Part shown: positions 1 to 64,000 of the stretch, piece by piece
How the letters are laid out: every line of letters starts with the position of its first letter
How positions within the stretch are numbered: position 1 is the stretch's first letter
Source: Candidatus Magasanikiibacteriota bacterium
Lineage (GTDB): Bacteria; Patescibacteriota; Patescibacteriia; Magasanikbacterales; UBA922
NCBI GenBank assembly: GCA_003482855.1
Contig: DMXO01000005.1
Location: 10,736-74,735 of the forward strand
Direction of reading: 5' to 3'
DNA: 64,000 nt
The notes under the pieces: model-generated
Told to the model about the DNA's origin: nothing
What the model saw: only the letters and a program-made list of their open reading frames with translations
Databases searched by the model: none
Position numbers and translations under genes: made by a program

Positions 1-407
1 ACAAAAATTATATTGATCGCGTTGACCATACACTGAATTTGATTACTGGTCAGAGACCTATCCGTAACAAAGCAAAGAAATCCATTTCCAACTTCAAAAT
101 TAGAGAAGGTATGGAAATTGGTTCTTCTGTCACATTGAGAGGTCCACAAATGTATAATTTTCTATATAAATTAATCAATTTAACTTTTCCTCGCGTTCGT
201 GACTTTCGAGGTATCAGTCCAAAAAGTTTCGATGGGCAAGGTAATTATTCGATAGGATTCAAAGAACAGCTTGCATTTCCTGAAATTGGTGGCGAAGCAG
301 CAGATATTATTCATGGATTGCAGATCGTGGTATCAACTACTGCACGGACAAACGAAGAAGGTCGTGCATTACTTGAAAAAATGGGTTTTCCATTTAACAA
401 GAAATAA
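1..407 (+). CDS. rplE: 50S ribosomal protein L5, 5'-truncated at the window edge (C-terminal ~135 aa present)
   Basis: The frame is open from nt 3, so the listed ORF 39..407 is only the first Met in the window. L5 C-terminal region conserved. Followed immediately by S14. Confidence 0.85.
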
Positions 408-425
408 TTGACAGGCAGAATATAT

Positions 426-614
426 ATGGCTACACAAGCACAAAAGGCAAAGACATTTAAACATAAACCAAAGTATAGTACTCGTATAGTACTTCGTTGT
501 TGGAAGTGCGGGCGAAAACATGGGTATATGAGAAAATTTGGTTTATGTCGTATATGTTTTAGAGAGTTGGCAAGTAAAGGTCTTATACCTGGTGTTAAAA
601 AATCAAGTTGGTAA
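426..614 (+). CDS. rpsN: 30S ribosomal protein S14, type Z (zinc-binding, ~62 aa)
   Basis: Four Cys (CWKCGRKHG...CRICFRE) and a C-terminal IPGVKKSSW typical of S14-Z. Likely start ATG 426; the ORF track starts at TTG 408. Confidence 0.9.
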
Positions 615-651
615 TTATTTTATATTATATATTTAGTACATAATAATCATT

Positions 652-1041
652 ATGATGACTGATCCTATTGCAGACATGCTTACACGAATTAGAAACGCTC
701 AGAGGGCACAGAAGCGATTTGTTGAGATTCCTTTTTCAAAGGTGAAATTTGCGATAGCAAAAATTTTGTCTGAGCAAGAATATCTTGGCTCAGTAGAGAA
801 GTCTGAAGGTATGCCTGCGTTGATAAAAGCTGAATTACGATATAATGGAAAAACTCCGGTCATATCAACTTTGAATCGTGAAAGTACGCCAGGTCACAGA
901 AAATATCGTAAAACTCAAGAATTACCCCAAGTGCTCAATGGGTACGGTATTGCTATTGTTTCCACTTCCCAAGGTATTATGACTGCTTTGGAAGCAAAAC
1001 AAAAAGGAATTGGTGGAGAGTTGTTGTGTACTGTTTATTAA
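652..1041 (+). CDS. rpsH: 30S ribosomal protein S8
   Basis: 129 aa; N-terminal DPIADMLTRIRNA and C-terminal GGELLC motifs; sits in the spc order. Confidence 0.95.
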   Translation: MMTDPIADMLTRIRNAQRAQKRFVEIPFSKVKFAIAKILSEQEYLGSVEKSEGMPALIKAELRYNGKTPVISTLNRESTPGHRKYRKTQELPQVLNGYGIAIVSTSQGIMTALEAKQKGIGGELLCTVY

Positions 1042-1068
1042 TATTTAGAAATCTTTTAGCTTAGACTT

Positions 1069-1614
1069 ATGTCACGTATAGGAAAAAAGACAATTGAGAT
1101 ACCACAAGGTGTGACTGCTGAAATAAAAGACAGCGTGTTGACTGTAAAAGGACCAAAAGGAACACTTACACGTGTTATACATCCACATGTTACTATGCAG
1201 ATTGTTGATAATGCAATTACGACTGATGTTGGTGACAAAGAAGAGAAAAAAGAACGTGCATTGTGGGGTACATTTGCTGCTCACGCAAGAAACATGGTAA
1301 TAGGAGTTACACAAGGTTACAAAAAACAGCTTGAAATCAATGGTGTTGGTTACAAAGTGGCTATGCAGGGTAAGGATCTCAAATTTGAAGTTGGTTTTTC
1401 ACATCCTGTTATTTTCAAAGTTCCTGCAGAAGTCGTAGCATCAGTAGACAAAAATGTTATTACTCTTGAAAGTTTTGATAAAGAATTTCTTGGCAGTACT
1501 GCTGCAGAGATTCGCTCTATAAAGAAACCAGAACCATACAAAGGTAAGGGTATCAAATATATTGAAGAAGTGTTGAGACACAAGGCTGGTAAGACTGCTA
1601 CAAAGGGTGCATAA
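1069..1614 (+). CDS. rplF: 50S ribosomal protein L6
   Basis: 181 aa; MSRIGKKTIEIP...VKGPKG signature; spc order. Confidence 0.95.
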   Translation: MSRIGKKTIEIPQGVTAEIKDSVLTVKGPKGTLTRVIHPHVTMQIVDNAITTDVGDKEEKKERALWGTFAAHARNMVIGVTQGYKKQLEINGVGYKVAMQGKDLKFEVGFSHPVIFKVPAEVVASVDKNVITLESFDKEFLGSTAAEIRSIKKPEPYKGKGIKYIEEVLRHKAGKTATKGA

Positions 1615-1638
1615 TTTTAATGTTGAAAGATTTTTATT

Positions 1639-2007
1639 ATGAAAATAACTACTAAACAACAACAGAGATACCGTAGACATATACGTTTTCGTTCTCGTGT
1701 ACAAGGTACGTCCGAACGCCCTCGCATGAGTGTGTATCGCAGTTTGACTGGTATGTATGTACAATTGGTAGATGACACCAATAGCAAGACATTGGCAAGT
1801 ATCCATAGCAAAACAATAAAAACAAATGTTGATGCAGGTGAGCGAAAGGGGAAAACGGCTGTTTCTTATATATTAGGTAAACAAATTGGTGAAAAAGCAA
1901 AAGAACTTGGTATTATATCTATCGTGTTTGATAGAGGTGGATTTACGTATCAAGGTCGTGTACAGGCGCTTGCAGAAGGCGCACGTGATGCTGGACTCAA
2001 ATTTTAA
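1639..2007 (+). CDS. rplR: 50S ribosomal protein L18
   Basis: 122 aa; RPRMSVYRS...YQGRVQALAEGARDAGL. Confidence 0.92.
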   Translation: MKITTKQQQRYRRHIRFRSRVQGTSERPRMSVYRSLTGMYVQLVDDTNSKTLASIHSKTIKTNVDAGERKGKTAVSYILGKQIGEKAKELGIISIVFDRGGFTYQGRVQALAEGARDAGLKF

Positions 2008-2039
2008 TATTATATATTTACGTTTCCATAAAAAGGTAT

Positions 2040-2678
2040 ATGGCTAAACCACAACGAAATAGAAAAGATAGAGGACCAAAAGAAAGACCTGAATTTGACC
2101 AGGCTATTCTTGATCTCGCACGTGTGACTCGTGTTACCAAAGGTGGAAAACATCTTAGTTTTCGTGCTCTCGTGCTCATTGGAGATAGAAAAGGCCGTGT
2201 AGGTTATGGAGTTGAAAAGGGCGCTGATGTACAGATTGCCGTAGACAAGGCAGTCAACCAAGCAAAAAAGAATATTATTGTTGTTCCATTTGATAAAAAT
2301 ACTATACCTCATCGTGTTGAGGCAAAGTATAAATCTGGCAAAGTCATGGTAAAGCCAGCCCCAAAAGGTTCTGGTATCATTGCTGGTAGTGCTATCCGCT
2401 CAGTACTTGAACTTGCTGGTGTGCCAAATGCGAGCGCAAAAATGTTGGGTAAAACAAATAATAAAATTATAAATGTAAAGACAACATTCAAGGCGCTTGA
2501 ATCTTTTAAGCCAAAAGCTGTTGAGGATGCAAAGAGACGTAGAGATGCAGTGAAGCAAAATGTTTCAAAGAAAATAGAAACAGTTGAGGTTGCCCCAGAA
2601 AAAAAGGCAGACGATACGGTGAAAAAAACTAAAAAATCTGCTCCTAAAAAAGTAGAGCAAAAAGAACAAAAGAACTAA
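2040..2678 (+). CDS. rpsE: 30S ribosomal protein S5 with a K/E-rich C-terminal extension
   Basis: S5 core (RVTRVTKGGKHLSFRALVLIGD...) plus a ~60-aa lysine-rich tail. Confidence 0.92.
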   Translation: MAKPQRNRKDRGPKERPEFDQAILDLARVTRVTKGGKHLSFRALVLIGDRKGRVGYGVEKGADVQIAVDKAVNQAKKNIIVVPFDKNTIPHRVEAKYKSGKVMVKPAPKGSGIIAGSAIRSVLELAGVPNASAKMLGKTNNKIINVKTTFKALESFKPKAVEDAKRRRDAVKQNVSKKIETVEVAPEKKADDTVKKTKKSAPKKVEQKEQKN

Positions 2679-2695
2679 TCAAAGAATTTACTTGT

Positions 2696-3136
2696 ATGGC
2701 TTTATCTCCATCTACAATTTCATCTCGACGGATCAAAAAGAATACCAAACGCGTAGGCCGTGGCAATGGAAGTGGCAAAGGTACATATTCTGCTCGTGGT
2801 CTCAAGGGGCAACGCGCTCGATCTGGTGGTAAACGTGGCTTGCTCAAGCGTGCGTTCAAAGCACAACTTCAAAAAGTACCAAAATCCCGTGGATTTCGTA
2901 GTATAGCTATCCGGCCAGAGACTATTACACTTGCAGTTCTTGAAAGAAAGGCTGAACAGGGAATCGAAATCACACCATTTTATCTGAAACAGATAGGTCT
3001 CATAAAAAAAGCACAAAATGGTGTAAAAATAGTTGCAAGCGGTGAACTCAAGAAAAAACTCAATTTCAAAGGATGTCTTGCAACCAAAAAAGCCCTTGAA
3101 ATAATTGAGAAAGCAGGTGGAAAGCTGGTATACTAA
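2696..3136 (+). CDS. rplO: 50S ribosomal protein L15. It follows S5 directly, with no L30 gene between.
   Basis: 146 aa; GRGNGSGKGTYSARGLKGQ motif. Confidence 0.92.
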   Translation: MALSPSTISSRRIKKNTKRVGRGNGSGKGTYSARGLKGQRARSGGKRGLLKRAFKAQLQKVPKSRGFRSIAIRPETITLAVLERKAEQGIEITPFYLKQIGLIKKAQNGVKIVASGELKKKLNFKGCLATKKALEIIEKAGGKLVY

Positions 3137-3173
3137 GTACCAGTTTTTGTCCTTATTATAACAGTAACAATGT

Positions 3174-4445
3174 ATGTGGGAAAAAATTCAGCGAACGTGG
3201 AAAATCAAAGATTTACGTAATAGAATTTTATTTGTTCTTGCGATGCTTGTTATTTTTCGTCTTGTTGCTCATATACCAGTGCCAGGTGTTGACACTGAAA
3301 ATTTGAAACGATTCCTCGAGGGTAATCAGGTGCTGGGTCTTCTCAATATTTTTTCTGGTGGCACCATGGAAAATTTTTCTCTTATCATGCTTGGTGTTGC
3401 ACCATATATTACCGCATCTATCATATTTCAGTTGTTGGCTATGATTGTTCCTAGCCTTGAAGAGCTCACCAAAGAGGGAGAGAGCGGACAGCAAAAGATC
3501 AACATGTATACTCGTCTTGCCACAGTGCCACTCGCATTACTTCAGGCATTTGGTATGATCAAACTTCTCGGACAATCACAATTCAGTATTGTAGGTGATC
3601 TCACCACCTATACGTATGTGTCTATTATGATTACCATTACTGCAGGTACCGTGTTTCTCATGTGGATTGGTGAGCTTGTTTCAGAAAAGAATATTGGTAA
3701 TGGTATATCTCTTTTGATTTTTGCAGGTATTGTTTCTTCATTACCAACCGTAGTACAAAACGCAATTGTCAACTATAACCCATCACAGGCATATCTATAT
3801 CTTATGTTTGTCGGACTTGCGATTGTTACTATCGTTGGCGTAGTCATCATTAATGAAGGACAACGAAATATTCCTGTAAGTTATGCAAAACAAGTAAGAG
3901 GCAATCGTACATTTGGGGGGAATAGTAGTCATTTGCCGTTACGTGTGAATATGGCTGGTGTTATCCCTATCATTTTTGCAATTTCTGTTGTATTATTTCC
4001 TTCGATGATTGCCCAGTTTTTTGTGAATGGCACTGGTTTTATGGCAAGCGCGAGCCGTCATGTCGTGGCATTATTTAATAACCAATTATTTTACGGTATA
4101 TTGTATTTCTTGCTTGTATTTGGTTTTACGTATTTTTACACCGCAGTTATTTTCCATCCGCAAAAAATGGCAGAGAACTTACAGCGTCAGGGTGCTTTTA
4201 TCCCCGGTATTCGTCCAGGCAAAGAAACTGAAAAATATTTGCAAAGTACTATGAGTAGATTGTTGTTTTCAGGGGCTCTATTTCTCGGATTGATTGCCAT
4301 CTTACCTCTTATAGTACGTGCATTTACTGGTTCTCAGTCTCTTGTGATTGGTGGCACGAGTTTGCTTATCGTCGTGAGTGTGGCAATTGAAATGGCCAAA
4401 CAGATTGAAAGCCAAATCAAGATGCATGAGTACGACCGAGTTTAG
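3174..4445 (+). CDS. secY: Preprotein translocase subunit SecY
   Basis: 423 aa, 10 TM helices, conserved SecY N-terminal region; position after rplO. Confidence 0.95.
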   Translation: MWEKIQRTWKIKDLRNRILFVLAMLVIFRLVAHIPVPGVDTENLKRFLEGNQVLGLLNIFSGGTMENFSLIMLGVAPYITASIIFQLLAMIVPSLEELTKEGESGQQKINMYTRLATVPLALLQAFGMIKLLGQSQFSIVGDLTTYTYVSIMITITAGTVFLMWIGELVSEKNIGNGISLLIFAGIVSSLPTVVQNAIVNYNPSQAYLYLMFVGLAIVTIVGVVIINEGQRNIPVSYAKQVRGNRTFGGNSSHLPLRVNMAGVIPIIFAISVVLFPSMIAQFFVNGTGFMASASRHVVALFNNQLFYGILYFLLVFGFTYFYTAVIFHPQKMAENLQRQGAFIPGIRPGKETEKYLQSTMSRLLFSGALFLGLIAILPLIVRAFTGSQSLVIGGTSLLIVVSVAIEMAKQIESQIKMHEYDRV

Positions 4446-4622
4446 GTTTTAGGTAATTAGGGGAAAATAGGAAATTTTACGAGACCTGCTTTACGAGCGG
4501 GTTTTTTATTGAGGTTAGAATTTTTATCACCTAACACCTATAACCTAAATACCTAAGGTAGGATGGTTGTCAAGAGACAACTCGTATGTTATATTATCTG
4601 TGCTTAAATAAGCTTATAATAT

Positions 4623-4949
4623 ATGGCCACAGGATTTTTTAGCTATTTGTTTGGCTTTGGGACAGGGAGTACATCTCTTTCTTCCAACGAACACGCAGTT
4701 TCAAGAGAAGATATTGAGAGGCTTGTTTCCACGTCTCGGATTGGAAGTTTGGACAATGTACACCAGGCAGAAGTCATTCGCGAAGCAATCATACAGCGAA
4801 GAGGGGGGGGTGGTAAGATTTCTATAAAACAAATAGATGAAATATTGCGAAAGTTAGAAAATAGCAAAGAAAGTCATGCAAGGATTAGTGAATTTGATAG
4901 AAAAGGAGTGCTTAAGCAGTTTGAAGAGTTTTTTGCAAAATACAACTAA
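4623..4949 (+). CDS. Hypothetical protein (108 aa) inserted between secY and adk; contains a G8 homopolymer.
   Basis: ORF with upstream -35 TTGTCA / -10 TATATT-like promoter at ~4567-4600. GGGGGGGG at 4802-4809 encodes RRGGGG. No recognisable family. Confidence 0.4.
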   Translation: MATGFFSYLFGFGTGSTSLSSNEHAVSREDIERLVSTSRIGSLDNVHQAEVIREAIIQRRGGGGKISIKQIDEILRKLENSKESHARISEFDRKGVLKQFEEFFAKYN

Positions 4950-4974
4950 ATAATTTCGAAATTACATTTAATGT

Positions 4975-5640
4975 ATGAAGAAAATTATAATCCTCATGGG
5001 TGTTCCTGGTAGTGGAAAAGGAACTCAAGCTCGAAAATTAGCCACACGTTATGGTTATGCGCATATATCTACTGGAGATTTATTGCGTGCTTTGGACGCA
5101 GATCCACATGCAGACCCAGCTGATAAACAAATGCTTGCTGATACGATGAAGACAGGTAAACTTGTGCCCAATGAATTGACCTACAAATTGGCTTTTAAAG
5201 AAATAGAAAAAAATTTACAGGCAGGCAAAGGCGTTATTTTGGATGGCGCTATTCGCAGTGTAGAACAGGCTCAAGAATATCAGAAATTTTTTGAAAAAAA
5301 TAATGTTTTGGGTGAAGTTCTCGTAGTTGAAATAAAATTGTCTGATGAGACCAGCTGGAACCGATTAACCAAAAGAAAAGTGTGTCCTTCATGTGGATTT
5401 ATTTTGCCTTTTTCACCAGAAAATGAATTGAAAAAACAATGCCCTGAGTGTAATGGAGAATTAATCGTACGCAAAGATGATAACCCAGACACTATTAAGC
5501 AGCGTATTGCTGATCAAGGAAATATTGCTATTGGCTCTATTTTGGATTACTACAGGGACAGGGATGTGTTGTTTTCAGTCGATGGTGAACGCAGTATTGA
5601 TGAAGTGGATGAACACATGTCGAAATTACTAGAGGAATAA
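4975..5640 (+). CDS. adk: Adenylate kinase with a Zn-binding LID (CPSCG...CPEC)
   Basis: P-loop GVPGSGKGTQA, four Cys in the LID, 221 aa. Confidence 0.95.
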   Translation: MKKIIILMGVPGSGKGTQARKLATRYGYAHISTGDLLRALDADPHADPADKQMLADTMKTGKLVPNELTYKLAFKEIEKNLQAGKGVILDGAIRSVEQAQEYQKFFEKNNVLGEVLVVEIKLSDETSWNRLTKRKVCPSCGFILPFSPENELKKQCPECNGELIVRKDDNPDTIKQRIADQGNIAIGSILDYYRDRDVLFSVDGERSIDEVDEHMSKLLEE

Positions 5641-5657
5641 TATTCCTCTTTTTCTTT
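5631..5657 (+). terminator. Rho-independent terminator after adk
   Basis: Perfect 8-bp stem AGAGGAAT/ATTCCTCT with a 3-nt loop, overlapping the adk stop, followed by TTTTTCTTTT. Confidence 0.6.
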
Positions 5658-5694
5658 TCGTATAGTATACTTATTCAATTGATGTATACATGTT

Positions 5695-6942
5695 ATGAAA
5701 CAAGCCCTTAAACATTTTTTCATACCTCACGAAGGGAATAATTATCATCCGCATATTTTGCATACCAAGCGGGCAATTATGTATAGTGGTATTTTTTTGG
5801 CTACCAAATTTATTGTTATTAGTTTTGCTGTTTTGTTGCCATTGCAAGTATTTGTTATGCCAGACGTCTTGCAGGTACAGCAAGAACAAATTATTGCTCT
5901 GACCAATGATATGCGTGCACGCAAAGGATTGCCTCTGCTTCATGATCAGACAAAATTATATGTATCGTCTCAGATGAAAGCAGATGATATGGCAGCAAAG
6001 CAATATTTTGAACACGTGGGTCCTGATGGGAAAGGACTCAAGGATTATATGTATGCAGCTCAGTACGATTATCGTTACGCAGGAGAGAATCTTGCAATGG
6101 GATTTAGCAACGCACAGGAGCTCGTGTATGCGTGGGCCAATAGCCCTACTCACTATGCCAATCTTATAGATACTGATTATAATGAGTTCGGTGTAGGGCT
6201 TGAGGTGGGTGAATACAATGGTGTACCGACGATATATGTGGCCCAGCATTTTGGCTCTCCTAGCATCACTACAAGCACACAAGAGGCAAATGAAAGCCCA
6301 GTGACTTCTACCTTCGTAGGTGAAGTAGCATCTAGCAAATTAGATACATCAGAAATTTATGTCGAGGCATCTGACGTTATCCACGAAAAAAATATTGCTC
6401 AATCCAATATACATGTAAATTCACCATCCATTGTATATAATAAAGATGTTTCTCGTGTATTTTGGCGTGAAGAAGACGGAAGGACAGTGCTTACTGCCAA
6501 AGCATATATCGTGGGGGATGTAGTATCTGCTATAGTTCGTGTGAATCAATATAGCATTGAGTTATTTCCCTCAGAGCAGCCGTTTGTATATCACGGAGAA
6601 ATCACAGTATTTGATTCGAGCGATAATTTGTTCAAGGTGATAACAACGCCTACTATCGCTATCAATGGTGTGAAGGACGTTTTTACGCAAGATACAATTT
6701 TGTGGAATACTGTCAAAGTCGTAGCACCCACACCTATGGAAAAATACACCCAGGCAAAAACATTGCTTGGTGGATTTACTCGTATCTTTGATATATCAAG
6801 GGGAATTTATCTGGGTTTTATCATCTTTTTTAGCATCGCCCTTGCTTTAAAAATTTTTATCGAATTTAGGAAACAACACCCTCATGTCATATTGCAGACC
6901 ATACTACTTATTGGACTTCTTGTTATATTATTTGAAGTATAG
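5695..6942 (+). CDS. CAP/SCP (YkwD-like) domain protein with an N-terminal TM anchor and a C-terminal TM segment
   Basis: CAP-domain motifs (HS-like region ...GENLAMGFSNAQELVYAWANSPTHYANL...EFGVG). Hydrophobic N- and C-termini. Confidence 0.65.
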   Translation: MKQALKHFFIPHEGNNYHPHILHTKRAIMYSGIFLATKFIVISFAVLLPLQVFVMPDVLQVQQEQIIALTNDMRARKGLPLLHDQTKLYVSSQMKADDMAAKQYFEHVGPDGKGLKDYMYAAQYDYRYAGENLAMGFSNAQELVYAWANSPTHYANLIDTDYNEFGVGLEVGEYNGVPTIYVAQHFGSPSITTSTQEANESPVTSTFVGEVASSKLDTSEIYVEASDVIHEKNIAQSNIHVNSPSIVYNKDVSRVFWREEDGRTVLTAKAYIVGDVVSAIVRVNQYSIELFPSEQPFVYHGEITVFDSSDNLFKVITTPTIAINGVKDVFTQDTILWNTVKVVAPTPMEKYTQAKTLLGGFTRIFDISRGIYLGFIIFFSIALALKIFIEFRKQHPHVILQTILLIGLLVILFEV

Positions 6943-7208
6943 CTTCTATAAAAACAAAACCCAGCTTACCTGTGAGACGTCCTAGAATGTCTCACGATAA
7001 GCCGGGCTTTGAAATTACCCTGCGTTTGTAAAGAACAGCAGAGTGAAAGGACAAATACCAATTCTCGAGAAATGAACGTGCCAACTACCCATAGTGGCTC
7101 GTTCTTTTTTGGTAGGCAAGTAGTATAGCAGATCGTGTATAGTTTGTGGAGGGTAGTACAATGTTGATAACTTGCCTTTTTAGTGTCTTATTGATAAGAT
7201 ATTTCTAT

Positions 7209-8057
7209 ATGTCATATATAAAAACATCCGAAGAAATAAAACTTCTTATAGAAGGAGGCAAAATTCTGGGTGAGATTTTGGAAGAAATTTCACACATGGC
7301 AGTGCCCGGAGCTACTGCTTTTGATATTGATGCGCGCGCTGAAAAGCTTATCAAAAAAGCAGGTGGGAGGCCTGCATTCAAAGGTTATCGCGGACGTAAA
7401 TATGATCCACCATTTCCTTCTACTATCTGTGCGTCGCTCAATGAGGAACTTGTACATGGCATTGCAACCAAAGAAAAGATTTTGAAAGACGGAGATATTT
7501 TTAGTATTGATATCGGGATGGAATATCCCGTTAGAAGTTCCAAGATACAAGAAACAATTTCCAAAAAAATTTCAAATTACAAATCTTCACGAGGGTATTT
7601 TACGGACACGGCTATTACCGTGATTGTTGGTGAAGTTCCAGAGAAAACAAAACAACTGTTGAATGTGACTAAAAAAGCATTGGAAATCGGAATTAAACAA
7701 TGCACGGTCGGGAATACAGTTGCAGATATTGGCCGTGCAATCCAAGATTATGTAGAGCCACAAGGCTATGGTATTGTGCGTGATTTGGTAGGGCATGGAG
7801 TTGGTCATGCAGTGCACGAGGATCCACGCGTCCCCAATTTTTATGAAAAAGATGGTGAACAGTGGGAATTACGTCCTGGTGTAGTGATTGCTATAGAACC
7901 TATGATATCAATAGGAGATTATATGGTCGAGACAGCTGATGATGGATGGAGTATATCTATGAAAGACAAAAGTTTGTGCGCTCATTTTGAACACACTATT
8001 GTTATTACCGAAGATGGACCGTTGGTAATTACAAGGAGACCATGTGAAATTTTTTAA
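7209..8057 (+). CDS. map: Methionine aminopeptidase type I with an internal ~35-aa insert
   Basis: Map core motifs (FSIDIGME, HGVGHAVHE, EPMI). The ORF track starts at GTG 7146; ATG 7209 (MSYIKTSEEIKLL) fits the Map N-terminus. Confidence 0.85.
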   Translation: MSYIKTSEEIKLLIEGGKILGEILEEISHMAVPGATAFDIDARAEKLIKKAGGRPAFKGYRGRKYDPPFPSTICASLNEELVHGIATKEKILKDGDIFSIDIGMEYPVRSSKIQETISKKISNYKSSRGYFTDTAITVIVGEVPEKTKQLLNVTKKALEIGIKQCTVGNTVADIGRAIQDYVEPQGYGIVRDLVGHGVGHAVHEDPRVPNFYEKDGEQWELRPGVVIAIEPMISIGDYMVETADDGWSISMKDKSLCAHFEHTIVITEDGPLVITRRPCEIF

Positions 8058-8069
8058 TAACCAAAATAT

Positions 8070-8185
8070 AAATAAAATCCTAAACTCGAAATCCTAAACA
8101 AACTCAAATTACGTAATCTCAAATGTTTAAAACATTATTAATTTGAATATTTGAATTTGTTTAGAGTTTAGAATTTAGTACTTAA
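8070..8185. repeat. MITE-like imperfect palindrome (family A); arms 8075-8109 and 8149-8178
   Basis: Left arm AAATCCTAAACTCGAAATCCTAAACAAACTCAAAT pairs with right arm ATTTGAATTTGTTTAGAGTTTAGAATTTAG. The centre holds the palindrome AATGTTTAAAACATT. A related copy lies at 63551-63713. Confidence 0.55.
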
Positions 8186-8192
8186 ATTTTTT

Positions 8193-8570
8193 ATGAATGT
8201 TCTTGCCATAGATTATGGTAGAAAGAAGATTGGTCTTGCTTGGCTCCAAGAAGGTCTTGATGTTGTTTTACCTTTTGGTCAGATTCAAACCAAGCGATTC
8301 AAATATGAGCTTGCTAAAATTATTCAAGAAGAGAACATAGGTAAGGCAGTAGTGGGGCTTCCCCTCGGCATTAATGGGGAAGAAAATGAAAATACACAGC
8401 GTGTGCACGATTTCGTAGAAGTATTGAAGCAAAAAATAAATATACCCATTGAATTTATGGATGAACGTTTCACAACAGCTCAGGCAAAGCGTATGGATGG
8501 GGGAGTTAGTCTTGATGAGAAGGCAGCTATGCTTATTTTACAAGCGTATTTGGATAAAAGTAAACAATAA
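8193..8570 (+). CDS. ruvX: Putative pre-16S rRNA nuclease / Holliday-junction-resolvase-like YqgF (RuvX)
   Basis: 125 aa, N-terminal LAIDYGRKKIGLA RNase-H-like motif. Confidence 0.8.
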   Translation: MNVLAIDYGRKKIGLAWLQEGLDVVLPFGQIQTKRFKYELAKIIQEENIGKAVVGLPLGINGEENENTQRVHDFVEVLKQKINIPIEFMDERFTTAQAKRMDGGVSLDEKAAMLILQAYLDKSKQ

Positions 8571-8613
8571 AATAGTAAATAGAATCTGTTTGCTATCTAT
8601 TGTTTATTAAATT

Positions 8614-9261
8614 ATGCAGGCAATTATCCTTTCCCGTCGAGATTTCCGCGAGTATGATCAGATAATATCAGTGTATACGAAGGAACAGGGTAAACTCGAA
8701 CTTCTCGCGCGTGGTATAAAAAAAATTACTAGCAAAAATTCGGCTCATATTGAGCCGTTTTCTGTCGTGGATATTGATATAGCAGAGGGGCATGAGATAA
8801 ACCATCTTACCAAAGTACAACCAGTTGAATATTTTAAAAACATTAGACAAGATTTGCAAAAAAGTTTAGCAGCACAATATGTCGTCTCCATCACTGATAA
8901 ATTCGTGCAAGTGGGGGAGCGGGATGAACGGATTTTTGAGGGGCTCAAGACATGGCTTGAATTTTTAAATATCCCAATATCCCAATATCCCAATATCTTA
9001 ATAATTGATTGTTATATTGTTGAATTGTTATATTGTCTGGGCTTTGCCATGAGTGAGGATCCAAAAATGAAGCGATGGAAGCAGAAGCTTGAGATTATGG
9101 AACGTGGGGATTGGCAAGTCGTTGCCCAACTTGAATATGATGAACAGTTACACAAAAAAATATATGAGTTTTTGTTATATCATACAGAACGAAAAGTGCC
9201 AGATTGGGCCAAAACTTGCATGATTGAGCCAAATTTGGTAGTATCAATGAACGATAAGTAA
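8614..9261 (+). CDS. recO: DNA repair protein RecO (lacks an obvious Zn-finger)
   Basis: N-terminal OB-fold pattern MQAIILSRRDFREYDQIISVYTKEQGKLELLARG. Contains an (AATATCCC)x3 tandem repeat at 8972-8996. Confidence 0.7.
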   Translation: MQAIILSRRDFREYDQIISVYTKEQGKLELLARGIKKITSKNSAHIEPFSVVDIDIAEGHEINHLTKVQPVEYFKNIRQDLQKSLAAQYVVSITDKFVQVGERDERIFEGLKTWLEFLNIPISQYPNILIIDCYIVELLYCLGFAMSEDPKMKRWKQKLEIMERGDWQVVAQLEYDEQLHKKIYEFLLYHTERKVPDWAKTCMIEPNLVVSMNDK

Positions 9262-9272
9262 TAATTTAGTGT

Positions 9273-9935
9273 ATGCTCTCTCTTTGGTTTTATAGTTTAT
9301 TTTTTCGTGAAATCACAATTGGTACATGGCAGAAAATGCCAGAAAATTTAGCTAATTTGAGCGAAAAAATAATAAAAAATGAATCGGTTCAAGGTAAAGT
9401 TTTTCGTCCTACTCCGCAAAAGAGTTGGTTTATAACTATCCTAACTACTGTAATTTTTGTTGGGTTTTTTGTCTGGCTATTTGTGCTAGGTGGTGGAATT
9501 GGTTTTTTTTATTATATTTGGTCAAAAATGCAATGGTTCTTGGTATTAATATTATTTTTTGCAATTTATTTTTTTTATTACTCTTTACTTAGTAATTGGT
9601 TTTTCCCTAGTTGGTTGAAGAAGAAACATAATCATTATTTTATATATATCGGTCCAGAGGGAATTTTGAGAAAAGATTATTTTCGTGCTTGTTTTATACC
9701 ATGGTCAATAGTCAGTGGAGCTACGGTGAGACATGGTTATTGGGGAGAGGATGGTTCTAGCCTGTCACTAGACTTATTTATTAAAGATCATAAAGTCTGG
9801 AATCCAATGTTGGTAAATGCTTATGCATATGGTTCATTTTGGTATGGACTGGTCACGTATGATATAGGAGATATGCGTTTGATTGCAAATACTATACATA
9901 ATTATGCTAAACAAATTGGTTATCAAATAAATTAA
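9273..9935 (+). CDS. Hypothetical aromatic-rich integral membrane protein
   Basis: 220 aa, ~4 TM segments rich in F/W/Y; no family recognised. Confidence 0.5.
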   Translation: MLSLWFYSLFFREITIGTWQKMPENLANLSEKIIKNESVQGKVFRPTPQKSWFITILTTVIFVGFFVWLFVLGGGIGFFYYIWSKMQWFLVLILFFAIYFFYYSLLSNWFFPSWLKKKHNHYFIYIGPEGILRKDYFRACFIPWSIVSGATVRHGYWGEDGSSLSLDLFIKDHKVWNPMLVNAYAYGSFWYGLVTYDIGDMRLIANTIHNYAKQIGYQIN

Positions 9936-9940
9936 ATACT

Positions 9941-11236
9941 ATGCATATATTAATCAAAAATATTTCACACTATGTTGGCCAAGAAATAACTTTGAAAGGT
10001 TGGCTCTATAACAAACGTTCTTCTGGCAAGATCGCATTTTTGGAAGTGCGCGATGGGACTGGTTTTATTCAGACTGTCGCGGTCAAAGATAACGTAAGCG
10101 AACAAATCTGGCAGGATATTGAAAAGACAACACAAGAATCTTCGCTCGAAGTTACGGGCATTGTTTCCAAACATCCCAAAAAAGAAAACGTATACGAGTT
10201 ACAAATTACTAGTTACGAGTTACTACAGCAAGCAGTTGATTACCCAATAGCACTCAAAGATCACGGTCCTGAATTTCTTATGGATAATAGACATTTATGG
10301 CTTAGATCAAAACGACAATGGGCTATTTTGCGCATTCGTGACATGGTAGAGATGGCTATCAATGAATATCTACATACAGAGAATTTTATTCGAACCGATT
10401 CTCCTATTTTTACACCAAACGCGTGTGAAGGTACTACTACATTATTTCCAGTTCCTTATTTTGATTTAGGCGAAGCATATCTTTCCCAATCAGGGCAATT
10501 ATATATTGAAGCAGCTATTGCCTCAGTCGGTCGATGCTATGATTTTGGGCCAGTGTTTCGCGCGGAGAAATCAATGACCAAACGACATCTGACTGAATTT
10601 TGGATGATGGATGCCGAGGGTGCATTTGTTGGGCATGACGAGAACTTGCGCATCCAAGAAGGATTGGTGAAGGCAATTATAAAGAAGTGTCTTGAGAATT
10701 GTACGCAAGAATTTGAAATTCTTGAACGCAATCCAGAACCATTAAAAAAAGTTTTGGAAAAATCATTTACCCGTTATACCTATGAAGATGCTATCAAGAA
10801 GTTGCATGAGCTTGGCAGTGACATCCAGTATGGCGAAGATCTGGGGAATGATGATGAAGGACTTCTGACCAAAGATAGTGATGTGCCAGTGTTTATCGAA
10901 AAATGGCCAAAGAGTATCAAACCATTTTATATGAAAATCGATGCGACAAATCCAGACCGAGTTTTGAATGATGATCTCATAGCAATAGAAAATGGTGGAG
11001 AGATAATTGGTGGTTCACAACGTGAAGATAATTTTGATTTACTATTGGAACGTATACGCGAAGAAAAACTTCCAGAAAAAGATTATGAGTGGTATACAGA
11101 TTTACGTAAATATGGGAGTGTTCCCCATTCGGGATTTGGTATTGGTGTCGAGCGCATGGTGCGATGGATTTCCCAGGCAGAGCATATTCGCGAGTGTATC
11201 CCATTCCCTAGGTTAGTGAATAGATTGAAGCCGTAG
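9941..11236 (+). CDS. asnS: Asparaginyl-tRNA synthetase
   Basis: Class IIb aaRS of 431 aa. Motif 2 region FGPVFRAEKSMTKRHLTEFWMMDAE matches AsnRS (FRAE) rather than AspRS. Confidence 0.85.
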   Translation: MHILIKNISHYVGQEITLKGWLYNKRSSGKIAFLEVRDGTGFIQTVAVKDNVSEQIWQDIEKTTQESSLEVTGIVSKHPKKENVYELQITSYELLQQAVDYPIALKDHGPEFLMDNRHLWLRSKRQWAILRIRDMVEMAINEYLHTENFIRTDSPIFTPNACEGTTTLFPVPYFDLGEAYLSQSGQLYIEAAIASVGRCYDFGPVFRAEKSMTKRHLTEFWMMDAEGAFVGHDENLRIQEGLVKAIIKKCLENCTQEFEILERNPEPLKKVLEKSFTRYTYEDAIKKLHELGSDIQYGEDLGNDDEGLLTKDSDVPVFIEKWPKSIKPFYMKIDATNPDRVLNDDLIAIENGGEIIGGSQREDNFDLLLERIREEKLPEKDYEWYTDLRKYGSVPHSGFGIGVERMVRWISQAEHIRECIPFPRLVNRLKP

Positions 11237-11306
11237 TTTATAAGCAGAGTAAGCAAAAATGTAGGCTTAATCTGCCTAATTTGCTTATTCTGCTTATAGC
11301 TTTGTT

Positions 11307-12410
11307 ATGTCCAAAAATAGAAACAAAAAATCGTCATATCATGGTTTACCAGAAGCTTTCTTAGAGAGGCTGTCATCTATTGTCGGTCTTTCTTATGTTG
11401 AACAAATCAAAAAAGCATTTGTTGAGCGTCCAACGACGTTTCGGGTAAACACACTCAAAGCACTGAAGCACGAGATCACTGAAGTACTCATACAAAATGG
11501 TTTTAAAATAAGACAAGTCCTATGGTATAAAGACGCTTTTATTTTGTTAAACAAAACAAAAAGAGAATTGACCGATTTAGATATATATAATGAAGGAAAG
11601 ATATATATACAGAGTTTGGCCAGTATGATTCCTCCGCTCGTGTTGGATCCACAACCAGGGGAAAAGATATTGGATCTGACTGCAGCCCCAGGAAGCAAGA
11701 CTTCGCAAATTGCAGCTCTGATGAAAAAAGAGGGAGAACTCGTAGCAAACGATAAAAATAAAATACGGTTTTTTAAGTTGAAGCATAATTTGGAGGGGTT
11801 AGGAATCCTGAATCCCGAGGAACGAGAGGTGAAGGATCTTTCGGAGGAAATGTCTGTTGACAAAACATTGAACATTTTGGAAGAGACAGACAGCGATAAG
11901 AAAGATTCCTCGTCACCCTCGAGGATTCCTCGGAATGACAATTTTTGTACTCTCCGCATGGAAGATGGTTATCATCTATGCAAGGAATATCCGGAGTATT
12001 TTGACAAGATTCTGCTTGATGCGCCGTGCAGTGCTGAGACGCGTTTTGTGGAGTCAGATATAAAGACCTATGGCTATTGGAAAGAGCAAAAAATAAAAGA
12101 AATGGCGTTTACTCAGCGTGGTCTATTATTTGCCGCGTGGAGCGCACTTAAACCTGGTGGAACGCTTGTGTACTCTACGTGTACTTTTGCACCAGAGGAA
12201 AATGAATTGCAGATTACGAGATTTTTGGAAAAGATTACTAATGTTGAAATACTCAACATTAATGGTGTAGACATTAAGAAATTATCTATAGTAAAAGAGT
12301 GGAAGGGGAGGGTCATCGATAAAGAAGTTCAAAAAAAAGCGCTTCGCATCATGCCGGACAAAGAAATTGAAGGTTTTTTTGTGATTAAAATGAGAAAATT
12401 GGTTGTCTAA
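11307..12410 (+). CDS. 16S rRNA m5C methyltransferase, RsmB/RsmF (NOL1/NOP2/Sun) family
   Basis: SAM motif LDLTAAPGSKT and catalytic LLDAPCSAE; 367 aa with a low-complexity insert. Confidence 0.8.
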   Translation: MSKNRNKKSSYHGLPEAFLERLSSIVGLSYVEQIKKAFVERPTTFRVNTLKALKHEITEVLIQNGFKIRQVLWYKDAFILLNKTKRELTDLDIYNEGKIYIQSLASMIPPLVLDPQPGEKILDLTAAPGSKTSQIAALMKKEGELVANDKNKIRFFKLKHNLEGLGILNPEEREVKDLSEEMSVDKTLNILEETDSDKKDSSSPSRIPRNDNFCTLRMEDGYHLCKEYPEYFDKILLDAPCSAETRFVESDIKTYGYWKEQKIKEMAFTQRGLLFAAWSALKPGGTLVYSTCTFAPEENELQITRFLEKITNVEILNINGVDIKKLSIVKEWKGRVIDKEVQKKALRIMPDKEIEGFFVIKMRKLVV

Positions 12411-12427
12411 AAAATAATTATAAATTA

Positions 12428-12458
12428 AAACACGCTGGAAAACGGCGTGTTTGTTGTT
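12428..12458 (+). terminator. Rho-independent terminator after the rsmB-like gene
   Basis: 8-bp stem AAACACGC/GCGTGTTT followed by TTGTTGTT. Confidence 0.65.
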
Positions 12459-12683
12459 AACCAGGACTTGCACACTATCATCCAGACCGGCCAGAACCCC
12501 CAGATGAAATTACTACATATTATCTACACATCGTGTTTACGTAACTGGCAAGATACAAACTAATCAGTGCCGGTGGTTTTGCTTGTGAGTAAGTATTGGG
12601 GATAAGGAGAAAATATGATACACTATATATGTAATATGTGATATACTACATTTACATATTCAAAACGGCTAACATTATTTTTC

Positions 12684-15600
12684 ATGAGTCGTTTTATTTC
12701 AGGTTATATAGCGCGCATGAGACATTCTGTCTCATTGAGAGCGCCCAAATTTGGGAGCCGATGGACACATCGAGTATTTTTTGTTGCTGTAGTTGTGTTC
12801 GGTGTCCTTGCTGTAGGGCAGGTAGTAGGTGCTCTTGATATAGTAGGTGGCCTTATCAGCGCAGTATCATGGATCATGCTTACCGTAGCCCAGATTTGTA
12901 TTGCACTTACTATATTTTTTCTTAGATTTTTTATTACACTTGCAAGCTACAACAACTATATAGATGTGAGTGTGGTGAAACTTGGTTGGGCCATGGTGCG
13001 TGATGTGGCAAATATGTTTTTTGTGGTGGCGCTTCTGATTATCGCGTTTGCTACTATCCTCGGACTTGAACAATATGAATGGAAAAAGGGCTTAGTCAAG
13101 CTTGTGATCATGGCTATTTTCATCAATTTTAGTAATCTCATTGCTCAACTTATTATTGATGCCGCGCATGTATTTACCATTACATTTCTCAATGCAATAT
13201 CAGCAACTGCCGGTGGCAACCTGATCAACATGTTTAAGCTTGACACGATTGTGACCATGGTAAGTGGCAAAGATCTAGGTGTGACTCCAGAATCAGCACA
13301 AACTGCCATACTCGGCGCTTCGGTTGTCGCGACATTGTTTGCCATTCTCTCAGCGGTTGCGCTTGGCTCGTATGTGATTGTCATGGCGATCCGTGTCGTG
13401 GTATTGTGGGCACTTATTATACTTTCTCCTCTTGCGTATGTGCTGTATGCAGTACCAAAGGGTGAAAAGTACGCTCAGCAGTGGTGGAGCGAATTTACCA
13501 AGCATGTTGTTGTCGCGCCGGTTATGGTTTTCTTTTTGTGGCTTGCGTTTGCCACACTTGGCTCAGGACAAATCTTGAATGAGATTGTAGGACCAGGAGT
13601 GGTGCCTCTCCAGGTGGGTGAAGAAGTACAGTCAGTGTCCCTATCAAATGTATCTTCATGGGAAAACATGGCAAATTATCTTATCGCGCTTGTATTTCTC
13701 ATGATTGGTCTCAAGATGACTCAGGAGAGTGGTGCCCAAGGTGCTGGACTTGTTGGTGGCGCAGTAAACTTTGGCAAGAAAGTGGCAACTATTGCAACGG
13801 GCTATGCTGCAGGTAGGTGGCTTGTAGGTGGAGCTGCAAAAGTTGCGGGTGGTGTTGCAAAAGGCGCCCTTTGGTATGCACCTGCTATTGGTGGAGAGAA
13901 ATGGGCTACAAGAGGCAAAATTATTGGCAATGCAGTGAAAGGTTGGTATAGAGGCAAAGGATATGAGACAACTGATGAAGGTGAACATATACGCCAAGAG
14001 ATAGAAGAAAAGCGTGAATTATTGGATAATGCCAATAGCCCAGAGCGACGGGCTGCGATTGCAAAACAAATAGAACAATTGAAAAAAGAAGAGACATCAA
14101 TAGGGGAGAAGAAAGCCGATGGTTCAGAAGGTGCATATAAAAGTGAGGCAGAAAAGAAGGCGGCGCTCGAATCAAAGCAAGCAGAAATACAGAGAAACGA
14201 AAAAATGCTTGAACAATCTCAAGGTATGACTGAGACCCAGAGAGCAGGTCTCAAGGAAGAAATAGAAGGACTTGAAAAAGAAATGCCTAAGCATATGGGT
14301 GGTGGTATGTTTGGTTATTTTGCACGCAAAGATATTCAATTACAAAAACAATTGGCAAAAACAGAAAAACAACAAGATTTTAGAAAACAAATTCTGTGGA
14401 AACGTGTAGGCTCTGAAGCAGGTGGCAATGTCATGGGTTTGAGTATTGGTATGGGAGGCAGAGGCCTTGGTTTTGGCAAGACAGGTAAGTACAGAATTTT
14501 TGGTGATAAATATAAGCAAGAAGTCAGAGAATGGGCAAAAGATGCAGAAGGTAAAGATATTGTGGGGCAACAAGCTGTGTATTTGGAGGGTTCAAAAAAA
14601 GGACAGAAAAAATGGAAACAAAAATATGCAGGCAGTGATGCCCAAGATCGTGTAGAGCGTGGGTGGTTTCAAGCAGAAGAAGAACGTTCAAAATCGAAAG
14701 ATTCTGAATATGAAACTCTAGGTAAATTGGAAGTGTTGAAAAAATCACGTCTCAAATATGATGTCGAGAGCGGAAAATTTGCTTATGAGACTGCGAAGGG
14801 TACTATGGACCAGCGTATCGCAAGTCATACTATAGCAGGAGAAGTGCATCATGCAGCCATAGAGAAGCTCGAAGCAGAGGGGCGTCTCAATCTCATGCTC
14901 GGCAAAGTGAGTCTCAAAGCTTTTACAGTCAAAGGTGTCAATGATTTGTTTGAAAAGCAGTCTATGGCAAAAGTGTACAAAGATGCGCTTGCTTCTGTGG
15001 AAGATACCAAGCTCAATGATAAACTGTCTGAAAAAATGAAATATGGGACTGGGCTGGACAAGATAGCATCACTCGTAGAGTCAGGTATGTTTGGTACGCC
15101 TGAAGAAATAGGAGCCATAGAAAAAGCCCAAAAAGAATTAGATGCTATAAAAAAAGAAAGAGAAGTAGCAAGAAAGGATGTGGTAGAAACAAACACAAGT
15201 TTGGCCGCTTTGGTAAAGAAAGAACAAGATGGTGCTGAGGTTAGCGAAGATGACAAAAAAGATTTGGTATCAGCTCGCGCCACACTTGAAGATATAGAAG
15301 AAGAGGAAAATAGAGGTGATTTAACTGACGAAAGAAGAAAAGAACTTGATGAACTCAAAGCGTATGCGCAGGAAGAAATTGCAAGTATAGAAGCGCGGCA
15401 GGATATGGCAGGATCTTTGACTTCGGAAGAAGCAATAGAAAAAGCTAAATTGGAAAGGGAAAAGACAGAGAAAGAAGAAAAAATGATTGCTTTGCTCAAA
15501 AAAGAAACAGAAGTAAAAAATCGTTTGAAAACAGCGCGTGGAGTTTTTGGACAACATGCAGAACGATTGCGTGATGGTGATGAGACAATTCTTGATCAAT

Positions 15601-17447
15601 ATCAACAACAGCTTGGTGTACTTGCGTCTGGGGAAGATGCTAAGGCAGCTGCTCTTGAACAAGAAGCAGCAACAGAAAGAGATGCAGAAAAAAAGGCAGA
15701 TAAACAAAGAGAAGCTCAAGGACATAGAGCCAAAGCAGCAGACTATAGAACTACGCATGGAATTTTTGAGAAGCAGAGATCTACTCTTGGACAAGGTGGT
15801 GTTGCTTGGCAGTATGGCCTTGCCAAGGCAAAACAAGCTGAACAAAAAAGATCTCATGATTATGAACACAATTTACTCTTGTCTGATTCAGAGCAGCGCT
15901 CTATTTGGGATAAACGTGGTATCAATACGCCAACAAATGCCATGCGTGAAATGATTGAACAAATGGAAAAAGATTTTTCTCAGATGTCGTACGAGACGTT
16001 TGTCGAAAGTTCTGGCAAAATGTTTATTGAGATGGCTGAGAAGTCTGCCAAAGGTACGATTACTAATGCTGATAGAGCCGCACTCGCAGGATTTTTCAAG
16101 CGTGGGTTCAATGAATCATGGGTTGATGATGTCATCATTGGTGTGATGACCAATGAAGAATCGCGCGCTGCTATTGGTTCACAATTAGGATGGCGTGACG
16201 CAGGATTTTCTCCAGACAAAATTCGTGATCTTGAGATGTTTATTGCATCAGGTGGAAACACCAAATTTGCAAAAAATAATGTTGTTATATCTGAGATAGT
16301 AGATGAAGCAATGAATGGTGACAAAGAATATAGGATGAGTGTTGCTCAGGTATATGAGGGTCTTAATACAGGTGTTTTCAAAAAAGAGGATGGCACCAGC
16401 TTTAGTCCTGAAGCCATACAAAAATTGAAAGCAGCCACACGGAAACGTCTCACTGAAGAGAATCGCGTGTTGACTACATACCAACAAGATTTATTTGACA
16501 AATTTTTAGCAACCGAAGCCAAACAGATTGAAGGGTCTGCACAACAGCGAGGTGAGGTTATGAAGCATTATCTCGATACTCTAGAAGAAAGTCAGGGATC
16601 AATGGAGTGGTTTGGCAACTTGCGTAATGAGGCTATTCGCAATGGGCATGGTGAAAATGCTGGTTGGGCTTTGTCGCACGACGTAGGCGGTGGCAAATCT
16701 ATGTATATTGCTTCAGGTGTGCGCATGGCACGTGATCATGTATATTTTGACTTGAACAAGACTGATCAATATATGCGTTCAAAAGCGCACCCACATTCAG
16801 ACGTGAACTTGGCTATTGGTGGCGAAGGTGAAGATTACGGACAGATTTCAACAGAGATTCGAGATTATGATTACAAAACCATGCGTGGCGATATTGTGGA
16901 CGCCAATGGTCATCGTGGTACAACTGCGCGTACGATACAGTTCCACATGGGGTTGTCATCTGCAGACAAGACTGCTGATCAAAAAGATTCTAATGGATTT
17001 TTTGCTGTTGGTAAAGCAAAGAGTACGCGTGCTGTATGGAGAAAGAATCAGGCGCTCGCATTTAAGCTTGCAAAAGAAAAGAGACTTAAATTATCCAATG
17101 GCGTTACGGTAAATGAAGCTGATGAAAATAAACGAGAAGAAGCTCTTGCTGCTATGATGGTCATGAAAAACATCATGGTTCCGCAGATGCGCGCAAACAT
17201 GAATGACTTCCTCATGACTGCGGCCGTTGCTTCTGGTATGAGCGCATATGATGGAGTCAAGGGTAATATGCGTCTTTCACTGCCTTATTTTGAAAAAGAT
17301 GGAAGCGTACATTATAAATCTTTCTCGAGAGCCCAAGATTTTATAGGTGCCGTAAGGTCAGGTATGTTTGGAGAACATTTTGGTGGTATACCAAATTTCA
17401 AGCCGTCTGATTCAGGCAGACCAGATCAGGATCATACGCCTTCCTAG
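12684..17447 (+). CDS. Giant VirB6/TrbL-like polytopic membrane protein (1587 aa)
   Basis: Residues 1-330 have ~7 TM helices with TrbL/VirB6-like spacing. A Gly-rich linker follows, then a ~500-aa E/K-rich coiled coil (res ~430-1000), then a ~580-aa C-terminal domain. Sits in a locus with VirB3- and VirB4-like genes. Confidence 0.6.
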   Translation: MSRFISGYIARMRHSVSLRAPKFGSRWTHRVFFVAVVVFGVLAVGQVVGALDIVGGLISAVSWIMLTVAQICIALTIFFLRFFITLASYNNYIDVSVVKLGWAMVRDVANMFFVVALLIIAFATILGLEQYEWKKGLVKLVIMAIFINFSNLIAQLIIDAAHVFTITFLNAISATAGGNLINMFKLDTIVTMVSGKDLGVTPESAQTAILGASVVATLFAILSAVALGSYVIVMAIRVVVLWALIILSPLAYVLYAVPKGEKYAQQWWSEFTKHVVVAPVMVFFLWLAFATLGSGQILNEIVGPGVVPLQVGEEVQSVSLSNVSSWENMANYLIALVFLMIGLKMTQESGAQGAGLVGGAVNFGKKVATIATGYAAGRWLVGGAAKVAGGVAKGALWYAPAIGGEKWATRGKIIGNAVKGWYRGKGYETTDEGEHIRQEIEEKRELLDNANSPERRAAIAKQIEQLKKEETSIGEKKADGSEGAYKSEAEKKAALESKQAEIQRNEKMLEQSQGMTETQRAGLKEEIEGLEKEMPKHMGGGMFGYFARKDIQLQKQLAKTEKQQDFRKQILWKRVGSEAGGNVMGLSIGMGGRGLGFGKTGKYRIFGDKYKQEVREWAKDAEGKDIVGQQAVYLEGSKKGQKKWKQKYAGSDAQDRVERGWFQAEEERSKSKDSEYETLGKLEVLKKSRLKYDVESGKFAYETAKGTMDQRIASHTIAGEVHHAAIEKLEAEGRLNLMLGKVSLKAFTVKGVNDLFEKQSMAKVYKDALASVEDTKLNDKLSEKMKYGTGLDKIASLVESGMFGTPEEIGAIEKAQKELDAIKKEREVARKDVVETNTSLAALVKKEQDGAEVSEDDKKDLVSARATLEDIEEEENRGDLTDERRKELDELKAYAQEEIASIEARQDMAGSLTSEEAIEKAKLEREKTEKEEKMIALLKKETEVKNRLKTARGVFGQHAERLRDGDETILDQYQQQLGVLASGEDAKAAALEQEAATERDAEKKADKQREAQGHRAKAADYRTTHGIFEKQRSTLGQGGVAWQYGLAKAKQAEQKRSHDYEHNLLLSDSEQRSIWDKRGINTPTNAMREMIEQMEKDFSQMSYETFVESSGKMFIEMAEKSAKGTITNADRAALAGFFKRGFNESWVDDVIIGVMTNEESRAAIGSQLGWRDAGFSPDKIRDLEMFIASGGNTKFAKNNVVISEIVDEAMNGDKEYRMSVAQVYEGLNTGVFKKEDGTSFSPEAIQKLKAATRKRLTEENRVLTTYQQDLFDKFLATEAKQIEGSAQQRGEVMKHYLDTLEESQGSMEWFGNLRNEAIRNGHGENAGWALSHDVGGGKSMYIASGVRMARDHVYFDLNKTDQYMRSKAHPHSDVNLAIGGEGEDYGQISTEIRDYDYKTMRGDIVDANGHRGTTARTIQFHMGLSSADKTADQKDSNGFFAVGKAKSTRAVWRKNQALAFKLAKEKRLKLSNGVTVNEADENKREEALAAMMVMKNIMVPQMRANMNDFLMTAAVASGMSAYDGVKGNMRLSLPYFEKDGSVHYKSFSRAQDFIGAVRSGMFGEHFGGIPNFKPSDSGRPDQDHTPS

Positions 17448-17476
17448 TTTGACTAATTCGGGATAATGATATTTTT

Positions 17477-18649
17477 ATGTTTTCACTTGATTTCATACTT
17501 GCACAATTATATCCCTATAAGAAATTAGAAGATCTCCAAAAAATACTGGATGATGATTTTCGCGACCCTATGTTGTACCCAGAGTATGACACCTGGACAT
17601 GGAAAGAAGTGAAACAAGAGGATCTATCCGCTTTGGAAGTTCAGATACGCCTTATAAAGACTTTGTTTTCCACACAGTATCTGTATGACGGGACAGTTCA
17701 GCTTATCATGGATTCATTTGAGAAATGGAGCAAGAGTGGCACGATTGTATTTGAAGGAGTAACTCCTGATGACCAATTATTTTTGGAACGATATTATTGT
17801 TTTTTGGGATGGCTCCATTTTGCCCATATTACGTATGCACGCAAATTATATTTGCTTGAGTCACGCTTTTTGCCGTTGGCTATTGTGTGGGATATTCCCG
17901 TATACAGTAACACGCAGGACTACTTTGCTCAGTATATATATGTAGATGGCTTGCGTGAGGACAGTACCGTATTTGCTGATGCTATGGGTCGCAATGAGAC
18001 ACCCTTGGGTTTACCAGAAAAAGGAGCAAAGACGATAGGTGAGTGGATGGTGATATTCGACGAGTTTGAAGGTAGCTCTATACCTACGCGCGTGGATGAG
18101 TTTATGAATGACAAGATGGAAATCCAACGCCTCAACGAAGATGAAAAGAAAATTTTGTACAAAATTATTACTTTGTATTGGGGATTGCGCGGAGGTTTCA
18201 TCTATCGTGAGATAGAAAATGAAGTGCCTGGCTCATATACCGAGAAAGCAAAAAAGGAAAATAAATCAGTTGATGATTATTATCTTGAGGCATTATACGA
18301 GGCTACGAGAGAGCAATTCAAACAATGGCTTACGACATGTGGCGAGGCGGCGTATTGGATGTATCTGACCAAAAAAGATCAAAATTTTATAAAAAAGTTG
18401 ATTTATATTTTGCTCGAAAAAGCAAATTTGGATGATGATGACGAAGCTCAGATGCTCATTGAATTTTTTATGGTTCTTGAAGAATTTGGTTTGACTGGCT
18501 TAGAGGATGTTATTTATTTTGATGAATCAAAAGGAGGTTTTGCATGGGATGAAGATAGACTGGTAGGACTTCAACCAATCATCGGTGGAAGCGAGCCTGA
18601 CACCAAATCAGGAGACAAGAAACCACCAAAAGAATTATTTGCAGGATAG
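17477..18649 (+). CDS. Hypothetical acidic cytoplasmic protein (390 aa) in the T4SS-like locus
   Basis: ORF; no TM; no recognisable family. Confidence 0.5.
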   Translation: MFSLDFILAQLYPYKKLEDLQKILDDDFRDPMLYPEYDTWTWKEVKQEDLSALEVQIRLIKTLFSTQYLYDGTVQLIMDSFEKWSKSGTIVFEGVTPDDQLFLERYYCFLGWLHFAHITYARKLYLLESRFLPLAIVWDIPVYSNTQDYFAQYIYVDGLREDSTVFADAMGRNETPLGLPEKGAKTIGEWMVIFDEFEGSSIPTRVDEFMNDKMEIQRLNEDEKKILYKIITLYWGLRGGFIYREIENEVPGSYTEKAKKENKSVDDYYLEALYEATREQFKQWLTTCGEAAYWMYLTKKDQNFIKKLIYILLEKANLDDDDEAQMLIEFFMVLEEFGLTGLEDVIYFDESKGGFAWDEDRLVGLQPIIGGSEPDTKSGDKKPPKELFAG

Positions 18650-18653
18650 ATAT

Positions 18654-19895
18654 ATGGCAGATGGCACAACACAACCTACCATACTTATAAAAAAGGCCGA
18701 CGGTAGTACGGTTCGTGTTTCGCTTGATGAATTTCGTAAACAAAAAAAGGGGAGTGAAACTTTGTCTACATCATCATCAGACGTACAGGATGTAAAAGGT
18801 ACTTTAGTTACAGATGAATTTCCTCAGATTGAAATAGAAAAAGGAAAAATTATCCCAGATAAACAACCAAAAGACGTACAGGCTCCTAGACCACGCCCTG
18901 TCCCTCTCTATACCATTCAAGATTTGAAAGATACACAATCCAAAGATGTAGAAACTAGACAAGAAGTAAAGAATATTGAGGTTGAAGATAATACACTACA
19001 AGTGGCATCTCCTCATGAACTATCTACGACAGCACCAGTGTCGCGTATATTTGTGGATGAAGCTCAGGCACAGGCCGAAGAACACTTGCCAATGGATTTT
19101 TCTTCCCTTTTGGAAGAAGATATGTCTGAGGTAGATACTCTGAAACAAGAGGGAACTACTCATGAGACTCATGAACAGCTACAGACACAAGTATCTGCGC
19201 CAAGAGTTGGTGTAGTGGATACTCTCGAACCACGTCTCAAATCTCTCATCATTTCATTTGAAAAAGGTGTGAGAGATGAACATCAGTTTGTCGAGTATGC
19301 CATGCGTAGCATTGAACAAGGAGGCCTAGGGATGACAGAGGACATGGCTTATAGGACACTGAGTGAAGTGAAAAAGAGTACGCCACAGATACAGAAACAA
19401 CCTATTATTGCCAAAAAAATGGTGAAGCAAGGTGCGCCTTCCATGGATACATCAAACCATGTAGTTCAACCACCCAAATTGACGCGCGTAGATACGGCTC
19501 TCCCGCCACGCATGGTACATGTATCACCCCCCTCAGTGAGGCACGATATTGTACCGGGCATGGGAGTGCAAAAAGCTATGGGACCTATTGAAGAAATAAA
19601 AGAGTTTACGCTTATTGATCTGCGTCGTCTGTCTCGTGATGCAAACACGGCAGCAGATATGCTCTATGCCAAATTCAATGGATGGAAAGAAGAATCTTTT
19701 CTTCTTTATATGGATGTCCGCAGTGCATGGAGACAAAGTCCTCTCTATAGAGAATATATTTCTATTACGACACGAGCATTGGATACGCATATGCATGTGC
19801 AGGATGTTATTGAGGCACAATCATCGTCATCTGGTGGATTGACATTTAGAGAATACATGGGCCTTGTGTCTTTCAACAAAAAATTGGGAATATAA
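18654..19895 (+). CDS. Hypothetical protein (413 aa), likely largely disordered, in the T4SS-like locus
   Basis: ATG 18654 lies just after the upstream stop; the ORF track's 18585 start overlaps the previous gene. Pro/Gln/Thr-rich. Confidence 0.5.
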   Translation: MADGTTQPTILIKKADGSTVRVSLDEFRKQKKGSETLSTSSSDVQDVKGTLVTDEFPQIEIEKGKIIPDKQPKDVQAPRPRPVPLYTIQDLKDTQSKDVETRQEVKNIEVEDNTLQVASPHELSTTAPVSRIFVDEAQAQAEEHLPMDFSSLLEEDMSEVDTLKQEGTTHETHEQLQTQVSAPRVGVVDTLEPRLKSLIISFEKGVRDEHQFVEYAMRSIEQGGLGMTEDMAYRTLSEVKKSTPQIQKQPIIAKKMVKQGAPSMDTSNHVVQPPKLTRVDTALPPRMVHVSPPSVRHDIVPGMGVQKAMGPIEEIKEFTLIDLRRLSRDANTAADMLYAKFNGWKEESFLLYMDVRSAWRQSPLYREYISITTRALDTHMHVQDVIEAQSSSSGGLTFREYMGLVSFNKKLGI

Positions 19896-19898
19896 TAT

Positions 19899-20330
19899 AT
19901 GCAACAGTTTATCGTACCACAATTTATTGATGTGGAAGACAAAATATTTGGTCCTATTACGACACGGCAATTTTTGATTCTTTTGGTTGCCGGTATTACT
20001 ATTTTTTTTACCTATCGGTTTGGAGATTTTTCTTTATTTATTGTTATGCTTGCTCTTGGTGGTGGGTCGTCGCTTGTATTTGCATTTGTACGCATCAATG
20101 GACAAGCATTTCATTATTTTCTTTTAAATATTATTCAAACTGTCCGGAGACCATCACGAAGAATATGGTCGAAGAGGTATACCAAAAGGGATTTGGATTA
20201 TCTGCGTAAACAGACGGTAGAAGAACAAGTAGAACAAGAAAAAAAGAAACCAGCAAGGAGAGAACATATTAGAGACTTGGCGTTACTCGTGAATACGGGC
20301 GGTTTTTATCGACCAGAAGATGATCTATAA
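19899..20330 (+). CDS. PrgI/VirB3-like small membrane protein
   Basis: 143 aa, two TM helices after a QFIDVEDKIFGPITTRQF motif, directly upstream of the VirB4-like gene. This arrangement is typical of Gram-positive T4SS. Confidence 0.45.
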   Translation: MQQFIVPQFIDVEDKIFGPITTRQFLILLVAGITIFFTYRFGDFSLFIVMLALGGGSSLVFAFVRINGQAFHYFLLNIIQTVRRPSRRIWSKRYTKRDLDYLRKQTVEEQVEQEKKKPARREHIRDLALLVNTGGFYRPEDDL

Positions 20331-20336
20331 TAATCT

Positions 20337-21023
20337 ATGAAAAGCAAAAAAGCACAACAAAAAAATTCTAAACAACCGGCAACACAACTCCATCTTCCTA
20401 TTGCTGAAATAAAGGACGGTGTGGTGATTCTCAAAGATGGCACCTTGCGCGCGGTAATGTTGGCATCGAGTATCAATTTTGCACTCAAATCTGAAGATGA
20501 ACAAAATGCTATTATTTCATCATATGTTGGTTTTCTCAATTCAATTGATTTCCCTATACAAATCGTTGTCCAGTCACGTCGATTGCAGATCAAGCCGTAT
20601 GTAGAACATCTCATCGATATCGAACAAAAGCAAACCAATGAACTTTTACGTGTACAAATAGCAGACTATCGCGCATTTATCGAAGAGCTTGTTGACATCG
20701 GCAAAATTATGACCAAGAGATACTATGTTGTGGTACCCTATGATCCTATTTCAAATAAACAGAAAAGTTTTTGGTCAAGATTCAAAGAGGTCATTAAGCC
20801 GGCATTTACACTGCGACTCAAAGAAGAACGTTTCCAACAACGTAAAGGTGATCTTGATTTGCGTGTGCGTCATGTGAGTAGCGGTTTGTCGGGGATCGGC
20901 CTCGAAGTCGCTCAACTGGATACTCAAGCGCTTATTGAGTTGTATTATGGCACCTACAATCCCGATATATCATTTGCTGAACAACTTGGCGATATACAAA
21001 AGCAACAAATAGAATATACCTAG
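20337..21023 (+). CDS. VirB4/ConE-like N-terminal domain (228 aa); apparently the first piece of a split VirB4
   Basis: IAEIKDGVVILKDGTLRAVMLASSINFALKSEDEQNAIISSYVGFLNSIDFPIQIVVQ resembles the start of Gram-positive VirB4 (ConE/TcpF/PrgJ). Ends LIELYYGTYNP. Confidence 0.5.
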   Translation: MKSKKAQQKNSKQPATQLHLPIAEIKDGVVILKDGTLRAVMLASSINFALKSEDEQNAIISSYVGFLNSIDFPIQIVVQSRRLQIKPYVEHLIDIEQKQTNELLRVQIADYRAFIEELVDIGKIMTKRYYVVVPYDPISNKQKSFWSRFKEVIKPAFTLRLKEERFQQRKGDLDLRVRHVSSGLSGIGLEVAQLDTQALIELYYGTYNPDISFAEQLGDIQKQQIEYT

Positions 21024-21110
21024 AGTATAGATTGTATATATATCTTGGGAGAGAAGTGCAGAGGTTATGTTGTTATCTTGAGATTTAAAGAAGTTTTAAA
21101 AATTTTTAAT

Positions 21111-21242
21111 TTGTCTAATTCATCTAATTTTCTAATAAAATTTCTAATAAAAAAATTCAAAATTAAATTTTGCACGATATTAGATAATTTGAGATTTTAT
21201 TAGAAATTAGACAATTAGGTGAATTAGAAATTTGTAGACAGT
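21111..21242. repeat. MITE-like imperfect palindrome (family B) inside the 272-bp gap between the VirB4 pieces
   Basis: Left arm TTGTCTAATTCATCTAATTTTCTAATAAAATTTCTAATAAAA and right arm TTTTATTAGAAATTAGACAATTAGGTGAATTAGAAATTTG are reverse complements. A related copy lies at 53149-53250. Confidence 0.55.
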
Positions 21243-21295
21243 TATACATATTTGTACCGTCAATTTAAAATATAAACATTTGGTACATGTAAATT

Positions 21296-23185
21296 TTGTT
21301 AAGTGTATTTATGCCATTTAAACCCGTTAGTTTTGGAAAATCAAAAGCAATGACACCAGTTCGTACTCCCAAAGATGCGGAGCAAGAGCGGGTTCAAAGC
21401 GAGATGGTCACTCTCGAAGAGGAACGCCTCTATCGTGAGGGTACTGTTGCGATACGTGACCTCATTGCCCCATCAGCACTCAATATCGAGGCGAGCTTTT
21501 TGCAGCTTGGCACGACATTTTTGCGTACTATTTTTGTCGTGAGTTACCCACGTTACATTTCAGTTGGCTGGAGTGCACCTATACTCAATCTCAATCTGAC
21601 TATGGATGTGAGTATGTTTTTTTACCCTGTGAATTCTGCCATTATCCTGAAACAATTAAAAAAGAAAGTGGGCGCTTTGCAAGCTCAGCTCTCTGCGGAT
21701 GCTGAAAAAGGTGCCCCTCGTGATCCATTACGTGAGACAGCGTTACGTGACATTGAACAACTTCGAGATGATCTTACACAGGGCATTGAACATTTTTTTC
21801 AATTTGCTTTTTATATAACCCTATATTCAGATTCCAAAGAAGATTTGGAAAAAGTCACCGAAGATATACATAATATTTTTGGTTCCAAGCTTATCCACAG
21901 TAAACATGTACTGTACCAAGCTGAGCAAGGATTCAATTCTACGGCCCCTTTGGGCATTGATGAACTCGTGATTTCATTCAACATGAATTCATCTCCTATA
22001 GCTGCGTCGTTCCCATTTATTTCTTCTGAACTTACAAGTGATGATGGTATTTTGTATGGTATCAACAAACACAACAACAGTCTCATATTATTTGACCGTT
22101 TTTCATTGCAAAATGCCAACATGGTTGTATTTGCCACGTCTGGTGCTGGTAAATCATATGCAGTCAAGCTCGAGATTTTGCGCAGTCTTATGATGGGCGT
22201 GGATATCATTGTTATTGACCCTGAAATGGAGTATGTACATCTGTGTGAAGCAGTAGGAGGTACTTATATCAATATTTCACTTGCCTCAGAGAGCAAGGTC
22301 AATCCGTTTGATTTGCCACGTCCTGTCGGCCAACAAATATCTACCGAAGATGTTATACGTAGTGCGGTCATTACGCTCAAAGGATTGCTTCGTATCATGT
22401 TTGGTGCCATGACTTCGCAGGAAGATTCTATTTTGGATCGTGCATTACTTGAGACATATGCAAAAAAAGATATTACTGCGGCAAGCGACCTTGCCACAGT
22501 TGAGCCGCCGATTATGCAAGATCTGCTTGATGTACTCGAGGGCATGGAAGGCGCTGAAAATTTGGTTGTCAAATTGCAAAAATATACTGAAGGTACTTTT
22601 TCTGGGTTGTTCAATTCTCCGACCAATGTAAATACGAGTAATCAGCTTGTCATCTTTAGTGTTCGCGATTTGGAAGATGAATTGCGTCCTATGGCTATTT
22701 ATACATTGGTCAACTATATTTGGAATATCGTTCGTAGCGAACGAAAGAAGCGTCTCCTCATGATAGACGAGGCATGGTGGCTCATGATGCACGAAGATAG
22801 TGCCAAATTTATGTATGCGCTCGTGAAACGTTGCCGTAAATATTATCTTGGTGTTACGACGATTACTCAGGACGTCAATGATTTCTTGCGCTCTCCTTAT
22901 GGTCAAGCAATTGTGAACAACTCCGCGCTCCAACTATTGCTTCGCCAGTCACCATCCGCTGTAGATGTCATTCAAAAGACATTTATGTTGACTGAGGGTG
23001 AAAAGTATTTGTTGTTGGATAGCCCTGTGGGTCAGGGAATTTTCTTTGCAGGCAATAAGCACGCTGCTATTCAAGTCATTGCATCATATACCGAAGATCA
23101 ACTTGTTACTTCCAATCCCCAACAATTGCTCGAGATAGAGCGTGCAAAAAAAGAATTTGAAGAACAGATGATGCAAAATAAATAA
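21296..23185 (+). CDS. VirB4-like type IV secretion ATPase (C-terminal 629 aa; second piece)
   Basis: VirB4 mid-domain pattern IAPSALNIEASFLQLGTTFLRTIFVVSYPRYISVGW. Walker A FATSGAGKSYAVK; Walker B LLMIDEAWWLM. TTG start at 21296; ATG at 21311. Confidence 0.8.
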   Translation: MLSVFMPFKPVSFGKSKAMTPVRTPKDAEQERVQSEMVTLEEERLYREGTVAIRDLIAPSALNIEASFLQLGTTFLRTIFVVSYPRYISVGWSAPILNLNLTMDVSMFFYPVNSAIILKQLKKKVGALQAQLSADAEKGAPRDPLRETALRDIEQLRDDLTQGIEHFFQFAFYITLYSDSKEDLEKVTEDIHNIFGSKLIHSKHVLYQAEQGFNSTAPLGIDELVISFNMNSSPIAASFPFISSELTSDDGILYGINKHNNSLILFDRFSLQNANMVVFATSGAGKSYAVKLEILRSLMMGVDIIVIDPEMEYVHLCEAVGGTYINISLASESKVNPFDLPRPVGQQISTEDVIRSAVITLKGLLRIMFGAMTSQEDSILDRALLETYAKKDITAASDLATVEPPIMQDLLDVLEGMEGAENLVVKLQKYTEGTFSGLFNSPTNVNTSNQLVIFSVRDLEDELRPMAIYTLVNYIWNIVRSERKKRLLMIDEAWWLMMHEDSAKFMYALVKRCRKYYLGVTTITQDVNDFLRSPYGQAIVNNSALQLLLRQSPSAVDVIQKTFMLTEGEKYLLLDSPVGQGIFFAGNKHAAIQVIASYTEDQLVTSNPQQLLEIERAKKEFEEQMMQNK

Positions 23186-23207
23186 ATTTACTACTAAATA
23201 ATATTAT

Positions 23208-23798
23208 ATGCTTTCCCTACGTCAGAGAATATTTGCAATTACGGGCGTGATATCTGCTATCCTTATTATTATCGTGTTATTTTTTGTACTTAGGTCACGT
23301 GACACAGATGTCTCTACACAGACATCTACTTCGACTGACGTACTTACCATAGAAGACACGGTCCGTCAAAATATCCAAGTGCCCAATAATCAACAAGTAA
23401 ATCGTGCGCCTGTTGACCCTGAAGAAAATTATGTGAAGCAGCTTGCGCGTATTTTTGTTGAACGATATGGTACGTATTCAAATCAAAATGAAGATATTCA
23501 TATTGCCGACGTGGATGACATCATTACTTCACGAATGCGTACATGGATACAGTCAAGCACATCCACTGACAGTCGTGTATATGAGGGCGCTACGACTCTC
23601 GTATTGAGTAGCCATATAAAACAATATGACACGCAAGCTGGCACCGCGATTGTGGCTATCGAAGTACAACAAGAAGTCATGAGACAGACAGATGCTTTAG
23701 GCACTATATCAGAGGATACGATTTTGAGGGAGGCAGATGTGAATTTGATCAAAGTGGATAACACATGGAAAGTAGATGGCTTGTGGTGGCAAGATTAA
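23208..23798 (+). CDS. Bitopic membrane protein (N-terminal TM plus ~160-aa extracytoplasmic domain); possible VirB8-like component
   Basis: 196 aa; single TM at residues 10-28; lies directly after the VirB4-like gene. The VirB8 assignment is speculative. Confidence 0.35.
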   Translation: MLSLRQRIFAITGVISAILIIIVLFFVLRSRDTDVSTQTSTSTDVLTIEDTVRQNIQVPNNQQVNRAPVDPEENYVKQLARIFVERYGTYSNQNEDIHIADVDDIITSRMRTWIQSSTSTDSRVYEGATTLVLSSHIKQYDTQAGTAIVAIEVQQEVMRQTDALGTISEDTILREADVNLIKVDNTWKVDGLWWQD

Positions 23799-23816
23799 TT
23801 TTTAAGTTGGAGGGAG

Positions 23817-24524
23817 ATGAACATAAAAGCAATATACAAACAGGGGATATGTATAACCAAAGATATTTTGTTTCCTGCATATTGTCTTGGGTGTGGTAAA
23901 GAGGGTATATTGGTGTGCAAAGATTGTTTGCAGACACTCGATTGTTCGGGTGTTTTTTGTTGTCCCGTGTGCCATGCTTCTTCCCTAAATGGTAAGGTCT
24001 GCGAGATATGTATGGCGCAGTCGTATTTGGACCGACATGTAGCAATTACTCAGTACAAAGAAAAAGGCCTTGTAGGAGATATGTTGCATATGTTCAAATA
24101 TTCATATGTAGAAGATATGGCACAAATACTGCGCGACATGGCAATCAAATTTTCACAGGTATATTCATTTGACGTGGATATTGTAGTTTGTGTCCCCTTG
24201 CATCGTAGGAGATTGGCACAACGCGGATTCAACCAAGCAGAAGAGATCGCGCGTATTAGTTCACAAGTTTTTGACATACCTTTTCACAGTATCTTGAGAC
24301 GGTGTCGTCACACTAGGCAGCAAGCAAAGCTGAATCGTGAAGGTAGATTAGTCAATCTTATTGACGCATTTGAAATTATAAAAAATGATTTTGATTTGAA
24401 TAATAAGAGGGTTTTGCTCGTAGATGATGTACTGACAACAGGATCAACTATGCAAGAATGTGCAAAGGTTTTGAAAGGGGCTGGCGCAAAAGAAGTGATA
24501 GGATTTAGTGTGGCGCGTGGATAA
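23817..24524 (+). CDS. comFC: ComF family protein (ComFC; phosphoribosyltransferase-like with an N-terminal Zn-ribbon)
   Basis: Four CxxC pairs in the N-terminal half. PRTase motif VLLVDDVLTTGSTM. Confidence 0.8.
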   Translation: MNIKAIYKQGICITKDILFPAYCLGCGKEGILVCKDCLQTLDCSGVFCCPVCHASSLNGKVCEICMAQSYLDRHVAITQYKEKGLVGDMLHMFKYSYVEDMAQILRDMAIKFSQVYSFDVDIVVCVPLHRRRLAQRGFNQAEEIARISSQVFDIPFHSILRRCRHTRQQAKLNREGRLVNLIDAFEIIKNDFDLNNKRVLLVDDVLTTGSTMQECAKVLKGAGAKEVIGFSVARG

Positions 24525-24553
24525 AAAAGAAGATACCAGTGTATCTTCTTTTT

Positions 24554-24643
24554 TGGCGGAGAGAGTGGGATTCGAACCCACGGTGGACTTTCATCCACAA
24601 CAGTTTTCAAGACTGCCGCCTTAAACCACTCAGCCATCTCTCC
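24554..24643 (-). tRNA. tRNA-Ser (anticodon UGA), type II, CCA encoded
   Basis: Minus-strand clover-leaf: GGAGAGA acceptor, anticodon loop CUUGAAA, long variable arm, GGTTCGAAT T-loop, discriminator G. Confidence 0.85.
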
Positions 24644-24728
24644 ATTTAAATAATTAGAACTAGTATCTATCTCGCTTACGCGAGTCTGGCGGACTGTGTC
24701 CGTCGTAGCTCGCTTTGGCGAGCGAAGG

Positions 24729-24815
24729 CGGAGAGGGCGGGATTCGAACCCGCGAGGGAATTGCTTCCCTAACACATTAGCAGCGTGCCGCTTTCGGCCA
24801 CTCAGCCACCTCTCC
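24729..24815 (-). tRNA. tRNA-Ser (anticodon GCU), type II
   Basis: Acceptor GGAGAGG/CCTCTCC, anticodon loop CUGCUAA, long variable arm, T-loop TTCGAAT, discriminator G. Confidence 0.85.
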
Positions 24816-24874
24816 ATTGGGATTTGTTACGCTACGTTGGGCAAGTGTGTAGGGCGTAGCATAAAGGAGTCCTG

Positions 24875-24961
24875 CGGAGAGTGAGGGATTCGAACCCCCG
24901 GTCCCCTTGCGGAGACTGCAGTTTAGTAAACTGCTGCTATCGACCACTCAGCCAACTCTCC
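24875..24961 (-). tRNA. Type II tRNA (Ser-like identity: G73, GGAGAGU acceptor) with anticodon loop UUACUAA, i.e. an apparent ACU anticodon
   Basis: Manual fold: acceptor GGAGAGT/ACTCTCC; D-arm GCT...AGC; anticodon stem GCAGT/ACTGC; loop TTACTAA; 17-nt variable arm; T-arm GGGGG-TTCGAAT-CCCTC. Anticodon identity needs tool confirmation. Confidence 0.7.
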
Positions 24962-24987
24962 TTGTATATATGATAAACGGCGTACAT

Positions 24988-25016
24988 ATTGTATATTATT
25001 TAGCGTAGATAGTCAA
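24988..25016 (-). promoter_or_regulatory. Sigma70-type promoter for the tRNA-Ser cluster
   Basis: On the minus strand: -35 TTGACT (complement of 25011-25016), 17-bp spacer, -10 TACAAT (complement of 24988-24993). Lies 25-30 nt upstream of the first tRNA 5' end. Confidence 0.6.
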
Positions 25017-25071
25017 TCGTATTATTGTGGGTACTTTGCGTGCGTTTGGTTTTTTGCTATACTTCCGATAT

Positions 25072-25527
25072 ATGAAACACACAGATGACAATGCATTTGC
25101 CATGATTTTGGAACAGACACAGACAGGTAGTTCTCAAGCGCCTGCCAAGCCTATTTCTTTGGATGAAACAAATTATTGGAGTGAGGATCACAATGAAGGC
25201 AAACTAGCTGTAGATGTAGCAGAAGATGCTACTGACTTGTTTGTCGTATCTACTATGGCAGGATCTACTCCTGAAAAGATAGAGGTATACGTACACAATG
25301 ATCTGCTCACGATCCGTGGTGTACGCAGTACGCCTCTTGACCATGAAAAAGAAATAACGTATTTTTATACCGAATGTTTTTGGGGCACATTTTCTCGTAC
25401 CATTGTGTTACCGACTGACGTAAAAGGCGATTTGGCTCATGCTACATATCACAATGGTATTTTGTTGGTTAAAATTCCCAAACGTCAAGCAGACGCAAAA
25501 ATTGAAGTTGAAATTATTGATGAATAA
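25072..25527 (+). CDS. Hsp20/alpha-crystallin family small heat-shock protein
   Basis: Alpha-crystallin domain (...LLTIRGVRS...ECFWGTFSRTIVLP...GILLVKIPK). ATG 25072 sits right after a -35 TTGCGT / -10 TATACT promoter, so the mRNA may be leaderless. Confidence 0.8.
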   Translation: MKHTDDNAFAMILEQTQTGSSQAPAKPISLDETNYWSEDHNEGKLAVDVAEDATDLFVVSTMAGSTPEKIEVYVHNDLLTIRGVRSTPLDHEKEITYFYTECFWGTFSRTIVLPTDVKGDLAHATYHNGILLVKIPKRQADAKIEVEIIDE

Positions 25528-25541
25528 TTATTATATATTAT

Positions 25542-27563
25542 ATGAGTCTCAAAGGATTCTTTTCAGAACATCTAAAGACGATACAGTTTTCATGGCGTCG
25601 TGTATGGATTGTCGTAGTTGTCATTGTTGCATTCGTGTTCATGTTTGGCGTGGGCGCGCTGGTATATGGTCGCACCTATGAGGATAGAGTGTTGCCCGGA
25701 ATATATGTAGGAGATGTTCATGTTGGTGGTATGGACGAAGAGGATCTTACCGAATATTTACAAAACATGCAGACCAAACTTTTGAGCGAAGGAATACATG
25801 CGACATTCAAACTTAATGACCAAGAAACTAATTTTATTATACGCCCTGAAGTCGTTGGAGAAGAATCAGTTGTCGAGCTTGTAGATTTTGATGTAGCGCA
25901 AGAGACTGAATACATATTATCTTACCGAAAAGATCACAATGCAGTGGCAGATACATTTTCTGCTATATGGACACGTCTGACAAAGCCTCACATACATTTG
26001 AGCGGTGTAACTTTGGATAAACAGGCTATACTTGAAGAAATCCAGCTTGTTCTCAAAGGTTATATATCTGAGCCTCGTGATGCATCTGTAGATATTCTTT
26101 CTATTGATCCTCTCCAATATGAGGTTACTTCATCAAGTGTGGGTGTTTCATTTGACTATGATCGTGTGGCGGGGCTCATTGTCCAATCTTGGTCAGATCT
26201 CGAGACTCCTGAAATTACTATTGCTTCGTTTGAGAAATCGCCAGATGTTGTTGAATCAGATGTTGAACCCATACTGGGTCGTTTACCAAAAGTCTTTGAG
26301 CATGGACGTCTGGATATCAAATATACTGACCCTCATACGAAACAAGAATATACTTGGTATGTTTCTTTGGAAGAGATGGCAGAGTGGCTTGAGATTCAAA
26401 AACAAGAAGGTAGTGGATTTGTATTTGGTCTCAATGTCGCTTCAACCACAGAATTTTTGCAAGGTGATATAGCAGACCTCGTAAATATCGAACCTCAAGA
26501 TGCAAAATTTCAAGTCGGTTCATATGGCAGAGTAACTGAGTTTCAAGGTTCACGCCCTGGAGTTACTGTTGATGTGGAAAATACATACAAGGCAATCAAT
26601 GATGCTATTGTAGAGCGCACACTCCATGACGAGGGCATTACCAAAGCGGTTACGTTGTTGAATAAGCAAGTCGAACCAAATGTAAAAACAGGTGAGGTCA
26701 ATGATCTAGGTATCTCCGAGATTTTGGGTATTGGACATTCAAAATTTCTTCATAGCACTCCCAATCGTTTAAAAAATATTCGTCATGCAGCGTATGACAA
26801 GCTCGATGGACTTCTGATCAAACCTGGTGAAGAGTTTTCTCTTATCAATACACTTAAACCATTCACTGTGGAGGGTGGATATTTTGCAGATTATACGATC
26901 AAGGGGGATAAAATGGTCAAAGAGATTGGTGGAGGATTGTGTCAGATAGGTACGACCATGTTTCGTGCGGCTATGAACTCCGGGCTCAACATTACTGAAC
27001 GTCGTGAGCATTCACTTGCTGTGCCATACTATAATGATTTGACCAATGGCAATCCAGGGGTAGATGCTACTATATATGATCCTCATCCAGATTTTCGGTT
27101 TGTCAATGACACGGGTAATTATGTTTTGATTACAGCCGATTTGAATTTAGATACAGCTGATTTGAGGTTTTATTTCTGGGGTACGAGCGACGGAAGAAAG
27201 GGGTACTATACTGCGCCACAAGTATCCAAATGGATTCCTGTGGGTGAACCTCGTATGATTGAGACGACAGATCTCGCACCTGGAGTACAGGAATGCCAGT
27301 ATGCATATACAGGAGCTCATGCATCATTTACATATATTATAGAAATGCCAAATGGTGAAAAAAAAGAACGTGTATTTAATAGTTATTATCGTCCGCTGCC
27401 AAAAATTTGTCTTATTGGTGTAGAAAAGAAAGTAGAAACATGTGAAGAAGGTACAAATTGCGAGATTCCTGCAGATGGTGAAGGTGCGAATACGACTGTC
27501 GATGGGGTGAATGATGCCGTAGTTGAAGATGTTATTATTAATGATGAAAGTGTAGAAGGATAG
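25542..27563 (+). CDS. VanW-domain protein with an N-terminal TM anchor
   Basis: VanW core GGGLCQIGTTMFRAAMNSGLNITERREHSLAVPYY; 673 aa; single N-terminal TM. Confidence 0.75.
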   Translation: MSLKGFFSEHLKTIQFSWRRVWIVVVVIVAFVFMFGVGALVYGRTYEDRVLPGIYVGDVHVGGMDEEDLTEYLQNMQTKLLSEGIHATFKLNDQETNFIIRPEVVGEESVVELVDFDVAQETEYILSYRKDHNAVADTFSAIWTRLTKPHIHLSGVTLDKQAILEEIQLVLKGYISEPRDASVDILSIDPLQYEVTSSSVGVSFDYDRVAGLIVQSWSDLETPEITIASFEKSPDVVESDVEPILGRLPKVFEHGRLDIKYTDPHTKQEYTWYVSLEEMAEWLEIQKQEGSGFVFGLNVASTTEFLQGDIADLVNIEPQDAKFQVGSYGRVTEFQGSRPGVTVDVENTYKAINDAIVERTLHDEGITKAVTLLNKQVEPNVKTGEVNDLGISEILGIGHSKFLHSTPNRLKNIRHAAYDKLDGLLIKPGEEFSLINTLKPFTVEGGYFADYTIKGDKMVKEIGGGLCQIGTTMFRAAMNSGLNITERREHSLAVPYYNDLTNGNPGVDATIYDPHPDFRFVNDTGNYVLITADLNLDTADLRFYFWGTSDGRKGYYTAPQVSKWIPVGEPRMIETTDLAPGVQECQYAYTGAHASFTYIIEMPNGEKKERVFNSYYRPLPKICLIGVEKKVETCEEGTNCEIPADGEGANTTVDGVNDAVVEDVIINDESVEG

Positions 27564-27638
27564 TGTTTTTTGAGGTAATCTGTGTATAAAAATTTGGCTT
27601 AAATTAGCCAAATTTTTTATTTTTCACCCCTACTACTC

Positions 27639-27667
27639 TTGACAAATGTAGCTCAATATGGTATTAT
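27639..27667 (+). promoter_or_regulatory. Strong sigma70-like promoter (TTGACA, 17 bp, TATTAT) with no CDS downstream
   Basis: TTGACA 27639-27644; TATTAT 27662-27667; the following ~515 nt have no ORF of 60 aa or more in any frame. Confidence 0.6.
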
Positions 27668-27674
27668 GTCAGGT

Positions 27675-28192
27675 CTTTTAAAATTAAGATAAGGATATAG
27701 AAAACTATGTGTTTTGCTGTCCTGTACAGTAAAAGCACATACTCTCCTGTGTCCTTGTATAGATCAAACTTGAGTAGACTTGTTGTAAAGTAATGAACAT
27801 AAAAGTACGTATCAGTTTGTCTATAGTATCTCTTGAAGAGATAGGGCGAGGATATAGAGTTAATACGGATTTGTTTAGTAGTATCTGGTCAAGTACGTAT
27901 TACCCTGTATCTTCACCATAGGAGGACAGGAACGACCCCGAAGAACTTTCGCTACCGCTTTAGTTTTCGGGGCGGGACGAGGATTCAGAATCGTACATAT
28001 TTTAAAAGAGAGACAATGAAATAAATATGTATAATCCTGTATCCACGACAAGCATGGGGGTGTATTATAGGCTAAAACAGGCTACGGCTCGTTTCTGACC
28101 TAGAATACACCTTCTTGGGTACAGTATTTAGGGAATTTTCCCTAATTTATATGCTAAAGCCCTCTACTTTTTATAAAGTAGGGGGTTTTTAT
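27675..28192 (+). ncRNA. Candidate structured ncRNA (~515 nt) of unknown class, bounded by a promoter and a terminator
   Basis: ORF-free; consensus promoter upstream. Ends at an 11-bp-stem terminator (CCCTCTACTTT/AAAGTAGGGGG plus T5) at 28160-28192. Several internal hairpins, e.g. CCCCGAA...TTCGGGG. Confidence 0.35.
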
Positions 28193-28211
28193 TTTACGTT
28201 GTGATTTTACC

Positions 28212-28240
28212 TTGACAATGTGGTTATTTTGTGCTATACT
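28212..28240 (+). promoter_or_regulatory. Second sigma70-like promoter (TTGACA, 17 bp, TATACT)
   Basis: TTGACA 28212-28217; TATACT 28235-28240. Confidence 0.6.
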
Positions 28241-28246
28241 ATGCTG

Positions 28247-28430
28247 TTTTAATACAATCAATTTTTGTACTTAAAATAAGTTCATTAAAAATTTTCCAAC
28301 GCGTAAAATAGTGTTTTTATGATAAATATTATTTTTCGCGTTGGAAGAATAACACCCATACAGTGTGGGTGATCTATATAAGGTGGTCTTTGCCAAACCA
28401 TCTATCCAGTCGCTAGTGACTGTTTTTTTA
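28247..28430 (+). ncRNA. Candidate small RNA (~185 nt) ending in a hairpin plus T7 at 28406-28430; could alternatively be a 5' leader of the downstream GC-rich gene
   Basis: Hairpins CCAACGCG...CGCGTTGG and CACCCA-TACAG-TGGGTG; terminator-like CAGTC-GCTAGT-GACTG followed by TTTTTTT. Only a 17-codon ORF lies inside. Confidence 0.3.
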
Positions 28431-28487
28431 ATCAAGTCCTTCTGGTAGAGATTGATCATCTCTACTGGACGCCTGAAATGGTGAAAA

Positions 28488-29060
28488 ATGGGCGGCTTGT
28501 TCGGCAGACGAGTCAACTTTGAGGGGGTTCCCTTGAAGCAGATCATCCTAGTGTTGGTGCTGGTGCTCTGCAGCCTGGTGGGCTGCGCGACGACGGGATC
28601 CGTCCGGACGGATGTGGCGAGCCAGGTGACGAATGTCACCAATCATGGCTCGTTCATCAGGATCGGAGCGGAAGAGGGCATCGCGTTCGATCGGTTCAAG
28701 GAAGATCTCAGATCGGAGACTCGTCCGGTTCTCGTCATCTTTGGCGAGAGCTGGTGCCCTGCATGTGGGAACCTCGAAGAGTTCTGGGCAGGCCAGGAGA
28801 TCACAGAGCTCGGGGTCTACACCATCGACCTCAAAGATGGCGGTGTTGCTGAGATGATCACCCAGGGCCTGTACGAGCCGGTCATTCCTCTCGACTGGAA
28901 CGTTATCCCGGTCTGTGTGCTTCTTCTTCCGGGTTCTCCGATCATGGTTGGTCGTGGCGTCTACGATTGTGGAGAAGCCGTGCTCGAGCGCATCCAGTTC
29001 GAGAAGGACCATCCCGAGAGTCCCACCACGCACCCGTCCAGGCCCAAGGTTCGGACCTAG
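28488..29060 (+). CDS. Thioredoxin-fold (WCPAC) lipoprotein encoded on a ~60% GC island
   Basis: Signal peptide plus lipobox LVGC|A; TlpA/ResA-like motif VLVIFGESWCPACGNL. GC content and GC3 are far above the flanking DNA. Confidence 0.65.
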   Translation: MGGLFGRRVNFEGVPLKQIILVLVLVLCSLVGCATTGSVRTDVASQVTNVTNHGSFIRIGAEEGIAFDRFKEDLRSETRPVLVIFGESWCPACGNLEEFWAGQEITELGVYTIDLKDGGVAEMITQGLYEPVIPLDWNVIPVCVLLLPGSPIMVGRGVYDCGEAVLERIQFEKDHPESPTTHPSRPKVRT

Positions 29061-29261
29061 CTTCCCCTTAAGGATCACCGACTACATCGCCCACATTCGT
29101 GGGGGTGCGGTGGACCCTTCCCCGATTGTGACTTCCCTGCGTGGCAGGTGGACTTGTTCTGAGTGATTGAAGCGCCTCGCTTCTCATGCAGACAGTCTGC
29201 CTGCCGGGGACCAATGAAAAAATCACCTTCGTTGAAATTATGGTGAGCAAAGGAGGAAAAA

Positions 29262-29306
29262 CAAAAAATCACCTTTCAGCTTCGTTCAAGGTGATTTTTT
29301 GTTTTT
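29262..29306. terminator. Bidirectional rho-independent terminator shared by the GC-rich gene (+) and clpP (-)
   Basis: 12-bp stem AAAAATCACCTT/AAGGTGATTTTT with an 11-nt loop, flanked by an A-run upstream and a T-run downstream. Confidence 0.65.
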
Positions 29307-29313
29307 ATCGAAT

Positions 29314-29907
29314 TTATGTGATTACTTTGTCGACTATTCCATACGCGACTGATTCTTCTGCACTCATGAAGTAGTCTCTGTCACTATCTTTTTCGATTTC
29401 GGCCATTGGTTTATTTGTATGCTGTTGCAATATATGATTGAGCCTGTCTTTGATTTTGAGGATTCGTTCGGCATGGATTTTTATATCACTTGCTTGACCT
29501 TGGGTGCCACCCATGACTTGATGAATCATAACCTCGCTATTGGGAAGACAAAATCTTTTTCCTTTTGCGCCAGCGGCCAGAAGTACTGATGCCATACTCG
29601 CAGCCATACCTATACAGATGGTAGATACATCTGGTTTTATATATTGCATAGTATCATAAATAGCAAGTCCTGCGGTCACAGATCCACCTGGTGAATTGAC
29701 ATACAGTTTTATATCTTTTTCTGGGTCTTGGTTTGCGAGAAATAACATTTGGGCTATTACAATATTTGCTACATGATCGTCTATTTCAGTACCAAGAAAA
29801 ATAATACGGTCCTTGAGTAATCGCGAATAGATATCATAAGCACGCTCGCCATGAGTAGTTTTTTCTATGACTGTTGGTATGAGGATTTGGGATCTGACGT
29901 CTTTCAT
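29314..29907 (-). CDS. clpP: ATP-dependent Clp protease proteolytic subunit
   Basis: 197 aa; ClpP Ser/His/Asp context (GMAASMAS...MIHQ). Confidence 0.95.
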
Positions 29908-29942
29908 AGTTTAGATTAATTAGTATATACCTATATTGTACC

Positions 29943-30941
29943 TTATTTTCTAGTCTTTTCAAGTGTGGACCAAATATTTTCCAGTGCTTTTTCTATGGGA
30001 CCTTGTATGCTGAACCCCGCGGCTTTTTTGTGTCCACCTCCTCCAAAAGATTGAGCTATTTTTGATACATCTACAGTATCTCGCATGGTGCGCATACTTA
30101 CTTTTATAGTTCCATCCTGTCGTTCTCGCAAAACAAGTGTTGCATTTCCCTCATTGAGATTGTTCATAAGATTGGCGATACCCTCGAGATCTTCCTCATG
30201 GAGTCCGCAGGCGGCGAGATCTTTTTGCGTGACGTATGTGTATACGAAATCAAATGGCTTTTTATATTCGAGTCTATTCAATACCATACCCCAGAGTTTG
30301 AAGGTGGGGAGATTTTTGTCTTGTAATATGTGTTTTCGTATATGGTTGAGCTTGGCACCGTGCCGTATCAGGTTGCTTGCAATTGCAAGTGCATGGCGAG
30401 AAGTGCCTGCATTGGAGAAATTTCCCGTGTCAGTAATCAAGCCAGTGAGTAATGACGTAGCTATAGTATGGTTAATTTCCATTTTATTGAATACGAGATA
30501 TTTATACAAAATTTCAGTCGTTGATGAAGATGTATCAATGACTAAATTGAGATTACCAAATCGCTCGTTGCTCACATGATGATCGATATTTATGATATAG
30601 GTATCGATTTGGTGTTTTATCAATTCATCAATACCTGCATATCTCAGGTCGCCAGAATCACATACAATGATCGCTCCATATGTCTGTTTCCATACAGTCT
30701 CATCACTCGTTATATGCTTGGTATGTGGCAAAAAATGGAATTGGTCTGGAGTAGGTGTAACACAGAACAAGGTATATTTTTTGTTGAGCATAGTAAACAT
30801 CTCTCCGAGGGCGTTGGCAGATCCGAGTGCATCCCCATCGGGATGCTCATGTATGACAACCAAAAAATTGTCCTTTTCAAGGATTTTTTCATGGATAAGT
30901 TTTGCCGTTCGTTGAGGCATATGATATCTATGTTCAAACAT
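29943..30941 (-). CDS. nrnA: DHH/DHHA1 phosphoesterase (NrnA-like oligoribonuclease / pAp phosphatase)
   Basis: HEHPDGDALGS, IDHH and GGGGHKKAAG motifs; 332 aa. Confidence 0.8.
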   Translation of the reverse strand: MFEHRYHMPQRTAKLIHEKILEKDNFLVVIHEHPDGDALGSANALGEMFTMLNKKYTLFCVTPTPDQFHFLPHTKHITSDETVWKQTYGAIIVCDSGDLRYAGIDELIKHQIDTYIINIDHHVSNERFGNLNLVIDTSSSTTEILYKYLVFNKMEINHTIATSLLTGLITDTGNFSNAGTSRHALAIASNLIRHGAKLNHIRKHILQDKNLPTFKLWGMVLNRLEYKKPFDFVYTYVTQKDLAACGLHEEDLEGIANLMNNLNEGNATLVLRERQDGTIKVSMRTMRDTVDVSKIAQSFGGGGHKKAAGFSIQGPIEKALENIWSTLEKTRK

Positions 30942-31057
30942 GAAGTTTGAATAGAATTATGTTTTTTGAAGATAAACAAGCTAGCCATTATATAGATAAA
31001 TAAAATAATTGTCAAGGCTCATAGAAACGTGTATACTATATTCGCTTTAGCATATTT

Positions 31058-34000
31058 ATGTACGTAAAAAGTTTAGAAATCAACGGCTTCAAGTCGTTTG
31101 CAACCAATACGATTCTCGAATTCCCGGCTCCCAAGCTCGGGCGTCATAGTATCACCGCAATTGTAGGGCCAAATGGTAGTGGTAAAAGTAATGTATCTGA
31201 CGCTATACGGTGGGTGCTCGGGGAACAGAGTATGAAACACTTGCGTGGTAAAAAGAGCGAAGATATTATCTTTGCTGGGTCAGAAGGCAAAGGCAAAATG
31301 AGCCTCGCGAGTGTAACTATGATTCTCGACAATTCAGACCATCGGGCTCCTGTTGATTATGATGAACTCATAATCGCACGTAGGCTTTATCGTTCAGGAG
31401 AGAGTGAATACCTATTGAATGGACAGCAGGTCAGATTGTTTGATTTACAAATTTTACTAGCTCAAGGACAGTTTGGACAAGGATCTTATTCTGTTATTGG
31501 TCAGGGCACGATTGATCGCCTATTGCTTCAGACTCCGGCAGAACGCAAAAGTTTTTTTGATGAAGCTGTTGGCATAAAAGAATTTCAGATCAAACGCCAT
31601 CACGCTGCTTTGAAATTACAAAAGACGCAAGAAAATATTTCGCAGGCAGAAACATTGCTTCAAGAAATAGAACCCCGACTCAAATCACTGAAGAGACAAG
31701 TGCATAAACTTGAGAAGCGCCAGGAAGTGGAAATACACCTCCGTGAATTACAGGAACAATATTACGTTACTTTACATATCAATCTTTCAGACAATATAGG
31801 CACGCTTCAGACTGATTTTGATAGTGTCAATATTGTATATAATGGAGCACATAGACGTCTGACTGCTATTCAAGAAGAACTCGCAACGCTCGCACAAGAA
31901 AAATCGCGTCGAGAAGTATTTGAAGAATTGCAACGAGAGCTGTCTCATTTACAACAGGAAAAGAATACCCTCGACCGTGATCATGCCATTGTAGTAGGCA
32001 AATTGCAAACTGAATTTAGTAAGGCAGGGAAACAAAATGTTTCGTGGCTTGAAAATAAAGTAGGGGAATTTGAATCCAAAGAAAAGGAATTAAAAGAAGA
32101 AATGGAACTAGAGAAAAATAAACAGACAAAGAGTGAAACCGAGATAAAAAATCTTGCGGATATACTGGAAGAATTACAAAATAAGAAAATTGTCTTGCAC
32201 AACAAACAAATAATGTGTGAACAGCAATTGCAAGAATTGAGGCAGGGGAGAGATGAAGTGCAATTTGAGGGTTTGCGCGCAGTCAATGCTATATTACAGC
32301 ATGCGCAAGAATTTGGCGGGAATGTATATGGAGTCGTAGCCCAGCTTGCACGTGTGGATGAAAAATATCGTCTCGCGCTCGAAGTCGCAGCACAAGCACA
32401 TCTAGCCTCTATCGTTGTAGAGCATGATAATGTAGGTCAGCGATGTATTGAATTTTTGAAAAAACAGCAACTTGGATTTGCAACATTTTTGCCTCTCAAT
32501 ACTATCAAGTCACGCATCATACCAAGCGATATTGTGGAGTTGACAGGACGCAAAGGAGTATATGGACTTGCATCTCAATTGGTAGATTATGATGCTATGT
32601 TTGATCATGTCTTCTCATACATATTTGGTTCAACACTTATTGTTGAGGATATCAATGTAGCGCGAGAGATTGGTATTGGTCGTGTGCGCATGGTTACGCT
32701 TGAGGGAGATGTGCTCGAAACAAGTGGTTCGATGAAAGGCGGTTTTCGTCACAAACGTCGTGGTGTATTGTCCTTTGCCCGTGGTGCGCAACAATTTTCT
32801 GAACATGCTATAGAAAAGTTGGAAGAAGAATTAGTATATACCAAAGGAGAAAAAGATAAACTTGAAATTGAAATTGAAAATAAAAAAGGAATACTCTCGG
32901 ATTTGAGGACTACATCACAGGTCATAGGAGAGAAAGTGGGGATGATTGGCGGACGTCTTAATGATATTGTCAGCGAGTTGTCGCGGCTTAAGCAGGAGCT
33001 TTCGGTATATTCGTTGTCAAAAGGAGAATATAGCGACATGATGGCGGAGTTTGCACAAGAAAAAGAAGATATTGCAAAGCATATCCGTGCCATTGAAAAA
33101 AATATTATAGATGTTCGTCACAAAGTGGATGCACTGAACGATGAGGAAGAAAAAAAGCGTGAGCGTATTTTTTCTTTGCAAGATGAAATGCAAAAAGAAC
33201 AGACAGAATTGAATAACGTAGGTGACAAGAGACATATATTACAAGTCGAAATAACTAAATTACAAACACATCAGGAAGATTTGGAACAAGAAATATTCGG
33301 TGAATTACGTGAAGGCGTGGGAGCTCTCATGGAAAAAGGCTGGACTCGCATAGATGAAGGTAATTTGGAAGAGACAAAGATAGAGATTGAAAAACTCAAA
33401 TACCAGCTGAGCCTTATCGGAGGCATAGACGAGGAAGTGATGGGTGAATATGAAGAGACGAAAGAGCGCTATGAATTTTTATCTACTGAATTAGACGACC
33501 TGCATAAAGCATCTCTTGATTTGGAAAAAATGATTGCTGAGCTCGACAAGCTTATGAAAAAGAAACACGCTGAAAGTTTCAAAAAAATTAAGAAAGAATT
33601 TGCACGTTATTTCAAATTATTGTTTGAGGGTGGTGAGGCAGAACTTGTTGAGCTGTATGATTTTGAAAAAGATGCAAGTACATTGTCTGCAGATGAAAAC
33701 GATGATGTGGGTGTGACAGAAGAACAGCCTGTTGATACAGGTGATGAAGTCGTGTCTGATACAAAACGCCGAAAGAAAATATTGCAAGGGGTTGAAGTAT
33801 ACGCATGTCCTCCGGGAAAGAAGATCAAAAATATTACAGCGCTTTCTGGTGGAGAACGTACGATGACATCTATTGCATTGCTGTGCGCGATTTTGCATAC
33901 CAATCCGTCCCCATTTGTTTTGTTGGATGAAGTAGAGGCAGCGCTTGACGAAGCGAATACACTTCGTTTTACCAAAATTTTAAATGAGCTCGCGGAGCAG

Positions 34001-34123
34001 TCGCAATTTATCATTATCACACACAATAGAGTGACTATGCATGCAGTAGACGTATTGTATGGAGTGACTATGGGGAATGATGGGATGAGTAAACTCGTCA
34101 GTGTCAAATTGGATAGAGAATAA
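31058..34123 (+). CDS. smc: Chromosome segregation protein SMC (1021 aa)
   Basis: N-terminal Walker A GPNGSGKSN; central hinge; long coiled coils; C-terminal signature LSGGERTMTSIALL plus Walker B LLDEVEAALD. Promoter TTGTCA/TATACT at 31009-31037. Confidence 0.85.
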   Translation: MYVKSLEINGFKSFATNTILEFPAPKLGRHSITAIVGPNGSGKSNVSDAIRWVLGEQSMKHLRGKKSEDIIFAGSEGKGKMSLASVTMILDNSDHRAPVDYDELIIARRLYRSGESEYLLNGQQVRLFDLQILLAQGQFGQGSYSVIGQGTIDRLLLQTPAERKSFFDEAVGIKEFQIKRHHAALKLQKTQENISQAETLLQEIEPRLKSLKRQVHKLEKRQEVEIHLRELQEQYYVTLHINLSDNIGTLQTDFDSVNIVYNGAHRRLTAIQEELATLAQEKSRREVFEELQRELSHLQQEKNTLDRDHAIVVGKLQTEFSKAGKQNVSWLENKVGEFESKEKELKEEMELEKNKQTKSETEIKNLADILEELQNKKIVLHNKQIMCEQQLQELRQGRDEVQFEGLRAVNAILQHAQEFGGNVYGVVAQLARVDEKYRLALEVAAQAHLASIVVEHDNVGQRCIEFLKKQQLGFATFLPLNTIKSRIIPSDIVELTGRKGVYGLASQLVDYDAMFDHVFSYIFGSTLIVEDINVAREIGIGRVRMVTLEGDVLETSGSMKGGFRHKRRGVLSFARGAQQFSEHAIEKLEEELVYTKGEKDKLEIEIENKKGILSDLRTTSQVIGEKVGMIGGRLNDIVSELSRLKQELSVYSLSKGEYSDMMAEFAQEKEDIAKHIRAIEKNIIDVRHKVDALNDEEEKKRERIFSLQDEMQKEQTELNNVGDKRHILQVEITKLQTHQEDLEQEIFGELREGVGALMEKGWTRIDEGNLEETKIEIEKLKYQLSLIGGIDEEVMGEYEETKERYEFLSTELDDLHKASLDLEKMIAELDKLMKKKHAESFKKIKKEFARYFKLLFEGGEAELVELYDFEKDASTLSADENDDVGVTEEQPVDTGDEVVSDTKRRKKILQGVEVYACPPGKKIKNITALSGGERTMTSIALLCAILHTNPSPFVLLDEVEAALDEANTLRFTKILNELAEQSQFIIITHNRVTMHAVDVLYGVTMGNDGMSKLVSVKLDRE

Positions 34124-34291
34124 ACTAAGATGGAGATAAGAAATATAGGCCGCCCAGTAGGCGGTTTTGGCTTACTATTGACAATTTTTTTTAGATTTGA
34201 TACACTTTCTGCGTTCTACTAAAACCGTCCGCACCGGGACATCTAACCGGTACGCTCTCAAACCGTTTTAGTCAGACTAATTACAAATATT

Positions 34292-34756
34292 ATGTTAATG
34301 ATTCGTTTACAACGAATAGGTAAGAGAAAACAGCCTACATATCGTCTTATTGTCAATGAAAAGGGCCGTGATACCCAAGCAAAGAGTTTGGAAATTTTGG
34401 GTCATTATAGTCCTACTGAAAATCCAAAAGTTATTCAGTTTGATGCAGAGCGTATCAAATATTGGATTTCAAAAGGCGCACAAGCATCAGGAACTGTAAA
34501 TAATTTGCTTATTAAACTTGGTATCATAGAAGGAAAGAAAATGAAGTCAGTGACTATTACCAATAAACGCAGAGCAAAAATGGGTGCGAAAAAGGCAGAG
34601 GCAGAAGCAAAGATGAAAGAAGTGGAACAAGCTGCAGCACAGGCAAAGGCAGCCGCAGAGGAAGCTGCAAAAGCTGCGGCACAAGCTGAAGCTGAAAAGC
34701 CTGTGGAAGAAGTCAAGGTAGAAGAAGCTCCTGCAGAAGAAAAAAAGGAAGTTTAA
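34292..34756 (+). CDS. rpsP: 30S ribosomal protein S16 with an A/K/E-rich C-terminal extension
   Basis: N-terminal 80 aa are classic S16 (MLMIRLQRIGKRKQPTYRLIV...), followed by a low-complexity tail. Confidence 0.9.
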   Translation: MLMIRLQRIGKRKQPTYRLIVNEKGRDTQAKSLEILGHYSPTENPKVIQFDAERIKYWISKGAQASGTVNNLLIKLGIIEGKKMKSVTITNKRRAKMGAKKAEAEAKMKEVEQAAAQAKAAAEEAAKAAAQAEAEKPVEEVKVEEAPAEEKKEV

Positions 34757-34772
34757 TAACTCAAATATCTAA

Positions 34773-34806
34773 AAATCCGTCATTACAATGGCGGATTTTG
34801 TTTATA
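34773..34806 (+). terminator. Rho-independent terminator after rpsP
   Basis: 9-bp stem AAATCCGTC/GGCGGATTT, loop ATTACAAT, then TTTGTTT. A TTGACG / 17-bp / TATAAT promoter follows at 34815-34843. Confidence 0.65.
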
Positions 34807-34962
34807 AACCACCCTTGACGTGCTCATACGTGTGTGTTATAATTTTTTCGCGATTGAACAATCTGCCACATGCTTGCCTGTGCAGGCAGGTAGATCCGGC
34901 TTTGTCGAGAGCCATTCGTTCTTTCACATGTTTATTTATCTATTGTAATTATCAGAAACGAT

Positions 34963-35283
34963 ATGGAACAAGATCAACAGTTTCTTGAGTTCGTCATAAG
35001 GGCGATTGTGAATAACCCAGACAAGGTAAAAGTAACCCGCACCGTAGATGAGCGTGGTGTGCTTATGACCTTGGATGTAGAACCTAGTGATATTGGGTAC
35101 GTTATTGGTCGTCGTGGTAACACAGTACGCGCTATCCGTACTCTCTTGAAAGTTGTCGGCGCAAAGAATAACGCGCTTGTAAATTTGAAAATCAATGAAC
35201 CAGAAGGTGGACGTCGTGAAAGACCAGTTGTCTCTTCACACCAAGACGTTGACACAAGTGCAATTGATAATCTCGACATTTAG
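34963..35283 (+). CDS. KH-domain RNA-binding protein (KhpA/YlqC, UPF0109)
   Basis: 106 aa; KH motif VIGRRGNTVRAIRTLL; the usual position after rpsP. Confidence 0.8.
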   Translation: MEQDQQFLEFVIRAIVNNPDKVKVTRTVDERGVLMTLDVEPSDIGYVIGRRGNTVRAIRTLLKVVGAKNNALVNLKINEPEGGRRERPVVSSHQDVDTSAIDNLDI

Positions 35284-35411
35284 TCTATTGCATATTTTAC
35301 AAAGCCCCATCTAAGATGGGGCTTTTGATATGAAAGAAAAAACGGATTTTTTGACAGATATTTATCTTGACGTGTGAATTTTTTTATTGTATAGTATGCG
35401 GGCTTTTGCAA

Positions 35412-35485
35412 GGACTCATAGCTCAGTTGGTTAGAGCGCCACATTGACATTGTGGAGGTCAGAAGTTCGACTCTTCTTGGGTCCA
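35412..35485 (+). tRNA. tRNA-Val (anticodon GAC)
   Basis: Acceptor GGACTCA/TGGGTCC; D-arm AGCTCAGTTGGTTAGAGC; anticodon loop TTGACAT; T-loop TTCGACT. Promoter TTGACG/TATAGT at 35367-35395. Confidence 0.85.
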
Positions 35486-35553
35486 CTAGGATAAAAAATA
35501 AGTATACACTTGAAAAAATATTTATATTTGTGTATAGTATTTCCGTTTTAAAT

Positions 35554-35627
35554 GGGCGCGTAGCTCAGTTGGTTAGAGCGCAACACTGATAATGTTGAGG
35601 TCCCCGGTTCGATTCCAGGCGCGCCCA
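35554..35627 (+). tRNA. tRNA-Ile (anticodon GAU)
   Basis: Acceptor GGGCGCG/CGCGCCC; anticodon loop CTGATAA; T-loop TTCGATT. Promoter TTGAAA/TATAGT at 35510-35538. Terminator hairpin AAAGGTC/GACCTTT at 35630-35660. Confidence 0.85.
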
Positions 35628-35721
35628 CTAAAAAGGTCATAAAAAAGGACCTTTTTAATTTGCATTTTGTTTATATTTACGATATAATTTGTGTGTATTA
35701 AAAAAGTTATAAACATATCTA

Positions 35722-36372
35722 TTGTCTATGAAAGAGAAGGTTCCAAATCAAGAAAACGAAGATGTACAAGACAACAGTAATGACGAAGTACATGAGAAAG
35801 GTTTTTTGAGTAAAGCTGCTTTATTTTTTTTGGAAATTATCAAAATTGTAATTTTGGCAGGTATTACTATAGGTCTGGTGCGTTATTTTTTGTTCAAACC
35901 TTTTTACGTCAAAGGTCAGTCCATGGAGCCAGCATTTTATGAAAAAGATTATTTGATTATTGATGAAATTACGTATCGTTTTCGTGAGCCAGAACGTGGA
36001 GAAGTCATCGTCATCAATTCACCAGTGAACAGTGATCATTATTTGAAACGTATCATTGGTTTACCTGGAGAGCGAATAAAGATAGAGGACAATAAAGTGG
36101 TTGTGTATAATGATGAAAATCCTCGTGGTATGGTTTTACAAGAAATATATTTGGAAGAGGAAACACCCGGTTCTATTAGTATGACCCTTGGTGACAAACA
36201 ATACTTTGTATTGGGTGATAATCGTGATGCGAGCTATGATTCTCGTAGATTTGGTGCCATTGAACGAGGAGAAGTTATTGGTAGAGTGTGGTTTCGCGGT
36301 TGGCCATTTAGTCGTATCTCAACGTTTGACGTTCCTCAATATAATTTAACATCAGATAATAATGACATCTAA
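35722..36372 (+). CDS. lepB: Signal peptidase I
   Basis: Catalytic S and K boxes (GQSMEPAF; YLKRIIGLPGE; VLGDNRDASYDSR). Confidence 0.9.
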   Translation: MSMKEKVPNQENEDVQDNSNDEVHEKGFLSKAALFFLEIIKIVILAGITIGLVRYFLFKPFYVKGQSMEPAFYEKDYLIIDEITYRFREPERGEVIVINSPVNSDHYLKRIIGLPGERIKIEDNKVVVYNDENPRGMVLQEIYLEEETPGSISMTLGDKQYFVLGDNRDASYDSRRFGAIERGEVIGRVWFRGWPFSRISTFDVPQYNLTSDNNDI

Positions 36373-36381
36373 TATTTTCGT

Positions 36382-37809
36382 ATGTCTCGAACAAAGCATG
36401 TATCTCCAAAAAAAATTTCTGCAAAAAAAATTGCAGGGCATAAAAAATCTTTAGCCAAGCCATTAATGACCGAGAAAATGACTACTGAGAAAAGGGAAAA
36501 GCAGCCAAAAGGTCCTGCACAACTATATACAGTTTTGCGTGGTATGAAAGATATTCTTCCTAAAGATGGGGAGATGTGGCAGCACATATATCATACTGCA
36601 GAAAATATTGCGGCTGCATATGGCTTTTCATATGTGGAGACACCAGTACTTGAACAATCATCTTTATTTATCAGATCGATTGGCAAAGGAACTGATGTTG
36701 TAGATAAAGAAATGTATACATTTGATGATAGAGATGGAACCAAAGTATGTTTACGACCAGAAATGACTGCTTCTGTTGCTCGTGCATACATGAATCATGG
36801 TTTGCAGACATTGCCACAACCAGTGAAGGTATGGTATTGGGGTCAGATGTTTCGTCACGATAGACCTCAAGCAGGACGATACCGTCAGTTTCATCAATTT
36901 GGGTGTGAAATTCTTGGAGAACATAGTCCTGTTGTAGATGCAGAATTGGTAGTTGTCGCATACAATATGCTGAGAGACTTGGGTATAGAAACCCAAGTGA
37001 AAGTCAATAGCATAGGTACATTAGAAGATAGACAAAATTATATTGTTGAATTGGTTGGTTATTTGCGAAGTAAAAGAAGTTATTTGAGTGAAGATTCAAA
37101 AAAACGCATCAACAAAAATCCATTGCGTATTTTGGATTCAAAATTGGAACAAGATATTGCAGTAGTGGAAGAAGCACCTCAAATTATTGATTGGTTGAGT
37201 GACACTTCGAAGAAGTTTTTTATGGATGTTATTGAATATCTAGATGAAGCAGGTGTTCCCTATGTACTTACTCCTACGCTTGTACGCGGATTGGATTATT
37301 ATACTGACACCGTGTTTGAATTATTTGCTGATGGACAGGCTGAAGGATCTCAGAGTGCACTTGGCGGTGGTGGACGATATAATGGTCTTGTCGCCCAACT
37401 AGGTGGTGTTGATACCCCCGCAGCTGGCTTTTCGCTTGGAATAGAACGTATAGTGTCAATATTAAGGGACAGAGAGGGAGCAAAAGAAAAAGCAGAAGAA
37501 AATAGTATAAAACAAAAACCAGGTGGTATATTTTTTGCCCAACTTGGAGATCAAGCACGGAAGCGCTCTCTTCATCTGATAGAGGATTTACGAAGAGAGG
37601 GGATCGTACTATATCATAATCTTGCGAAGTCATCCCTCAAAGCTCAGATGGAAATTGCGAACAAACTCGGTGTTTCTCATACATTGATTTTGGGACAGAA
37701 AGAAGTGCAAGACGGGACAGTGCTCGTGCGAAATATGGAATCGGGTATTCAAGAAGTAGTAGATCAAAAGAAGGTAAAGAATACGATACGAAAGATACGC
37801 GGTGTATAA
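36382..37809 (+). CDS. hisS: Histidyl-tRNA synthetase with a K-rich N-terminal extension
   Basis: Class II motifs and HisRS-specific regions (LRPEMTASVARA; WYWGQMFRHDRPQAGRYRQFHQFG; GGGRY). Confidence 0.9.
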   Translation: MSRTKHVSPKKISAKKIAGHKKSLAKPLMTEKMTTEKREKQPKGPAQLYTVLRGMKDILPKDGEMWQHIYHTAENIAAAYGFSYVETPVLEQSSLFIRSIGKGTDVVDKEMYTFDDRDGTKVCLRPEMTASVARAYMNHGLQTLPQPVKVWYWGQMFRHDRPQAGRYRQFHQFGCEILGEHSPVVDAELVVVAYNMLRDLGIETQVKVNSIGTLEDRQNYIVELVGYLRSKRSYLSEDSKKRINKNPLRILDSKLEQDIAVVEEAPQIIDWLSDTSKKFFMDVIEYLDEAGVPYVLTPTLVRGLDYYTDTVFELFADGQAEGSQSALGGGGRYNGLVAQLGGVDTPAAGFSLGIERIVSILRDREGAKEKAEENSIKQKPGGIFFAQLGDQARKRSLHLIEDLRREGIVLYHNLAKSSLKAQMEIANKLGVSHTLILGQKEVQDGTVLVRNMESGIQEVVDQKKVKNTIRKIRGV

Positions 37810-37885
37810 TTTGACTTTTTACTTTTTTTTGTGTAATATATAAACAATTTATTTATTAAGTTATATTCACTGGGAGGTGAATAAT

Positions 37886-38131
37886 GTGTCAGAAATAAAA
37901 AGAAAAAAGAATGAGTCTTTTGAAGGATTCATGCGTCGTGTGAAGCAAACATGGTTGCGTTCTGGTAAAATACTCCAGGCACGCAAGATTCAATATTTTG
38001 TTCCAGCCAAGAGTAAAAATACACAACGAAAACAGGCTGTTGCACACGCAAAACTCGTTTCAAGGACAGACTACTTGCGCAAGACGGGCAAATTGCCACC
38101 TGAAGAAAACAAGAAAAACAAGAAAAAATAG
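37886..38131 (+). CDS. rpsU: 30S ribosomal protein S21
   Basis: 81 aa, basic, S21-like (FEGFMRRVKQTWLRSGKILQARKIQYF). GTG 37886 lies 6 nt after RBS GGAGGTGA; the ORF track starts at the upstream GTG 37877. Confidence 0.7.
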   Translation: MSEIKRKKNESFEGFMRRVKQTWLRSGKILQARKIQYFVPAKSKNTQRKQAVAHAKLVSRTDYLRKTGKLPPEENKKNKKK

Positions 38132-38134
38132 TCT

Positions 38135-38581
38135 ATGTCATTACTTGAGTCACTTGTTGCACAACAGCAAGAGGCAAGAAAAAGTCATAATAAAGAAAGG
38201 CTCTCTGTACTACAGATGGCTCTTTCTGCTGTCAAGAATGAACAAATAGAATTACGTCGAGAACTAGTGGATGTCGATGTAGTCGCAGTATTGCAGAGGC
38301 TTGTCAAACAAATTCGTGATGCTCGCCAAGATTTTGAAATAGGCAAACGGCAAGATTTGATTGATCAGGCAGACTTTGAAATAGGAGTCCTTTCTTCATT
38401 TTTGCCGAAGCAATTGAGTGAAGGAGAAGTAGAACAAATTGTGCATCAGATTATTGAAGAAATAAAACCCGCAGGTCCGCAAGATTTTGGTAAAGTGATG
38501 GGATCTGTAATGTCAAAATTGAAAGGTCAGGCAGATGGTACCGTGGTACAGTCAGTTGTTCGTCGTTTATTGTCTAAATAG
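38135..38581 (+). CDS. yqeY: GatB/YqeY-domain protein
   Basis: 148 aa; YqeY family fold; conserved rpsU-yqeY adjacency. A 15-bp-stem terminator follows at ~38600-38640. Confidence 0.8.
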   Translation: MSLLESLVAQQQEARKSHNKERLSVLQMALSAVKNEQIELRRELVDVDVVAVLQRLVKQIRDARQDFEIGKRQDLIDQADFEIGVLSSFLPKQLSEGEVEQIVHQIIEEIKPAGPQDFGKVMGSVMSKLKGQADGTVVQSVVRRLLSK

Positions 38582-38679
38582 TTTTCGTGTTATACGTTTT
38601 GTGTTTTTATGAATGCTACTGAGTTTAATCAGTACATTCATAGTAGAATATTTACTCATTTCGAGTCTAAGGTTTTCCC

Positions 38680-40905
38680 ATGCTCCCTTGGATTCTCAAA
38701 ATTAAGCTGAATAAAAAAACTGCTATAGCTTTCTTTGCTCTCGTGGTAGTTTTTTGTTTTTTAATTCCTCATGTAAGTGTATCAAATGTTTTGGCACAAG
38801 ATACTGATACATTTGGTGTAGCGCCTATTGATCAGGATATTCTTTTGACAAATACTGATATTAGGGTTGTTGTTGTCAAAATAATCAATACTATCTTGGG
38901 TTTATTAGGCCTTATTGCTTTGTCCCTCATATTATATGCAGGATTTGTCATCATGACATCTGGTGGACAAGAGGACAAGATAGCCCAGGCACGAAAGACT
39001 TTGATAAACGCAGTTATTGGTCTTGTTATTATATTGTCAGCATGGGCAATCGTTCGTTTTGTATTCAATGCATTGACCGGAGGATTCAATGAGCCTGGTG
39101 GAGAAAGGCCTCCAGTTATGGCGACCTTTAGCGGTTCAGGAGCGCTTGGTCGCGTGGTGAAAGACCATTATCCATTTCGAGATGCGACTGATGTCGCGCG
39201 CAATACGAGCATTGTGGTGACATTTGGTCTTGCCATTGATCCTGCAAGCATTGCAATAAATACCAATGGGACATGTTGGGGTGGAGACAACAATCCAACA
39301 GATGTATGTGGAGAAGGAAGTGTTCCTTATTTTGGTGATTGTTTTGATACTAACAATGATGGGGCTATTAGTTGGTCCAATGAGTGCGATCAACTCAATA
39401 CCTCTACAATCAAGATCGATTTGGCTGATCGCGTAGATACGTCGCTTGAACAAGATGATGACGCTGGACTTGCAGCAGCGGTTGTAGCCAGTTATGAAGG
39501 TGCGGGTGGGCCAAATGACAAGAATGTATTTACGGTGGTATTTAAACCTTTGGAATATTTGGGTAGCCAAACAGAAAAACAATTATATACTGTTGATTTG
39601 AGATATGAAATTTATAAAAAAGGACTTGGGGAAAGTATATTTGATGGACAATTTGTTCCCAAATATCACTGGAGTTTTGAAACAGGTACAGGACTTGACC
39701 TTAGCCCTCCCCATGTAGAGAGCGTATACCCAGATCAGGGTGGTGAAGTAGCCAAAAATACTATTGTACAAATCAATTTTGACGAGGCAGTAGATCCAAC
39801 GACAGTACAAGGATTGGTGAGTCAGCAGGGTGTTTTTGAAAATATATTACTCAATACACAGATAGGTGGTGTCGACACATCAGTGACTGGTACATGGAAA
39901 ATTACCAATGGATACAAAACCGTTGAATTCATATCAGATGAGCCGTGTGGTCTCAATAGCTGTGGTGAGATGATGTACTGTCTGCCAGTAGACTGTAGTG
40001 GTACTGGAGTAGATACATGTGTCAAAGGATATGCCGCACTTGTGCGTACAGCAGAGTGGACACAAAATGCCGAAGCTCCTTTTGAAGCGCAACCTTTTTC
40101 TGGTGTGTACGACCTTGCATTCAATGGTCTTGATAATGTAAATGATAACACTGGATTTGATGAAGTATTGAATAAACCAGCAGGCGCGGCATATACAGGC
40201 AAGGTTATTAACTCTGGCGAAACAAACCCAGATAACTACTGGTGGAATTTTAATGTAAAAAATGAAATAGATCGATCGACTCCATATGTGGAGTCAACCA
40301 AGCCTGGTGTAGATGCACAAGAAATAGATGGTGAGGCTTCTCTCGAAATTGGGTTTAGTAAAGTGATGTGGCTGAGCACCATGAATGATATATTACTCAC
40401 TGAATATCCGGTGCATGTATGCGCCAATGCCGCGGTAGGTGATGTGCGTCCAGAGGATGTGGTGTGTGAGATGAGTGAGAGATTGGATGATATATGGTTT
40501 AGCACAGGTGCAAAAATGCTCAACAACAAAACAACATCATATACCAAACATCGTACATTTGGGCCAAATGGCATTGATCTCTATTATTTTCCTTCGGTGC
40601 CAAGTACGGTCAAAAGTGCTAACCAAAATTGTGTATACCCTGGTCGTGGACCGTGGGATGGAGATTCTGCATTGCCTGGTCAGGCTTCAGAGTGTAGTGT
40701 TGCATTTGATTCCAATGGCACTATTTTGTCGACCACAGGCTGTGTTGGTGTCACGACGGTGAGTAGTACTGATACAGGGTGTGTTTATACTGGTGTCACG
40801 GTTACTGATCAAAATGATTCTGATATGTTGAAATCAGATGTAGGAGAATGTATTAATATACTTAGAAATGAAGATATAAGTCCAACAAGATATCAGGGTC
40901 TATAA
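38680..40905 (+). CDS. Surface protein (741 aa): signal peptide, VirB2/TrbC-pilin-like two-helix N-terminal module, then Ig-like (Big/SbsA-type) extracellular domains
   Basis: Residues ~40-135 (QDTDTFGVAPIDQ...IRVVVVKIINTILGLLGLIALSLILYAGFVIMTSGGQEDKIAQARKTLINAVIGLVIILSAWAIVRFV) match the T4SS pilin pattern and are ~65% identical to the N-terminus of the next ORF. Downstream has repeated P.VES..P..G..V.....I.I.F....D Ig-like units. Confidence 0.6.
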   Translation: MLPWILKIKLNKKTAIAFFALVVVFCFLIPHVSVSNVLAQDTDTFGVAPIDQDILLTNTDIRVVVVKIINTILGLLGLIALSLILYAGFVIMTSGGQEDKIAQARKTLINAVIGLVIILSAWAIVRFVFNALTGGFNEPGGERPPVMATFSGSGALGRVVKDHYPFRDATDVARNTSIVVTFGLAIDPASIAINTNGTCWGGDNNPTDVCGEGSVPYFGDCFDTNNDGAISWSNECDQLNTSTIKIDLADRVDTSLEQDDDAGLAAAVVASYEGAGGPNDKNVFTVVFKPLEYLGSQTEKQLYTVDLRYEIYKKGLGESIFDGQFVPKYHWSFETGTGLDLSPPHVESVYPDQGGEVAKNTIVQINFDEAVDPTTVQGLVSQQGVFENILLNTQIGGVDTSVTGTWKITNGYKTVEFISDEPCGLNSCGEMMYCLPVDCSGTGVDTCVKGYAALVRTAEWTQNAEAPFEAQPFSGVYDLAFNGLDNVNDNTGFDEVLNKPAGAAYTGKVINSGETNPDNYWWNFNVKNEIDRSTPYVESTKPGVDAQEIDGEASLEIGFSKVMWLSTMNDILLTEYPVHVCANAAVGDVRPEDVVCEMSERLDDIWFSTGAKMLNNKTTSYTKHRTFGPNGIDLYYFPSVPSTVKSANQNCVYPGRGPWDGDSALPGQASECSVAFDSNGTILSTTGCVGVTTVSSTDTGCVYTGVTVTDQNDSDMLKSDVGECINILRNEDISPTRYQGL

Positions 40906-40912
40906 TTGTATT

Positions 40913-43900
40913 ATGATGAAATCGTCCCGAAAAACATTATTACTAGGATTACTCCTTTCTTTCGTACTTGGAGGATTTTTGTTTTATGTTTCTCCTATTT
41001 TTGGACAGACAACTGATACGTTTGGTGTAGCACCGATAGATCAAAATTTAATTTTGGGCCAGAGTGACATACGCGTGACTGTGGTAAAAATTATTAATAT
41101 CGCCCTTGGTTTGCTTGGTATCGTGGCTCTGGGTATCGTGTTGTACGGCGGGTTTGTGTATATGACTGCAGGTGGTGCAGAGGATAAAGTTGCAACCGCG
41201 CGGAAGATACTCGTCAATGGCACGATAGGGCTTGTTATTATTTTGTCTGCGTTTGCCATTACGCGATTTGTACTCAACAAACTTATACAGGCGACCGGTG
41301 CCAACACAACCACTGAAAATTTGGATGGTAGTTGCAGTGAACCAGGTACTCCATATTATGAGAAATATCATGGTACTGTTGTATGCGATGCATTCTGTAA
41401 TTTGTATCAAAGCCAGTGTTGTTATGCAGAACATTTTGTTGTGAAGAGTATCACTCCAAGCACACCAAGTGCAGGAGATACGACAGACATGTACAATATT
41501 ATCATCCGTGCTTTATTCAGTAATGAGGTTGCAGGCCCTGCCAATCAAGTTTTACAAATATTCAAAAAGAATGGCACCCAGAAAGAAAACATCACTGATC
41601 AATTTTCATTTAATTATGATGGAAATGGTACTATAGTGGAAGCTATACTTAATGGACATGTGTGTGATGAAACTTTGTACCCCAGTGAACATTGTTTTGA
41701 TCCAGGAGAATACGAAGTCTTGGTAATGAATGTAAAAGATAAGCAAGGAAATGAACTTGAGGCTCAGACAGATTGTGGGACATTCCCCAAAGATGCTTCT
41801 TTCAAGACAGGAGAACGTACCCGAGACCAACTTATATTTATGACTCCTGCATCTGCAGGGGGGCCATATGATGTTGGTCAATACACACTTTTGACTGCCC
41901 TGAAAGAGGTTGATATTACTCATGGTATCGAACAAGTATGGAATCCGTTTGATACACAAAGTGGGTGTGTAGTGACCGGCAATTGGAGACGTATTACTGA
42001 AGTACCAGGTCACGAAGGGGATACCGGTTTTGTCGAAATTATAGATAGTGAGAGACAACTTAGACAATATCCTATTTATGTAGTGTCTGCCAATGAAAAT
42101 GCCAATGTCACATGTAGTGGCAGTGTTATAGGAGTTACTCAGGTTCGTTTTGAGACGTATACGCCGACTTCTTCTCTGGTTACTGGTCTTATATATGTAC
42201 AAGGTAAAACAGATGATGATGAGGTAGACCTGCAGAGGGTGTATCAAGAGACAGATATATCTGGATGGAAAAAAGTCGGTGGCGACGGGCATACCTATAC
42301 ATTGGGGAATTATGATGATTTTGTAGACAAGACACCGCCTGTGGTAGATCCATTGACTGCAAATGGAACTGCTGGTGATGGCGTGAGACTTGTTCAAGGA
42401 ATTGAATATCCTTTTGTGACAACTTTGCGTGACACCAATGGCAACGCATATGGTGACTTACATATTTATAAACAGGGATCAGCAAGTGCTATTCTTGATG
42501 AGTTTATTGATGGACCACGTGTATTGGATGGTTCTAGTGGTCCATTTGTTGTGAATTATGGTTTTAGGGTTCCCTATAGTTTTGAATTTAATACAAATTA
42601 TGTCGCAGAAATACGCGCGTATGATATAGATAGCAATGAGACATTGGAACAGATAGTATTCCGTGTCGTGCCAGAATATTGTGATGAGCCTGAGCATGCA
42701 GAAGATCCTGTGTGTATTGGTAGCAATGGCACATGTAAAGTTCAGGCAGATTGTGCTGCGTGGCTCAAATGTCTTGATACTGATGGATCTTTGTGCCAGA
42801 CAGGGGATACTCTTTGTGAATGTACGTCGTGGCCATATATAGAAAGTGTTACGCCACTCAATGGCGCTTCTGGTAATTGGGTCACTATTCAAGGAAAAGG
42901 TTTTGGCGATGAGGAAGGTTCATTGGCTTTCAATTACGTAGATGGTAATAGTGATAAAGATTACGAGGACGCGGGTGACACGCGCACTAGTATGAATTTG
43001 GCCCAATGTCGCGGTACTGATGTGTGGAAAGATACATGGATTATTGCCGAAGTCCCTGTGCAGGCAGGTACTGATTTACCCGCTCCAAACATATCTGTTA
43101 GACATACAACAACAGGATATACTGATTATACTACTGATGACTTTGGCCCCGTTGTTGGCACGTTTACTTACAATGACACCAAACGTCCGGGTCTATGTAG
43201 TGTACAAGTGTCAGAGGATACTGCATTTCCTCTTGTTGATGGCACAGTGACCGTATTTACCGCAAGTTCTACGTATGGTGTACCTTCTACTCCTATACAG
43301 GCTTTTGGTAAAGGGTTTGGATCATATGCCACAAATAATGTACTTGATTTCGGTGGTGTGGCTGCGTCAGTAGGTTCAGGATCTTGGAGTGAAGAGATCA
43401 TTACTTCAGTAGTACCGTTTGTTTCTCCTGGACGCATAGCAGTGAGTGTTGTCGCAAGCAGTGGAGAGAGAAGTAATCCTGTTCCTTTTGATGTATATTC
43501 TTTGCAAGATCTCAATCCTCCGGTGATCACTGCGATAGATCCAGCAACTACGACACCGGGGAGTTATATTACGATATACGGGTCAAATTTTGGCAATAAC
43601 CAGGGAATTGTAAAGATTGGCGGTTTGCCATCTGCTGCATTGCCTGAATATTGTGGTGACACCTGGTCAGATACCCAAATTGTCGTTAAAGTCCCAAGCA
43701 CTATTCTTGACGCAAGTGGAACTAGTGAAGTGTTGCCAGTAGTTGTTGAGCGTACTGACAATGGACTCAAGAGTAACGGCAGTGATAAAGCTGGTATTAT
43801 AGTTGGCCCACCGCGACCAAGTATTTGTAAATTGGATCCAGAGACTGGTCCTGCTCCGCTGTCTGGGAGTAATAGACTGACACTCAAAGGTGAAAATTTT

Positions 43901-46900
43901 TCAGCTTCACCAAATATATATTTTTGGGGTCCAGAATCCACGAGTACTGTGATGAGTACATGGCTATATGAGTCTTTTGCAAGTGGTAGGATAGTGAATG
44001 AGGTAGCAGACAAACATATTACTACGCCTATCCCCGTGAATACGCTCAAAGGATATTCCATGGTGACTGGTCCTATACATGTCATAAGTACTACCGGCGA
44101 ATTAAGCAATAGTGTGCGTTATAATGTAACTGACTGTCGTGAACCAAATGCAGGGACTATCTCAGGTTTTCAATGTTGTACTGAAGGAAAAGAAGCTGGT
44201 AGATGGAAGCACGATTCATTTATTTGCGAAGGCGGTACGCGTGATGCTGGTTATGTATGGCGTATGACCACAGGCAAAATTCCCGATCAATTTTTTGTTG
44301 TTGAATCCTGTTCAGAAAGTGCTCCATCTCCAACGCCGTGGGAATCATGGCCACAAGGTAAAGTAGCTTGTCTCAATGCACAACTTCAGGCGCGATTTAG
44401 TTTGCCTGTAGATCCAGATACTGTGGGCATAGGAACCATTAATACGGCAAATGTCGGCGTATTTACTTGCGGTCAAGGACAGACAGCAGACTGTATTAGC
44501 GCACGACAAAATGTTTCACCCAATTTTACATCAGACATATGGGGTTCTGACATGTTTGTTTTGAGGCCTATTGCTGGGGATTTGCAGCCAAATACCTGGT
44601 ATCGTATAGCCTTTTCTCAAAATGTTGCATCGCTCCGCGAAGAGATGAGACTTGGAGTGAGTGTTACTACTACAGAAAATCTTTTGGCTACGCGTCCTTG
44701 TGATACCGATGGCGACGGAACGCTTGATGCGGCATATTGTTTTGATTTTAGGACAGGGGATGTGGATGAGATTTGTACACTGGTCGGAGCAGGGATGTAC
44801 AAAGATGAATATACGACCAAGATGCTTGGTGTTGTACAGGATTCACGATACGGCAAAATCTATCAACTCAATAAAATTTTTGATCCATACGATCCAGACA
44901 TTCATCCATTGTATTATTTTGTGTATGGTATTGCCAACCAAGAGTGTACGGTCATCAATGTAGACAACAAACCTTGGGATTGGGGCGATGATGAAAACAC
45001 ACCAGCAACAGGACACAAGTTTCCCGGCGATTCGTATGTGCATTCACGTGGTGTGGCCAAAGCATGGGAGCATTATCCAGAAGGGTATGACATTTTTGCG
45101 TATATAGATGAAAATCAAGACCTTGAACCTGAAGGGCCCACTGGCCCTACTGTCGTCGACGTGCTTCAACTTGCGGGTGTAGAGTACGCAAATGGATATG
45201 ACGACGGAAGAGCTTTATTGCCGGGTGATACTATAGACGATGTCAATTTAAATTTTTCTGAATCATTTAATATACGTTTTGATTTTTCTATCACTGATAT
45301 AGATGCGATGAATGCTAATTATCATTATTTGTTAGGTTCTGATGCTTTTTTCGTCTATTTAAATAGACAGGCAGAGGCATTTATTTCGTTATTTTATCTT
45401 ACCAGTGGTGGCAACAGTTTGTATCTTGATGATCCTGATGCGGTAGATATACTGGTAGAAGGACAAAGATATGTGTATGAGATAGATTTTAATAAACAGG
45501 ACATGCTCTTGAGACTCTTGCGGGATGGAAATGTCGTGAACTCAGTGCAGGTTACTGCTCAAATGGAGATGGCCCAAATTCCATCATCGGGTACAGTATG
45601 GGCCCATGATAATACTATCATTGACCTCTTGAAAATGTATGATTTGGAGATTACCAAAGGAGAAGAAACATCAGGACAGGGTCCAGATATATCGCGCATA
45701 ACAGCCACCAGTACTCTGTATATCGACCTTGGAGATCCAAAAGTTTTGAGTAAATGGCCACTTTGTATAGAAGCATGTATCAATGCTGAGATTGGTGCGC
45801 AGTTTGACCAGATAATGGATATGACGACATATGCAAATCATATACAGCTTTTTGAATGTAATAATGGAGAAACATGCACATCTTTGACAGAAATTCCTGT
45901 CACTATAGCAGACAGTAGTAGTGAGACTATTGTACGCGCATATGCTGATCCGCCAGGAGATGCATATTATCTTGAAAAAAATACATGGTATCTGGTCAAG
46001 ATATTGGATGGCATCCATGCCATTGGAAGTGCAAAGTATGGTGAAGATGGAACTATAATTCAAGGTGTTCAAGGAAAATCTGTTGTACCGACTCAATGGA
46101 AATTTAGAACGAAAAATTCAGAAGAGCCTTGTGTGATAGATAATGTACAGCTCTATCCTGATCCATTTACGGCGACATACATTGGTCAGAAACAACAATA
46201 CACTGCTTTGCCAAAAGGAGCTCCTGACGCATGTAGTCCTTATGGCCAATTCTTGAATCCATGGGATTATGGTTGGGAATGGGATGTGGCACATGATCAT
46301 ATCGCCACAACAACCAACTTTAGCATGTCAACGGTGTTCAACAAGGCATGTACTATTAATTGTTTGCCCGCAGGGAGTGACATTACGAAAGGAAGCTATA
46401 CAACATATCCTATTTGTGGTAATGGTGTTATTGATGTTGGTGAAGATTGTGACATCGCGAGCACTACGCCACGTACCAACCAAGGTGGCGCTCCTAGTAT
46501 TGCAGAAAACCCAGGAATTAGTTGTTCATATATATGTCTTCGCCCTGGCAATGGTAACAAAGGAGAACCGGGCACTGAAGGAGTCTGTGGAAATGGAATA
46601 GCCGATTATTATCAAGGTGAAGAATGTGATTTCAATGATCCTCAGCTTATAATTATCGATAGTGATGGTAATGAAAGAGATTACCGACCTTATTGTAGCG
46701 ACACATGTCAGTGGACTGGGTCAACACCAGAAAAAACCGGAGAACTTGCCAAGCCCGTGTGTGGAAGTAGTGGGGTTACACCAGGAGAGGATTGCGATAT
46801 ATCTGATGACACAACCAAGATAGGTTGTTCAAGTGTGTGTTTACATAGTGGTACGCCACTTATGCAACATTGGTGCGATACCGCTCCTGCATCTGCACAA

Positions 46901-49900
46901 AGTGCTTGCAAATATGCCACGAGTGTCTGCGGTAATGGAGAATTGGAACTGGGAGAAGAGTGTGAAGTGGGCATAAATGACGCAACAGTAAGTGAATGTA
47001 GTGATTGGTGTTTGCTCAAAAATGTATGTGATTCATCTCTCAAACAGTGTGATTATGAAGATGATGAAGGCTGTGCTCCAGATTGCACATGGCTTGGTTC
47101 GTCTATTCTTTATTCGCAGTCCTCACTCTGTTGGGATGGTGTTGCTGGTATTGGCGAATATGCGGGAAGTAATGCCTTTGCACCCTATCTTAGCTGTGAA
47201 GTAAGCCCAACGCAGGCACATAATCCACTCGGGGGCAATCCTGTCCAGCTTGTGACTGCCAAAGGAGAAGTGCCTCCTGAAGGTACGACTGATACAGGGT
47301 TGATAGACGAAGATGGTGATGACATTGCAGAATTACAGAGGACACAGATATTTGCAGATCCAACCACATATCGCAATCCGGATGGGAGTGTGAGCTCTAC
47401 TGTTGGCGATATTGAAGGTGCAGGCCAATATTCACTCCAATGTGGATACACTGAATATACCGAACAACAAATAGAAGAAGAGGAATATACAACTTTGAAT
47501 GATTGTCCTCAAAATACACAAAATCGATTTGGTGTTGCATCTAACTCATGTTGTTATATCCGTCCAGAACGTGTAGACCAATATCCCGCAGTAAATCAGG
47601 GTATTAGTGATAGTAATTCAGTATGTCGTAATACATATCTAGAAGTGGAGTTTAATCATGTAATGGATACTACGTCATTTACCAATAATACATACGTGGT
47701 ACAAGGGTATGAAGAAACACTATATCCAGACTTTAGTTGTGCAGAACATGGTGGAGAGGACATCACGCTTGCGATGAATACTATGCTTGGTATATCTCCT
47801 GATATCGCTCCACAAGGCTTTTGGAGCAAGGTATGGCATGGTATCAAGACATTTTTTGTAAAATTGTTTAGTAGAGATGCCTATGCAGTAGAACCAAATG
47901 CCGGCCTTTCAGGGACTATCACGTGGTGCAAGAGTGATATCAAATTAGATAACGCTGTCTTTCCTGTTCTTGACGAAGATGGAGAGACCACTGCGAGCAA
48001 AGCTGCATTATATTTGAATAAAGCACTAGACGAAAATGTGTATGTTGCTGTCATGTTGGAAGGTGGTGCAACCAAGATCAGAGACACAGAAGGTGTGGGT
48101 ATTCGCAAGCCATTTTCTGGTTATGAGGGTACAGACTATTGGATTTTTAGGACAGGAAGCGAAATATGCAAGATAGACCATATAAATGTAGAACCGTCTG
48201 GGTATTTGTTCAGGACTCCTGAGTCGCAAAGAATATTTGAGGCACAGGTTATTAGTAATACGGGCGGCCAGCTTATTGTACCTATTCCGGATGTGTATTA
48301 TTGGGAATGGGCATGGCATCCACAAAATAACCCCATATTCAATATTCCATCTGACAATCATCCTTATACCAATGTGACGACAAAAGGCGTAGAAGGTCAC
48401 CTTAATGCTATGGGTCAAGCAGAAGTAACGGTAGATATATTTGAAGAAAATAATCAGCTTGGTCAAAAGTTTAATGATTTGTTTGATCTCACCGCATTTT
48501 TCTGTGTGAATCCATGGCCACATATGGATACCTCCATACAAGGTACTACACAAGCAACTATTGATCCGGGGTTTTTTGAAGAAGAGCAGTATCATTTCTC
48601 TATGCTGTATTGTGCGGATGATGGCAATCCTCTCACTATAAGTGATGATCTCCCTTTGTTTGATAATATTTTGGCAGTAACCAATTTGGCAGATCTTGGA
48701 GGAGGTGGTGATGCTACTACTGACACATTATTGCGTTATTTACTATTCTCGAGTACGACCGAAGATGTCATCGGTATTCAGATTTTTGATAATCCTCCAA
48801 AGTCTGATGGTTCGCGACAAACACTTGATGAATGGTATACCAAACGATTTGAAAATATCGGTGCTATGCAACGTACGAGCGTAGCTGATTTTGATGCTTT
48901 GACTGATGGAAGTAATTTTTATATCAATGTATATGATTTTTCTCAAACTGCCCCAACAGACATAGGCATTGTTCATAATTATGTATATCTGTTTAGTGTG
49001 GATGTGAATGCGAACATACAGACCAAGAAAGCCTTTGAACAGATCATTGGTTTGCTTGAAGTAAATACCAATTTTACTGACTGGGGTAAATGTCTGGATA
49101 ATAATGTGCCTCATCATACCTACACGCAGATACCGGTTCGTACGCACGATGATGATATTGTCGAAGTAGATTGTGTCACTGATTTTGATTGTCTCAATAG
49201 TGAAGGCATTCCTTTGTCAGAGACAGGCTTGGAGACAAACGGCGTGTGTTCAAATCAAAAAACAAAATTTTTGCGTGATATAAAACGTTTGCAAGATTTG
49301 CGCACTGCTCAATTCAAAATAGACGATTATTTCAATAATGCATTTGGCACGCCAGATTTCGTCGGAGGCCTTGAGAGTGGATCGTTCATCCAGGGGTATA
49401 CCAATTCAAAATGGCAAACTTCATGGGGAAGGCTTAGTTCTTATATGGGAGGACTTCCTATAGATCCTATCAATGTATGGGTAGGATGTAGTGACCACGA
49501 TAGCGAGACATGTTGGAATTCAGTCAGTTCTACATTCAAATGTCCCCAAGCAGCACAAGTATATGAATACAAATATAATGATGCTGCAGAATCTTATTAT
49601 CTATTTGCACCGTTTGAATTTTTTAAATCGAGTGATCCTTTTGTAAGTCAGTTTATTGATACAAGTAATATTGTATTTGGTAGGAGTTGTTTGCCAGGGG
49701 ATGTGGCTGCAGCATACCAAGGAACTTGTGGAGATGGGATAGTGAATCCAGCGCTTGAAGAATGCGATCCACCAGAGAAAGAAAAGATAGTCCATCAGAC
49801 ATACAATGGGTCAGGCCAAATTATTTCATGTTCGGCAAATCAATATGCTATTGCGACTTGTAGTGATATTTGTGAATGGAATTATGGTGCCTGTACTCTT

Positions 49901-52588
49901 GGAGAAGTAGGGACATGTGGTGACGGTATCGTACAATGGCAACAGGGTGAGACCTGTGATCTTGGAGAAAACAATGGACAATACGGCAAATGCGATCCGC
50001 CGGGTGTTTCGAATGATTCAAGTACTCCTGTAAATGAATCTCTAGGTTGTCGCTCAGAGGGCAGGCTTGGAGGTTATTGTGGGGACAACAGTCTCAATCA
50101 ATCTGCCAATGGCGATCCGCTTGAGTTTTGCGATGAAATCAATGGCGTTTGTACATACATTACTGATGAAGGACAACTCATCAAACCAAAAGTTCAAATT
50201 GTATTGGATAGGTCGGGTTCAATGAAGTATTGTACTGATGGTACGCACAGTGGCAGCGAGGCGTGGTGTAATGGAATAGTGGATAATCCAAATAGCAGAT
50301 GGATATTGGCAAAGACAGGTCTGCAAAATATATTTGACGATTTTTCAAATTTTGCTCGATTTACGTTGCATGTTTTTTCTGCTGATTATTTGAGCACCAA
50401 AAAATGTGTGACGCAGATTGGTAGTGAGAATAATTTTATTACCCAGTTGGATGATATCGATCCATTGGGTGGCACGCCAACAAAAAATGCTTTGGAAGAT
50501 ATATATGATAAGAGGAATATTCTCTTTGGTACTGATCCTACAGTGCCTCGTACGGTTATTTTAGTGACAGATGGAGACCCGTCTGATGTTACGGGAGTTT
50601 GCACGGGTAATACTGTGGCGAATACAAAACAAGTGATTGAAGATTTAAGTAGAGAAGGTATTTCTACTTTTGTTGTCGGTTTTGGGGATGTAGGTGCAAC
50701 ACTCAGTAATAATCTCAATATATTTGCTGAAGCAGGAGGTACTGATAATCCTGGCAGTGAAGATAGATTTTATGAAGCAGATAGCCCAGATAGCCTTCTA
50801 AATGTGTTTGAACAAATTTTGGCCTGCCAGTCATACAGCAAGGTCAGGAGAGGTTCTTGCACATTTGATTGCCAGAATTTTGGTGGACATTGTGGCGATG
50901 GAGTTACTCAATGGGATTATGAAGAGTGTGATGATGGTAATACCAATAATATTGATGCGTGTCTGAGTAATTGTACGCTTAAATCAGGCGCAGTATGTGG
51001 AAATAACACAAAAGAGGGCACTGAACAATGTGATGATGGTAATAACACAGATGGAGATGGATGTACTGCAACCTGCGCTATAGAGATTACTGAGACTACT
51101 GATCCGTTTTGTGGTGACGGAGAAGAGAATCTGCCAGGAGAAAGATGCGATAAAGGTACAGAAAATGGAGTTGTCTGTATCCCAGAGTATAATGGCTCAT
51201 GTACGTATTGTACCGAGAGTTGTATTATAGAGACAGTGGATTCAGAAAAACGTTGTGGCAATGGGAAAGTTGACTATAACGGTTCCCAAGCTTTGGAAGC
51301 ATGTGATTATGTACTTGATGGTCAAGGTGCCCAATCCACCATATACATGGCTACTTCTACTTCAGCTGACGGGCAACTCTTGTGGACATGTAGTAATGAA
51401 TTGATTCTACAGCATTCTTCCGTAAATGAGATCCGTGGTTCTTTGTCATGCGATGATACATGTCAAACACTCAATACTGATAGATGTGTTCAGTGTGGGC
51501 TCAAAGAACTAGCCAAGGGTGGTGTGAAACCAAAGATGGCAGTACTTAATGTGATGACAGGGCAACCGGGGGATTCAGATTGGGCAAATGTCGCGGGTAA
51601 TTCTATAGACGTTGAGTCTATATGGGAAGGTATGTATGCACGTTATTATAGATTGTCTCAAAGTGGAAATACGTCTGACCCTGGTTATATGGGGAGTGGC
51701 GCTTTGAAAGATGTTACACCATATACAGACCAACATATGGTTGCCTCTGGTGATAATGGCACTCTAAGTCAGGATGCATGGGGTATTGAAACAAATAAGC
51801 AGTGTTCTGATTTTTACAGTATTTATTATAATAAGAATACTATTAAACAAAAATTTTTTGGTGGCAGTGCCACTCTTACAGACTACTTAGCGAGCGGTAG
51901 TTATTTCCCATATCCAGTTGATGGCGAGGCAGGAGTAGTGGAGCGCGATTTCGTCGTATCTCCCGCAGTCAAATCCGGAGACATACGCGTGGTCGTGCGT
52001 TGGGATAGAAGCAAGGATCCCAGTGTTGATTTTGCCGGAGCATTTTGGCGAGATGGAAATGGCTTCTCTTCGTATTCAAGTGCGTTGAGCAATTCCAAAT
52101 TATGCAGAGCTATAACTCTTGCTACAGACGGATATTGGAAACCGGATCCTGTTGATCCTGCTTGTGTTTCAAATATAGATAAAGCGTGGACACATTTTTA
52201 TGTCAAAGGTAATGACATAGGAGTACAGTCATATACATTTAGTCTTGATGGCAATACGAATCATAAGGCTATAGGTTTTGTCGTTATGTCGCCCAATGGT
52301 CCTATAGGTCAGTATCTTGATTATGACATATGGGTAGATGTATATTTACCGTATGCCAACCAAGTGCCCGCCTATTCTATATATAAGCCAGCAACATTTC
52401 ATATTAGCCAAGCAGAGTCATCAGACAACACAATGTCTTTGTATTGGCATGTGTTCAATATCGTAAAAGCAGGGAATATATATGTTCCAGTTGATGCATA
52501 TTCTTCAGACAATAGCGGTGGTACTATAGAAACAGATCTATGTCAGGTTCGTGAAAATATGCCGAGTACTACTAAATGTCAATTTTAG
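40913..52588 (+). CDS. Giant surface protein (3891 aa): VirB2/TrbC-pilin-like N-terminal module plus IPT/TIG-like, Ig-like, more than 10 Myxococcus-type Cys-rich repeats (CGDG...EECDDGN...DGC) and a vWA domain
   Basis: The N-terminal ~130 aa are paralogous to ORF 38680. IPT-like GASGNWVTIQGKGFG / GSYITIYGSNFG. Cys-rich repeats around 46.4-47.1 kb and 49.7-51.3 kb. vWA domain with a MIDAS motif (VLDRSGSM...T...VTDGDP) at ~50.2-50.7 kb. Confidence 0.7.
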   Translation: MMKSSRKTLLLGLLLSFVLGGFLFYVSPIFGQTTDTFGVAPIDQNLILGQSDIRVTVVKIINIALGLLGIVALGIVLYGGFVYMTAGGAEDKVATARKILVNGTIGLVIILSAFAITRFVLNKLIQATGANTTTENLDGSCSEPGTPYYEKYHGTVVCDAFCNLYQSQCCYAEHFVVKSITPSTPSAGDTTDMYNIIIRALFSNEVAGPANQVLQIFKKNGTQKENITDQFSFNYDGNGTIVEAILNGHVCDETLYPSEHCFDPGEYEVLVMNVKDKQGNELEAQTDCGTFPKDASFKTGERTRDQLIFMTPASAGGPYDVGQYTLLTALKEVDITHGIEQVWNPFDTQSGCVVTGNWRRITEVPGHEGDTGFVEIIDSERQLRQYPIYVVSANENANVTCSGSVIGVTQVRFETYTPTSSLVTGLIYVQGKTDDDEVDLQRVYQETDISGWKKVGGDGHTYTLGNYDDFVDKTPPVVDPLTANGTAGDGVRLVQGIEYPFVTTLRDTNGNAYGDLHIYKQGSASAILDEFIDGPRVLDGSSGPFVVNYGFRVPYSFEFNTNYVAEIRAYDIDSNETLEQIVFRVVPEYCDEPEHAEDPVCIGSNGTCKVQADCAAWLKCLDTDGSLCQTGDTLCECTSWPYIESVTPLNGASGNWVTIQGKGFGDEEGSLAFNYVDGNSDKDYEDAGDTRTSMNLAQCRGTDVWKDTWIIAEVPVQAGTDLPAPNISVRHTTTGYTDYTTDDFGPVVGTFTYNDTKRPGLCSVQVSEDTAFPLVDGTVTVFTASSTYGVPSTPIQAFGKGFGSYATNNVLDFGGVAASVGSGSWSEEIITSVVPFVSPGRIAVSVVASSGERSNPVPFDVYSLQDLNPPVITAIDPATTTPGSYITIYGSNFGNNQGIVKIGGLPSAALPEYCGDTWSDTQIVVKVPSTILDASGTSEVLPVVVERTDNGLKSNGSDKAGIIVGPPRPSICKLDPETGPAPLSGSNRLTLKGENFSASPNIYFWGPESTSTVMSTWLYESFASGRIVNEVADKHITTPIPVNTLKGYSMVTGPIHVISTTGELSNSVRYNVTDCREPNAGTISGFQCCTEGKEAGRWKHDSFICEGGTRDAGYVWRMTTGKIPDQFFVVESCSESAPSPTPWESWPQGKVACLNAQLQARFSLPVDPDTVGIGTINTANVGVFTCGQGQTADCISARQNVSPNFTSDIWGSDMFVLRPIAGDLQPNTWYRIAFSQNVASLREEMRLGVSVTTTENLLATRPCDTDGDGTLDAAYCFDFRTGDVDEICTLVGAGMYKDEYTTKMLGVVQDSRYGKIYQLNKIFDPYDPDIHPLYYFVYGIANQECTVINVDNKPWDWGDDENTPATGHKFPGDSYVHSRGVAKAWEHYPEGYDIFAYIDENQDLEPEGPTGPTVVDVLQLAGVEYANGYDDGRALLPGDTIDDVNLNFSESFNIRFDFSITDIDAMNANYHYLLGSDAFFVYLNRQAEAFISLFYLTSGGNSLYLDDPDAVDILVEGQRYVYEIDFNKQDMLLRLLRDGNVVNSVQVTAQMEMAQIPSSGTVWAHDNTIIDLLKMYDLEITKGEETSGQGPDISRITATSTLYIDLGDPKVLSKWPLCIEACINAEIGAQFDQIMDMTTYANHIQLFECNNGETCTSLTEIPVTIADSSSETIVRAYADPPGDAYYLEKNTWYLVKILDGIHAIGSAKYGEDGTIIQGVQGKSVVPTQWKFRTKNSEEPCVIDNVQLYPDPFTATYIGQKQQYTALPKGAPDACSPYGQFLNPWDYGWEWDVAHDHIATTTNFSMSTVFNKACTINCLPAGSDITKGSYTTYPICGNGVIDVGEDCDIASTTPRTNQGGAPSIAENPGISCSYICLRPGNGNKGEPGTEGVCGNGIADYYQGEECDFNDPQLIIIDSDGNERDYRPYCSDTCQWTGSTPEKTGELAKPVCGSSGVTPGEDCDISDDTTKIGCSSVCLHSGTPLMQHWCDTAPASAQSACKYATSVCGNGELELGEECEVGINDATVSECSDWCLLKNVCDSSLKQCDYEDDEGCAPDCTWLGSSILYSQSSLCWDGVAGIGEYAGSNAFAPYLSCEVSPTQAHNPLGGNPVQLVTAKGEVPPEGTTDTGLIDEDGDDIAELQRTQIFADPTTYRNPDGSVSSTVGDIEGAGQYSLQCGYTEYTEQQIEEEEYTTLNDCPQNTQNRFGVASNSCCYIRPERVDQYPAVNQGISDSNSVCRNTYLEVEFNHVMDTTSFTNNTYVVQGYEETLYPDFSCAEHGGEDITLAMNTMLGISPDIAPQGFWSKVWHGIKTFFVKLFSRDAYAVEPNAGLSGTITWCKSDIKLDNAVFPVLDEDGETTASKAALYLNKALDENVYVAVMLEGGATKIRDTEGVGIRKPFSGYEGTDYWIFRTGSEICKIDHINVEPSGYLFRTPESQRIFEAQVISNTGGQLIVPIPDVYYWEWAWHPQNNPIFNIPSDNHPYTNVTTKGVEGHLNAMGQAEVTVDIFEENNQLGQKFNDLFDLTAFFCVNPWPHMDTSIQGTTQATIDPGFFEEEQYHFSMLYCADDGNPLTISDDLPLFDNILAVTNLADLGGGGDATTDTLLRYLLFSSTTEDVIGIQIFDNPPKSDGSRQTLDEWYTKRFENIGAMQRTSVADFDALTDGSNFYINVYDFSQTAPTDIGIVHNYVYLFSVDVNANIQTKKAFEQIIGLLEVNTNFTDWGKCLDNNVPHHTYTQIPVRTHDDDIVEVDCVTDFDCLNSEGIPLSETGLETNGVCSNQKTKFLRDIKRLQDLRTAQFKIDDYFNNAFGTPDFVGGLESGSFIQGYTNSKWQTSWGRLSSYMGGLPIDPINVWVGCSDHDSETCWNSVSSTFKCPQAAQVYEYKYNDAAESYYLFAPFEFFKSSDPFVSQFIDTSNIVFGRSCLPGDVAAAYQGTCGDGIVNPALEECDPPEKEKIVHQTYNGSGQIISCSANQYAIATCSDICEWNYGACTLGEVGTCGDGIVQWQQGETCDLGENNGQYGKCDPPGVSNDSSTPVNESLGCRSEGRLGGYCGDNSLNQSANGDPLEFCDEINGVCTYITDEGQLIKPKVQIVLDRSGSMKYCTDGTHSGSEAWCNGIVDNPNSRWILAKTGLQNIFDDFSNFARFTLHVFSADYLSTKKCVTQIGSENNFITQLDDIDPLGGTPTKNALEDIYDKRNILFGTDPTVPRTVILVTDGDPSDVTGVCTGNTVANTKQVIEDLSREGISTFVVGFGDVGATLSNNLNIFAEAGGTDNPGSEDRFYEADSPDSLLNVFEQILACQSYSKVRRGSCTFDCQNFGGHCGDGVTQWDYEECDDGNTNNIDACLSNCTLKSGAVCGNNTKEGTEQCDDGNNTDGDGCTATCAIEITETTDPFCGDGEENLPGERCDKGTENGVVCIPEYNGSCTYCTESCIIETVDSEKRCGNGKVDYNGSQALEACDYVLDGQGAQSTIYMATSTSADGQLLWTCSNELILQHSSVNEIRGSLSCDDTCQTLNTDRCVQCGLKELAKGGVKPKMAVLNVMTGQPGDSDWANVAGNSIDVESIWEGMYARYYRLSQSGNTSDPGYMGSGALKDVTPYTDQHMVASGDNGTLSQDAWGIETNKQCSDFYSIYYNKNTIKQKFFGGSATLTDYLASGSYFPYPVDGEAGVVERDFVVSPAVKSGDIRVVVRWDRSKDPSVDFAGAFWRDGNGFSSYSSALSNSKLCRAITLATDGYWKPDPVDPACVSNIDKAWTHFYVKGNDIGVQSYTFSLDGNTNHKAIGFVVMSPNGPIGQYLDYDIWVDVYLPYANQVPAYSIYKPATFHISQAESSDNTMSLYWHVFNIVKAGNIYVPVDAYSSDNSGGTIETDLCQVRENMPSTTKCQF

Positions 52589-52607
52589 AAAAGGGTAAAT
52601 AATTTTT

Positions 52608-53069
52608 ATGCACACGACAAGAAATATTTTATTCATAGTTGCTCTTATTTTTCTTTTGGGATTGGGTGTGTTTTACATATTCTTTTTTATGAAGAAACCC
52701 ATGCCTATACAGCAAACAAATAATGATATACAACAAGTGGATACTACAAATAAGATACAACAGCAGATACAAGAAACAACAGGAATGGACGTATCAATAA
52801 ATCTAGATGATTTCAAACCCTCATCTCCAAAAGAAATGCCTGAGTGGTATGCCACAGACAAAGATGAAGATGGTCTAACCGATGAAGAAGAACAAAGACT
52901 TGGTACAAATGTATGGGAACCAGATAGTGATGGGGATGGATTGCCCGATAAGGTAGAAATAGAGAAATACAAGACAGATCCTATGAAACCAGATAGTGAT
53001 GGAGATACATACTGGGATGGATTGGAAATTACCAATGGATATAATCCGTTGGGAGAAGGGAAGATATAA
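52608..53069 (+). CDS. Small TM-anchored protein (153 aa) with a C-terminal triple dockerin/EF-hand-like Ca-binding repeat
   Basis: N-terminal TM; Q/N-rich linker. C-terminus DKDEDGLTDEEE...DSDGDGLPDKVE...DSDGDTYWDGLEITNGYNPLGEGK, with Dx(D/N)xDGxxDxxE loops. Confidence 0.55.
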   Translation: MHTTRNILFIVALIFLLGLGVFYIFFFMKKPMPIQQTNNDIQQVDTTNKIQQQIQETTGMDVSINLDDFKPSSPKEMPEWYATDKDEDGLTDEEEQRLGTNVWEPDSDGDGLPDKVEIEKYKTDPMKPDSDGDTYWDGLEITNGYNPLGEGKI

Positions 53070-53148
53070 TAGTCTTCCCAATGCCGTGATTGTAAGATAC
53101 CATGTAAGAATTCCAAGCGCTGTCTGTACTTTTATGGGATAGTAAATT

Positions 53149-53250
53149 CATCTAATTCACCTAATTTTCAATTCACCTAATAAAAATTTAAAATCAAAAT
53201 GCTAAAAAATGTATATTTTTTGAATTTTATTAGATGAGTTAGGTGAATTG
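53149..53250. repeat. MITE-like imperfect palindrome (family B copy)
   Basis: Arms CATCTAATTCACCTAATTTTCAATTCACCTAATAAAAA and TTTTTGAATTTTATTAGATGAGTTAGGTGAATTG. Shares words with the element at 21111-21242. Confidence 0.5.
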
Positions 53251-53344
53251 CAATTTAGCGAATTTATTAACTGTAAGAGCATAAACAACGCTCATAATTC
53301 TAACATTTTTATCCACGTGATTAATTATTATCCTATATTATTCT

Positions 53345-54331
53345 ATGTTTGATGATCAACAACCACAAAATTTGGGCAATGTACCAGGTAATCTCCCTAC
53401 GGGAGAGCCTGAAGATGTGTTTGCAAATATCGAGCTAGCATCATCTCGTCTAGCAGATGTACCATCCGACCCTGTTGCAGAGGAGCCCCTTGTCCCCACA
53501 AGTGCTCTTGGCGCGGGCATTTTGCGTCCCAAAGCAGTGGCTACCCCTACACCATTACCAGATACGTATGGCCCTGTAGAACCCCCTATGCCACCTATGA
53601 GACCGTCAACCGTTCCGGTAACGTCTCCAAATACAATCAATCAAACAGACGGTGGTGTGTTAGGGTCAAATAATGACATGGCGCCTGGCATGTTTGATAA
53701 TGTTGCTCCTTCTATGACTGTGCCACCACCAGGTATGACACCAAATGGTGGTAATCAAAACCAGATGTATGACCTCAAAGAACCTATAGGGAATAAGAAA
53801 ACTATTTTGTGGATTATTATTGTAGTTATTGTTGTGGTTTTGGGAGCTGGGAGCGTATGGATTTATACATCTTTTATGAGAGACAAAGATACATCTACCA
53901 ATGACTTTGATGTACCAACCGTGTCAGAGGGTTCTGTAGATGTAGAAAACACAGTCAATACATCGAATTCTTCTCTTGATACACAAAATGGTTCAACACA
54001 AACATCTGGACAAGATACGAATACTACGGGTAATAATACTACCGTAGATTTACAAGATAGAATTCTGTTTGGCGAGCCTATAGATACGGATGGTGATGGA
54101 CTTGATGATGTGCGTGAAGCTGATCTCGACACTGATCCGCTCAATTGGGATACTGACGGAGATGAGCTTGGCGATGGGGACGAGGTCACGATATGGAAGA
54201 CAGACCCGTTGGATTCTGATACAGATGGTGATACGTATTTGGACGGGGTGGAAATCAAAAATGGGTATAGTCCCACAGGCTCAGGCAAGTTGTTTGAACC
54301 ACCTACAAGCACTGACGGCATATCTCAATAA
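53345..54331 (+). CDS. TM-anchored protein (328 aa): Pro-rich N-terminal region, TM, S/T/N-rich linker, C-terminal triple dockerin-like repeat
   Basis: C-terminus DTDGDGLDDVRE...DTDGDELGDGDE...DSDTDGDTYLDGVEIKNGYSPTGSGK is paralogous to ORFs 52608 and 54334. Confidence 0.55.
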   Translation: MFDDQQPQNLGNVPGNLPTGEPEDVFANIELASSRLADVPSDPVAEEPLVPTSALGAGILRPKAVATPTPLPDTYGPVEPPMPPMRPSTVPVTSPNTINQTDGGVLGSNNDMAPGMFDNVAPSMTVPPPGMTPNGGNQNQMYDLKEPIGNKKTILWIIIVVIVVVLGAGSVWIYTSFMRDKDTSTNDFDVPTVSEGSVDVENTVNTSNSSLDTQNGSTQTSGQDTNTTGNNTTVDLQDRILFGEPIDTDGDGLDDVREADLDTDPLNWDTDGDELGDGDEVTIWKTDPLDSDTDGDTYLDGVEIKNGYSPTGSGKLFEPPTSTDGISQ

Positions 54332-54333
54332 AT

Positions 54334-55530
54334 ATGTTTTGGAGTAAACACGCGAAAAAAAATAAAGTGTCTTCTTCTGAAGGGGAATTATCCGCCGTTA
54401 TTTTGACTATTCCTGATATTTTTTATGGTGGGCAAGATCCTACTATTTATCATACTCAAGAAAAAGTAGGCCTGCATAGCAATAATGACATGTCTACATC
54501 TGCACAGGTAGACACAAAAAAGATTATACCACATAAGACTTCTATTTTTTCAGGAAAAAAAGTTTGGATTATTGGATCTATCTTTTTGGTTGTGGCCGTA
54601 GGTATTATTTCTTGGTATTATATTGCACAGTATCGCGGTGCTCAACAAATGCTCGCGCAGAAAAATCAGACCAACACTACTAGACAAACACAGCAAACGT
54701 CGACGACCACCACACGTGAAATTATACCGACTGCGACATCGACGGTGACTGTCACGAGTTCAAATGAATTGCCTCCTGCAACGAGTACACCATCACTTGT
54801 GTCTGCTTTTTTTGAGTTTCCTACCTCAGTATCAATAGATACCGCAGATTTGGATAGTGATAGTCTTACTGATATTGAAGAAGAACTTTTTGGCATAGAT
54901 AGTGGTACGTGGGATACTGATCAAGATGGGTATTATGATGGACAAGAAATATTTAATCTTTACAATCCTAAAGGATTTGCTCCCGTGAAGTTGATTGACT
55001 CAGGACTCGTACGAGAGTATATCAATCCTTTGGGGTATCGTATTTATTATCCCTTTTTTTGGCAGGAAGGCGATGTCGATCCACAGGAGAGACAAGTTTT
55101 ATTTAGTGCTATTTCAGGTGATTATATAGAAGTAAGGGTCTCACAAAAGGAACAGAATCAGTCTTTTGTCCAATGGTTTGGGAGAAATGCTGAGGGGCAA
55201 CGTTATGCTGATTTGGTTGAATTTGAAAATAGGTTCAAACAAAAGGGATATCGTAGGAAGGACAGTCTCGTTGCTTATTTTGATAGTGATACCTATGTGT
55301 ATATATGTATATATCACCCAAAGGATAGAGGACCTATTGCTTTTCGTCATGTGATGCAGATGATGTATCAGAGTTTTCGTATTCAAAAGACTGATATAGA
55401 TATACCAGATCAGGCGCCGTTGCCTGATGCCAATGCGTCAAGCACCACACGTTCGACAAGTACCATTTTTTCTACTGACACGGCTACAAACACACAGCCG
55501 GCTATAGGTACAACGTCGACAAATATATAA
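54334..55530 (+). CDS. TM-anchored protein (398 aa) with a degenerate dockerin-like repeat followed by a ~200-aa globular C-terminal domain
   Basis: TM at residues ~75-97; T/Q-rich linker; DLDSDSLTDIEE...DTDQDGYYDGQEIFNLYNPKG matches the motif of the two upstream paralogs. Confidence 0.5.
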   Translation: MFWSKHAKKNKVSSSEGELSAVILTIPDIFYGGQDPTIYHTQEKVGLHSNNDMSTSAQVDTKKIIPHKTSIFSGKKVWIIGSIFLVVAVGIISWYYIAQYRGAQQMLAQKNQTNTTRQTQQTSTTTTREIIPTATSTVTVTSSNELPPATSTPSLVSAFFEFPTSVSIDTADLDSDSLTDIEEELFGIDSGTWDTDQDGYYDGQEIFNLYNPKGFAPVKLIDSGLVREYINPLGYRIYYPFFWQEGDVDPQERQVLFSAISGDYIEVRVSQKEQNQSFVQWFGRNAEGQRYADLVEFENRFKQKGYRRKDSLVAYFDSDTYVYICIYHPKDRGPIAFRHVMQMMYQSFRIQKTDIDIPDQAPLPDANASSTTRSTSTIFSTDTATNTQPAIGTTSTNI

Positions 55531-55535
55531 ATAAT

Positions 55536-55988
55536 GTGGAGGAGAATGTTTTGTTTATGGAATGTCTTGTTTTTTCTTCTGTACAACGTGTTGAATTTTC
55601 CCGCAAGAAAATTGAACACGTTGTTTTATTTGTACTGAAACAAGTAAAGATAAATGGCTCGGTGAGTGTTCATCTCATAGGTGACAAAAAGATGAGATCA
55701 CTCAATGCTACATACCGAGGAAAAGACAGTACTACTGATGTTTTGTCTTTTGCCATGGGAGATAATAAAGAGCGTATATATGGTGGAGAAGACGAGCTGG
55801 GAGATATATTTATCTCCATTCCACAGATTAGACGCCAGGCATCTACATATAGAGTTCCTTATGCACAAGAATTTACACGTATGCTCGTGCACGGAGTTTT
55901 GCACATTGTAGGGTTTGATCACATACATGAAACAGACGCACAAAAAATGTTTTCTTTGCAAGAACATCTTATAACAGAGTGCATATGA
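55536..55988 (+). CDS. ybeY: rRNA maturation endoribonuclease YbeY
   Basis: Zn-binding motif HGVLHIVGFDH; 150 aa. The true start may be the internal Met at ~55557. Confidence 0.85.
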   Translation: MEENVLFMECLVFSSVQRVEFSRKKIEHVVLFVLKQVKINGSVSVHLIGDKKMRSLNATYRGKDSTTDVLSFAMGDNKERIYGGEDELGDIFISIPQIRRQASTYRVPYAQEFTRMLVHGVLHIVGFDHIHETDAQKMFSLQEHLITECI

Positions 55989-56359
55989 ATATCAAGAGAT
56001 TATTTCAAAGTTTTGTAAATGCATGGCGAGGGATCGTATTTACCTTTCGTCATGAACAAAATTTTAGAGTACAGCTTTTATTTTCTGTTATTGTTGTGAT
56101 AGGCATGTTTTTATTTCATCTGCGTTCGTATGAACGTATCGTTGTGCTTCTTTTGATAATACTGGTCATAGTCCTCGAATTGGTGAATACGACTATAGAA
56201 AAATTTCTTGATTTGATGAAGCCACGATTGCATACCCATGTGGAAGTGATAAAGGACGTGATGGCTGCTGCCGTACTTATTGCCTCGGTTGGTGCTTTGA
56301 TTATTGGATGTATTATTTTTATACCACATATTATAGTTGAGTTGTCAGTATTTTCATGA
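55979..56359 (+). CDS. dgkA: Diacylglycerol/undecaprenol kinase family (DgkA)
   Basis: 126 aa, 3 TM; conserved ELVNTTIE motif; overlaps the ybeY stop by 10 nt; conserved ybeY-dgkA adjacency. Confidence 0.8.
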   Translation: MHMNIKRLFQSFVNAWRGIVFTFRHEQNFRVQLLFSVIVVIGMFLFHLRSYERIVVLLLIILVIVLELVNTTIEKFLDLMKPRLHTHVEVIKDVMAAAVLIASVGALIIGCIIFIPHIIVELSVFS

Positions 56360-56392
56360 TATACTGCTCATAGCATATATAGTATTTATAGT

Positions 56393-57652
56393 ATGGCGCG
56401 TAATAGGACATATACCGAAATAGTAACAGGCCTTGATGTAGGATCAAGCAGCGTTCGTGTTGCCGTAGGTCAGCTTGTGGTGTCAAAAGATCATCCACAA
56501 CAACTTCAAATTGTTAGTTCGATCGAGGTGCCTTCTGAAGGTATACAAAAGGGCCAAATCACGAGTATTGAAGATACTGTTTCTGCTGTTTCCAATGCTT
56601 TGGAGCAGGCCGAAAAAATGGTGGGAGTTCCTATAGAACATGTCTGGGTTGGTGTTTCTGGTAACCAGATTATTTCACAAGAGAGTAAAGGAGTCATCGC
56701 AATATCTCGTACAGATGGGGAAGTTGCTGAAGAGGATATTGACCGGGCAGTAGATGCTGCAAAAGCGATATCTACGCCTCTTAATTATGAAATTTTACAT
56801 GTATTACCTCGCAGTTTTAGTGTGGATGGACAAACAGGAATCAAAGACCCGGTAGGGATGACAGGCATACGACTTGAAGTGGATACGAAGATAATTCATA
56901 GTGTAACATCTCATATAAAGAATTTGAGTAAAGTAGTATATCGCGCTGGAGTGGATATAGATGATTTTGTGTTGTCTATATTGGCTGCAGGAGAGGTAGT
57001 GATCAACAGCCGACAAAAAGAGCTGGGATGCGTAGTGGTAAATATTGGCGGTCCTACGACGAGCATGGTTGTATATGAAGATGGAGATGTTCTTCATACA
57101 TCAGTCATACCTATTGGTTCGTCTCATATTACCAATGATTTGGCTCTGGGGCTCAAGACATCTATTGATGTGGCTGAGAGAGTCAAAAAGGAATATGGTG
57201 AATGTGTGAGTAGGGGCATCAATAAAAAAGAAATTGTTGATTTGAAGGATGTTGGTGCAGATAAATCAGAAATAGTGACCAGATATTATATTGCTCAAAT
57301 TATTGAAGCACGCGTGTCTGAAATTCTTGAAAAAGTTGATGAAGAACTTGCGTCTATTGAACGTAGCAATATGTTGCCCGCAGGAGCTGTTTTCATAGGA
57401 GGCGGTTCAAAAGTAAATGGCATTATAGATATAGCTAAGCAAGTGCTTTCGTTGCCTGCCCAGCTTGGGTATCCGCTCGGTGTAGATAGTATATCAGACA
57501 AGATAAGTGATATCTCATTTGCGCCAGCTATAGGATTGGTAAAGTGGGGGAGCGCGTTAACACACGATGGAAAGCGTAAACCATTTATGTCGAATTTTAA
57601 GGGGAAGATGAGTGATAGAGTTAAAGGGATTTTCAAGAGTCTCATACCATAG
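56393..57652 (+). CDS. ftsA: Cell division protein FtsA
   Basis: Actin-like ATPase of 419 aa (LDVGSSSVRVAVG...; GGGS motif) directly upstream of ftsZ. Confidence 0.9.
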   Translation: MARNRTYTEIVTGLDVGSSSVRVAVGQLVVSKDHPQQLQIVSSIEVPSEGIQKGQITSIEDTVSAVSNALEQAEKMVGVPIEHVWVGVSGNQIISQESKGVIAISRTDGEVAEEDIDRAVDAAKAISTPLNYEILHVLPRSFSVDGQTGIKDPVGMTGIRLEVDTKIIHSVTSHIKNLSKVVYRAGVDIDDFVLSILAAGEVVINSRQKELGCVVVNIGGPTTSMVVYEDGDVLHTSVIPIGSSHITNDLALGLKTSIDVAERVKKEYGECVSRGINKKEIVDLKDVGADKSEIVTRYYIAQIIEARVSEILEKVDEELASIERSNMLPAGAVFIGGGSKVNGIIDIAKQVLSLPAQLGYPLGVDSISDKISDISFAPAIGLVKWGSALTHDGKRKPFMSNFKGKMSDRVKGIFKSLIP

Positions 57653-57869
57653 AATATTGGTTATATTGTTTTGTAGCGTATATATACGTCTAAAAGACGT
57701 TTTTTTGTTATTTATTATGGTACACACTTTATAGTGCTTGACACTCTTGGCCAAAACTTATAAACTATGAGTATTGAATACATATATTTTCCAAATACTA
57801 TTTATTTGAATACAGATTGTGTTCAAATAAATATCTAGGGAGTTGACTTTACACTTAGAATAAAAACGT

Positions 57870-59108
57870 ATGCCACAAATAAAACCAGATGTCGAAACAT
57901 TCGCTAAGATAAAAGTTGTAGGTGTGGGAGGATCAGGAGGTTCAGCAGTCAATAGGATGGTCGAAAGTCGCATACGCGGTGTTGATTTTTTGGCATTGAA
58001 TACAGACGTACAGGCCCTTCACCACAATAGTGCCCAAAAGAAATTGCATATTGGTAAGACAGTCACCCGTGGGCTTGGGGCCGGTATGGATCCAGACAAA
58101 GGCAAACGAAGCGCGGAAGAAGCACAAAATGAAATTAGAGAAGCACTCAAAGATACTGACATGATTTTTATTACATGTGGACTTGGTGGTGGCACAGGAT
58201 CAGGAGCGGCCCCTGTCGTGGCAGAGATAGCTCGCGATATGGGTATACTCACGGTAGCTGTAGTGACGAAGCCATTTTCTTTTGAAGGTCCACAACGAAA
58301 AATGATCGCTGATAGGGCATATGAAGAATTAGTGAGAAGTGTAGACACTATCATTACTATACCCAATGATCGAATTCTTCAAATTATTGACAAGAAGACA
58401 TCACTCCTTGATGCATTCAAGATTGTGGATGATGTTCTGCGTCAAGGTGTGCAGGGTATTTCTGAGTTGATCACGGTTCCAGGTCTTATCAATGTCGATT
58501 TTGCTGATGTAAAGACTATTATGAGTGATACAGGATCTGCGCTTATGGGTATAGGTGTTGGCACAGGAGACAATCGTGCAGTCGAAGCAGCCAAAGCTGC
58601 TATATCAAGTCCGCTTTTGGAAATATCTATTGACGGAGCGCGCGGTATTTTATTCACTATTACTGGTGGCACTAGTCTTGGTATGCAAGAAGTCGCAGAA
58701 GCAGCAAAAGTTATCACAAGTTCAGCTGATGACAATGTACAGGTAATCTTTGGTGCTGTAGTGGATGAACATATGGGCGAAGATGTGAGGGTTACTGTTG
58801 TTGCAACTGGATTTGAAGATCGTGAGCGAGAAAGTGTTGTCAATGCTGATTCAAAGAATGCTGGGCTTGATGTATTTACTGCAAAACGCCCTAAATTTAA
58901 ATCAAATTTATTTACCAAACGTCATGAGATGCCTGAGGAAGAAAAAGAAGAAGCGCCACAGCCACCGGTTGCTACATTTACGAGAAAATCAGTTGGTAAT
59001 GATATGTTTCAATCTACTATTCCACAGACGCCAAAGATTCCATCTGCGTCAGAAGAAGATGACGACTTAGAAATTCCAGCATTTATCCGTAAGAAAATGG
59101 GAATGTAA
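57870..59108 (+). CDS. ftsZ: Cell division protein FtsZ
   Basis: Tubulin signature GGGTGSGAAPVVAEIA; T7 loop; promoter TTGACA/TAAACT at 57738-57766; terminator hairpin at 59131-59163. Confidence 0.97.
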   Translation: MPQIKPDVETFAKIKVVGVGGSGGSAVNRMVESRIRGVDFLALNTDVQALHHNSAQKKLHIGKTVTRGLGAGMDPDKGKRSAEEAQNEIREALKDTDMIFITCGLGGGTGSGAAPVVAEIARDMGILTVAVVTKPFSFEGPQRKMIADRAYEELVRSVDTIITIPNDRILQIIDKKTSLLDAFKIVDDVLRQGVQGISELITVPGLINVDFADVKTIMSDTGSALMGIGVGTGDNRAVEAAKAAISSPLLEISIDGARGILFTITGGTSLGMQEVAEAAKVITSSADDNVQVIFGAVVDEHMGEDVRVTVVATGFEDRERESVVNADSKNAGLDVFTAKRPKFKSNLFTKRHEMPEEEKEEAPQPPVATFTRKSVGNDMFQSTIPQTPKIPSASEEDDDLEIPAFIRKKMGM

Positions 59109-59227
59109 GTCAATTCATACACAGTATATAAAAAAGTCCTCTCAATTTGAGAGGACTTTTCTTATATGCAGGTGAATGATATACTAGATGTGCTCTATAT
59201 TTAACTGAAGTTTTTTGCTTAATCAAT

Positions 59228-59686
59228 ATGTATTGTCCAGTTTGTCGTTCAAAAGAGACAAAAGTGGTGGATTCTCGCGTAACACACGAAGGCACCATGA
59301 TCCGCAGGAGACGAGAGTGTGTTACTTGCCAATATCGTTTTTCTACAGTCGAAGAAATGGAACTTCTCGATATTGTGGTAGTAAAGAATGACGGACGCAG
59401 GGAATCATATTCACGCACTAAGTTGGAACGCGGTATTATACATTCTCTTGCCAAAAGACCTTATACCCAAGATTTTTTTGATCGGATGATTCATGGTATT
59501 GAACGTGATATTTACAAAAAAAATAAGCGAGAAATTACCAGCAGAGAAATAGGTGAGATCGTCATGAAGCATTTGCGTAAGTTTGATAAGGTAGCATATA
59601 TTAGATTTGCATCCATTTACCGCGCTTTTGAAGATGTGAATAAATTTCAAAAAGAAGTGCGTTCACTACAAAAAAAAACCAAATAA
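59228..59686 (+). CDS. nrdR: Transcriptional repressor NrdR
   Basis: Zn-ribbon MYCPVCRS...CVTCQYRF plus ATP-cone; 152 aa. Confidence 0.95.
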   Translation: MYCPVCRSKETKVVDSRVTHEGTMIRRRRECVTCQYRFSTVEEMELLDIVVVKNDGRRESYSRTKLERGIIHSLAKRPYTQDFFDRMIHGIERDIYKKNKREITSREIGEIVMKHLRKFDKVAYIRFASIYRAFEDVNKFQKEVRSLQKKTK

Positions 59687-59706
59687 TATATTAACTTTGT
59701 GATTTT

Positions 59707-60177
59707 ATGTCTCAGCATACACATAAGAAGCATGAGTCTCCAGAGGAGGCAATGCCCCAAAAGACAGTAGGTGATGAAGAAAAACACGGCATAGATATCC
59801 AACAAAATTCTGCCACGATAAACGATTCTTCACAGACACACGGAGAATTAAAGGATTTGATTGAAAAAAATATCAAATGGTCGCAGGTTATCTATAACCA
59901 AAATAAGAAAATAAAGCATCGTCTCACGCTCATGGTTGTTGGAAGCTATCTACGTCTCGTCCTTATTCTGGCCCCTATTATTCTTGGTATTATTTATCTG
60001 CCCCCGCTTCTCAATAATTTATGGAATCAATATAGTGATTCGCTTGGTTTGCAAGGAGTCTCTTTTTCAGAAATATCAGATTTGTTGAAAACACGCACAG
60101 GTGGCACGCAAATACAAATTGATGCTAACCAGTTGCAAGAATTATTGAAACAAAACACTCCAAATAATAGCAGGTAA
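59707..60177 (+). CDS. Hypothetical protein with one TM segment (156 aa)
   Basis: ORF; central hydrophobic helix; no family recognised. Confidence 0.45.
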   Translation: MSQHTHKKHESPEEAMPQKTVGDEEKHGIDIQQNSATINDSSQTHGELKDLIEKNIKWSQVIYNQNKKIKHRLTLMVVGSYLRLVLILAPIILGIIYLPPLLNNLWNQYSDSLGLQGVSFSEISDLLKTRTGGTQIQIDANQLQELLKQNTPNNSR

Positions 60178-60188
60178 AGTATATACGT

Positions 60189-60485
60189 ATGACGCCATTT
60201 CAAAAGTCTGTGTATCGTGCCACTATGCGGGTACCCAAAGGCAGCGTAACAACATATGGGCGTATCGCTAAGTCTATTGGTTCACTAGGAGCAGCTCGTG
60301 CAGTGGGCAATGTACTCAATAAAAATATTGATACAGTCCATATCCCATGCCATCGGGTGGTTTGTGCCAATGGGAAGGTTGGTGGCTATGTACATGGCCA
60401 AAGAGAAAAAATAAGGAAATTACGTCATGAGGGTGTCGTAATTAAAAAAGGACGCGTAGACGAGAGTCATATAATAGATGTATAA
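60189..60485 (+). CDS. Methylated-DNA-[protein]-cysteine S-methyltransferase DNA-binding domain protein (Ogt-like, 98 aa)
   Basis: Active-site PCHRVV motif and a helix-turn-helix; the short form lacks the N-terminal domain. Confidence 0.8.
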   Translation: MTPFQKSVYRATMRVPKGSVTTYGRIAKSIGSLGAARAVGNVLNKNIDTVHIPCHRVVCANGKVGGYVHGQREKIRKLRHEGVVIKKGRVDESHIIDV

Positions 60486-60535
60486 GATATAAAAATTAGC
60501 CAGTATGTTGGCTAATTTTGTTTGTATAGAGAGTT

Positions 60536-62830
60536 CTAATAATTGAATGTATATATTTTGTTGTCACTCAAGACAAATATACTTTTATCTTCTTCTGATA
60601 CTACCATATCTGATATATTATTCCACGCATCATTTGTATATTGACTTACGAAGTTTCCATCTTTGTCTATAATGACGACGCGTTTATTTGTTGGTTCTGC
60701 TATGTATATGCTATCTGTGTCCGCGTATGTCCATATATTTATTGGATTTTGGAGGACTGGGTCAAGACCAGTGATTGAGAAAGTTTGTTCAGTACTGGCA
60801 TAGAATTTGAAGATGGTCCCATCTGCATTGAGCACATAGATATCACCATCTACTGCGAGGGCAACTGCAGATGCAAGAGAATTTGTTTTTGAGGAAATCC
60901 AAGGAGTGCCGCGGTCATATCCTGTTTGTGTCGGGTTGTGTTTGTAGATTTGGTCTCGGTCTTTACTCAATGTGTATATCCGTTGGTTGTATATGGCAAG
61001 GTCAGTAATAGATGGATTGTCAGCATCGTACGAGATATCTTTGACTGACAAGGCGCGTGTTTCTTTGTTATATTCGACAATACTATTGGTATCCTTTATA
61101 AAAACAATTTTGTCATTTTCTTTTGGTACGTCGGCGCGTCCGATATGTTTGATAGTATCGTGCGATATAGTATCCAATTGTTTTGTAATTGGATCTACAC
61201 TGTAGAGAAAATCATCGTCAGGGCCAAATGCAATAATTTTGTCATCGAGATACGCTAAGTATAGCGCATGCGCCTGTGGGTTGGTTTGTGTTAGATCCGC
61301 AAGCATTTCTGTGTCGACCATTGTTATTTTTCTTAATTTTATAAGTAGACCATCTATCGTATCATACAATGTTCGTGCTTGGTTTTGGTCCTCTTCTTCT
61401 TTTTGGGGTAATGTATCCGCTAATCGCCGTGCTTCTTGTAATATACTGAGTGCCTTGTCTTCCTCCCCATAGAGTATGTGGGCTTCTGCCTCGTGTGTTT
61501 TTTCCTCAATGTTTTGGACAAGATTTGTATATTGAATTTGCTTCGCTTCACGATTTTCTTTTATTTTTATGTAGATTATACTACCCGCGAGGATCACTGC
61601 AAATACGATGAGCGCAATAAATAATACTCTGCTCACCATCCCCATGTTTTCTATTTGTTCTTGTTTTGTACGGACATACGACCTTGTTTTGTCTATGATG
61701 AGAGAGCGCTGTCCATTTCTATTGGTGATGAGGAAAAATAGATGGACCAGTATTGCCCCCATCCATAGTATTATTTTTTTTGCAACAAAATAAAAACCTG
61801 TGGCTATGACAACGATAGAGCGCCCGACCATAATAAGGATTTTTTCAGTCAGTTTTTCTTGAGGTTGTCCTTCAGATGGGCGATAATTTGTCTCCACTGC
61901 GCCGTGACGGATTTTTTTGGTAGTATCTTTGTTTCTCTTTTCTGCTTTTTGTGCTCGGGATGATCCGTGTTGCTTCAGACGTGATAGGAAATTCTGTGTA
62001 CCTTCTCTCACATGCTTGAGAAGAGGAGGCGAGAGGGTTTCTTCGGTTGTACGGGCTGTATTTAGAAAATTGTTCATTGAGGCCTGGGATCCTATATCTA
62101 CTGATTCTTTTTTGTATAGGGGAGTGTCTCGAGGTATTGTTTTTGGTATGTGAAACAATACACCTCCAAATGAATATTTGTTTGATAGACTTTCAAGTAC
62201 TTTGGTAATATGCGCAGTACTTTGTCGTGTTGTCCTGTTTTGGAGTATTTTGCGGACCCGATCAGAAGAGAAATAGTCGTCTACATGTGGTGTCGCAATA
62301 TATACGTAGTCACCGGCATTGATAACACCTTCTACGACGGCTGAGAAAAGCTGAGTGTGTGTGTCAGCACTTTCTTCTATAATTGAAGTTTCTTTTATTT
62401 CCTCATGAGACGCATAGTATAGTATGGCCTTGGGAGAACCATGATAGGCAAGTACGAGACGTCTATTTTGCAAGATACCGACAATAGAATGCACTACGCT
62501 ATTTGGGTAGTTGAGTACATGATGGCTTTGTTTGTTGATATCCTGGAGTATGTGTTCAAAAGTGTTTTCAGTAAAGTCATTTGTTTCATAATATTGACTT
62601 TCTATAGTATCGATGATTTCCTGAAGTTGTGTAATTTGCTCTGGGTGGTTATTCGTTACCTCTACTAGCGCAAAAAAATAACCCCGTTCTTTTTCTTCTT
62701 CGGTTACTGGCTCCGCGATATGGAGTAATACATGTGAAGCTTGTTGGTCACTTCCTTCTACAAAAAATTCTTGAATTTCCAATTTATTGTCCATATATAA
62801 AAACAAGACCTCTTTGACTTTTGGTGTCAC
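60536..62830 (-). CDS. Hypothetical membrane protein (764 aa) with two central TM helices and a C-terminal beta-propeller-like repeat region
   Basis: Long minus-strand ORF. Repeated DG(D/N)IYVLN...G.I.KF-type strands in the C-terminal 300 aa. Confidence 0.5.
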   Translation of the reverse strand: MTPKVKEVLFLYMDNKLEIQEFFVEGSDQQASHVLLHIAEPVTEEEKERGYFFALVEVTNNHPEQITQLQEIIDTIESQYYETNDFTENTFEHILQDINKQSHHVLNYPNSVVHSIVGILQNRRLVLAYHGSPKAILYYASHEEIKETSIIEESADTHTQLFSAVVEGVINAGDYVYIATPHVDDYFSSDRVRKILQNRTTRQSTAHITKVLESLSNKYSFGGVLFHIPKTIPRDTPLYKKESVDIGSQASMNNFLNTARTTEETLSPPLLKHVREGTQNFLSRLKQHGSSRAQKAEKRNKDTTKKIRHGAVETNYRPSEGQPQEKLTEKILIMVGRSIVVIATGFYFVAKKIILWMGAILVHLFFLITNRNGQRSLIIDKTRSYVRTKQEQIENMGMVSRVLFIALIVFAVILAGSIIYIKIKENREAKQIQYTNLVQNIEEKTHEAEAHILYGEEDKALSILQEARRLADTLPQKEEEDQNQARTLYDTIDGLLIKLRKITMVDTEMLADLTQTNPQAHALYLAYLDDKIIAFGPDDDFLYSVDPITKQLDTISHDTIKHIGRADVPKENDKIVFIKDTNSIVEYNKETRALSVKDISYDADNPSITDLAIYNQRIYTLSKDRDQIYKHNPTQTGYDRGTPWISSKTNSLASAVALAVDGDIYVLNADGTIFKFYASTEQTFSITGLDPVLQNPINIWTYADTDSIYIAEPTNKRVVIIDKDGNFVSQYTNDAWNNISDMVVSEEDKSIFVLSDNKIYTFNY

Positions 62831-62939
62831 TATTATTATACTATACTTCGTAAAAGCTTAAAAGGCCTGGGAGGTTTAAAAGTCTTGGGAAAGTCTTTTG
62901 AGCCTTTTAAGCTTCATAAGCCTTTTAAGTCTTTTCTAT

Positions 62940-63548
62940 ATGCTTGAACAACTATTTGGTTCAAAGACCAGATTGAAATTATTACGTGTCTTTTTTCGAG
63001 AGCCAGAACAATCTTTTTTTGTGCGTGAATTATCCCGCCATGTTGGCGTTCAGATCAATGCTATTCGTCGTGAGCTAGAATTACTTTTGAGACTTGATAT
63101 TATCCAAGAGAAAGAGGAAAAAAGAAAAAAAGAAGAAGTAGCAGAAACTGGCGAGGCAGGGGCGACACTACGTAGATATTACCAGCTCAACCCCGATTCT
63201 ATTATCTGTTCTGAACTTCAGGCGCTTTTGCTCAAAGATACGATTATAGATCAAAAAGAATTTATAAAAGAACTTGAAGAAAAAACTGGTGATATAAAAC
63301 TCCTTGTACTTACGGGGAGGTTTACGAGTGCCCAAAAGGCGCCAACAGACATACTTATTGTAGGGAAGATTAAACCTCGCGCCTTAGCCAAGATAGTTGA
63401 ACAATACGAAAAGAATCTTGGATTTGATATTAGATATACGGTCATGAGTAAGGATGAATTCACCGATCGCAGGTATGTGATGGATAAATTTATATATGGA
63501 GTTTTTGAAGCAGACCATTTGAAGGTGGTGAATGATTTAGGTGTCTGA
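62940..63548 (+). CDS. Hypothetical protein (~200 aa); possible start 62898
   Basis: ORF preceded by a palindromic AAGCTTAAAAGGC/GCCTTTTAAGCTT region. Central E/K-rich segment. No family assigned. Confidence 0.45.
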   Translation: MLEQLFGSKTRLKLLRVFFREPEQSFFVRELSRHVGVQINAIRRELELLLRLDIIQEKEEKRKKEEVAETGEAGATLRRYYQLNPDSIICSELQALLLKDTIIDQKEFIKELEEKTGDIKLLVLTGRFTSAQKAPTDILIVGKIKPRALAKIVEQYEKNLGFDIRYTVMSKDEFTDRRYVMDKFIYGVFEADHLKVVNDLGV

Positions 63549-63550
63549 GA

Positions 63551-63713
63551 TACATAAGATAAATAAAATCCGAAATTCTAAACTCTAAATCCGAAACAAA
63601 TTCAAACTATCAAAATCCTAATGTCCAAAAAACAATCGCGTTTAGAGTTTTGTTAATTTATATTTTGGTTATTGTTTAGGATTTCGAGCTTAGTGCTTAA
63701 TTTATCTTATGTA
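63551..63713. mobile_element. MITE-like element (family A) with perfect 14-bp terminal inverted repeats TACATAAGATAAAT / ATTTATCTTATGTA; it fills the whole intergenic space
   Basis: TIRs at 63551-63564 and 63700-63713. Internal arms AAAATCCGAAATTCTAAACTCTAAATCCGAAACAAATTCAAA vs TTTAGAGTTTTGTT...TTGTTTAGGATTTCGAGCTTAG are related to the 8075-8178 element. Confidence 0.55.
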
Positions 63714-63726
63714 TTTACTTATAGAT

Positions 63727-64000
63727 ATGTCTATTCGCGACAGCATTCATCTTGCTTTGTTTAATGCTGATTCGCGAGAAGATAAAGTATTTGAGGGTCG
63801 TAATCGCGAGCTTCTTTTTTGTATTGATCAACTAGTAAAAAGTAGAAAGTTAAAAGTAGAAAGTGAAGAAATAGAGGGGATTATAGTGGTAGTTGGCGCT
63901 GGGTCGTTTACGAGTACACGGATTGCATGTGTGGTGGCAAACACGTTTGCGTATGTAAAACAAATTCCACTGTTAGCTATTTTGATTGAACGGGTGGATC
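63727..64000 (+). CDS. tsaB: tRNA threonylcarbamoyladenosine biosynthesis protein TsaB (YeaZ)-like, 3'-truncated at the window edge
   Basis: N-terminal GIIVVVGAGSFTSTRIACVVANTFA matches the TsaB/YeaZ GxGSFTGxRIG motif. Confidence 0.5.
   Translation, partial: MSIRDSIHLALFNADSREDKVFEGRNRELLFCIDQLVKSRKLKVESEEIEGIIVVVGAGSFTSTRIACVVANTFAYVKQIPLLAILIERVD

Follow-up and report, generated by a model that had tools for sequence, protein, structure and literature searches.

Adjacent genes of Candidatus Magasanikbacteria join VirB2-like pilin modules to adhesin-type ectodomains

Patescibacteria have no relaxases, yet they depend on a type IV secretion system (T4SS) and on VirB2-like pilins (PMC10633639, PMC12102498, PMC12857230); Southlakia requires its arrays of such pilins, and the T4SS, to grow epibiotically (PMC10633639). 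The pilins of Southlakia epibionticum ML1 and Nanosynbacter TM7x belong to family PF18895 and consist of a signal peptide, a tail and a hairpin (PMC10633639, PMC12102498). They are small, have a mean identity of 25% within an array (PMC12102498) and often adjoin virB4; their genes stand in tandem, and the T4SS is of the monoderm type without relaxase. A 2025 survey did not detect T4SS-associated adhesins and did not mention fusions (PMC12102498). The name of the family is itself an inference, since a VirB2-type pilus still awaits demonstration in Patescibacteria, for which only a 'potential' one has been mentioned (PMC12857230). Type IV pilins onto which a vWA or lectin module is grafted have been proven to act as adhesins (PMC8179133).

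Here, we describe two adjacent genes, M and G, from the ultra-small groundwater bacterium Candidatus Magasanikbacteria, located in a window of 64,000 nucleotides (the whole stretch of DNA that was analysed). M and G have in common with the Southlakia and TM7x pilins the family, the phylum, the order of signal peptide, tail and hairpin, the tandem arrangement and the type of T4SS. Unlike those pilins, they have huge ectodomains, form a fixed pair across an order-level lineage and are separated from virB4 by 17-23 kb. They are a tandem of two PF18895 genes, 17.4 kb from virB4 in this genome; an array in the survey comprised 2-11 genes (PMC12102498). No description of a fusion of this type was found in the literature searched. 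The features of the two genes are the following.

38680..40905, + strand: gene M, putative modular VirB2-type pilin of 741 aa (ORF; signal peptide, pilin hairpin, Ig-like ectodomain)
38680..38796, + strand: predicted signal peptide of M, residues 1-39 (hydrophobic segment 10-40)
38797..38874, + strand: mature N-terminal tail of M, residues 40-65 (QDTDTFGVAPIDQ...DIR), putatively extracellular (disorder in AlphaFold2; hhalign)
38875..39078, + strand: pilin hairpin of M, residues 66-133, comprising helix 1, the loop TSGGQEDK..ARK and helix 2 (PF18895 at 66-128; AlphaFold2)
39079..39129, + strand: flexible linker of M, residues 134-150 (pLDDT <50 at 135-143)
39130..40902, + strand: ectodomain of M, residues 151-741, a beta-rich Ig-like string with 16 Cys (Big_5; Foldseek)
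40913..52588, + strand: gene G, putative modular VirB2-type pilin of 3,891 aa with a giant multi-domain ectodomain (ORF)
40913..41005, + strand: predicted signal peptide of G, residues 1-31 (hydrophobic segment 6-31; alignment with M)
41006..41287, + strand: mature tail (QTTDTFGVAPIDQ...) and pilin hairpin of G, residues 32-125 (PF18895 at 56-120)
43520..43777, + strand: IPT/TIG domain of G, residues 870-955, the best of three matched stretches (PF01833, E = 7.8e-17)
44369..44644, + strand: Big_5 bacterial Ig-like domain of G, residues 1153-1244 (PF13205, E = 2.9e-8)
50198..50812, + strand: von Willebrand factor A domain of G, residues 3096-3300 (PF00092, E = 6.9e-9)
50993..51085, + strand: Cys-rich acidic repeats of G, best stretch at residues 3361-3391, one of several (TIGR02232 myxo_disulf_rpt, E = 3.9e-11)

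An earlier note on this DNA had described two paralogous surface proteins of 741 and 3891 aa, in which a pilin-like module is continuous with an adhesin-type ectodomain. The coordinates and lengths that it gave were exact, and the strings that it quoted were present, as was the stretch QxTDTFGVAPIDQ shared by the two proteins. The genes lie on the + strand with a gap of 7 nt between them, and promoter and terminator scans around M and G gave results at chance level. In each product, a hairpin of two helices comes after a signal peptide and a short mature tail, as indicated by hydropathy and by a confident AlphaFold2 helical hairpin (pLDDT 82-94 in M), which is more than a generic signal-anchor. 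The three hydrophobic segments of M are all N-terminal (10-40, 60-96 and 101-134), and G has three N-terminal segments (6-31, 52-88 and 93-125) plus an extra weak one at 829-847. Past helix 2, the chain runs on for 600 residues in M and 3,760 in G, and the analysis of hydrophobic segments revealed no C-terminal anchor in either protein. Since there is no other anchor, the hairpin must at least tether M and G.

The AlphaFold2 model of M (pLDDT 84.4 overall) comprises a signal-peptide helix, a disordered tail (38-60), a helix (61-93), a turn (94-97) and a second helix (98-134). Signal peptidase I is predicted to cut M after VLA, before Q40, and G after IFG, before Q32. Within the family, A39 of M is conserved to 90% or more and is followed by Q or D; at the equivalent position, VirB2 proteins have an invariant A-x-A-Q. 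Identity within the M family amounts to 69% in the loop, 56-58% in the helices, 42% in the ectodomain and on average 22.5% in the linker (17 residues, Gly/Pro-rich, of variable length), the hairpin and its loop being the best-conserved part. The family alignment contains invariant Cys columns, and Foldseek matched the M ectodomain with the BIg domains of the L,D-transpeptidase LdtMt2, with CopC/PcoC and with the S-layer protein SbsC. The adhesin-type domains named in the earlier note were recovered by profile searches, as Big_5 in M and as TIG, Big_5, VWA and Cys-rich repeats of the myxo_disulf type in G. The latter repeats are also matched by DUF4215 (Pfam), and G contains 130 Cys in total. 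Its vWA domain has a MIDAS-type DxSxS motif (DRSGS at 3099), and visual inspection of the translated sequence showed a TDG motif in the same domain.

The modules of M and G are 54% identical over 133 aa (E = 2e-45), an alignment extending beyond the signal peptide; the tail and hairpin of G are 67% identical to those of M over 97 aligned residues. The ectodomains had no detectable similarity (best BLASTP E = 0.59). Paralogy thus holds for the ~100-residue modules; 'paralogous proteins' was an overstatement because only the modules are paralogous, and whole-protein paralogy was rejected. Both proteins pass the gathering threshold (26.6 bits) of PF18895 (T4SS_pilin), M with 40.8 bits (66-128) and G with 27.4 bits (56-120). 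With PF04956 (TrbC/VirB2), the family that the earlier note had named, M reached 17.1 bits, or 20.7 as an isolated module, which is below the gathering threshold of 27.9, and G gave no match. M also matched NF045849 (mycoplasma ICE pilin-like) with 35.2 bits (E = 7e-9) and G with 22.9, both missing the curated cutoff of 40. Of all ORFs in the window, only M (1e-33) and G (4e-28) were matched by a custom HMM made from 96 stand-alone pilins of Patescibacteria. The nearest stand-alone relatives of the modules have ~117 aa, and PF18895 pilins are small single-domain proteins (about 105-170 aa), unlike M and G with 741 and 3,891 aa.

The alignment of pilin modules was then compared by hhalign with a VirB2/TrbC profile made of nine annotated proteins from MPF_T plasmids. 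This gave a probability of 91.8% (E = 7.6e-7, score 43). The two profiles stayed in register across the mature N-terminus and both helices, the mature tail of M being aligned with the mature N-terminus of VirB2. In control comparisons, the probability was 0.4% with the reversed profile and at most 1.4% in 30 column shuffles (score <=17). The nine-sequence alignment was needed, the probability being 21% against one single VirB2 sequence. Furthermore, the modules keep D60, T93, G96, E98 and the basic pair 105-106, which are near-invariant in stand-alone pilins. By profile comparison, the pilin modules of M and G are homologous to VirB2. They resemble Agrobacterium VirB2 and RP4 TrbC also in having a leader ending in A-Q (its cleavage being predicted), two hydrophobic helices separated by a short polar loop and, as predicted, both termini on the outer side of the membrane. 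They differ from these classical pilins by missing the PF04956 threshold, by a loop that is 8 residues longer, by not standing beside virB3/virB4 and by their monoderm host. A mature TrbC/VirB2 protein ends shortly after helix 2, which M and G do not, and their C-terminal ectodomain makes the head-to-tail cyclisation of classical pilins impossible. Identity with type IV pilins was rejected on the basis of the wrong topology and of Pfam scans of M and G, which showed no N-methylation family.

Homologues of M numbered 359, with ~99% coverage and nearly all with PF18895 plus PF13205; for G, the first 1,100 aa served as query. Relatives of the fusion, which the earlier note had proposed to seek in related genomes, were present in 171 species-level genomes. 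There the fusion is an uninterrupted ORF, by which an assembly or gene-calling artefact was rejected. The synteny lepB-hisS-yqeY-M-G is fixed across related genomes, and a giant pilin-fusion gene lies directly 3' of M in all 76 assessable loci.

The two modules co-evolve. Their identity is 59.5% between M and G of the same genome and 47.9% across genomes (Wilcoxon p = 3e-14), the own-genome similarity being the higher one in 76 of 77 cases. The excess grows with divergence, peaks in the mature tail (54% vs 35%) and is absent from the signal peptide. Identical M-G codons were 1.14 times as frequent as expected, and homogenisation of synonymous sites was not seen; in the M-G module alignment, 22 identical codons were observed vs 25.5 expected, i.e. 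no excess. In view of the ratio of 1.14, recent gene conversion was rejected as the source of the similarity and as the cause of the co-evolution pattern. Binding to a common, fast-evolving partner or an old gene conversion could also account for it.

The T4SS genes and the signal peptidase gene of the window are the following.

12684..19895, + strand: three membrane-protein genes heading the T4SS locus, encoding 1,587, 390 and 436 aa (sequence read directly)
19899..23185, + strand: T4SS core with PrgI/VirB3-like (19899-20330), TrsD-like (20337-21023) and VirB4 ATPase (21296-23185) genes (Pfam/NCBIfam)
35722..36372, + strand: LepB, signal peptidase I, a housekeeping enzyme encoded 3 kb upstream of M (Peptidase_S26, E = 1e-39)

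The core was identified through PrgI, TraG P-loop and AAA_10 (Pfam) and the TrsD/VirB4 N-terminal domain (NCBIfam), and is a candidate assembly machine for M and G. Pfam and NCBIfam gave no matches for the three membrane-protein genes; the 1,587-aa product is polytopic in its N-terminal part and charged over a long C-terminal stretch, and the three are possibly of VirB6 type. LepB, whose gene is beside M-G in 75 of 80 loci, is a candidate processing enzyme for both proteins. In the window, the custom HMM found the pilin module in no ORF other than M and G, and so in none of the T4SS locus. In 80 related T4SS loci (1.04 Mb in total), no ORF with such a module was found at a distance of up to 10 kb from virB4, though stand-alone pilins may be encoded elsewhere in the genome. 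In three genomes, virB4 lies 17-23 kb upstream of M-G on the same strand. Conversely, no virB4 was found within 10 kb of M-G in 80 loci. The pair stands outside the T4SS cluster, in conserved housekeeping surroundings with lepB-hisS-yqeY on one side and ftsA and ftsZ downstream; the 6 kb beyond the window also contain housekeeping genes. For the suggestion of the earlier note that a T4SS displays the adhesins, the evidence is thus circumstantial: the pilin-less T4SS loci, the position of virB4, the constraint on the hairpin and the co-evolution speak for it, and the location outside the cluster against it.

We propose that M and G are modular VirB2-type pilins assembled by the T4SS into a surface fibre or cap presenting an adhesin, a reading to which we assign a probability of about 0.5. 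Export of both proteins would proceed via Sec, and signal peptidase I would cleave M behind Ala39 and G behind Gly31. The ~95-residue pilin module would then form a helical hairpin in the membrane, with its two ends outside and the conserved loop T-S/A-G-G-x-E-D-K...R-K on the inner side, helix 2 leading through the flexible linker to the extracellular module. Such a topology is plausible in view of related pilins that have grafts on one or the other end of the hairpin, and of others that are tandem 'polypilins'. The extracellular module of M would be rod-shaped and made of Ig-like domains with disulfide bonds; that of G would span ~3,760 residues with IPT/TIG, Big_5, vWA (with its MIDAS DxSxS motif) and Cys-rich repeats. 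Because they co-evolve within each genome, the two modules most likely belong to one assembly, in which they pack together or both pack against the same partner. Since the T4SS of the lineage lacks a pilin gene of its own, M and G are proposed to be the VirB2 subunits used by the PrgI/VirB3, TrsD, VirB4 and membrane-protein machinery. Their polymerisation would yield a short surface fibre or cap by which the Ig stalk and the giant adhesin are offered to a host cell for attachment, the display occurring probably through the T4SS. A module of 600-3,760 residues per subunit is hard to fit in a tightly packed VirB2-type helix, and M and G could be at most minor or terminal subunits.

We considered the possibility that the hairpin, though derived from a pilin, is now just a two-helix membrane anchor, M and G being tethered surface proteins (adhesin or surface layer) without T4SS contact. 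This is conceivable, though in our view doubtful. It would agree with the housekeeping surroundings and the absence of virB4 within 10 kb in 80 loci, with the hairpin being the sole anchor of both proteins, with the likeness of the M ectodomain to Ig-like stalks and an S-layer protein, and with the steric awkwardness of very large ectodomains in a pilus. Yet plain anchors usually drift within the limits set by hydrophobicity, whereas the hairpin and its predicted cytoplasmic loop are the best-conserved parts of M, and the modules keep the near-invariant polar motifs of stand-alone pilins. A passive anchor also does not need co-evolving modules with a peak in the extracellular tail, and it would leave the T4SS loci of the lineage without a pilin (80 loci, within 10 kb of virB4). 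The steric problem would also be removed if the linker were cut after helix 2, releasing a ~95-aa mature pilin for the T4SS and an ectodomain that is secreted or separately attached. RP4 TrbC undergoes C-terminal trimming, which such a cut would parallel. This cleavage would supply the small pilins missing from the T4SS loci, and the linker is disordered, variable and Gly/Pro-rich; but it has no conserved cleavage motif (22.5% identity, variable length), the operon contains no evident gene for a dedicated protease, and the released ectodomains would have no means of being retained by the cell. We consider this scheme improbable.

Still more remote, in our opinion, is the absence of any relationship with pilins, i.e. 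a generic signal peptide and hydrophobic hairpin whose HMM matches reflect transmembrane composition. The collapse of the hhalign probability from 91.8% to at most 1.4% upon reversal or column shuffling argues against this, as do the register kept from the mature N-terminus, the match of M with NF045849 (E = 7e-9) and the 13 of 92 family members that reach PF04956 at E < 0.01 over nearly the full profile length (best E = 1.9e-7). Points in its favour are that M is below the PF04956 threshold and that 38 of the 92 members match the unrelated multi-pass DUF898 with E < 0.01. Searches of the PDB also returned generic hairpins only: the module HMM, run against all PDB sequences, gave chance GPCR matches (E > 0.4) and no VirB2, nor did VirB2 turn up in three fold searches, the helical hairpin being a fold that matches thousands of unrelated ones.

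Returning to the proposed modular VirB2-type pilins, a parallel is offered by modular type IV pilins such as PilB (pilin plus vWA) and PilC (pilin plus lectin) of Streptococcus sanguinis (Raynaud et al. 2021, PMC8179133). Such grafts, which include vWA with MIDAS, Ig-like and lectin-type modules, are widespread in Patescibacteria; in M and G as well, a non-pilin module is grafted via a short linker. Type IV pilins are an unrelated class served by an unrelated machine: their signal peptide is of class III and is cut by a prepilin peptidase, and they have one N-terminal helix, whereas M and G have a leader of the signal peptidase I type and a VirB2-type hairpin with two helices. Among modular type IV pilins, the largest one cited has 860 aa, compared with 3,891 aa for G. 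M and G would extend the principle of the 'modular pilin' from type IV pilins, for which it is proven, to the unrelated fold of conjugative pilins. M and G presumably share with PrgB of pCF10 a role in cell-to-cell contact for a monoderm T4SS; adhesins of the PrgB type are attached to the cell wall, have no pilin module and no sequence relation to M and G, and none was found in Patescibacteria (PMC12102498).

The lineage-wide operon represents a concrete, testable link between the PF18895 pilin family and host attachment. It bears on how Patescibacteria recognize and hold their hosts and on the essentiality of the T4SS and VirB2-like pilins, and the pair may be how episymbionts present adhesins. 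M, G, the co-varying tail residues and the MIDAS site of the vWA domain are targets for proteomics, cryo-ET and structure prediction. More speculatively, the relaxase-less T4SS of Magasanikbacteria might be a machine for displaying adhesins rather than for injecting DNA or effectors, with M and G as its sole VirB2-type subunits, co-assembling via their hairpins. Such a 'modular conjugative-type pilin' system would, if real, be the first one.

The Mbov_0395 family of mycoplasma ICEs (NF045849) has a pilin-like hairpin and serves monoderm conjugation. M matches positions 14-78 of the 80 in its profile, and one M orthologue (P0206) bears the NCBI name 'Mbov_0395 family pilin-like conjugal transfer protein'. 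Unlike M and G, the mycoplasma proteins are small, borne by ICEs and devoid of an ectodomain. Were the adhesin-display system real, it would belong to a larger, so far undescribed range of PF18895 architectures: other PF18895-related pilins have grafts at either end of the hairpin, and still others are tandem 'polypilins' with a single signal peptide.

The earlier note had described two consecutive reading frames, M and G, with a signal peptide and a pilin-like hairpin at the N-terminus, and both were indeed found with this layout:

38680-40905, + strand: M, ORF of 741 aa
40913-52588, + strand: G, ORF of 3,891 aa

A gap of 7 nt separates the M stop from the G start. Each protein contains exactly three strongly hydrophobic segments, all N-terminal, and neither has a C-terminal anchor. 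AlphaFold2, used with a 92-sequence alignment, predicted a signal-peptide helix, a disordered stretch (38-60) and a helical hairpin (helix 61-93, turn 94-97, helix 98-134; pLDDT 82-94); the full-length model of M contained an identical hairpin (mean pLDDT 84.4). The VirB2-like modules of M and G share 54% identity over 133 residues (E = 2e-45). Outside the module no relationship was detected (best BLASTP E = 0.59), and paralogy is restricted to the module: the description of the proteins as paralogues holds for this part but not for the ectodomains. In public databases, such proteins are named 'hypothetical', 'Ig-like domain-containing' or 'pilin'.

Membership in the T4SS pilin families, as proposed previously, was confirmed for Pfam PF18895 (T4SS_pilin), with 40.8 bits for M and 27.4 bits for G (gathering score 26.6), but not for PF04956 (TrbC/VirB2), which M alone matched, below threshold. 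Matches to NCBIfam NF045849, a mycoplasma ICE pilin-like family, were also sub-threshold. The nearest relatives of the isolated module were stand-alone proteins from Patescibacteria, about 117 aa long, and NCBI calls some of them 'pilin'. Since PF18895 is itself built on Patescibacteria proteins, the module was also compared directly with genuine conjugative pilins to test for homology. The Agrobacterium VirB2 sequence (99.2% identical to annotated virB2 genes) and eight more annotated VirB2/TrbC genes from MPF_T plasmids were aligned and used for profile-profile comparison. With hhalign, the module family matched this profile at a probability of 91.8% (score 43, E = 7.6e-7). The two profiles stay in register from the start of the mature protein through helix 2, most of the signal coming from the tail and helix 1, and the loop of the Patescibacteria family has 8 extra residues. 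Reversal of the VirB2 alignment gave 0.4%, and 30 column shuffles gave at most 1.4% (score at most 17.3). The alignments of the module family and of VirB2 share an Ala-Gln junction at the position where VirB2 is known to be cut. PDB sequence and fold searches with the module were uninformative because the fold is so simple. Against the profile comparison and its controls, a model without homology appears highly improbable.

The Ig-like, IPT, vWA and Cys-rich regions claimed for the ectodomains were recovered. The M ectodomain model is beta-rich, with matches to bacterial Ig-like domains in tandem (domains A and B of LdtMt2), to sandwiches of the CopC/PcoC type and to SbsC, an S-layer protein; the 16 cysteines of this region occupy conserved columns. 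In G, three IPT/TIG stretches were found together with Big_5, Cys-rich acidic repeats and a vWA domain whose MIDAS DxSxS motif reads DRSGS (at 3099); the whole protein has 130 cysteines. The predicted domains are typical adhesion and stalk modules, and no enzymatic domain was detected in either ectodomain.

We considered the possibility that the fusion was an artefact. The search of related genomes suggested by the earlier note yielded 359 M homologues at E < 1e-3; the best 120 of these are 665-807 aa long, 38-63% identical over about 99% of their length, and almost all carry PF18895 and Big_5. A relative is encoded in 171 species-representative genomes. A giant ORF with an N-terminal pilin module directly follows M in 76 of 80 retrieved loci, the other 4 being cut by contig ends. 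Most giants extend beyond the retrieved 10-kb flank; the complete ones that are clearly G-sized have 2,261-3,441 aa. The gene order lepB-hisS-yqeY-M-G is kept in 66-78 of the 80 loci. An artefact was therefore rejected, and the conserved architecture and synteny indicate that the fusion is a fixed trait of the lineage.

The signal peptidase I gene lepB (35722-36372) lies 3 kb upstream of M, and in 75 of 80 related loci a homologue precedes M. Most likely this reflects ordinary synteny of housekeeping genes, but LepB is the enzyme expected to process the M and G precursors. Between hisS and yqeY, an 84-aa ORF (37877-38131; its sole match, to ribosomal protein S21, is weak and sub-threshold, E = 0.022) is called as a gene in all 4 assemblies examined. 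Two small proteins (52608-53069 and 53345-54331), starting 19 nt past G, begin with a hydrophobic segment at the N-terminus and carry Ca-binding repeats of the bacterial thrombospondin type 3 kind; homologues were found 3' of G in only 2 related loci, most of the 80 stopping before the end of G. Many GTDB representative MAGs with a typical Magasanikbacteria M-G locus (including those of L010, L012 and L019) are titled 'uncultured Gammaproteobacteria bacterium', which suggests that these submissions were systematically mislabelled.

The conjugation-type machinery is encoded at a distance:

12.7-23.2 kb: monoderm-type T4SS locus (three membrane proteins, PrgI/VirB3, TrsD, VirB4)

Both virB4 and M could be placed in three genomes; there virB4 precedes M by 17.4, 19.9 and 22.8 kb and shares its strand. 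In Saccharibacteria, an essential pilin array sits inside the T4SS cluster (PMC10633639). The family HMM detected no pilin module besides M and G in the 64 kb, none further in the 10-kb flanks of the 80 M-G loci, and, across 80 related T4SS loci from metagenomes, none up to 10 kb from virB4 (1.04 Mb in total; VirB4 74-90% identical to the window copy). Across these loci, M and G are the sole candidate VirB2-type proteins seen so far in the lineage. Among relatives, VirB4 is conserved far more than M (74-90% versus 38-63% identity). The T4SS locus is headed by a 1,587-aa protein (12684-17447). Its N-terminal part, about 350 aa, is polytopic membrane sequence, after which come more than 1,200 charged, coiled-coil-like residues; the protein has no Pfam or NCBIfam match and may be an extended VirB6-type component. 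The TrsD-like gene (20337-21023), resembling the VirB4 N-terminal domain, is separate and just upstream of VirB4 (21296-23185), as reported for most Patescibacteria.

Our preferred reading, to which we give a probability of about one half, takes M and G for modular pilins of the VirB2 type that assemble together and present adhesins, probably via the T4SS; the T4SS-linked step is putative. The main rival, that the hairpin is now merely a membrane anchor, is less likely. The genes lie away from the T4SS and grafts of this size have a steric cost, which speaks for this rival and calls for caution, yet the hairpin is under strong constraint. Mean pairwise identity among 42 M orthologues was 69% in the cytoplasmic loop, 56-58% in the helices, 42% in both the ectodomain and the mature N-terminal tail, 30% in the signal peptide and 22% in the linker, and the fused modules retain those polar positions which hardly vary among stand-alone pilins. 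Co-evolution of the two modules also argues against a mere anchor. M-G module identity was 59.5% within genomes versus 47.9% between genomes, and for 76 of 77 genomes the within-genome value was the greater (Wilcoxon p = 3e-14). This excess was 0 for pairs of near-identical genomes, grew to 18 points for the most divergent pairs, peaked in the mature extracellular tail (54% versus 35%) and was not present in the signal peptide. Identical codons among identical M-G residues numbered 22 in the window (25.5 predicted from codon usage), and their excess over 76 loci was only 1.14-fold; it is thus at the level of protein that the resemblance is preserved. These comparisons indicate that the modules are functionally coupled. 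A pro-protein model is unlikely.

VirB2-like pilins and pilin arrays of Patescibacteria have been published (PMC10633639, PMC12102498, PMC12857230), as has, for type IV pilins, the principle of modular pilins (PMC8179133), and a 2025 survey detected no adhesins (PMC12102498). Full-text literature searches turned up no account of a large ectodomain joined to a VirB2-type module. The fusion, though putative in function, is of genuine interest to the study of episymbiosis.

The pilin profile search matched 83,768 cluster representatives. Its top is dominated by 'polypilins', in which one signal peptide is followed by 2-17 tandem VirB2-like hairpins with linkers of roughly 15-25 residues; examples, among the related proteins P0247, P0252, P0249 and also P0003, have 555 aa and 6 hairpins, 364 aa and 4, or 1,775 aa and 17. 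No published description of them was found. Pilin arrays of other Patescibacteria have members of 128-463 aa. In the larger members at locus L085 (2891-3721, 5133-6524) the hairpin is C-terminal and the graft lies between signal peptide and hairpin, and one member at L087 (8219-9475) carries a PG_binding_1 domain; both arrays adjoin a solute-binding protein gene (SBP_bac_1), not virB4. Other C-terminal grafts include a beta-propeller, seven PKD domains with a cellulose-binding domain, and TIG/fn3. Grafts and polypilins alike fit a hairpin whose two extracytoplasmic ends tolerate extension and which packs side by side.

Follow-up and report, generated by a model that had tools for sequence, protein, structure and literature searches.

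Genes at the locus

Three consecutive genes, here termed A, B and C, follow the gene of a giant surface protein and precede ybeY, dgkA, ftsA and ftsZ in the window, i.e. the whole 64,000-nucleotide stretch of DNA from an uncultivated Magasanikbacteria (CPR) bacterium that was analyzed (Table 1). A preliminary description of this DNA had listed open reading frames starting at 52608, 53345 and 54334, and all three are present there on the plus strand and are conserved genes. A sequence identical to A is deposited at NCBI as the hypothetical protein DCS29_03235 of a Candidatus Magasanikbacteria MAG. The giant gene and A are separated by 19 nt, B and C by 2 nt, and the stop codon of C lies 5 nt before the start of ybeY. 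The spacer between A and B measures 275 nt here and usually 10-45 nt in other loci. Its interpretation as a conserved regulatory region was discarded on account of these shorter spacers and of its palindromic element, which is genome-specific. An Rfam scan of positions 52400-55700 returned no match, and a promoter and terminator scan gave counts not above shuffled expectation.

Table 1. Features of the locus, their positions in the window and the basis of each assignment
Feature	Position	Strand	Basis
Second surface protein with a T4SS_pilin anchor (741 aa), encoded immediately before the giant gene	38680..40905	+	T4SS_pilin plus Big_5 (Pfam)
Giant surface protein, 3891 aa, 130 Cys	40913..52588	+	Pfam and sequence
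Protein A, 153 aa	52608..53069	+	ORF; PF18884 match; AF2 model
A loops DKDEDGLTDEEE (aa 84-95; 52857-52892), DSDGDGLPDKVE (aa 106-117; 52923-52958), DSDGDTYWDGLE (aa 129-140; 52992-53027)	52857..53027	+	12-residue DxDxDxxxDxxE pattern
Protein B, 328 aa	53345..54331	+	ORF; PF18884 match; alignment of 67 orthologues
B cytoplasmic short motifs MFDD..G..P.NLP.GEPEDIF (aa 1-26) and SAL.AG.L.PK (aa 53-63)	53345..53533	+	Columns at least 90% conserved, 67 orthologues
B loops (aa 247-258, 269-280, 292-303)	54083..54253	+	DxDxDxxxDxxE pattern
Protein C, 398 aa	54334..55530	+	ORF; homologues; AF2 model
ybeY, dgkA, ftsA, ftsZ (conserved downstream neighbours)	55536..59108	+	Pfam

The giant protein starts with a T4SS_pilin (VirB2-like) membrane domain at aa 56-120 (PF18895). 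Pfam scores of 27.4 bits for the giant and 40.8 bits for the 741-aa protein both lie above the family cut-off of 26.6 bits, and the domain is likewise on record for orthologous giants. TIG, Big_5 and Cys-rich DUF4215 repeats were also assigned by Pfam, and a VWA insert with a DxSxS MIDAS-like motif occupies aa 3096-3300. Of 65 giants, 40-60 keep regions aa 1600-3100 and 3300-3891, but only some 12 keep the VWA region.

Architecture of proteins A, B and C

Each of the three proteins has one strongly hydrophobic segment, and a linker of 40-75 aa connects the membrane to the loop module. In A, a signal-anchor helix (aa 7-28) is followed by a Q/N/T-rich linker and a C-terminal module (aa 77-153) made of three loop-plus-short-helix units. 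B starts with a cytoplasmic Pro-rich region of about 150 aa, traverses the membrane at aa 154-177 and continues through a T/N/S-rich linker into a three-loop module (aa 240-321) that terminates in GKLFEPPT. C combines a cytoplasmic N-terminus, a transmembrane segment at aa 77-100, a T/P/E-rich linker, two loops (aa 172-183 and 194-205), a globular domain (about aa 215-350) and a low-complexity tail. The N-terminal membrane anchor originally ascribed to all three genes is thus confined to A, and the C-terminal three-loop module to A and B, since the two loops of C precede a globular domain. An N-in topology is predicted for B and C because Lys and Arg residues are more abundant before the transmembrane segment than after it (2.2 vs 1.2 in B, 3.9 vs 1.9 in C). 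A and B contain no cysteine and C contains one.

Identity and conservation of the loop module

The loops follow the pattern DxDxDxxxDxxE, which is found nowhere in the 16,592 residues encoded by the other plus-strand genes of the window. In composition-preserving shuffles of A, B or C, the observed loop count was attained in 0 of 5000 cases. Successive loops are spaced by 22 or 23 aa in 68 A orthologues and in 66 of 67 B orthologues, and by 22 aa in all 54 C sequences. The acidic residues at loop positions 1, 3, 5, 9 and 12 are invariant or at least 90% conserved, as seen for A in alignments of 81 and 68 sequences; the loop residues of C are invariant in the alignment of 54. The preliminary description had itself allowed that the acidic repeats might be unstructured low-complexity sequence with neither conserved spacing nor a domain match, in which case they would be functionless. 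Genuine low-complexity linkers do exist in A, B and C, but the invariant loop residues and fixed spacing over 54-81 sequences, a Pfam E-value of 3e-12, pLDDT values of 95-98 and the outcome of the shuffles refute this view and leave it practically no credence.

The thrombospondin type-3 models that had been proposed for comparison proved informative. At a Pfam gathering cut-off of 25 bits, the bacterial family TSP3_bac (PF18884) matches A with 42.5 bits over the full length and 46.6 bits for the isolated module, and B with 25.0 and 28.8 bits, respectively, in each case in three stretches of the module. C alone reaches no Pfam TSP3 threshold. Its residues 167-234 align with loops 2-3 of the A/B module (hhalign probability 98.9%, E 2e-17), and C is therefore classified as a divergent TSP3_bac member by profile-profile evidence only. 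The eukaryotic TSP3 repeat (PF02412) gave an E-value of 2.2 and 8.5 bits, and the Cys pairs that would form intra-repeat disulfides are missing.

AF2 modeled the module of A with pLDDT 95-98 over aa 80-150 and placed helices at aa 92-98, 114-121 and 137-142. The closest PDB match by sequence is Staphylococcus aureus Bap (7c7u/7c7r, E 4e-4), followed by anthrax PA. A Foldseek search of the PDB with the modeled module also ranked Bap first (rmsd 0.7 Å over 43 residues, 42% identity), followed by iota Ib and PA. Among the weaker database matches, TSP3_bac modules are combined with OmpA, L,D-transpeptidase or thioredoxin domains in one protein, and NCBIfam yielded weak local matches to CglD and MtsD. 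The loops are bacterial TSP3 repeats of the PF18884 type and, by homology to the Bap and PA sites, predicted Ca2+ binders; the AF2 models themselves contain no ions.

What A, B and C have in common is the module of about 65 aa. The tandem paralogs initially proposed exist at this level, as the profile alignment of C with A and B illustrates; elsewhere the alignments resolve three distinct orthologous families.

Comparison with dockerins

The modules had first been described as dockerin- or EF-hand-like, and a cellulosome-style docking on cohesin-like domains of the giant proteins would be the corresponding function. The likeness is superficial: type I dockerins also consist of C-terminal units of a 12-residue EF-hand-type calcium loop plus helix that recur every 22 residues or so, a docking role has been suggested for both, and the genes adjoin that of a giant multidomain surface protein. 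Dockerins possess two units rather than the three of A and B, however, and their helices are longer than the 6-8 residues found here, which are followed by the 'TDP' turn of TSP3_bac. Dockerin_1 (PF00404) was absent at E <= 10 from the Pfam results of all three modules, no dockerin fold was present among the Foldseek matches from the PDB despite a confident module model (pLDDT 95-98), and the cohesin search that had been suggested found no such family among the Pfam hits (E <= 0.01) of the 3891-aa and 741-aa neighbours in the window. The sole EF-hand match (EF-hand_6 on B, E 0.85, 10 bits) is not significant; EF-hands and these modules have only the 12-residue loop consensus in common. The locus does not encode a dockerin-cohesin system, and docking of this kind is largely refuted and very improbable.

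Conserved cytoplasmic motifs and the globular domain of C

The N-terminal region of B carries two short conserved motifs (Table 1), the first of which includes an NLP tripeptide that is invariant in the orthologue alignment. A regular expression for the EPEDIF-like part, run over 86 loci, matched 60 ORFs immediately upstream of C vs one ORF elsewhere, which makes the motif specific to B. It is found in two Uhrbacteria loci (L081 and L082) and, devoid of NLP, in the Kuenenbacteria locus L085. A homology search with this cytoplasmic region, which sought other architectures, gave two hits only. C carries an N-terminal motif of its own, IPDxFYGGxDPxIY (aa 26-39).

More than 256 full-length homologues of C with 40-65% identity could be collected. 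No Pfam domain is on record for any of them, and one (P0215) bears the NCBI name 'PsbP-related protein'. The Pfam PsbP profile (PF01789) reached E 0.22 and 12 bits on C, below its cut-off of 23.5, and no significant sequence-profile match was obtained. AF2 modeled about aa 165-365 of C with pLDDT >90, and Foldseek retrieved BT_1490 (3hlz, E 2e-4), Tsi3 (3wa5, 5e-4) and PsbP (1v2b, 6e-4) from the PDB, with probability 1.0, E-values from 2e-4 to 8e-4 and target-normalised TM-scores of 0.47-0.55 (0.55 for PsbP 1v2b). In its model, the C-terminal domain of C thus resembles PsbP/Mog1/DUF1795 at the fold level only. The fold is common to PsbP, Tsi3, SciW/EagR and BT_1490, and the solved relatives Tsi3, SciW and PsbP bind proteins. 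The fusion to TSP3 loops and a membrane anchor is an architecture not seen in the solved PsbP/Mog1/DUF1795 relatives.

Gene order across relatives

In essentially every related locus of Magasanikbacteria and Uhrbacteria, the giant T4SS_pilin protein gene is followed by A, B, C, ybeY, dgkA, ftsA and ftsZ. All 58 loci whose upstream sequence exceeds 6 kb have an ORF of at least 900 aa, an orthologous giant, just ahead of the three genes. At least two TSP3 ORFs precede C in 67 of 74 loci and none of the loci is without one; 78 of 85 loci have a ybeY motif after C, and in 72 of 74 ftsZ is located at most 6 kb downstream. All six A/B-family matches that were sampled come from this locus type. In the Kuenenbacteria locus L085, the three genes adjoin large surface-protein genes, and radical-SAM and mreC genes take the place of ybeY and ftsAZ.

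The collinear stretch is longer than this block. From the giant gene through nrdR, gene order is maintained across the lineage with nearly all genes on one strand, so that the neighbouring positions may reflect common descent and not a functional link. A literature search on TSP3 in Patescibacteria, PF18884, PF18895 and Magasanikbacteria surface proteins found no description of the three-gene set.

Proposed role of the three proteins

The analysis establishes which domain the proteins share, their topology pattern and their conservation, as well as the fixed block from the giant gene through A and B to C. By itself, gene order suggests that the three proteins serve the giant as an accessory or retention set that depends on calcium and lies close to the membrane, an interpretation with about an even chance of being correct. 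The three are different bitopic membrane proteins with the N-terminus inside and the C-terminus outside, and in each a flexible linker of 40-75 residues presents a cysteine-free TSP3_bac loop module beyond the membrane. In each unit, a short helix and then a TDP-type turn come after the 12-residue DxDxDGxxDxxE loop, and upon Ca2+ binding two or three units would lock into a small, rigid, acidic knob comparable to those of Bap, anthrax PA and iota Ib. C contributes a PsbP-like protein-binding domain right after its loops. Together, the set would hold or organise the giant protein at the envelope, and the conserved cytoplasmic peptides of B and C would connect it to a cytoplasmic partner. Anchoring or cross-linking of the giant protein, the role put forward in the preliminary description, is plausible because the gene order is conserved and large surface-protein genes still adjoin the three genes in L085, where ybeY and ftsAZ are missing. 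The short gaps between the genes and the origin of all six sampled A/B-family matches from this locus type also favour coupling, with the protein-binding relatives of the PsbP-like domain and the Ca2+-dependent adhesion of CglD as precedents. Against an accessory set, no recognisable partner domain was found in the giant protein, in which the VWA/MIDAS domain was the one attractive candidate, and the TSP3_bac fusions to OmpA, L,D-transpeptidase and thioredoxin fit a generic envelope role too.

In such a generic role, A, B and C would be calcium-binding, wall-spanning spacers or buffers of the monoderm CPR envelope, similar to the TSP3 segments in OmpA-like proteins and without a specific tie to the giant protein, and their order would be inherited synteny. 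The weaker TSP3_bac matches in these envelope-type fusions agree with it, as do the T/P/E-rich linkers, whose 40-75 aa suit wall spanning, and the collinearity from the giant gene to nrdR, which makes order conservation not specific to the three genes. Yet in L085 the genes stay with large surface-protein genes once the ybeY-ftsAZ context is gone, the small TSP3 family has all six of its sampled members in a single locus type, and the cytoplasmic peptides of B and C, like the protein-binding-type domain of C, suggest specific partners and not calcium binding in bulk. We regard this explanation as rather unlikely.

The vicinity of ftsA and ftsZ raises the further idea that the proteins are divisome or cytoskeleton accessories, in which the N-terminal peptides of B and C bind FtsA or another actin- or tubulin-like protein and the calcium modules act on the septal wall. 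Precedents for N-terminal peptide binding are FtsN, which binds FtsA, and PilN, which binds PilM. The proximity of ftsZ in nearly all loci, the short conserved cytoplasmic motifs of B and C with the invariant NLP of B, and mreC, also a morphogenesis gene, as the neighbour in L085 are in keeping with this idea. It is nevertheless improbable: ybeY and dgkA always separate C from ftsA, similarity to FtsQ, FtsL, FtsB or FtsN was absent from the Pfam and NCBIfam scans, and in L085 the three genes part from ftsAZ but keep large surface-protein genes, with a B motif that has no NLP.

Returning to the accessory set, docking of the TSP3 modules on the MIDAS of the giant's VWA domain, in analogy to COMP and integrin, was considered and rejected as a general mechanism, because the VWA region occurs in about 12 of 65 giants and the three genes are always present. 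A bolder version of the accessory set, built on analogy and quite improbable, would join A, B, C and the VirB2-anchored giant into an adhesion unit that spans the envelope of ABY1-class CPR in the manner of an integrin. Outside, the calcium-loaded knobs and the PsbP-like domain would clasp the giant at its conserved base; inside, the ligand of the peptides of B (NLPxGEPEDIF) and C (IPDxFYGGxDPxIY) would be a filament or ATPase of the cytoplasm, for which FtsA, encoded nearby, is the obvious candidate in analogy to PilN-PilM and FtsN-FtsA, so that host attachment would be coupled mechanically or spatially to the division machinery.

Relation to known calcium-loop proteins

Bacterial TSP3 proteins such as CglD, MtsC and MtsD of Myxococcus and OmpA-like proteins resemble A, B and C in their tandem DxDxDGxxDxxE loops, the (G)TDP turn and a repeat period close to 22 aa. 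Both groups also lie outside the cytoplasm and have a tie to adhesion proteins. The known examples carry 10-40 repeats in large lipoproteins or outer membrane proteins, whereas A, B and C are small single-pass proteins with two or three repeats, themselves lack VWA, EGF and OmpA domains and form a fixed set of three beside a VirB2-anchored giant. Adhesion that depends on Ca2+ is supported by CglD, a Myxococcus co-adhesin whose DxDxDG domain is COMP-like (bioRxiv 10.1101/2023.10.19.562135).

The best solved match by both sequence and structure, region B of Bap (7C7U, 7C7R), displays the same loop-helix-loop unit within a surface protein. In Bap, calcium governs an aggregation switch. The Bap motif, unlike those of A, B and C, sits inside a large sortase-anchored protein, and nothing in A, B or C suggests amyloid behaviour. 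The calcium domain of anthrax PA and of clostridial binary toxin B (PF03495) contains the same DxDxDGxPDxxE loop type (Pfam E 0.016, Foldseek ranks 4-10). These PF03495 matches are weak and local, and the domain belongs to a pore-forming protein, whereas A, B and C are free of other toxin domains.

Implications

The TSP3_bac family itself is already catalogued, and if the coupling to the giant protein is not real, A, B and C just add new members to it. The vague 'dockerin-like' observation is replaced by a defined, lineage-wide block in which a VirB2-anchored giant is followed by three small calcium-loop membrane proteins. This block offers invariant residues that can be mutated and cytoplasmic peptides usable as baits, and it clearly predicts a dependence on calcium. 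Life attached to host cells is the presumed habit of CPR/Patescibacteria, and hardly any of the molecules that retain their large surface proteins are known. If the coupling is true, the core attachment apparatus of Magasanikbacteria, Uhrbacteria and relatives would be identified, and with it a reason for a possible calcium dependence of attachment.

Three calcium-loop proteins downstream of a giant surface protein

Directly downstream of the gene of a giant surface protein (3891 aa), and separated from it by 19 nt, three adjacent open reading frames, termed A, B and C, are present on the + strand exactly where the preliminary description had placed them. Each protein has a single, strongly hydrophobic segment together with acidic loops of 12 residues (DxDxDxxxDxxE), which start at aa 84, 106 and 129 in A and at aa 247, 269 and 292 in B. 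The expected three loops per protein are thus found in A and B, whereas C has just two (starting at aa 172 and 194). Likewise, the N-terminal anchor ascribed to all three proteins exists in A (aa 7-28) but not in B or C, whose transmembrane (TM) segments lie at aa 154-177 (B, after a Pro-rich N-terminal region) and aa 77-100 (C), and the loops of C are not C-terminal, as a confidently modelled globular domain comes after them. In B and C, the distribution of lysine and arginine around the TM segment speaks for an N-in, C-out orientation. Between the TM segment and the first loop lies a linker with a median length of 41 aa (A), 69 aa (B) and 74 aa (C). The loop pattern is no by-product of acidic composition, since it occurs 0 times in 16,592 residues encoded by the remaining + strand genes of the window and the observed loop count was reached in 0 of 5000 shuffles of A, B or C.

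Coordinates of the features in the window and in related loci from other genomes (L-numbers)
Feature	Locus	Position	Strand	Remarks
A	window	52608-53069	+	ORF, 153 aa
B	window	53345-54331	+	ORF, 328 aa
C	window	54334-55530	+	ORF, 398 aa
Giant gene	window	40913-52588	+	3891 aa
VWA segment of the giant	window	50198-50812		aa 3096-3300
N-terminal motifs of B	window	53345-53533		MFDD..G..P.NLP.GEPEDIF; SAL.AG.L.PK
Cytoplasmic motif of C	window	54409-54450		IPDxFYGGxDPxIY
A-B spacer palindrome	window	53140-53270		imperfect, ~130 nt
Second palindrome copy	window	21100-21240		~76% identical
Probable CPR type IV secretion cluster	window	12684-24524
1587-aa protein	window	12684-17447		no Pfam match
ORF	window	17477-18649		no Pfam match
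ORF	window	18585-19895		no Pfam match
VirB4-like ATPase ORF	window	21296-23185		P-loop_TraG, DUF87, AAA_10
CAP/SCP-domain protein	window	5695-6942		415 aa
VanW + PG_binding_4 protein	window	25542-27563		673 aa
ORF	window	59707-60177		156 aa, no Pfam match
ORF	window	60536-62830	-	764 aa, no Pfam match
Extra surface-protein insert	L086	7662-8906		Big_7, Laminin_G_3/fn3 or DUF5667/DUF4215
Extra surface-protein insert	L087	7495-8979		as for L086
Extra surface-protein insert	L084	6090-8963		as for L086
Extra surface-protein insert	L083	5061-8576		as for L086

The giant combines an N-terminal T4SS_pilin (VirB2-like) domain with TIG, Big_5, Cys-rich DUF4215 repeats and a VWA domain, and its gene is preceded by that of a 741-aa T4SS_pilin/Big_5 protein. 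It represents an orthologous family, aa 1600-3100 and 3300-3891 being found in 40-60 of 65 giants, while the VWA segment, an insert, occurs in only about 12 of the 65. In the giant of the window, the MIDAS motif of the VWA domain appears to be intact (DRSGS ... GGTPT ... VTDGDPSD). On their 3' side, A, B and C are followed, with gaps of 2-5 nt, by ybeY, dgkA, ftsA, ftsZ and nrdR.

Identity of the repeats

A thrombospondin type-3 relationship, raised earlier as one option, is borne out by the bacterial TSP3 model PF18884 (TSP3_bac; cut-off 25 bits), which matches full-length A with 42.5 bits and full-length B with 25.0 bits. The isolated modules, the calcium-loop segments of about 65 aa, score 46.6 bits (A) and 28.8 bits (B) with three matched stretches each. 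C on its own gives no Pfam hit, and its aa 167-234 align with loops 2-3 of the A/B module in a profile-profile comparison (98.9% probability, E 2e-17). Among the other Pfam models, EF-hand_6 and eukaryotic TSP_3 reached best E-values of just 0.85 and 2.2, respectively; NCBIfam yielded weak, local hits to two TSP3 proteins of Myxococcus, CglD and MtsD. By sequence, Bap, the biofilm-associated protein of Staphylococcus aureus, is the best PDB match (7c7u/7c7r, E 4e-4); the calcium loop of anthrax protective antigen (PA) ranks next. An AF2 model of A, built from 81 sequences, has a pLDDT of 95-98 across aa 80-150 and places a short helix after each loop (aa 92-98, 114-121 and 137-142). Foldseek again aligned it with Bap (rmsd 0.7 Å over 43 residues, 42% identity), then with iota-toxin Ib and PA.

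From these profile and solved-structure matches it follows that the loops belong to the general DxDxDG class of calcium loops, in the form typical of bacterial TSP3 repeats. The repeats of A, B and C are very probably TSP3_bac-type calcium modules, and binding of Ca2+ by the loops is predicted by homology. The dockerin-like nature proposed in the preliminary description did not survive comparison: Dockerin_1 gave no match to the modules even at E <= 10, and neither a dockerin nor a thrombospondin was among the Foldseek matches of the A model in the PDB. With all three membership tests negative, docking of the modules onto giant proteins in a dockerin-cohesin manner is highly improbable.

Three separate families

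Judged by sequence, A, B and C are three separate families and not three copies. Orthologues of A and B from syntenic loci fall into separate families: those of A are always small with an N-terminal anchor, and those of B always start with the first N-terminal motif listed in the table and carry the second ahead of the TM segment, both being specific to B across 86 loci. Each family has a fixed number and spacing of loops, with three loops 22/23 aa apart in 56/66 orthologues of A and 66/67 of B, and two loops 22 aa apart in all 54 of C. That the acidic repeats are low-complexity sequence devoid of conserved spacing is refuted by this conservation and can be practically dismissed.

Full-length homologues of C number more than 256 (40-65% identity), and no Pfam domain is recorded for any of them; one has been named 'PsbP-related protein' by NCBI. 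In an alignment of 54 sequences, both loops, the cytoplasmic motif and the TM segment (ISWYYI) are invariant or almost so, as are many positions in the C-terminal domain. The AF2 model of C (pLDDT >90 for about aa 165-365) matches a PsbP/Mog1/DUF1795-like fold in its C-terminal domain, with BT_1490 (3hlz), Tsi3 (3wa5), PsbP (1v2b; TM-score 0.55 normalised to target) and SciW as structural matches. The short, highly conserved cytoplasmic peptides of B and C imply a putative cytoplasmic binding partner. The invariant NLP of B recalls the PilN peptide bound by PilM.

Conservation of the gene block

Scanning species-representative genomes with the alignment of C yielded 78 loci, nearly all titled Magasanikbacteria, Magasanikiibacteriota or Patescibacteria. 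Two of them, L081 (titled Uhrbacteria) and L082, are more distant; they contain the whole block and both cytoplasmic motifs. About 30 MAGs with the block (loci L016-L082) are titled 'uncultured Gammaproteobacteria bacterium', at odds with their gene content: the block is Patescibacteria-specific and the ftsA/ftsZ/ybeY synteny is identical to that of Magasanikbacteria. The source assemblies were probably mislabelled.

Synteny was counted over 86 loci, among them the window and a few duplicates. Of the 74 loci with enough upstream sequence, 67 have two or more TSP3-loop ORFs immediately 5' of C, 7 have one and 0 have none. An ORF of at least 900 aa is found just upstream in 58/58 loci with more than 6 kb of sequence on that side, the ybeY motif next after C in 78/85 and ftsZ within 6 kb in 72/74. 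All six sampled A/B-family hits belong to this locus type, five of them with a T4SS_pilin giant upstream. In several related genomes, the giant gene and the trio are separated by an additional gene for a surface protein of 400-1200 aa, showing that the block tolerates such additions.

The adjoining ftsA and ftsZ, together with the N-terminal peptides of B and C, would suit a set linked to the divisome or cytoskeleton. This reading is improbable, as the ybeY-dgkA pair intervenes before ftsA and similarity to FtsQ/L/B/N was not found in the Pfam and NCBIfam scans. The main argument for the three genes travelling with large surface proteins and not with division genes comes from a Kuenenbacteria contig (L085), in which an A-like (151 aa), a B-like (186 aa) and a C-like gene (489 aa; 28% identical over loops and PsbP-like domain) stand downstream of large surface-protein genes and are followed by radical-SAM and mreC genes in place of ybeY and ftsAZ. 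The mreC gene of L085 lends the cytoskeletal reading a point. Alternatively, A, B and C may be calcium-binding envelope proteins of a generic, wall-spanning kind whose synteny is inherited. The long collinear region speaks for this, as do fusions of TSP3 to OmpA, L,D-transpeptidase and thioredoxin; given the L085 arrangement and the features of B and C that point to partners, we regard it as rather unlikely.

Spacer repeat and other features of the window

The A-B spacer measures 275 nt, versus 10-45 nt usual in related loci, and is filled by an imperfect palindrome, in which AATTCACCTAA motifs occur as 3 direct and 2-3 inverted copies, with an RNA fold energy of -38.5 kcal/mol (z -5.55). A second copy lies just 5' of the VirB4-like ATPase gene. 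The palindrome was not found in the A-B spacers of the related loci examined and is specific to this genome; the spacer copy has no match in Rfam. This element could be a MITE/REP-like repeat peculiar to the genome, or else a shared operator.

The ATPase gene is part of a probable type IV secretion cluster about 15 kb 5' of the two T4SS_pilin-domain surface proteins, where it is flanked by three ORFs; the Pfam scan of this cluster covered these three and the ATPase ORF. The CAP/SCP and VanW proteins are secreted or envelope proteins. GC skew is positive over the whole window, and the 764-aa ORF is among its very few long minus-strand ORFs.

Proposed role

The repeat family itself is known and catalogued. 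The proteins A, B and C are annotated solely as hypothetical; sequences identical to A and C are deposited under DCS29_03235 and DCS29_03245, from a Candidatus Magasanikbacteria MAG. Full-text literature searches found no account of the three genes as a set or of a link between them and T4SS_pilin giants. VirB2-like pilin genes have been described in CPR, and adhesins such as PrgB were not detected in the CPR dataset of that study (Microb Genom 2025, PMC12102498). New are the minimal TSP3 modules on a fixed trio of single-pass proteins, for which we infer a function coupled to a VirB2-anchored giant.

A published analogue of the calcium modules is Myxococcus CglD, in which a COMP-like DxDxDG domain and a VWA domain support Ca2+-dependent adhesion and the calcium domain was proposed to contact a VWA adhesin (bioRxiv 10.1101/2023.10.19.562135). 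Contact of a TSP3 knob with the MIDAS of the giant is ruled out as a general mechanism, because the VWA insert is not conserved among giants.

The three bitopic proteins use flexible linkers to expose small loop-helix modules of the TSP3 type, which are highly conserved, on the outer side of the membrane. C has a PsbP-like domain in addition, B and C contain conserved cytoplasmic peptides, and the three genes are fixed beside that of the giant. The chances that A, B and C function with the giant appear even; a specific mechanism for its retention is a more doubtful, tentative proposal. Bound to Ca2+, the modules would form rigid acidic knobs mediating protein-protein contacts. A, B and C together may serve the giant as an accessory set close to the membrane, or as one that retains it there, and B and C would link this set to a putative cytoplasmic partner.
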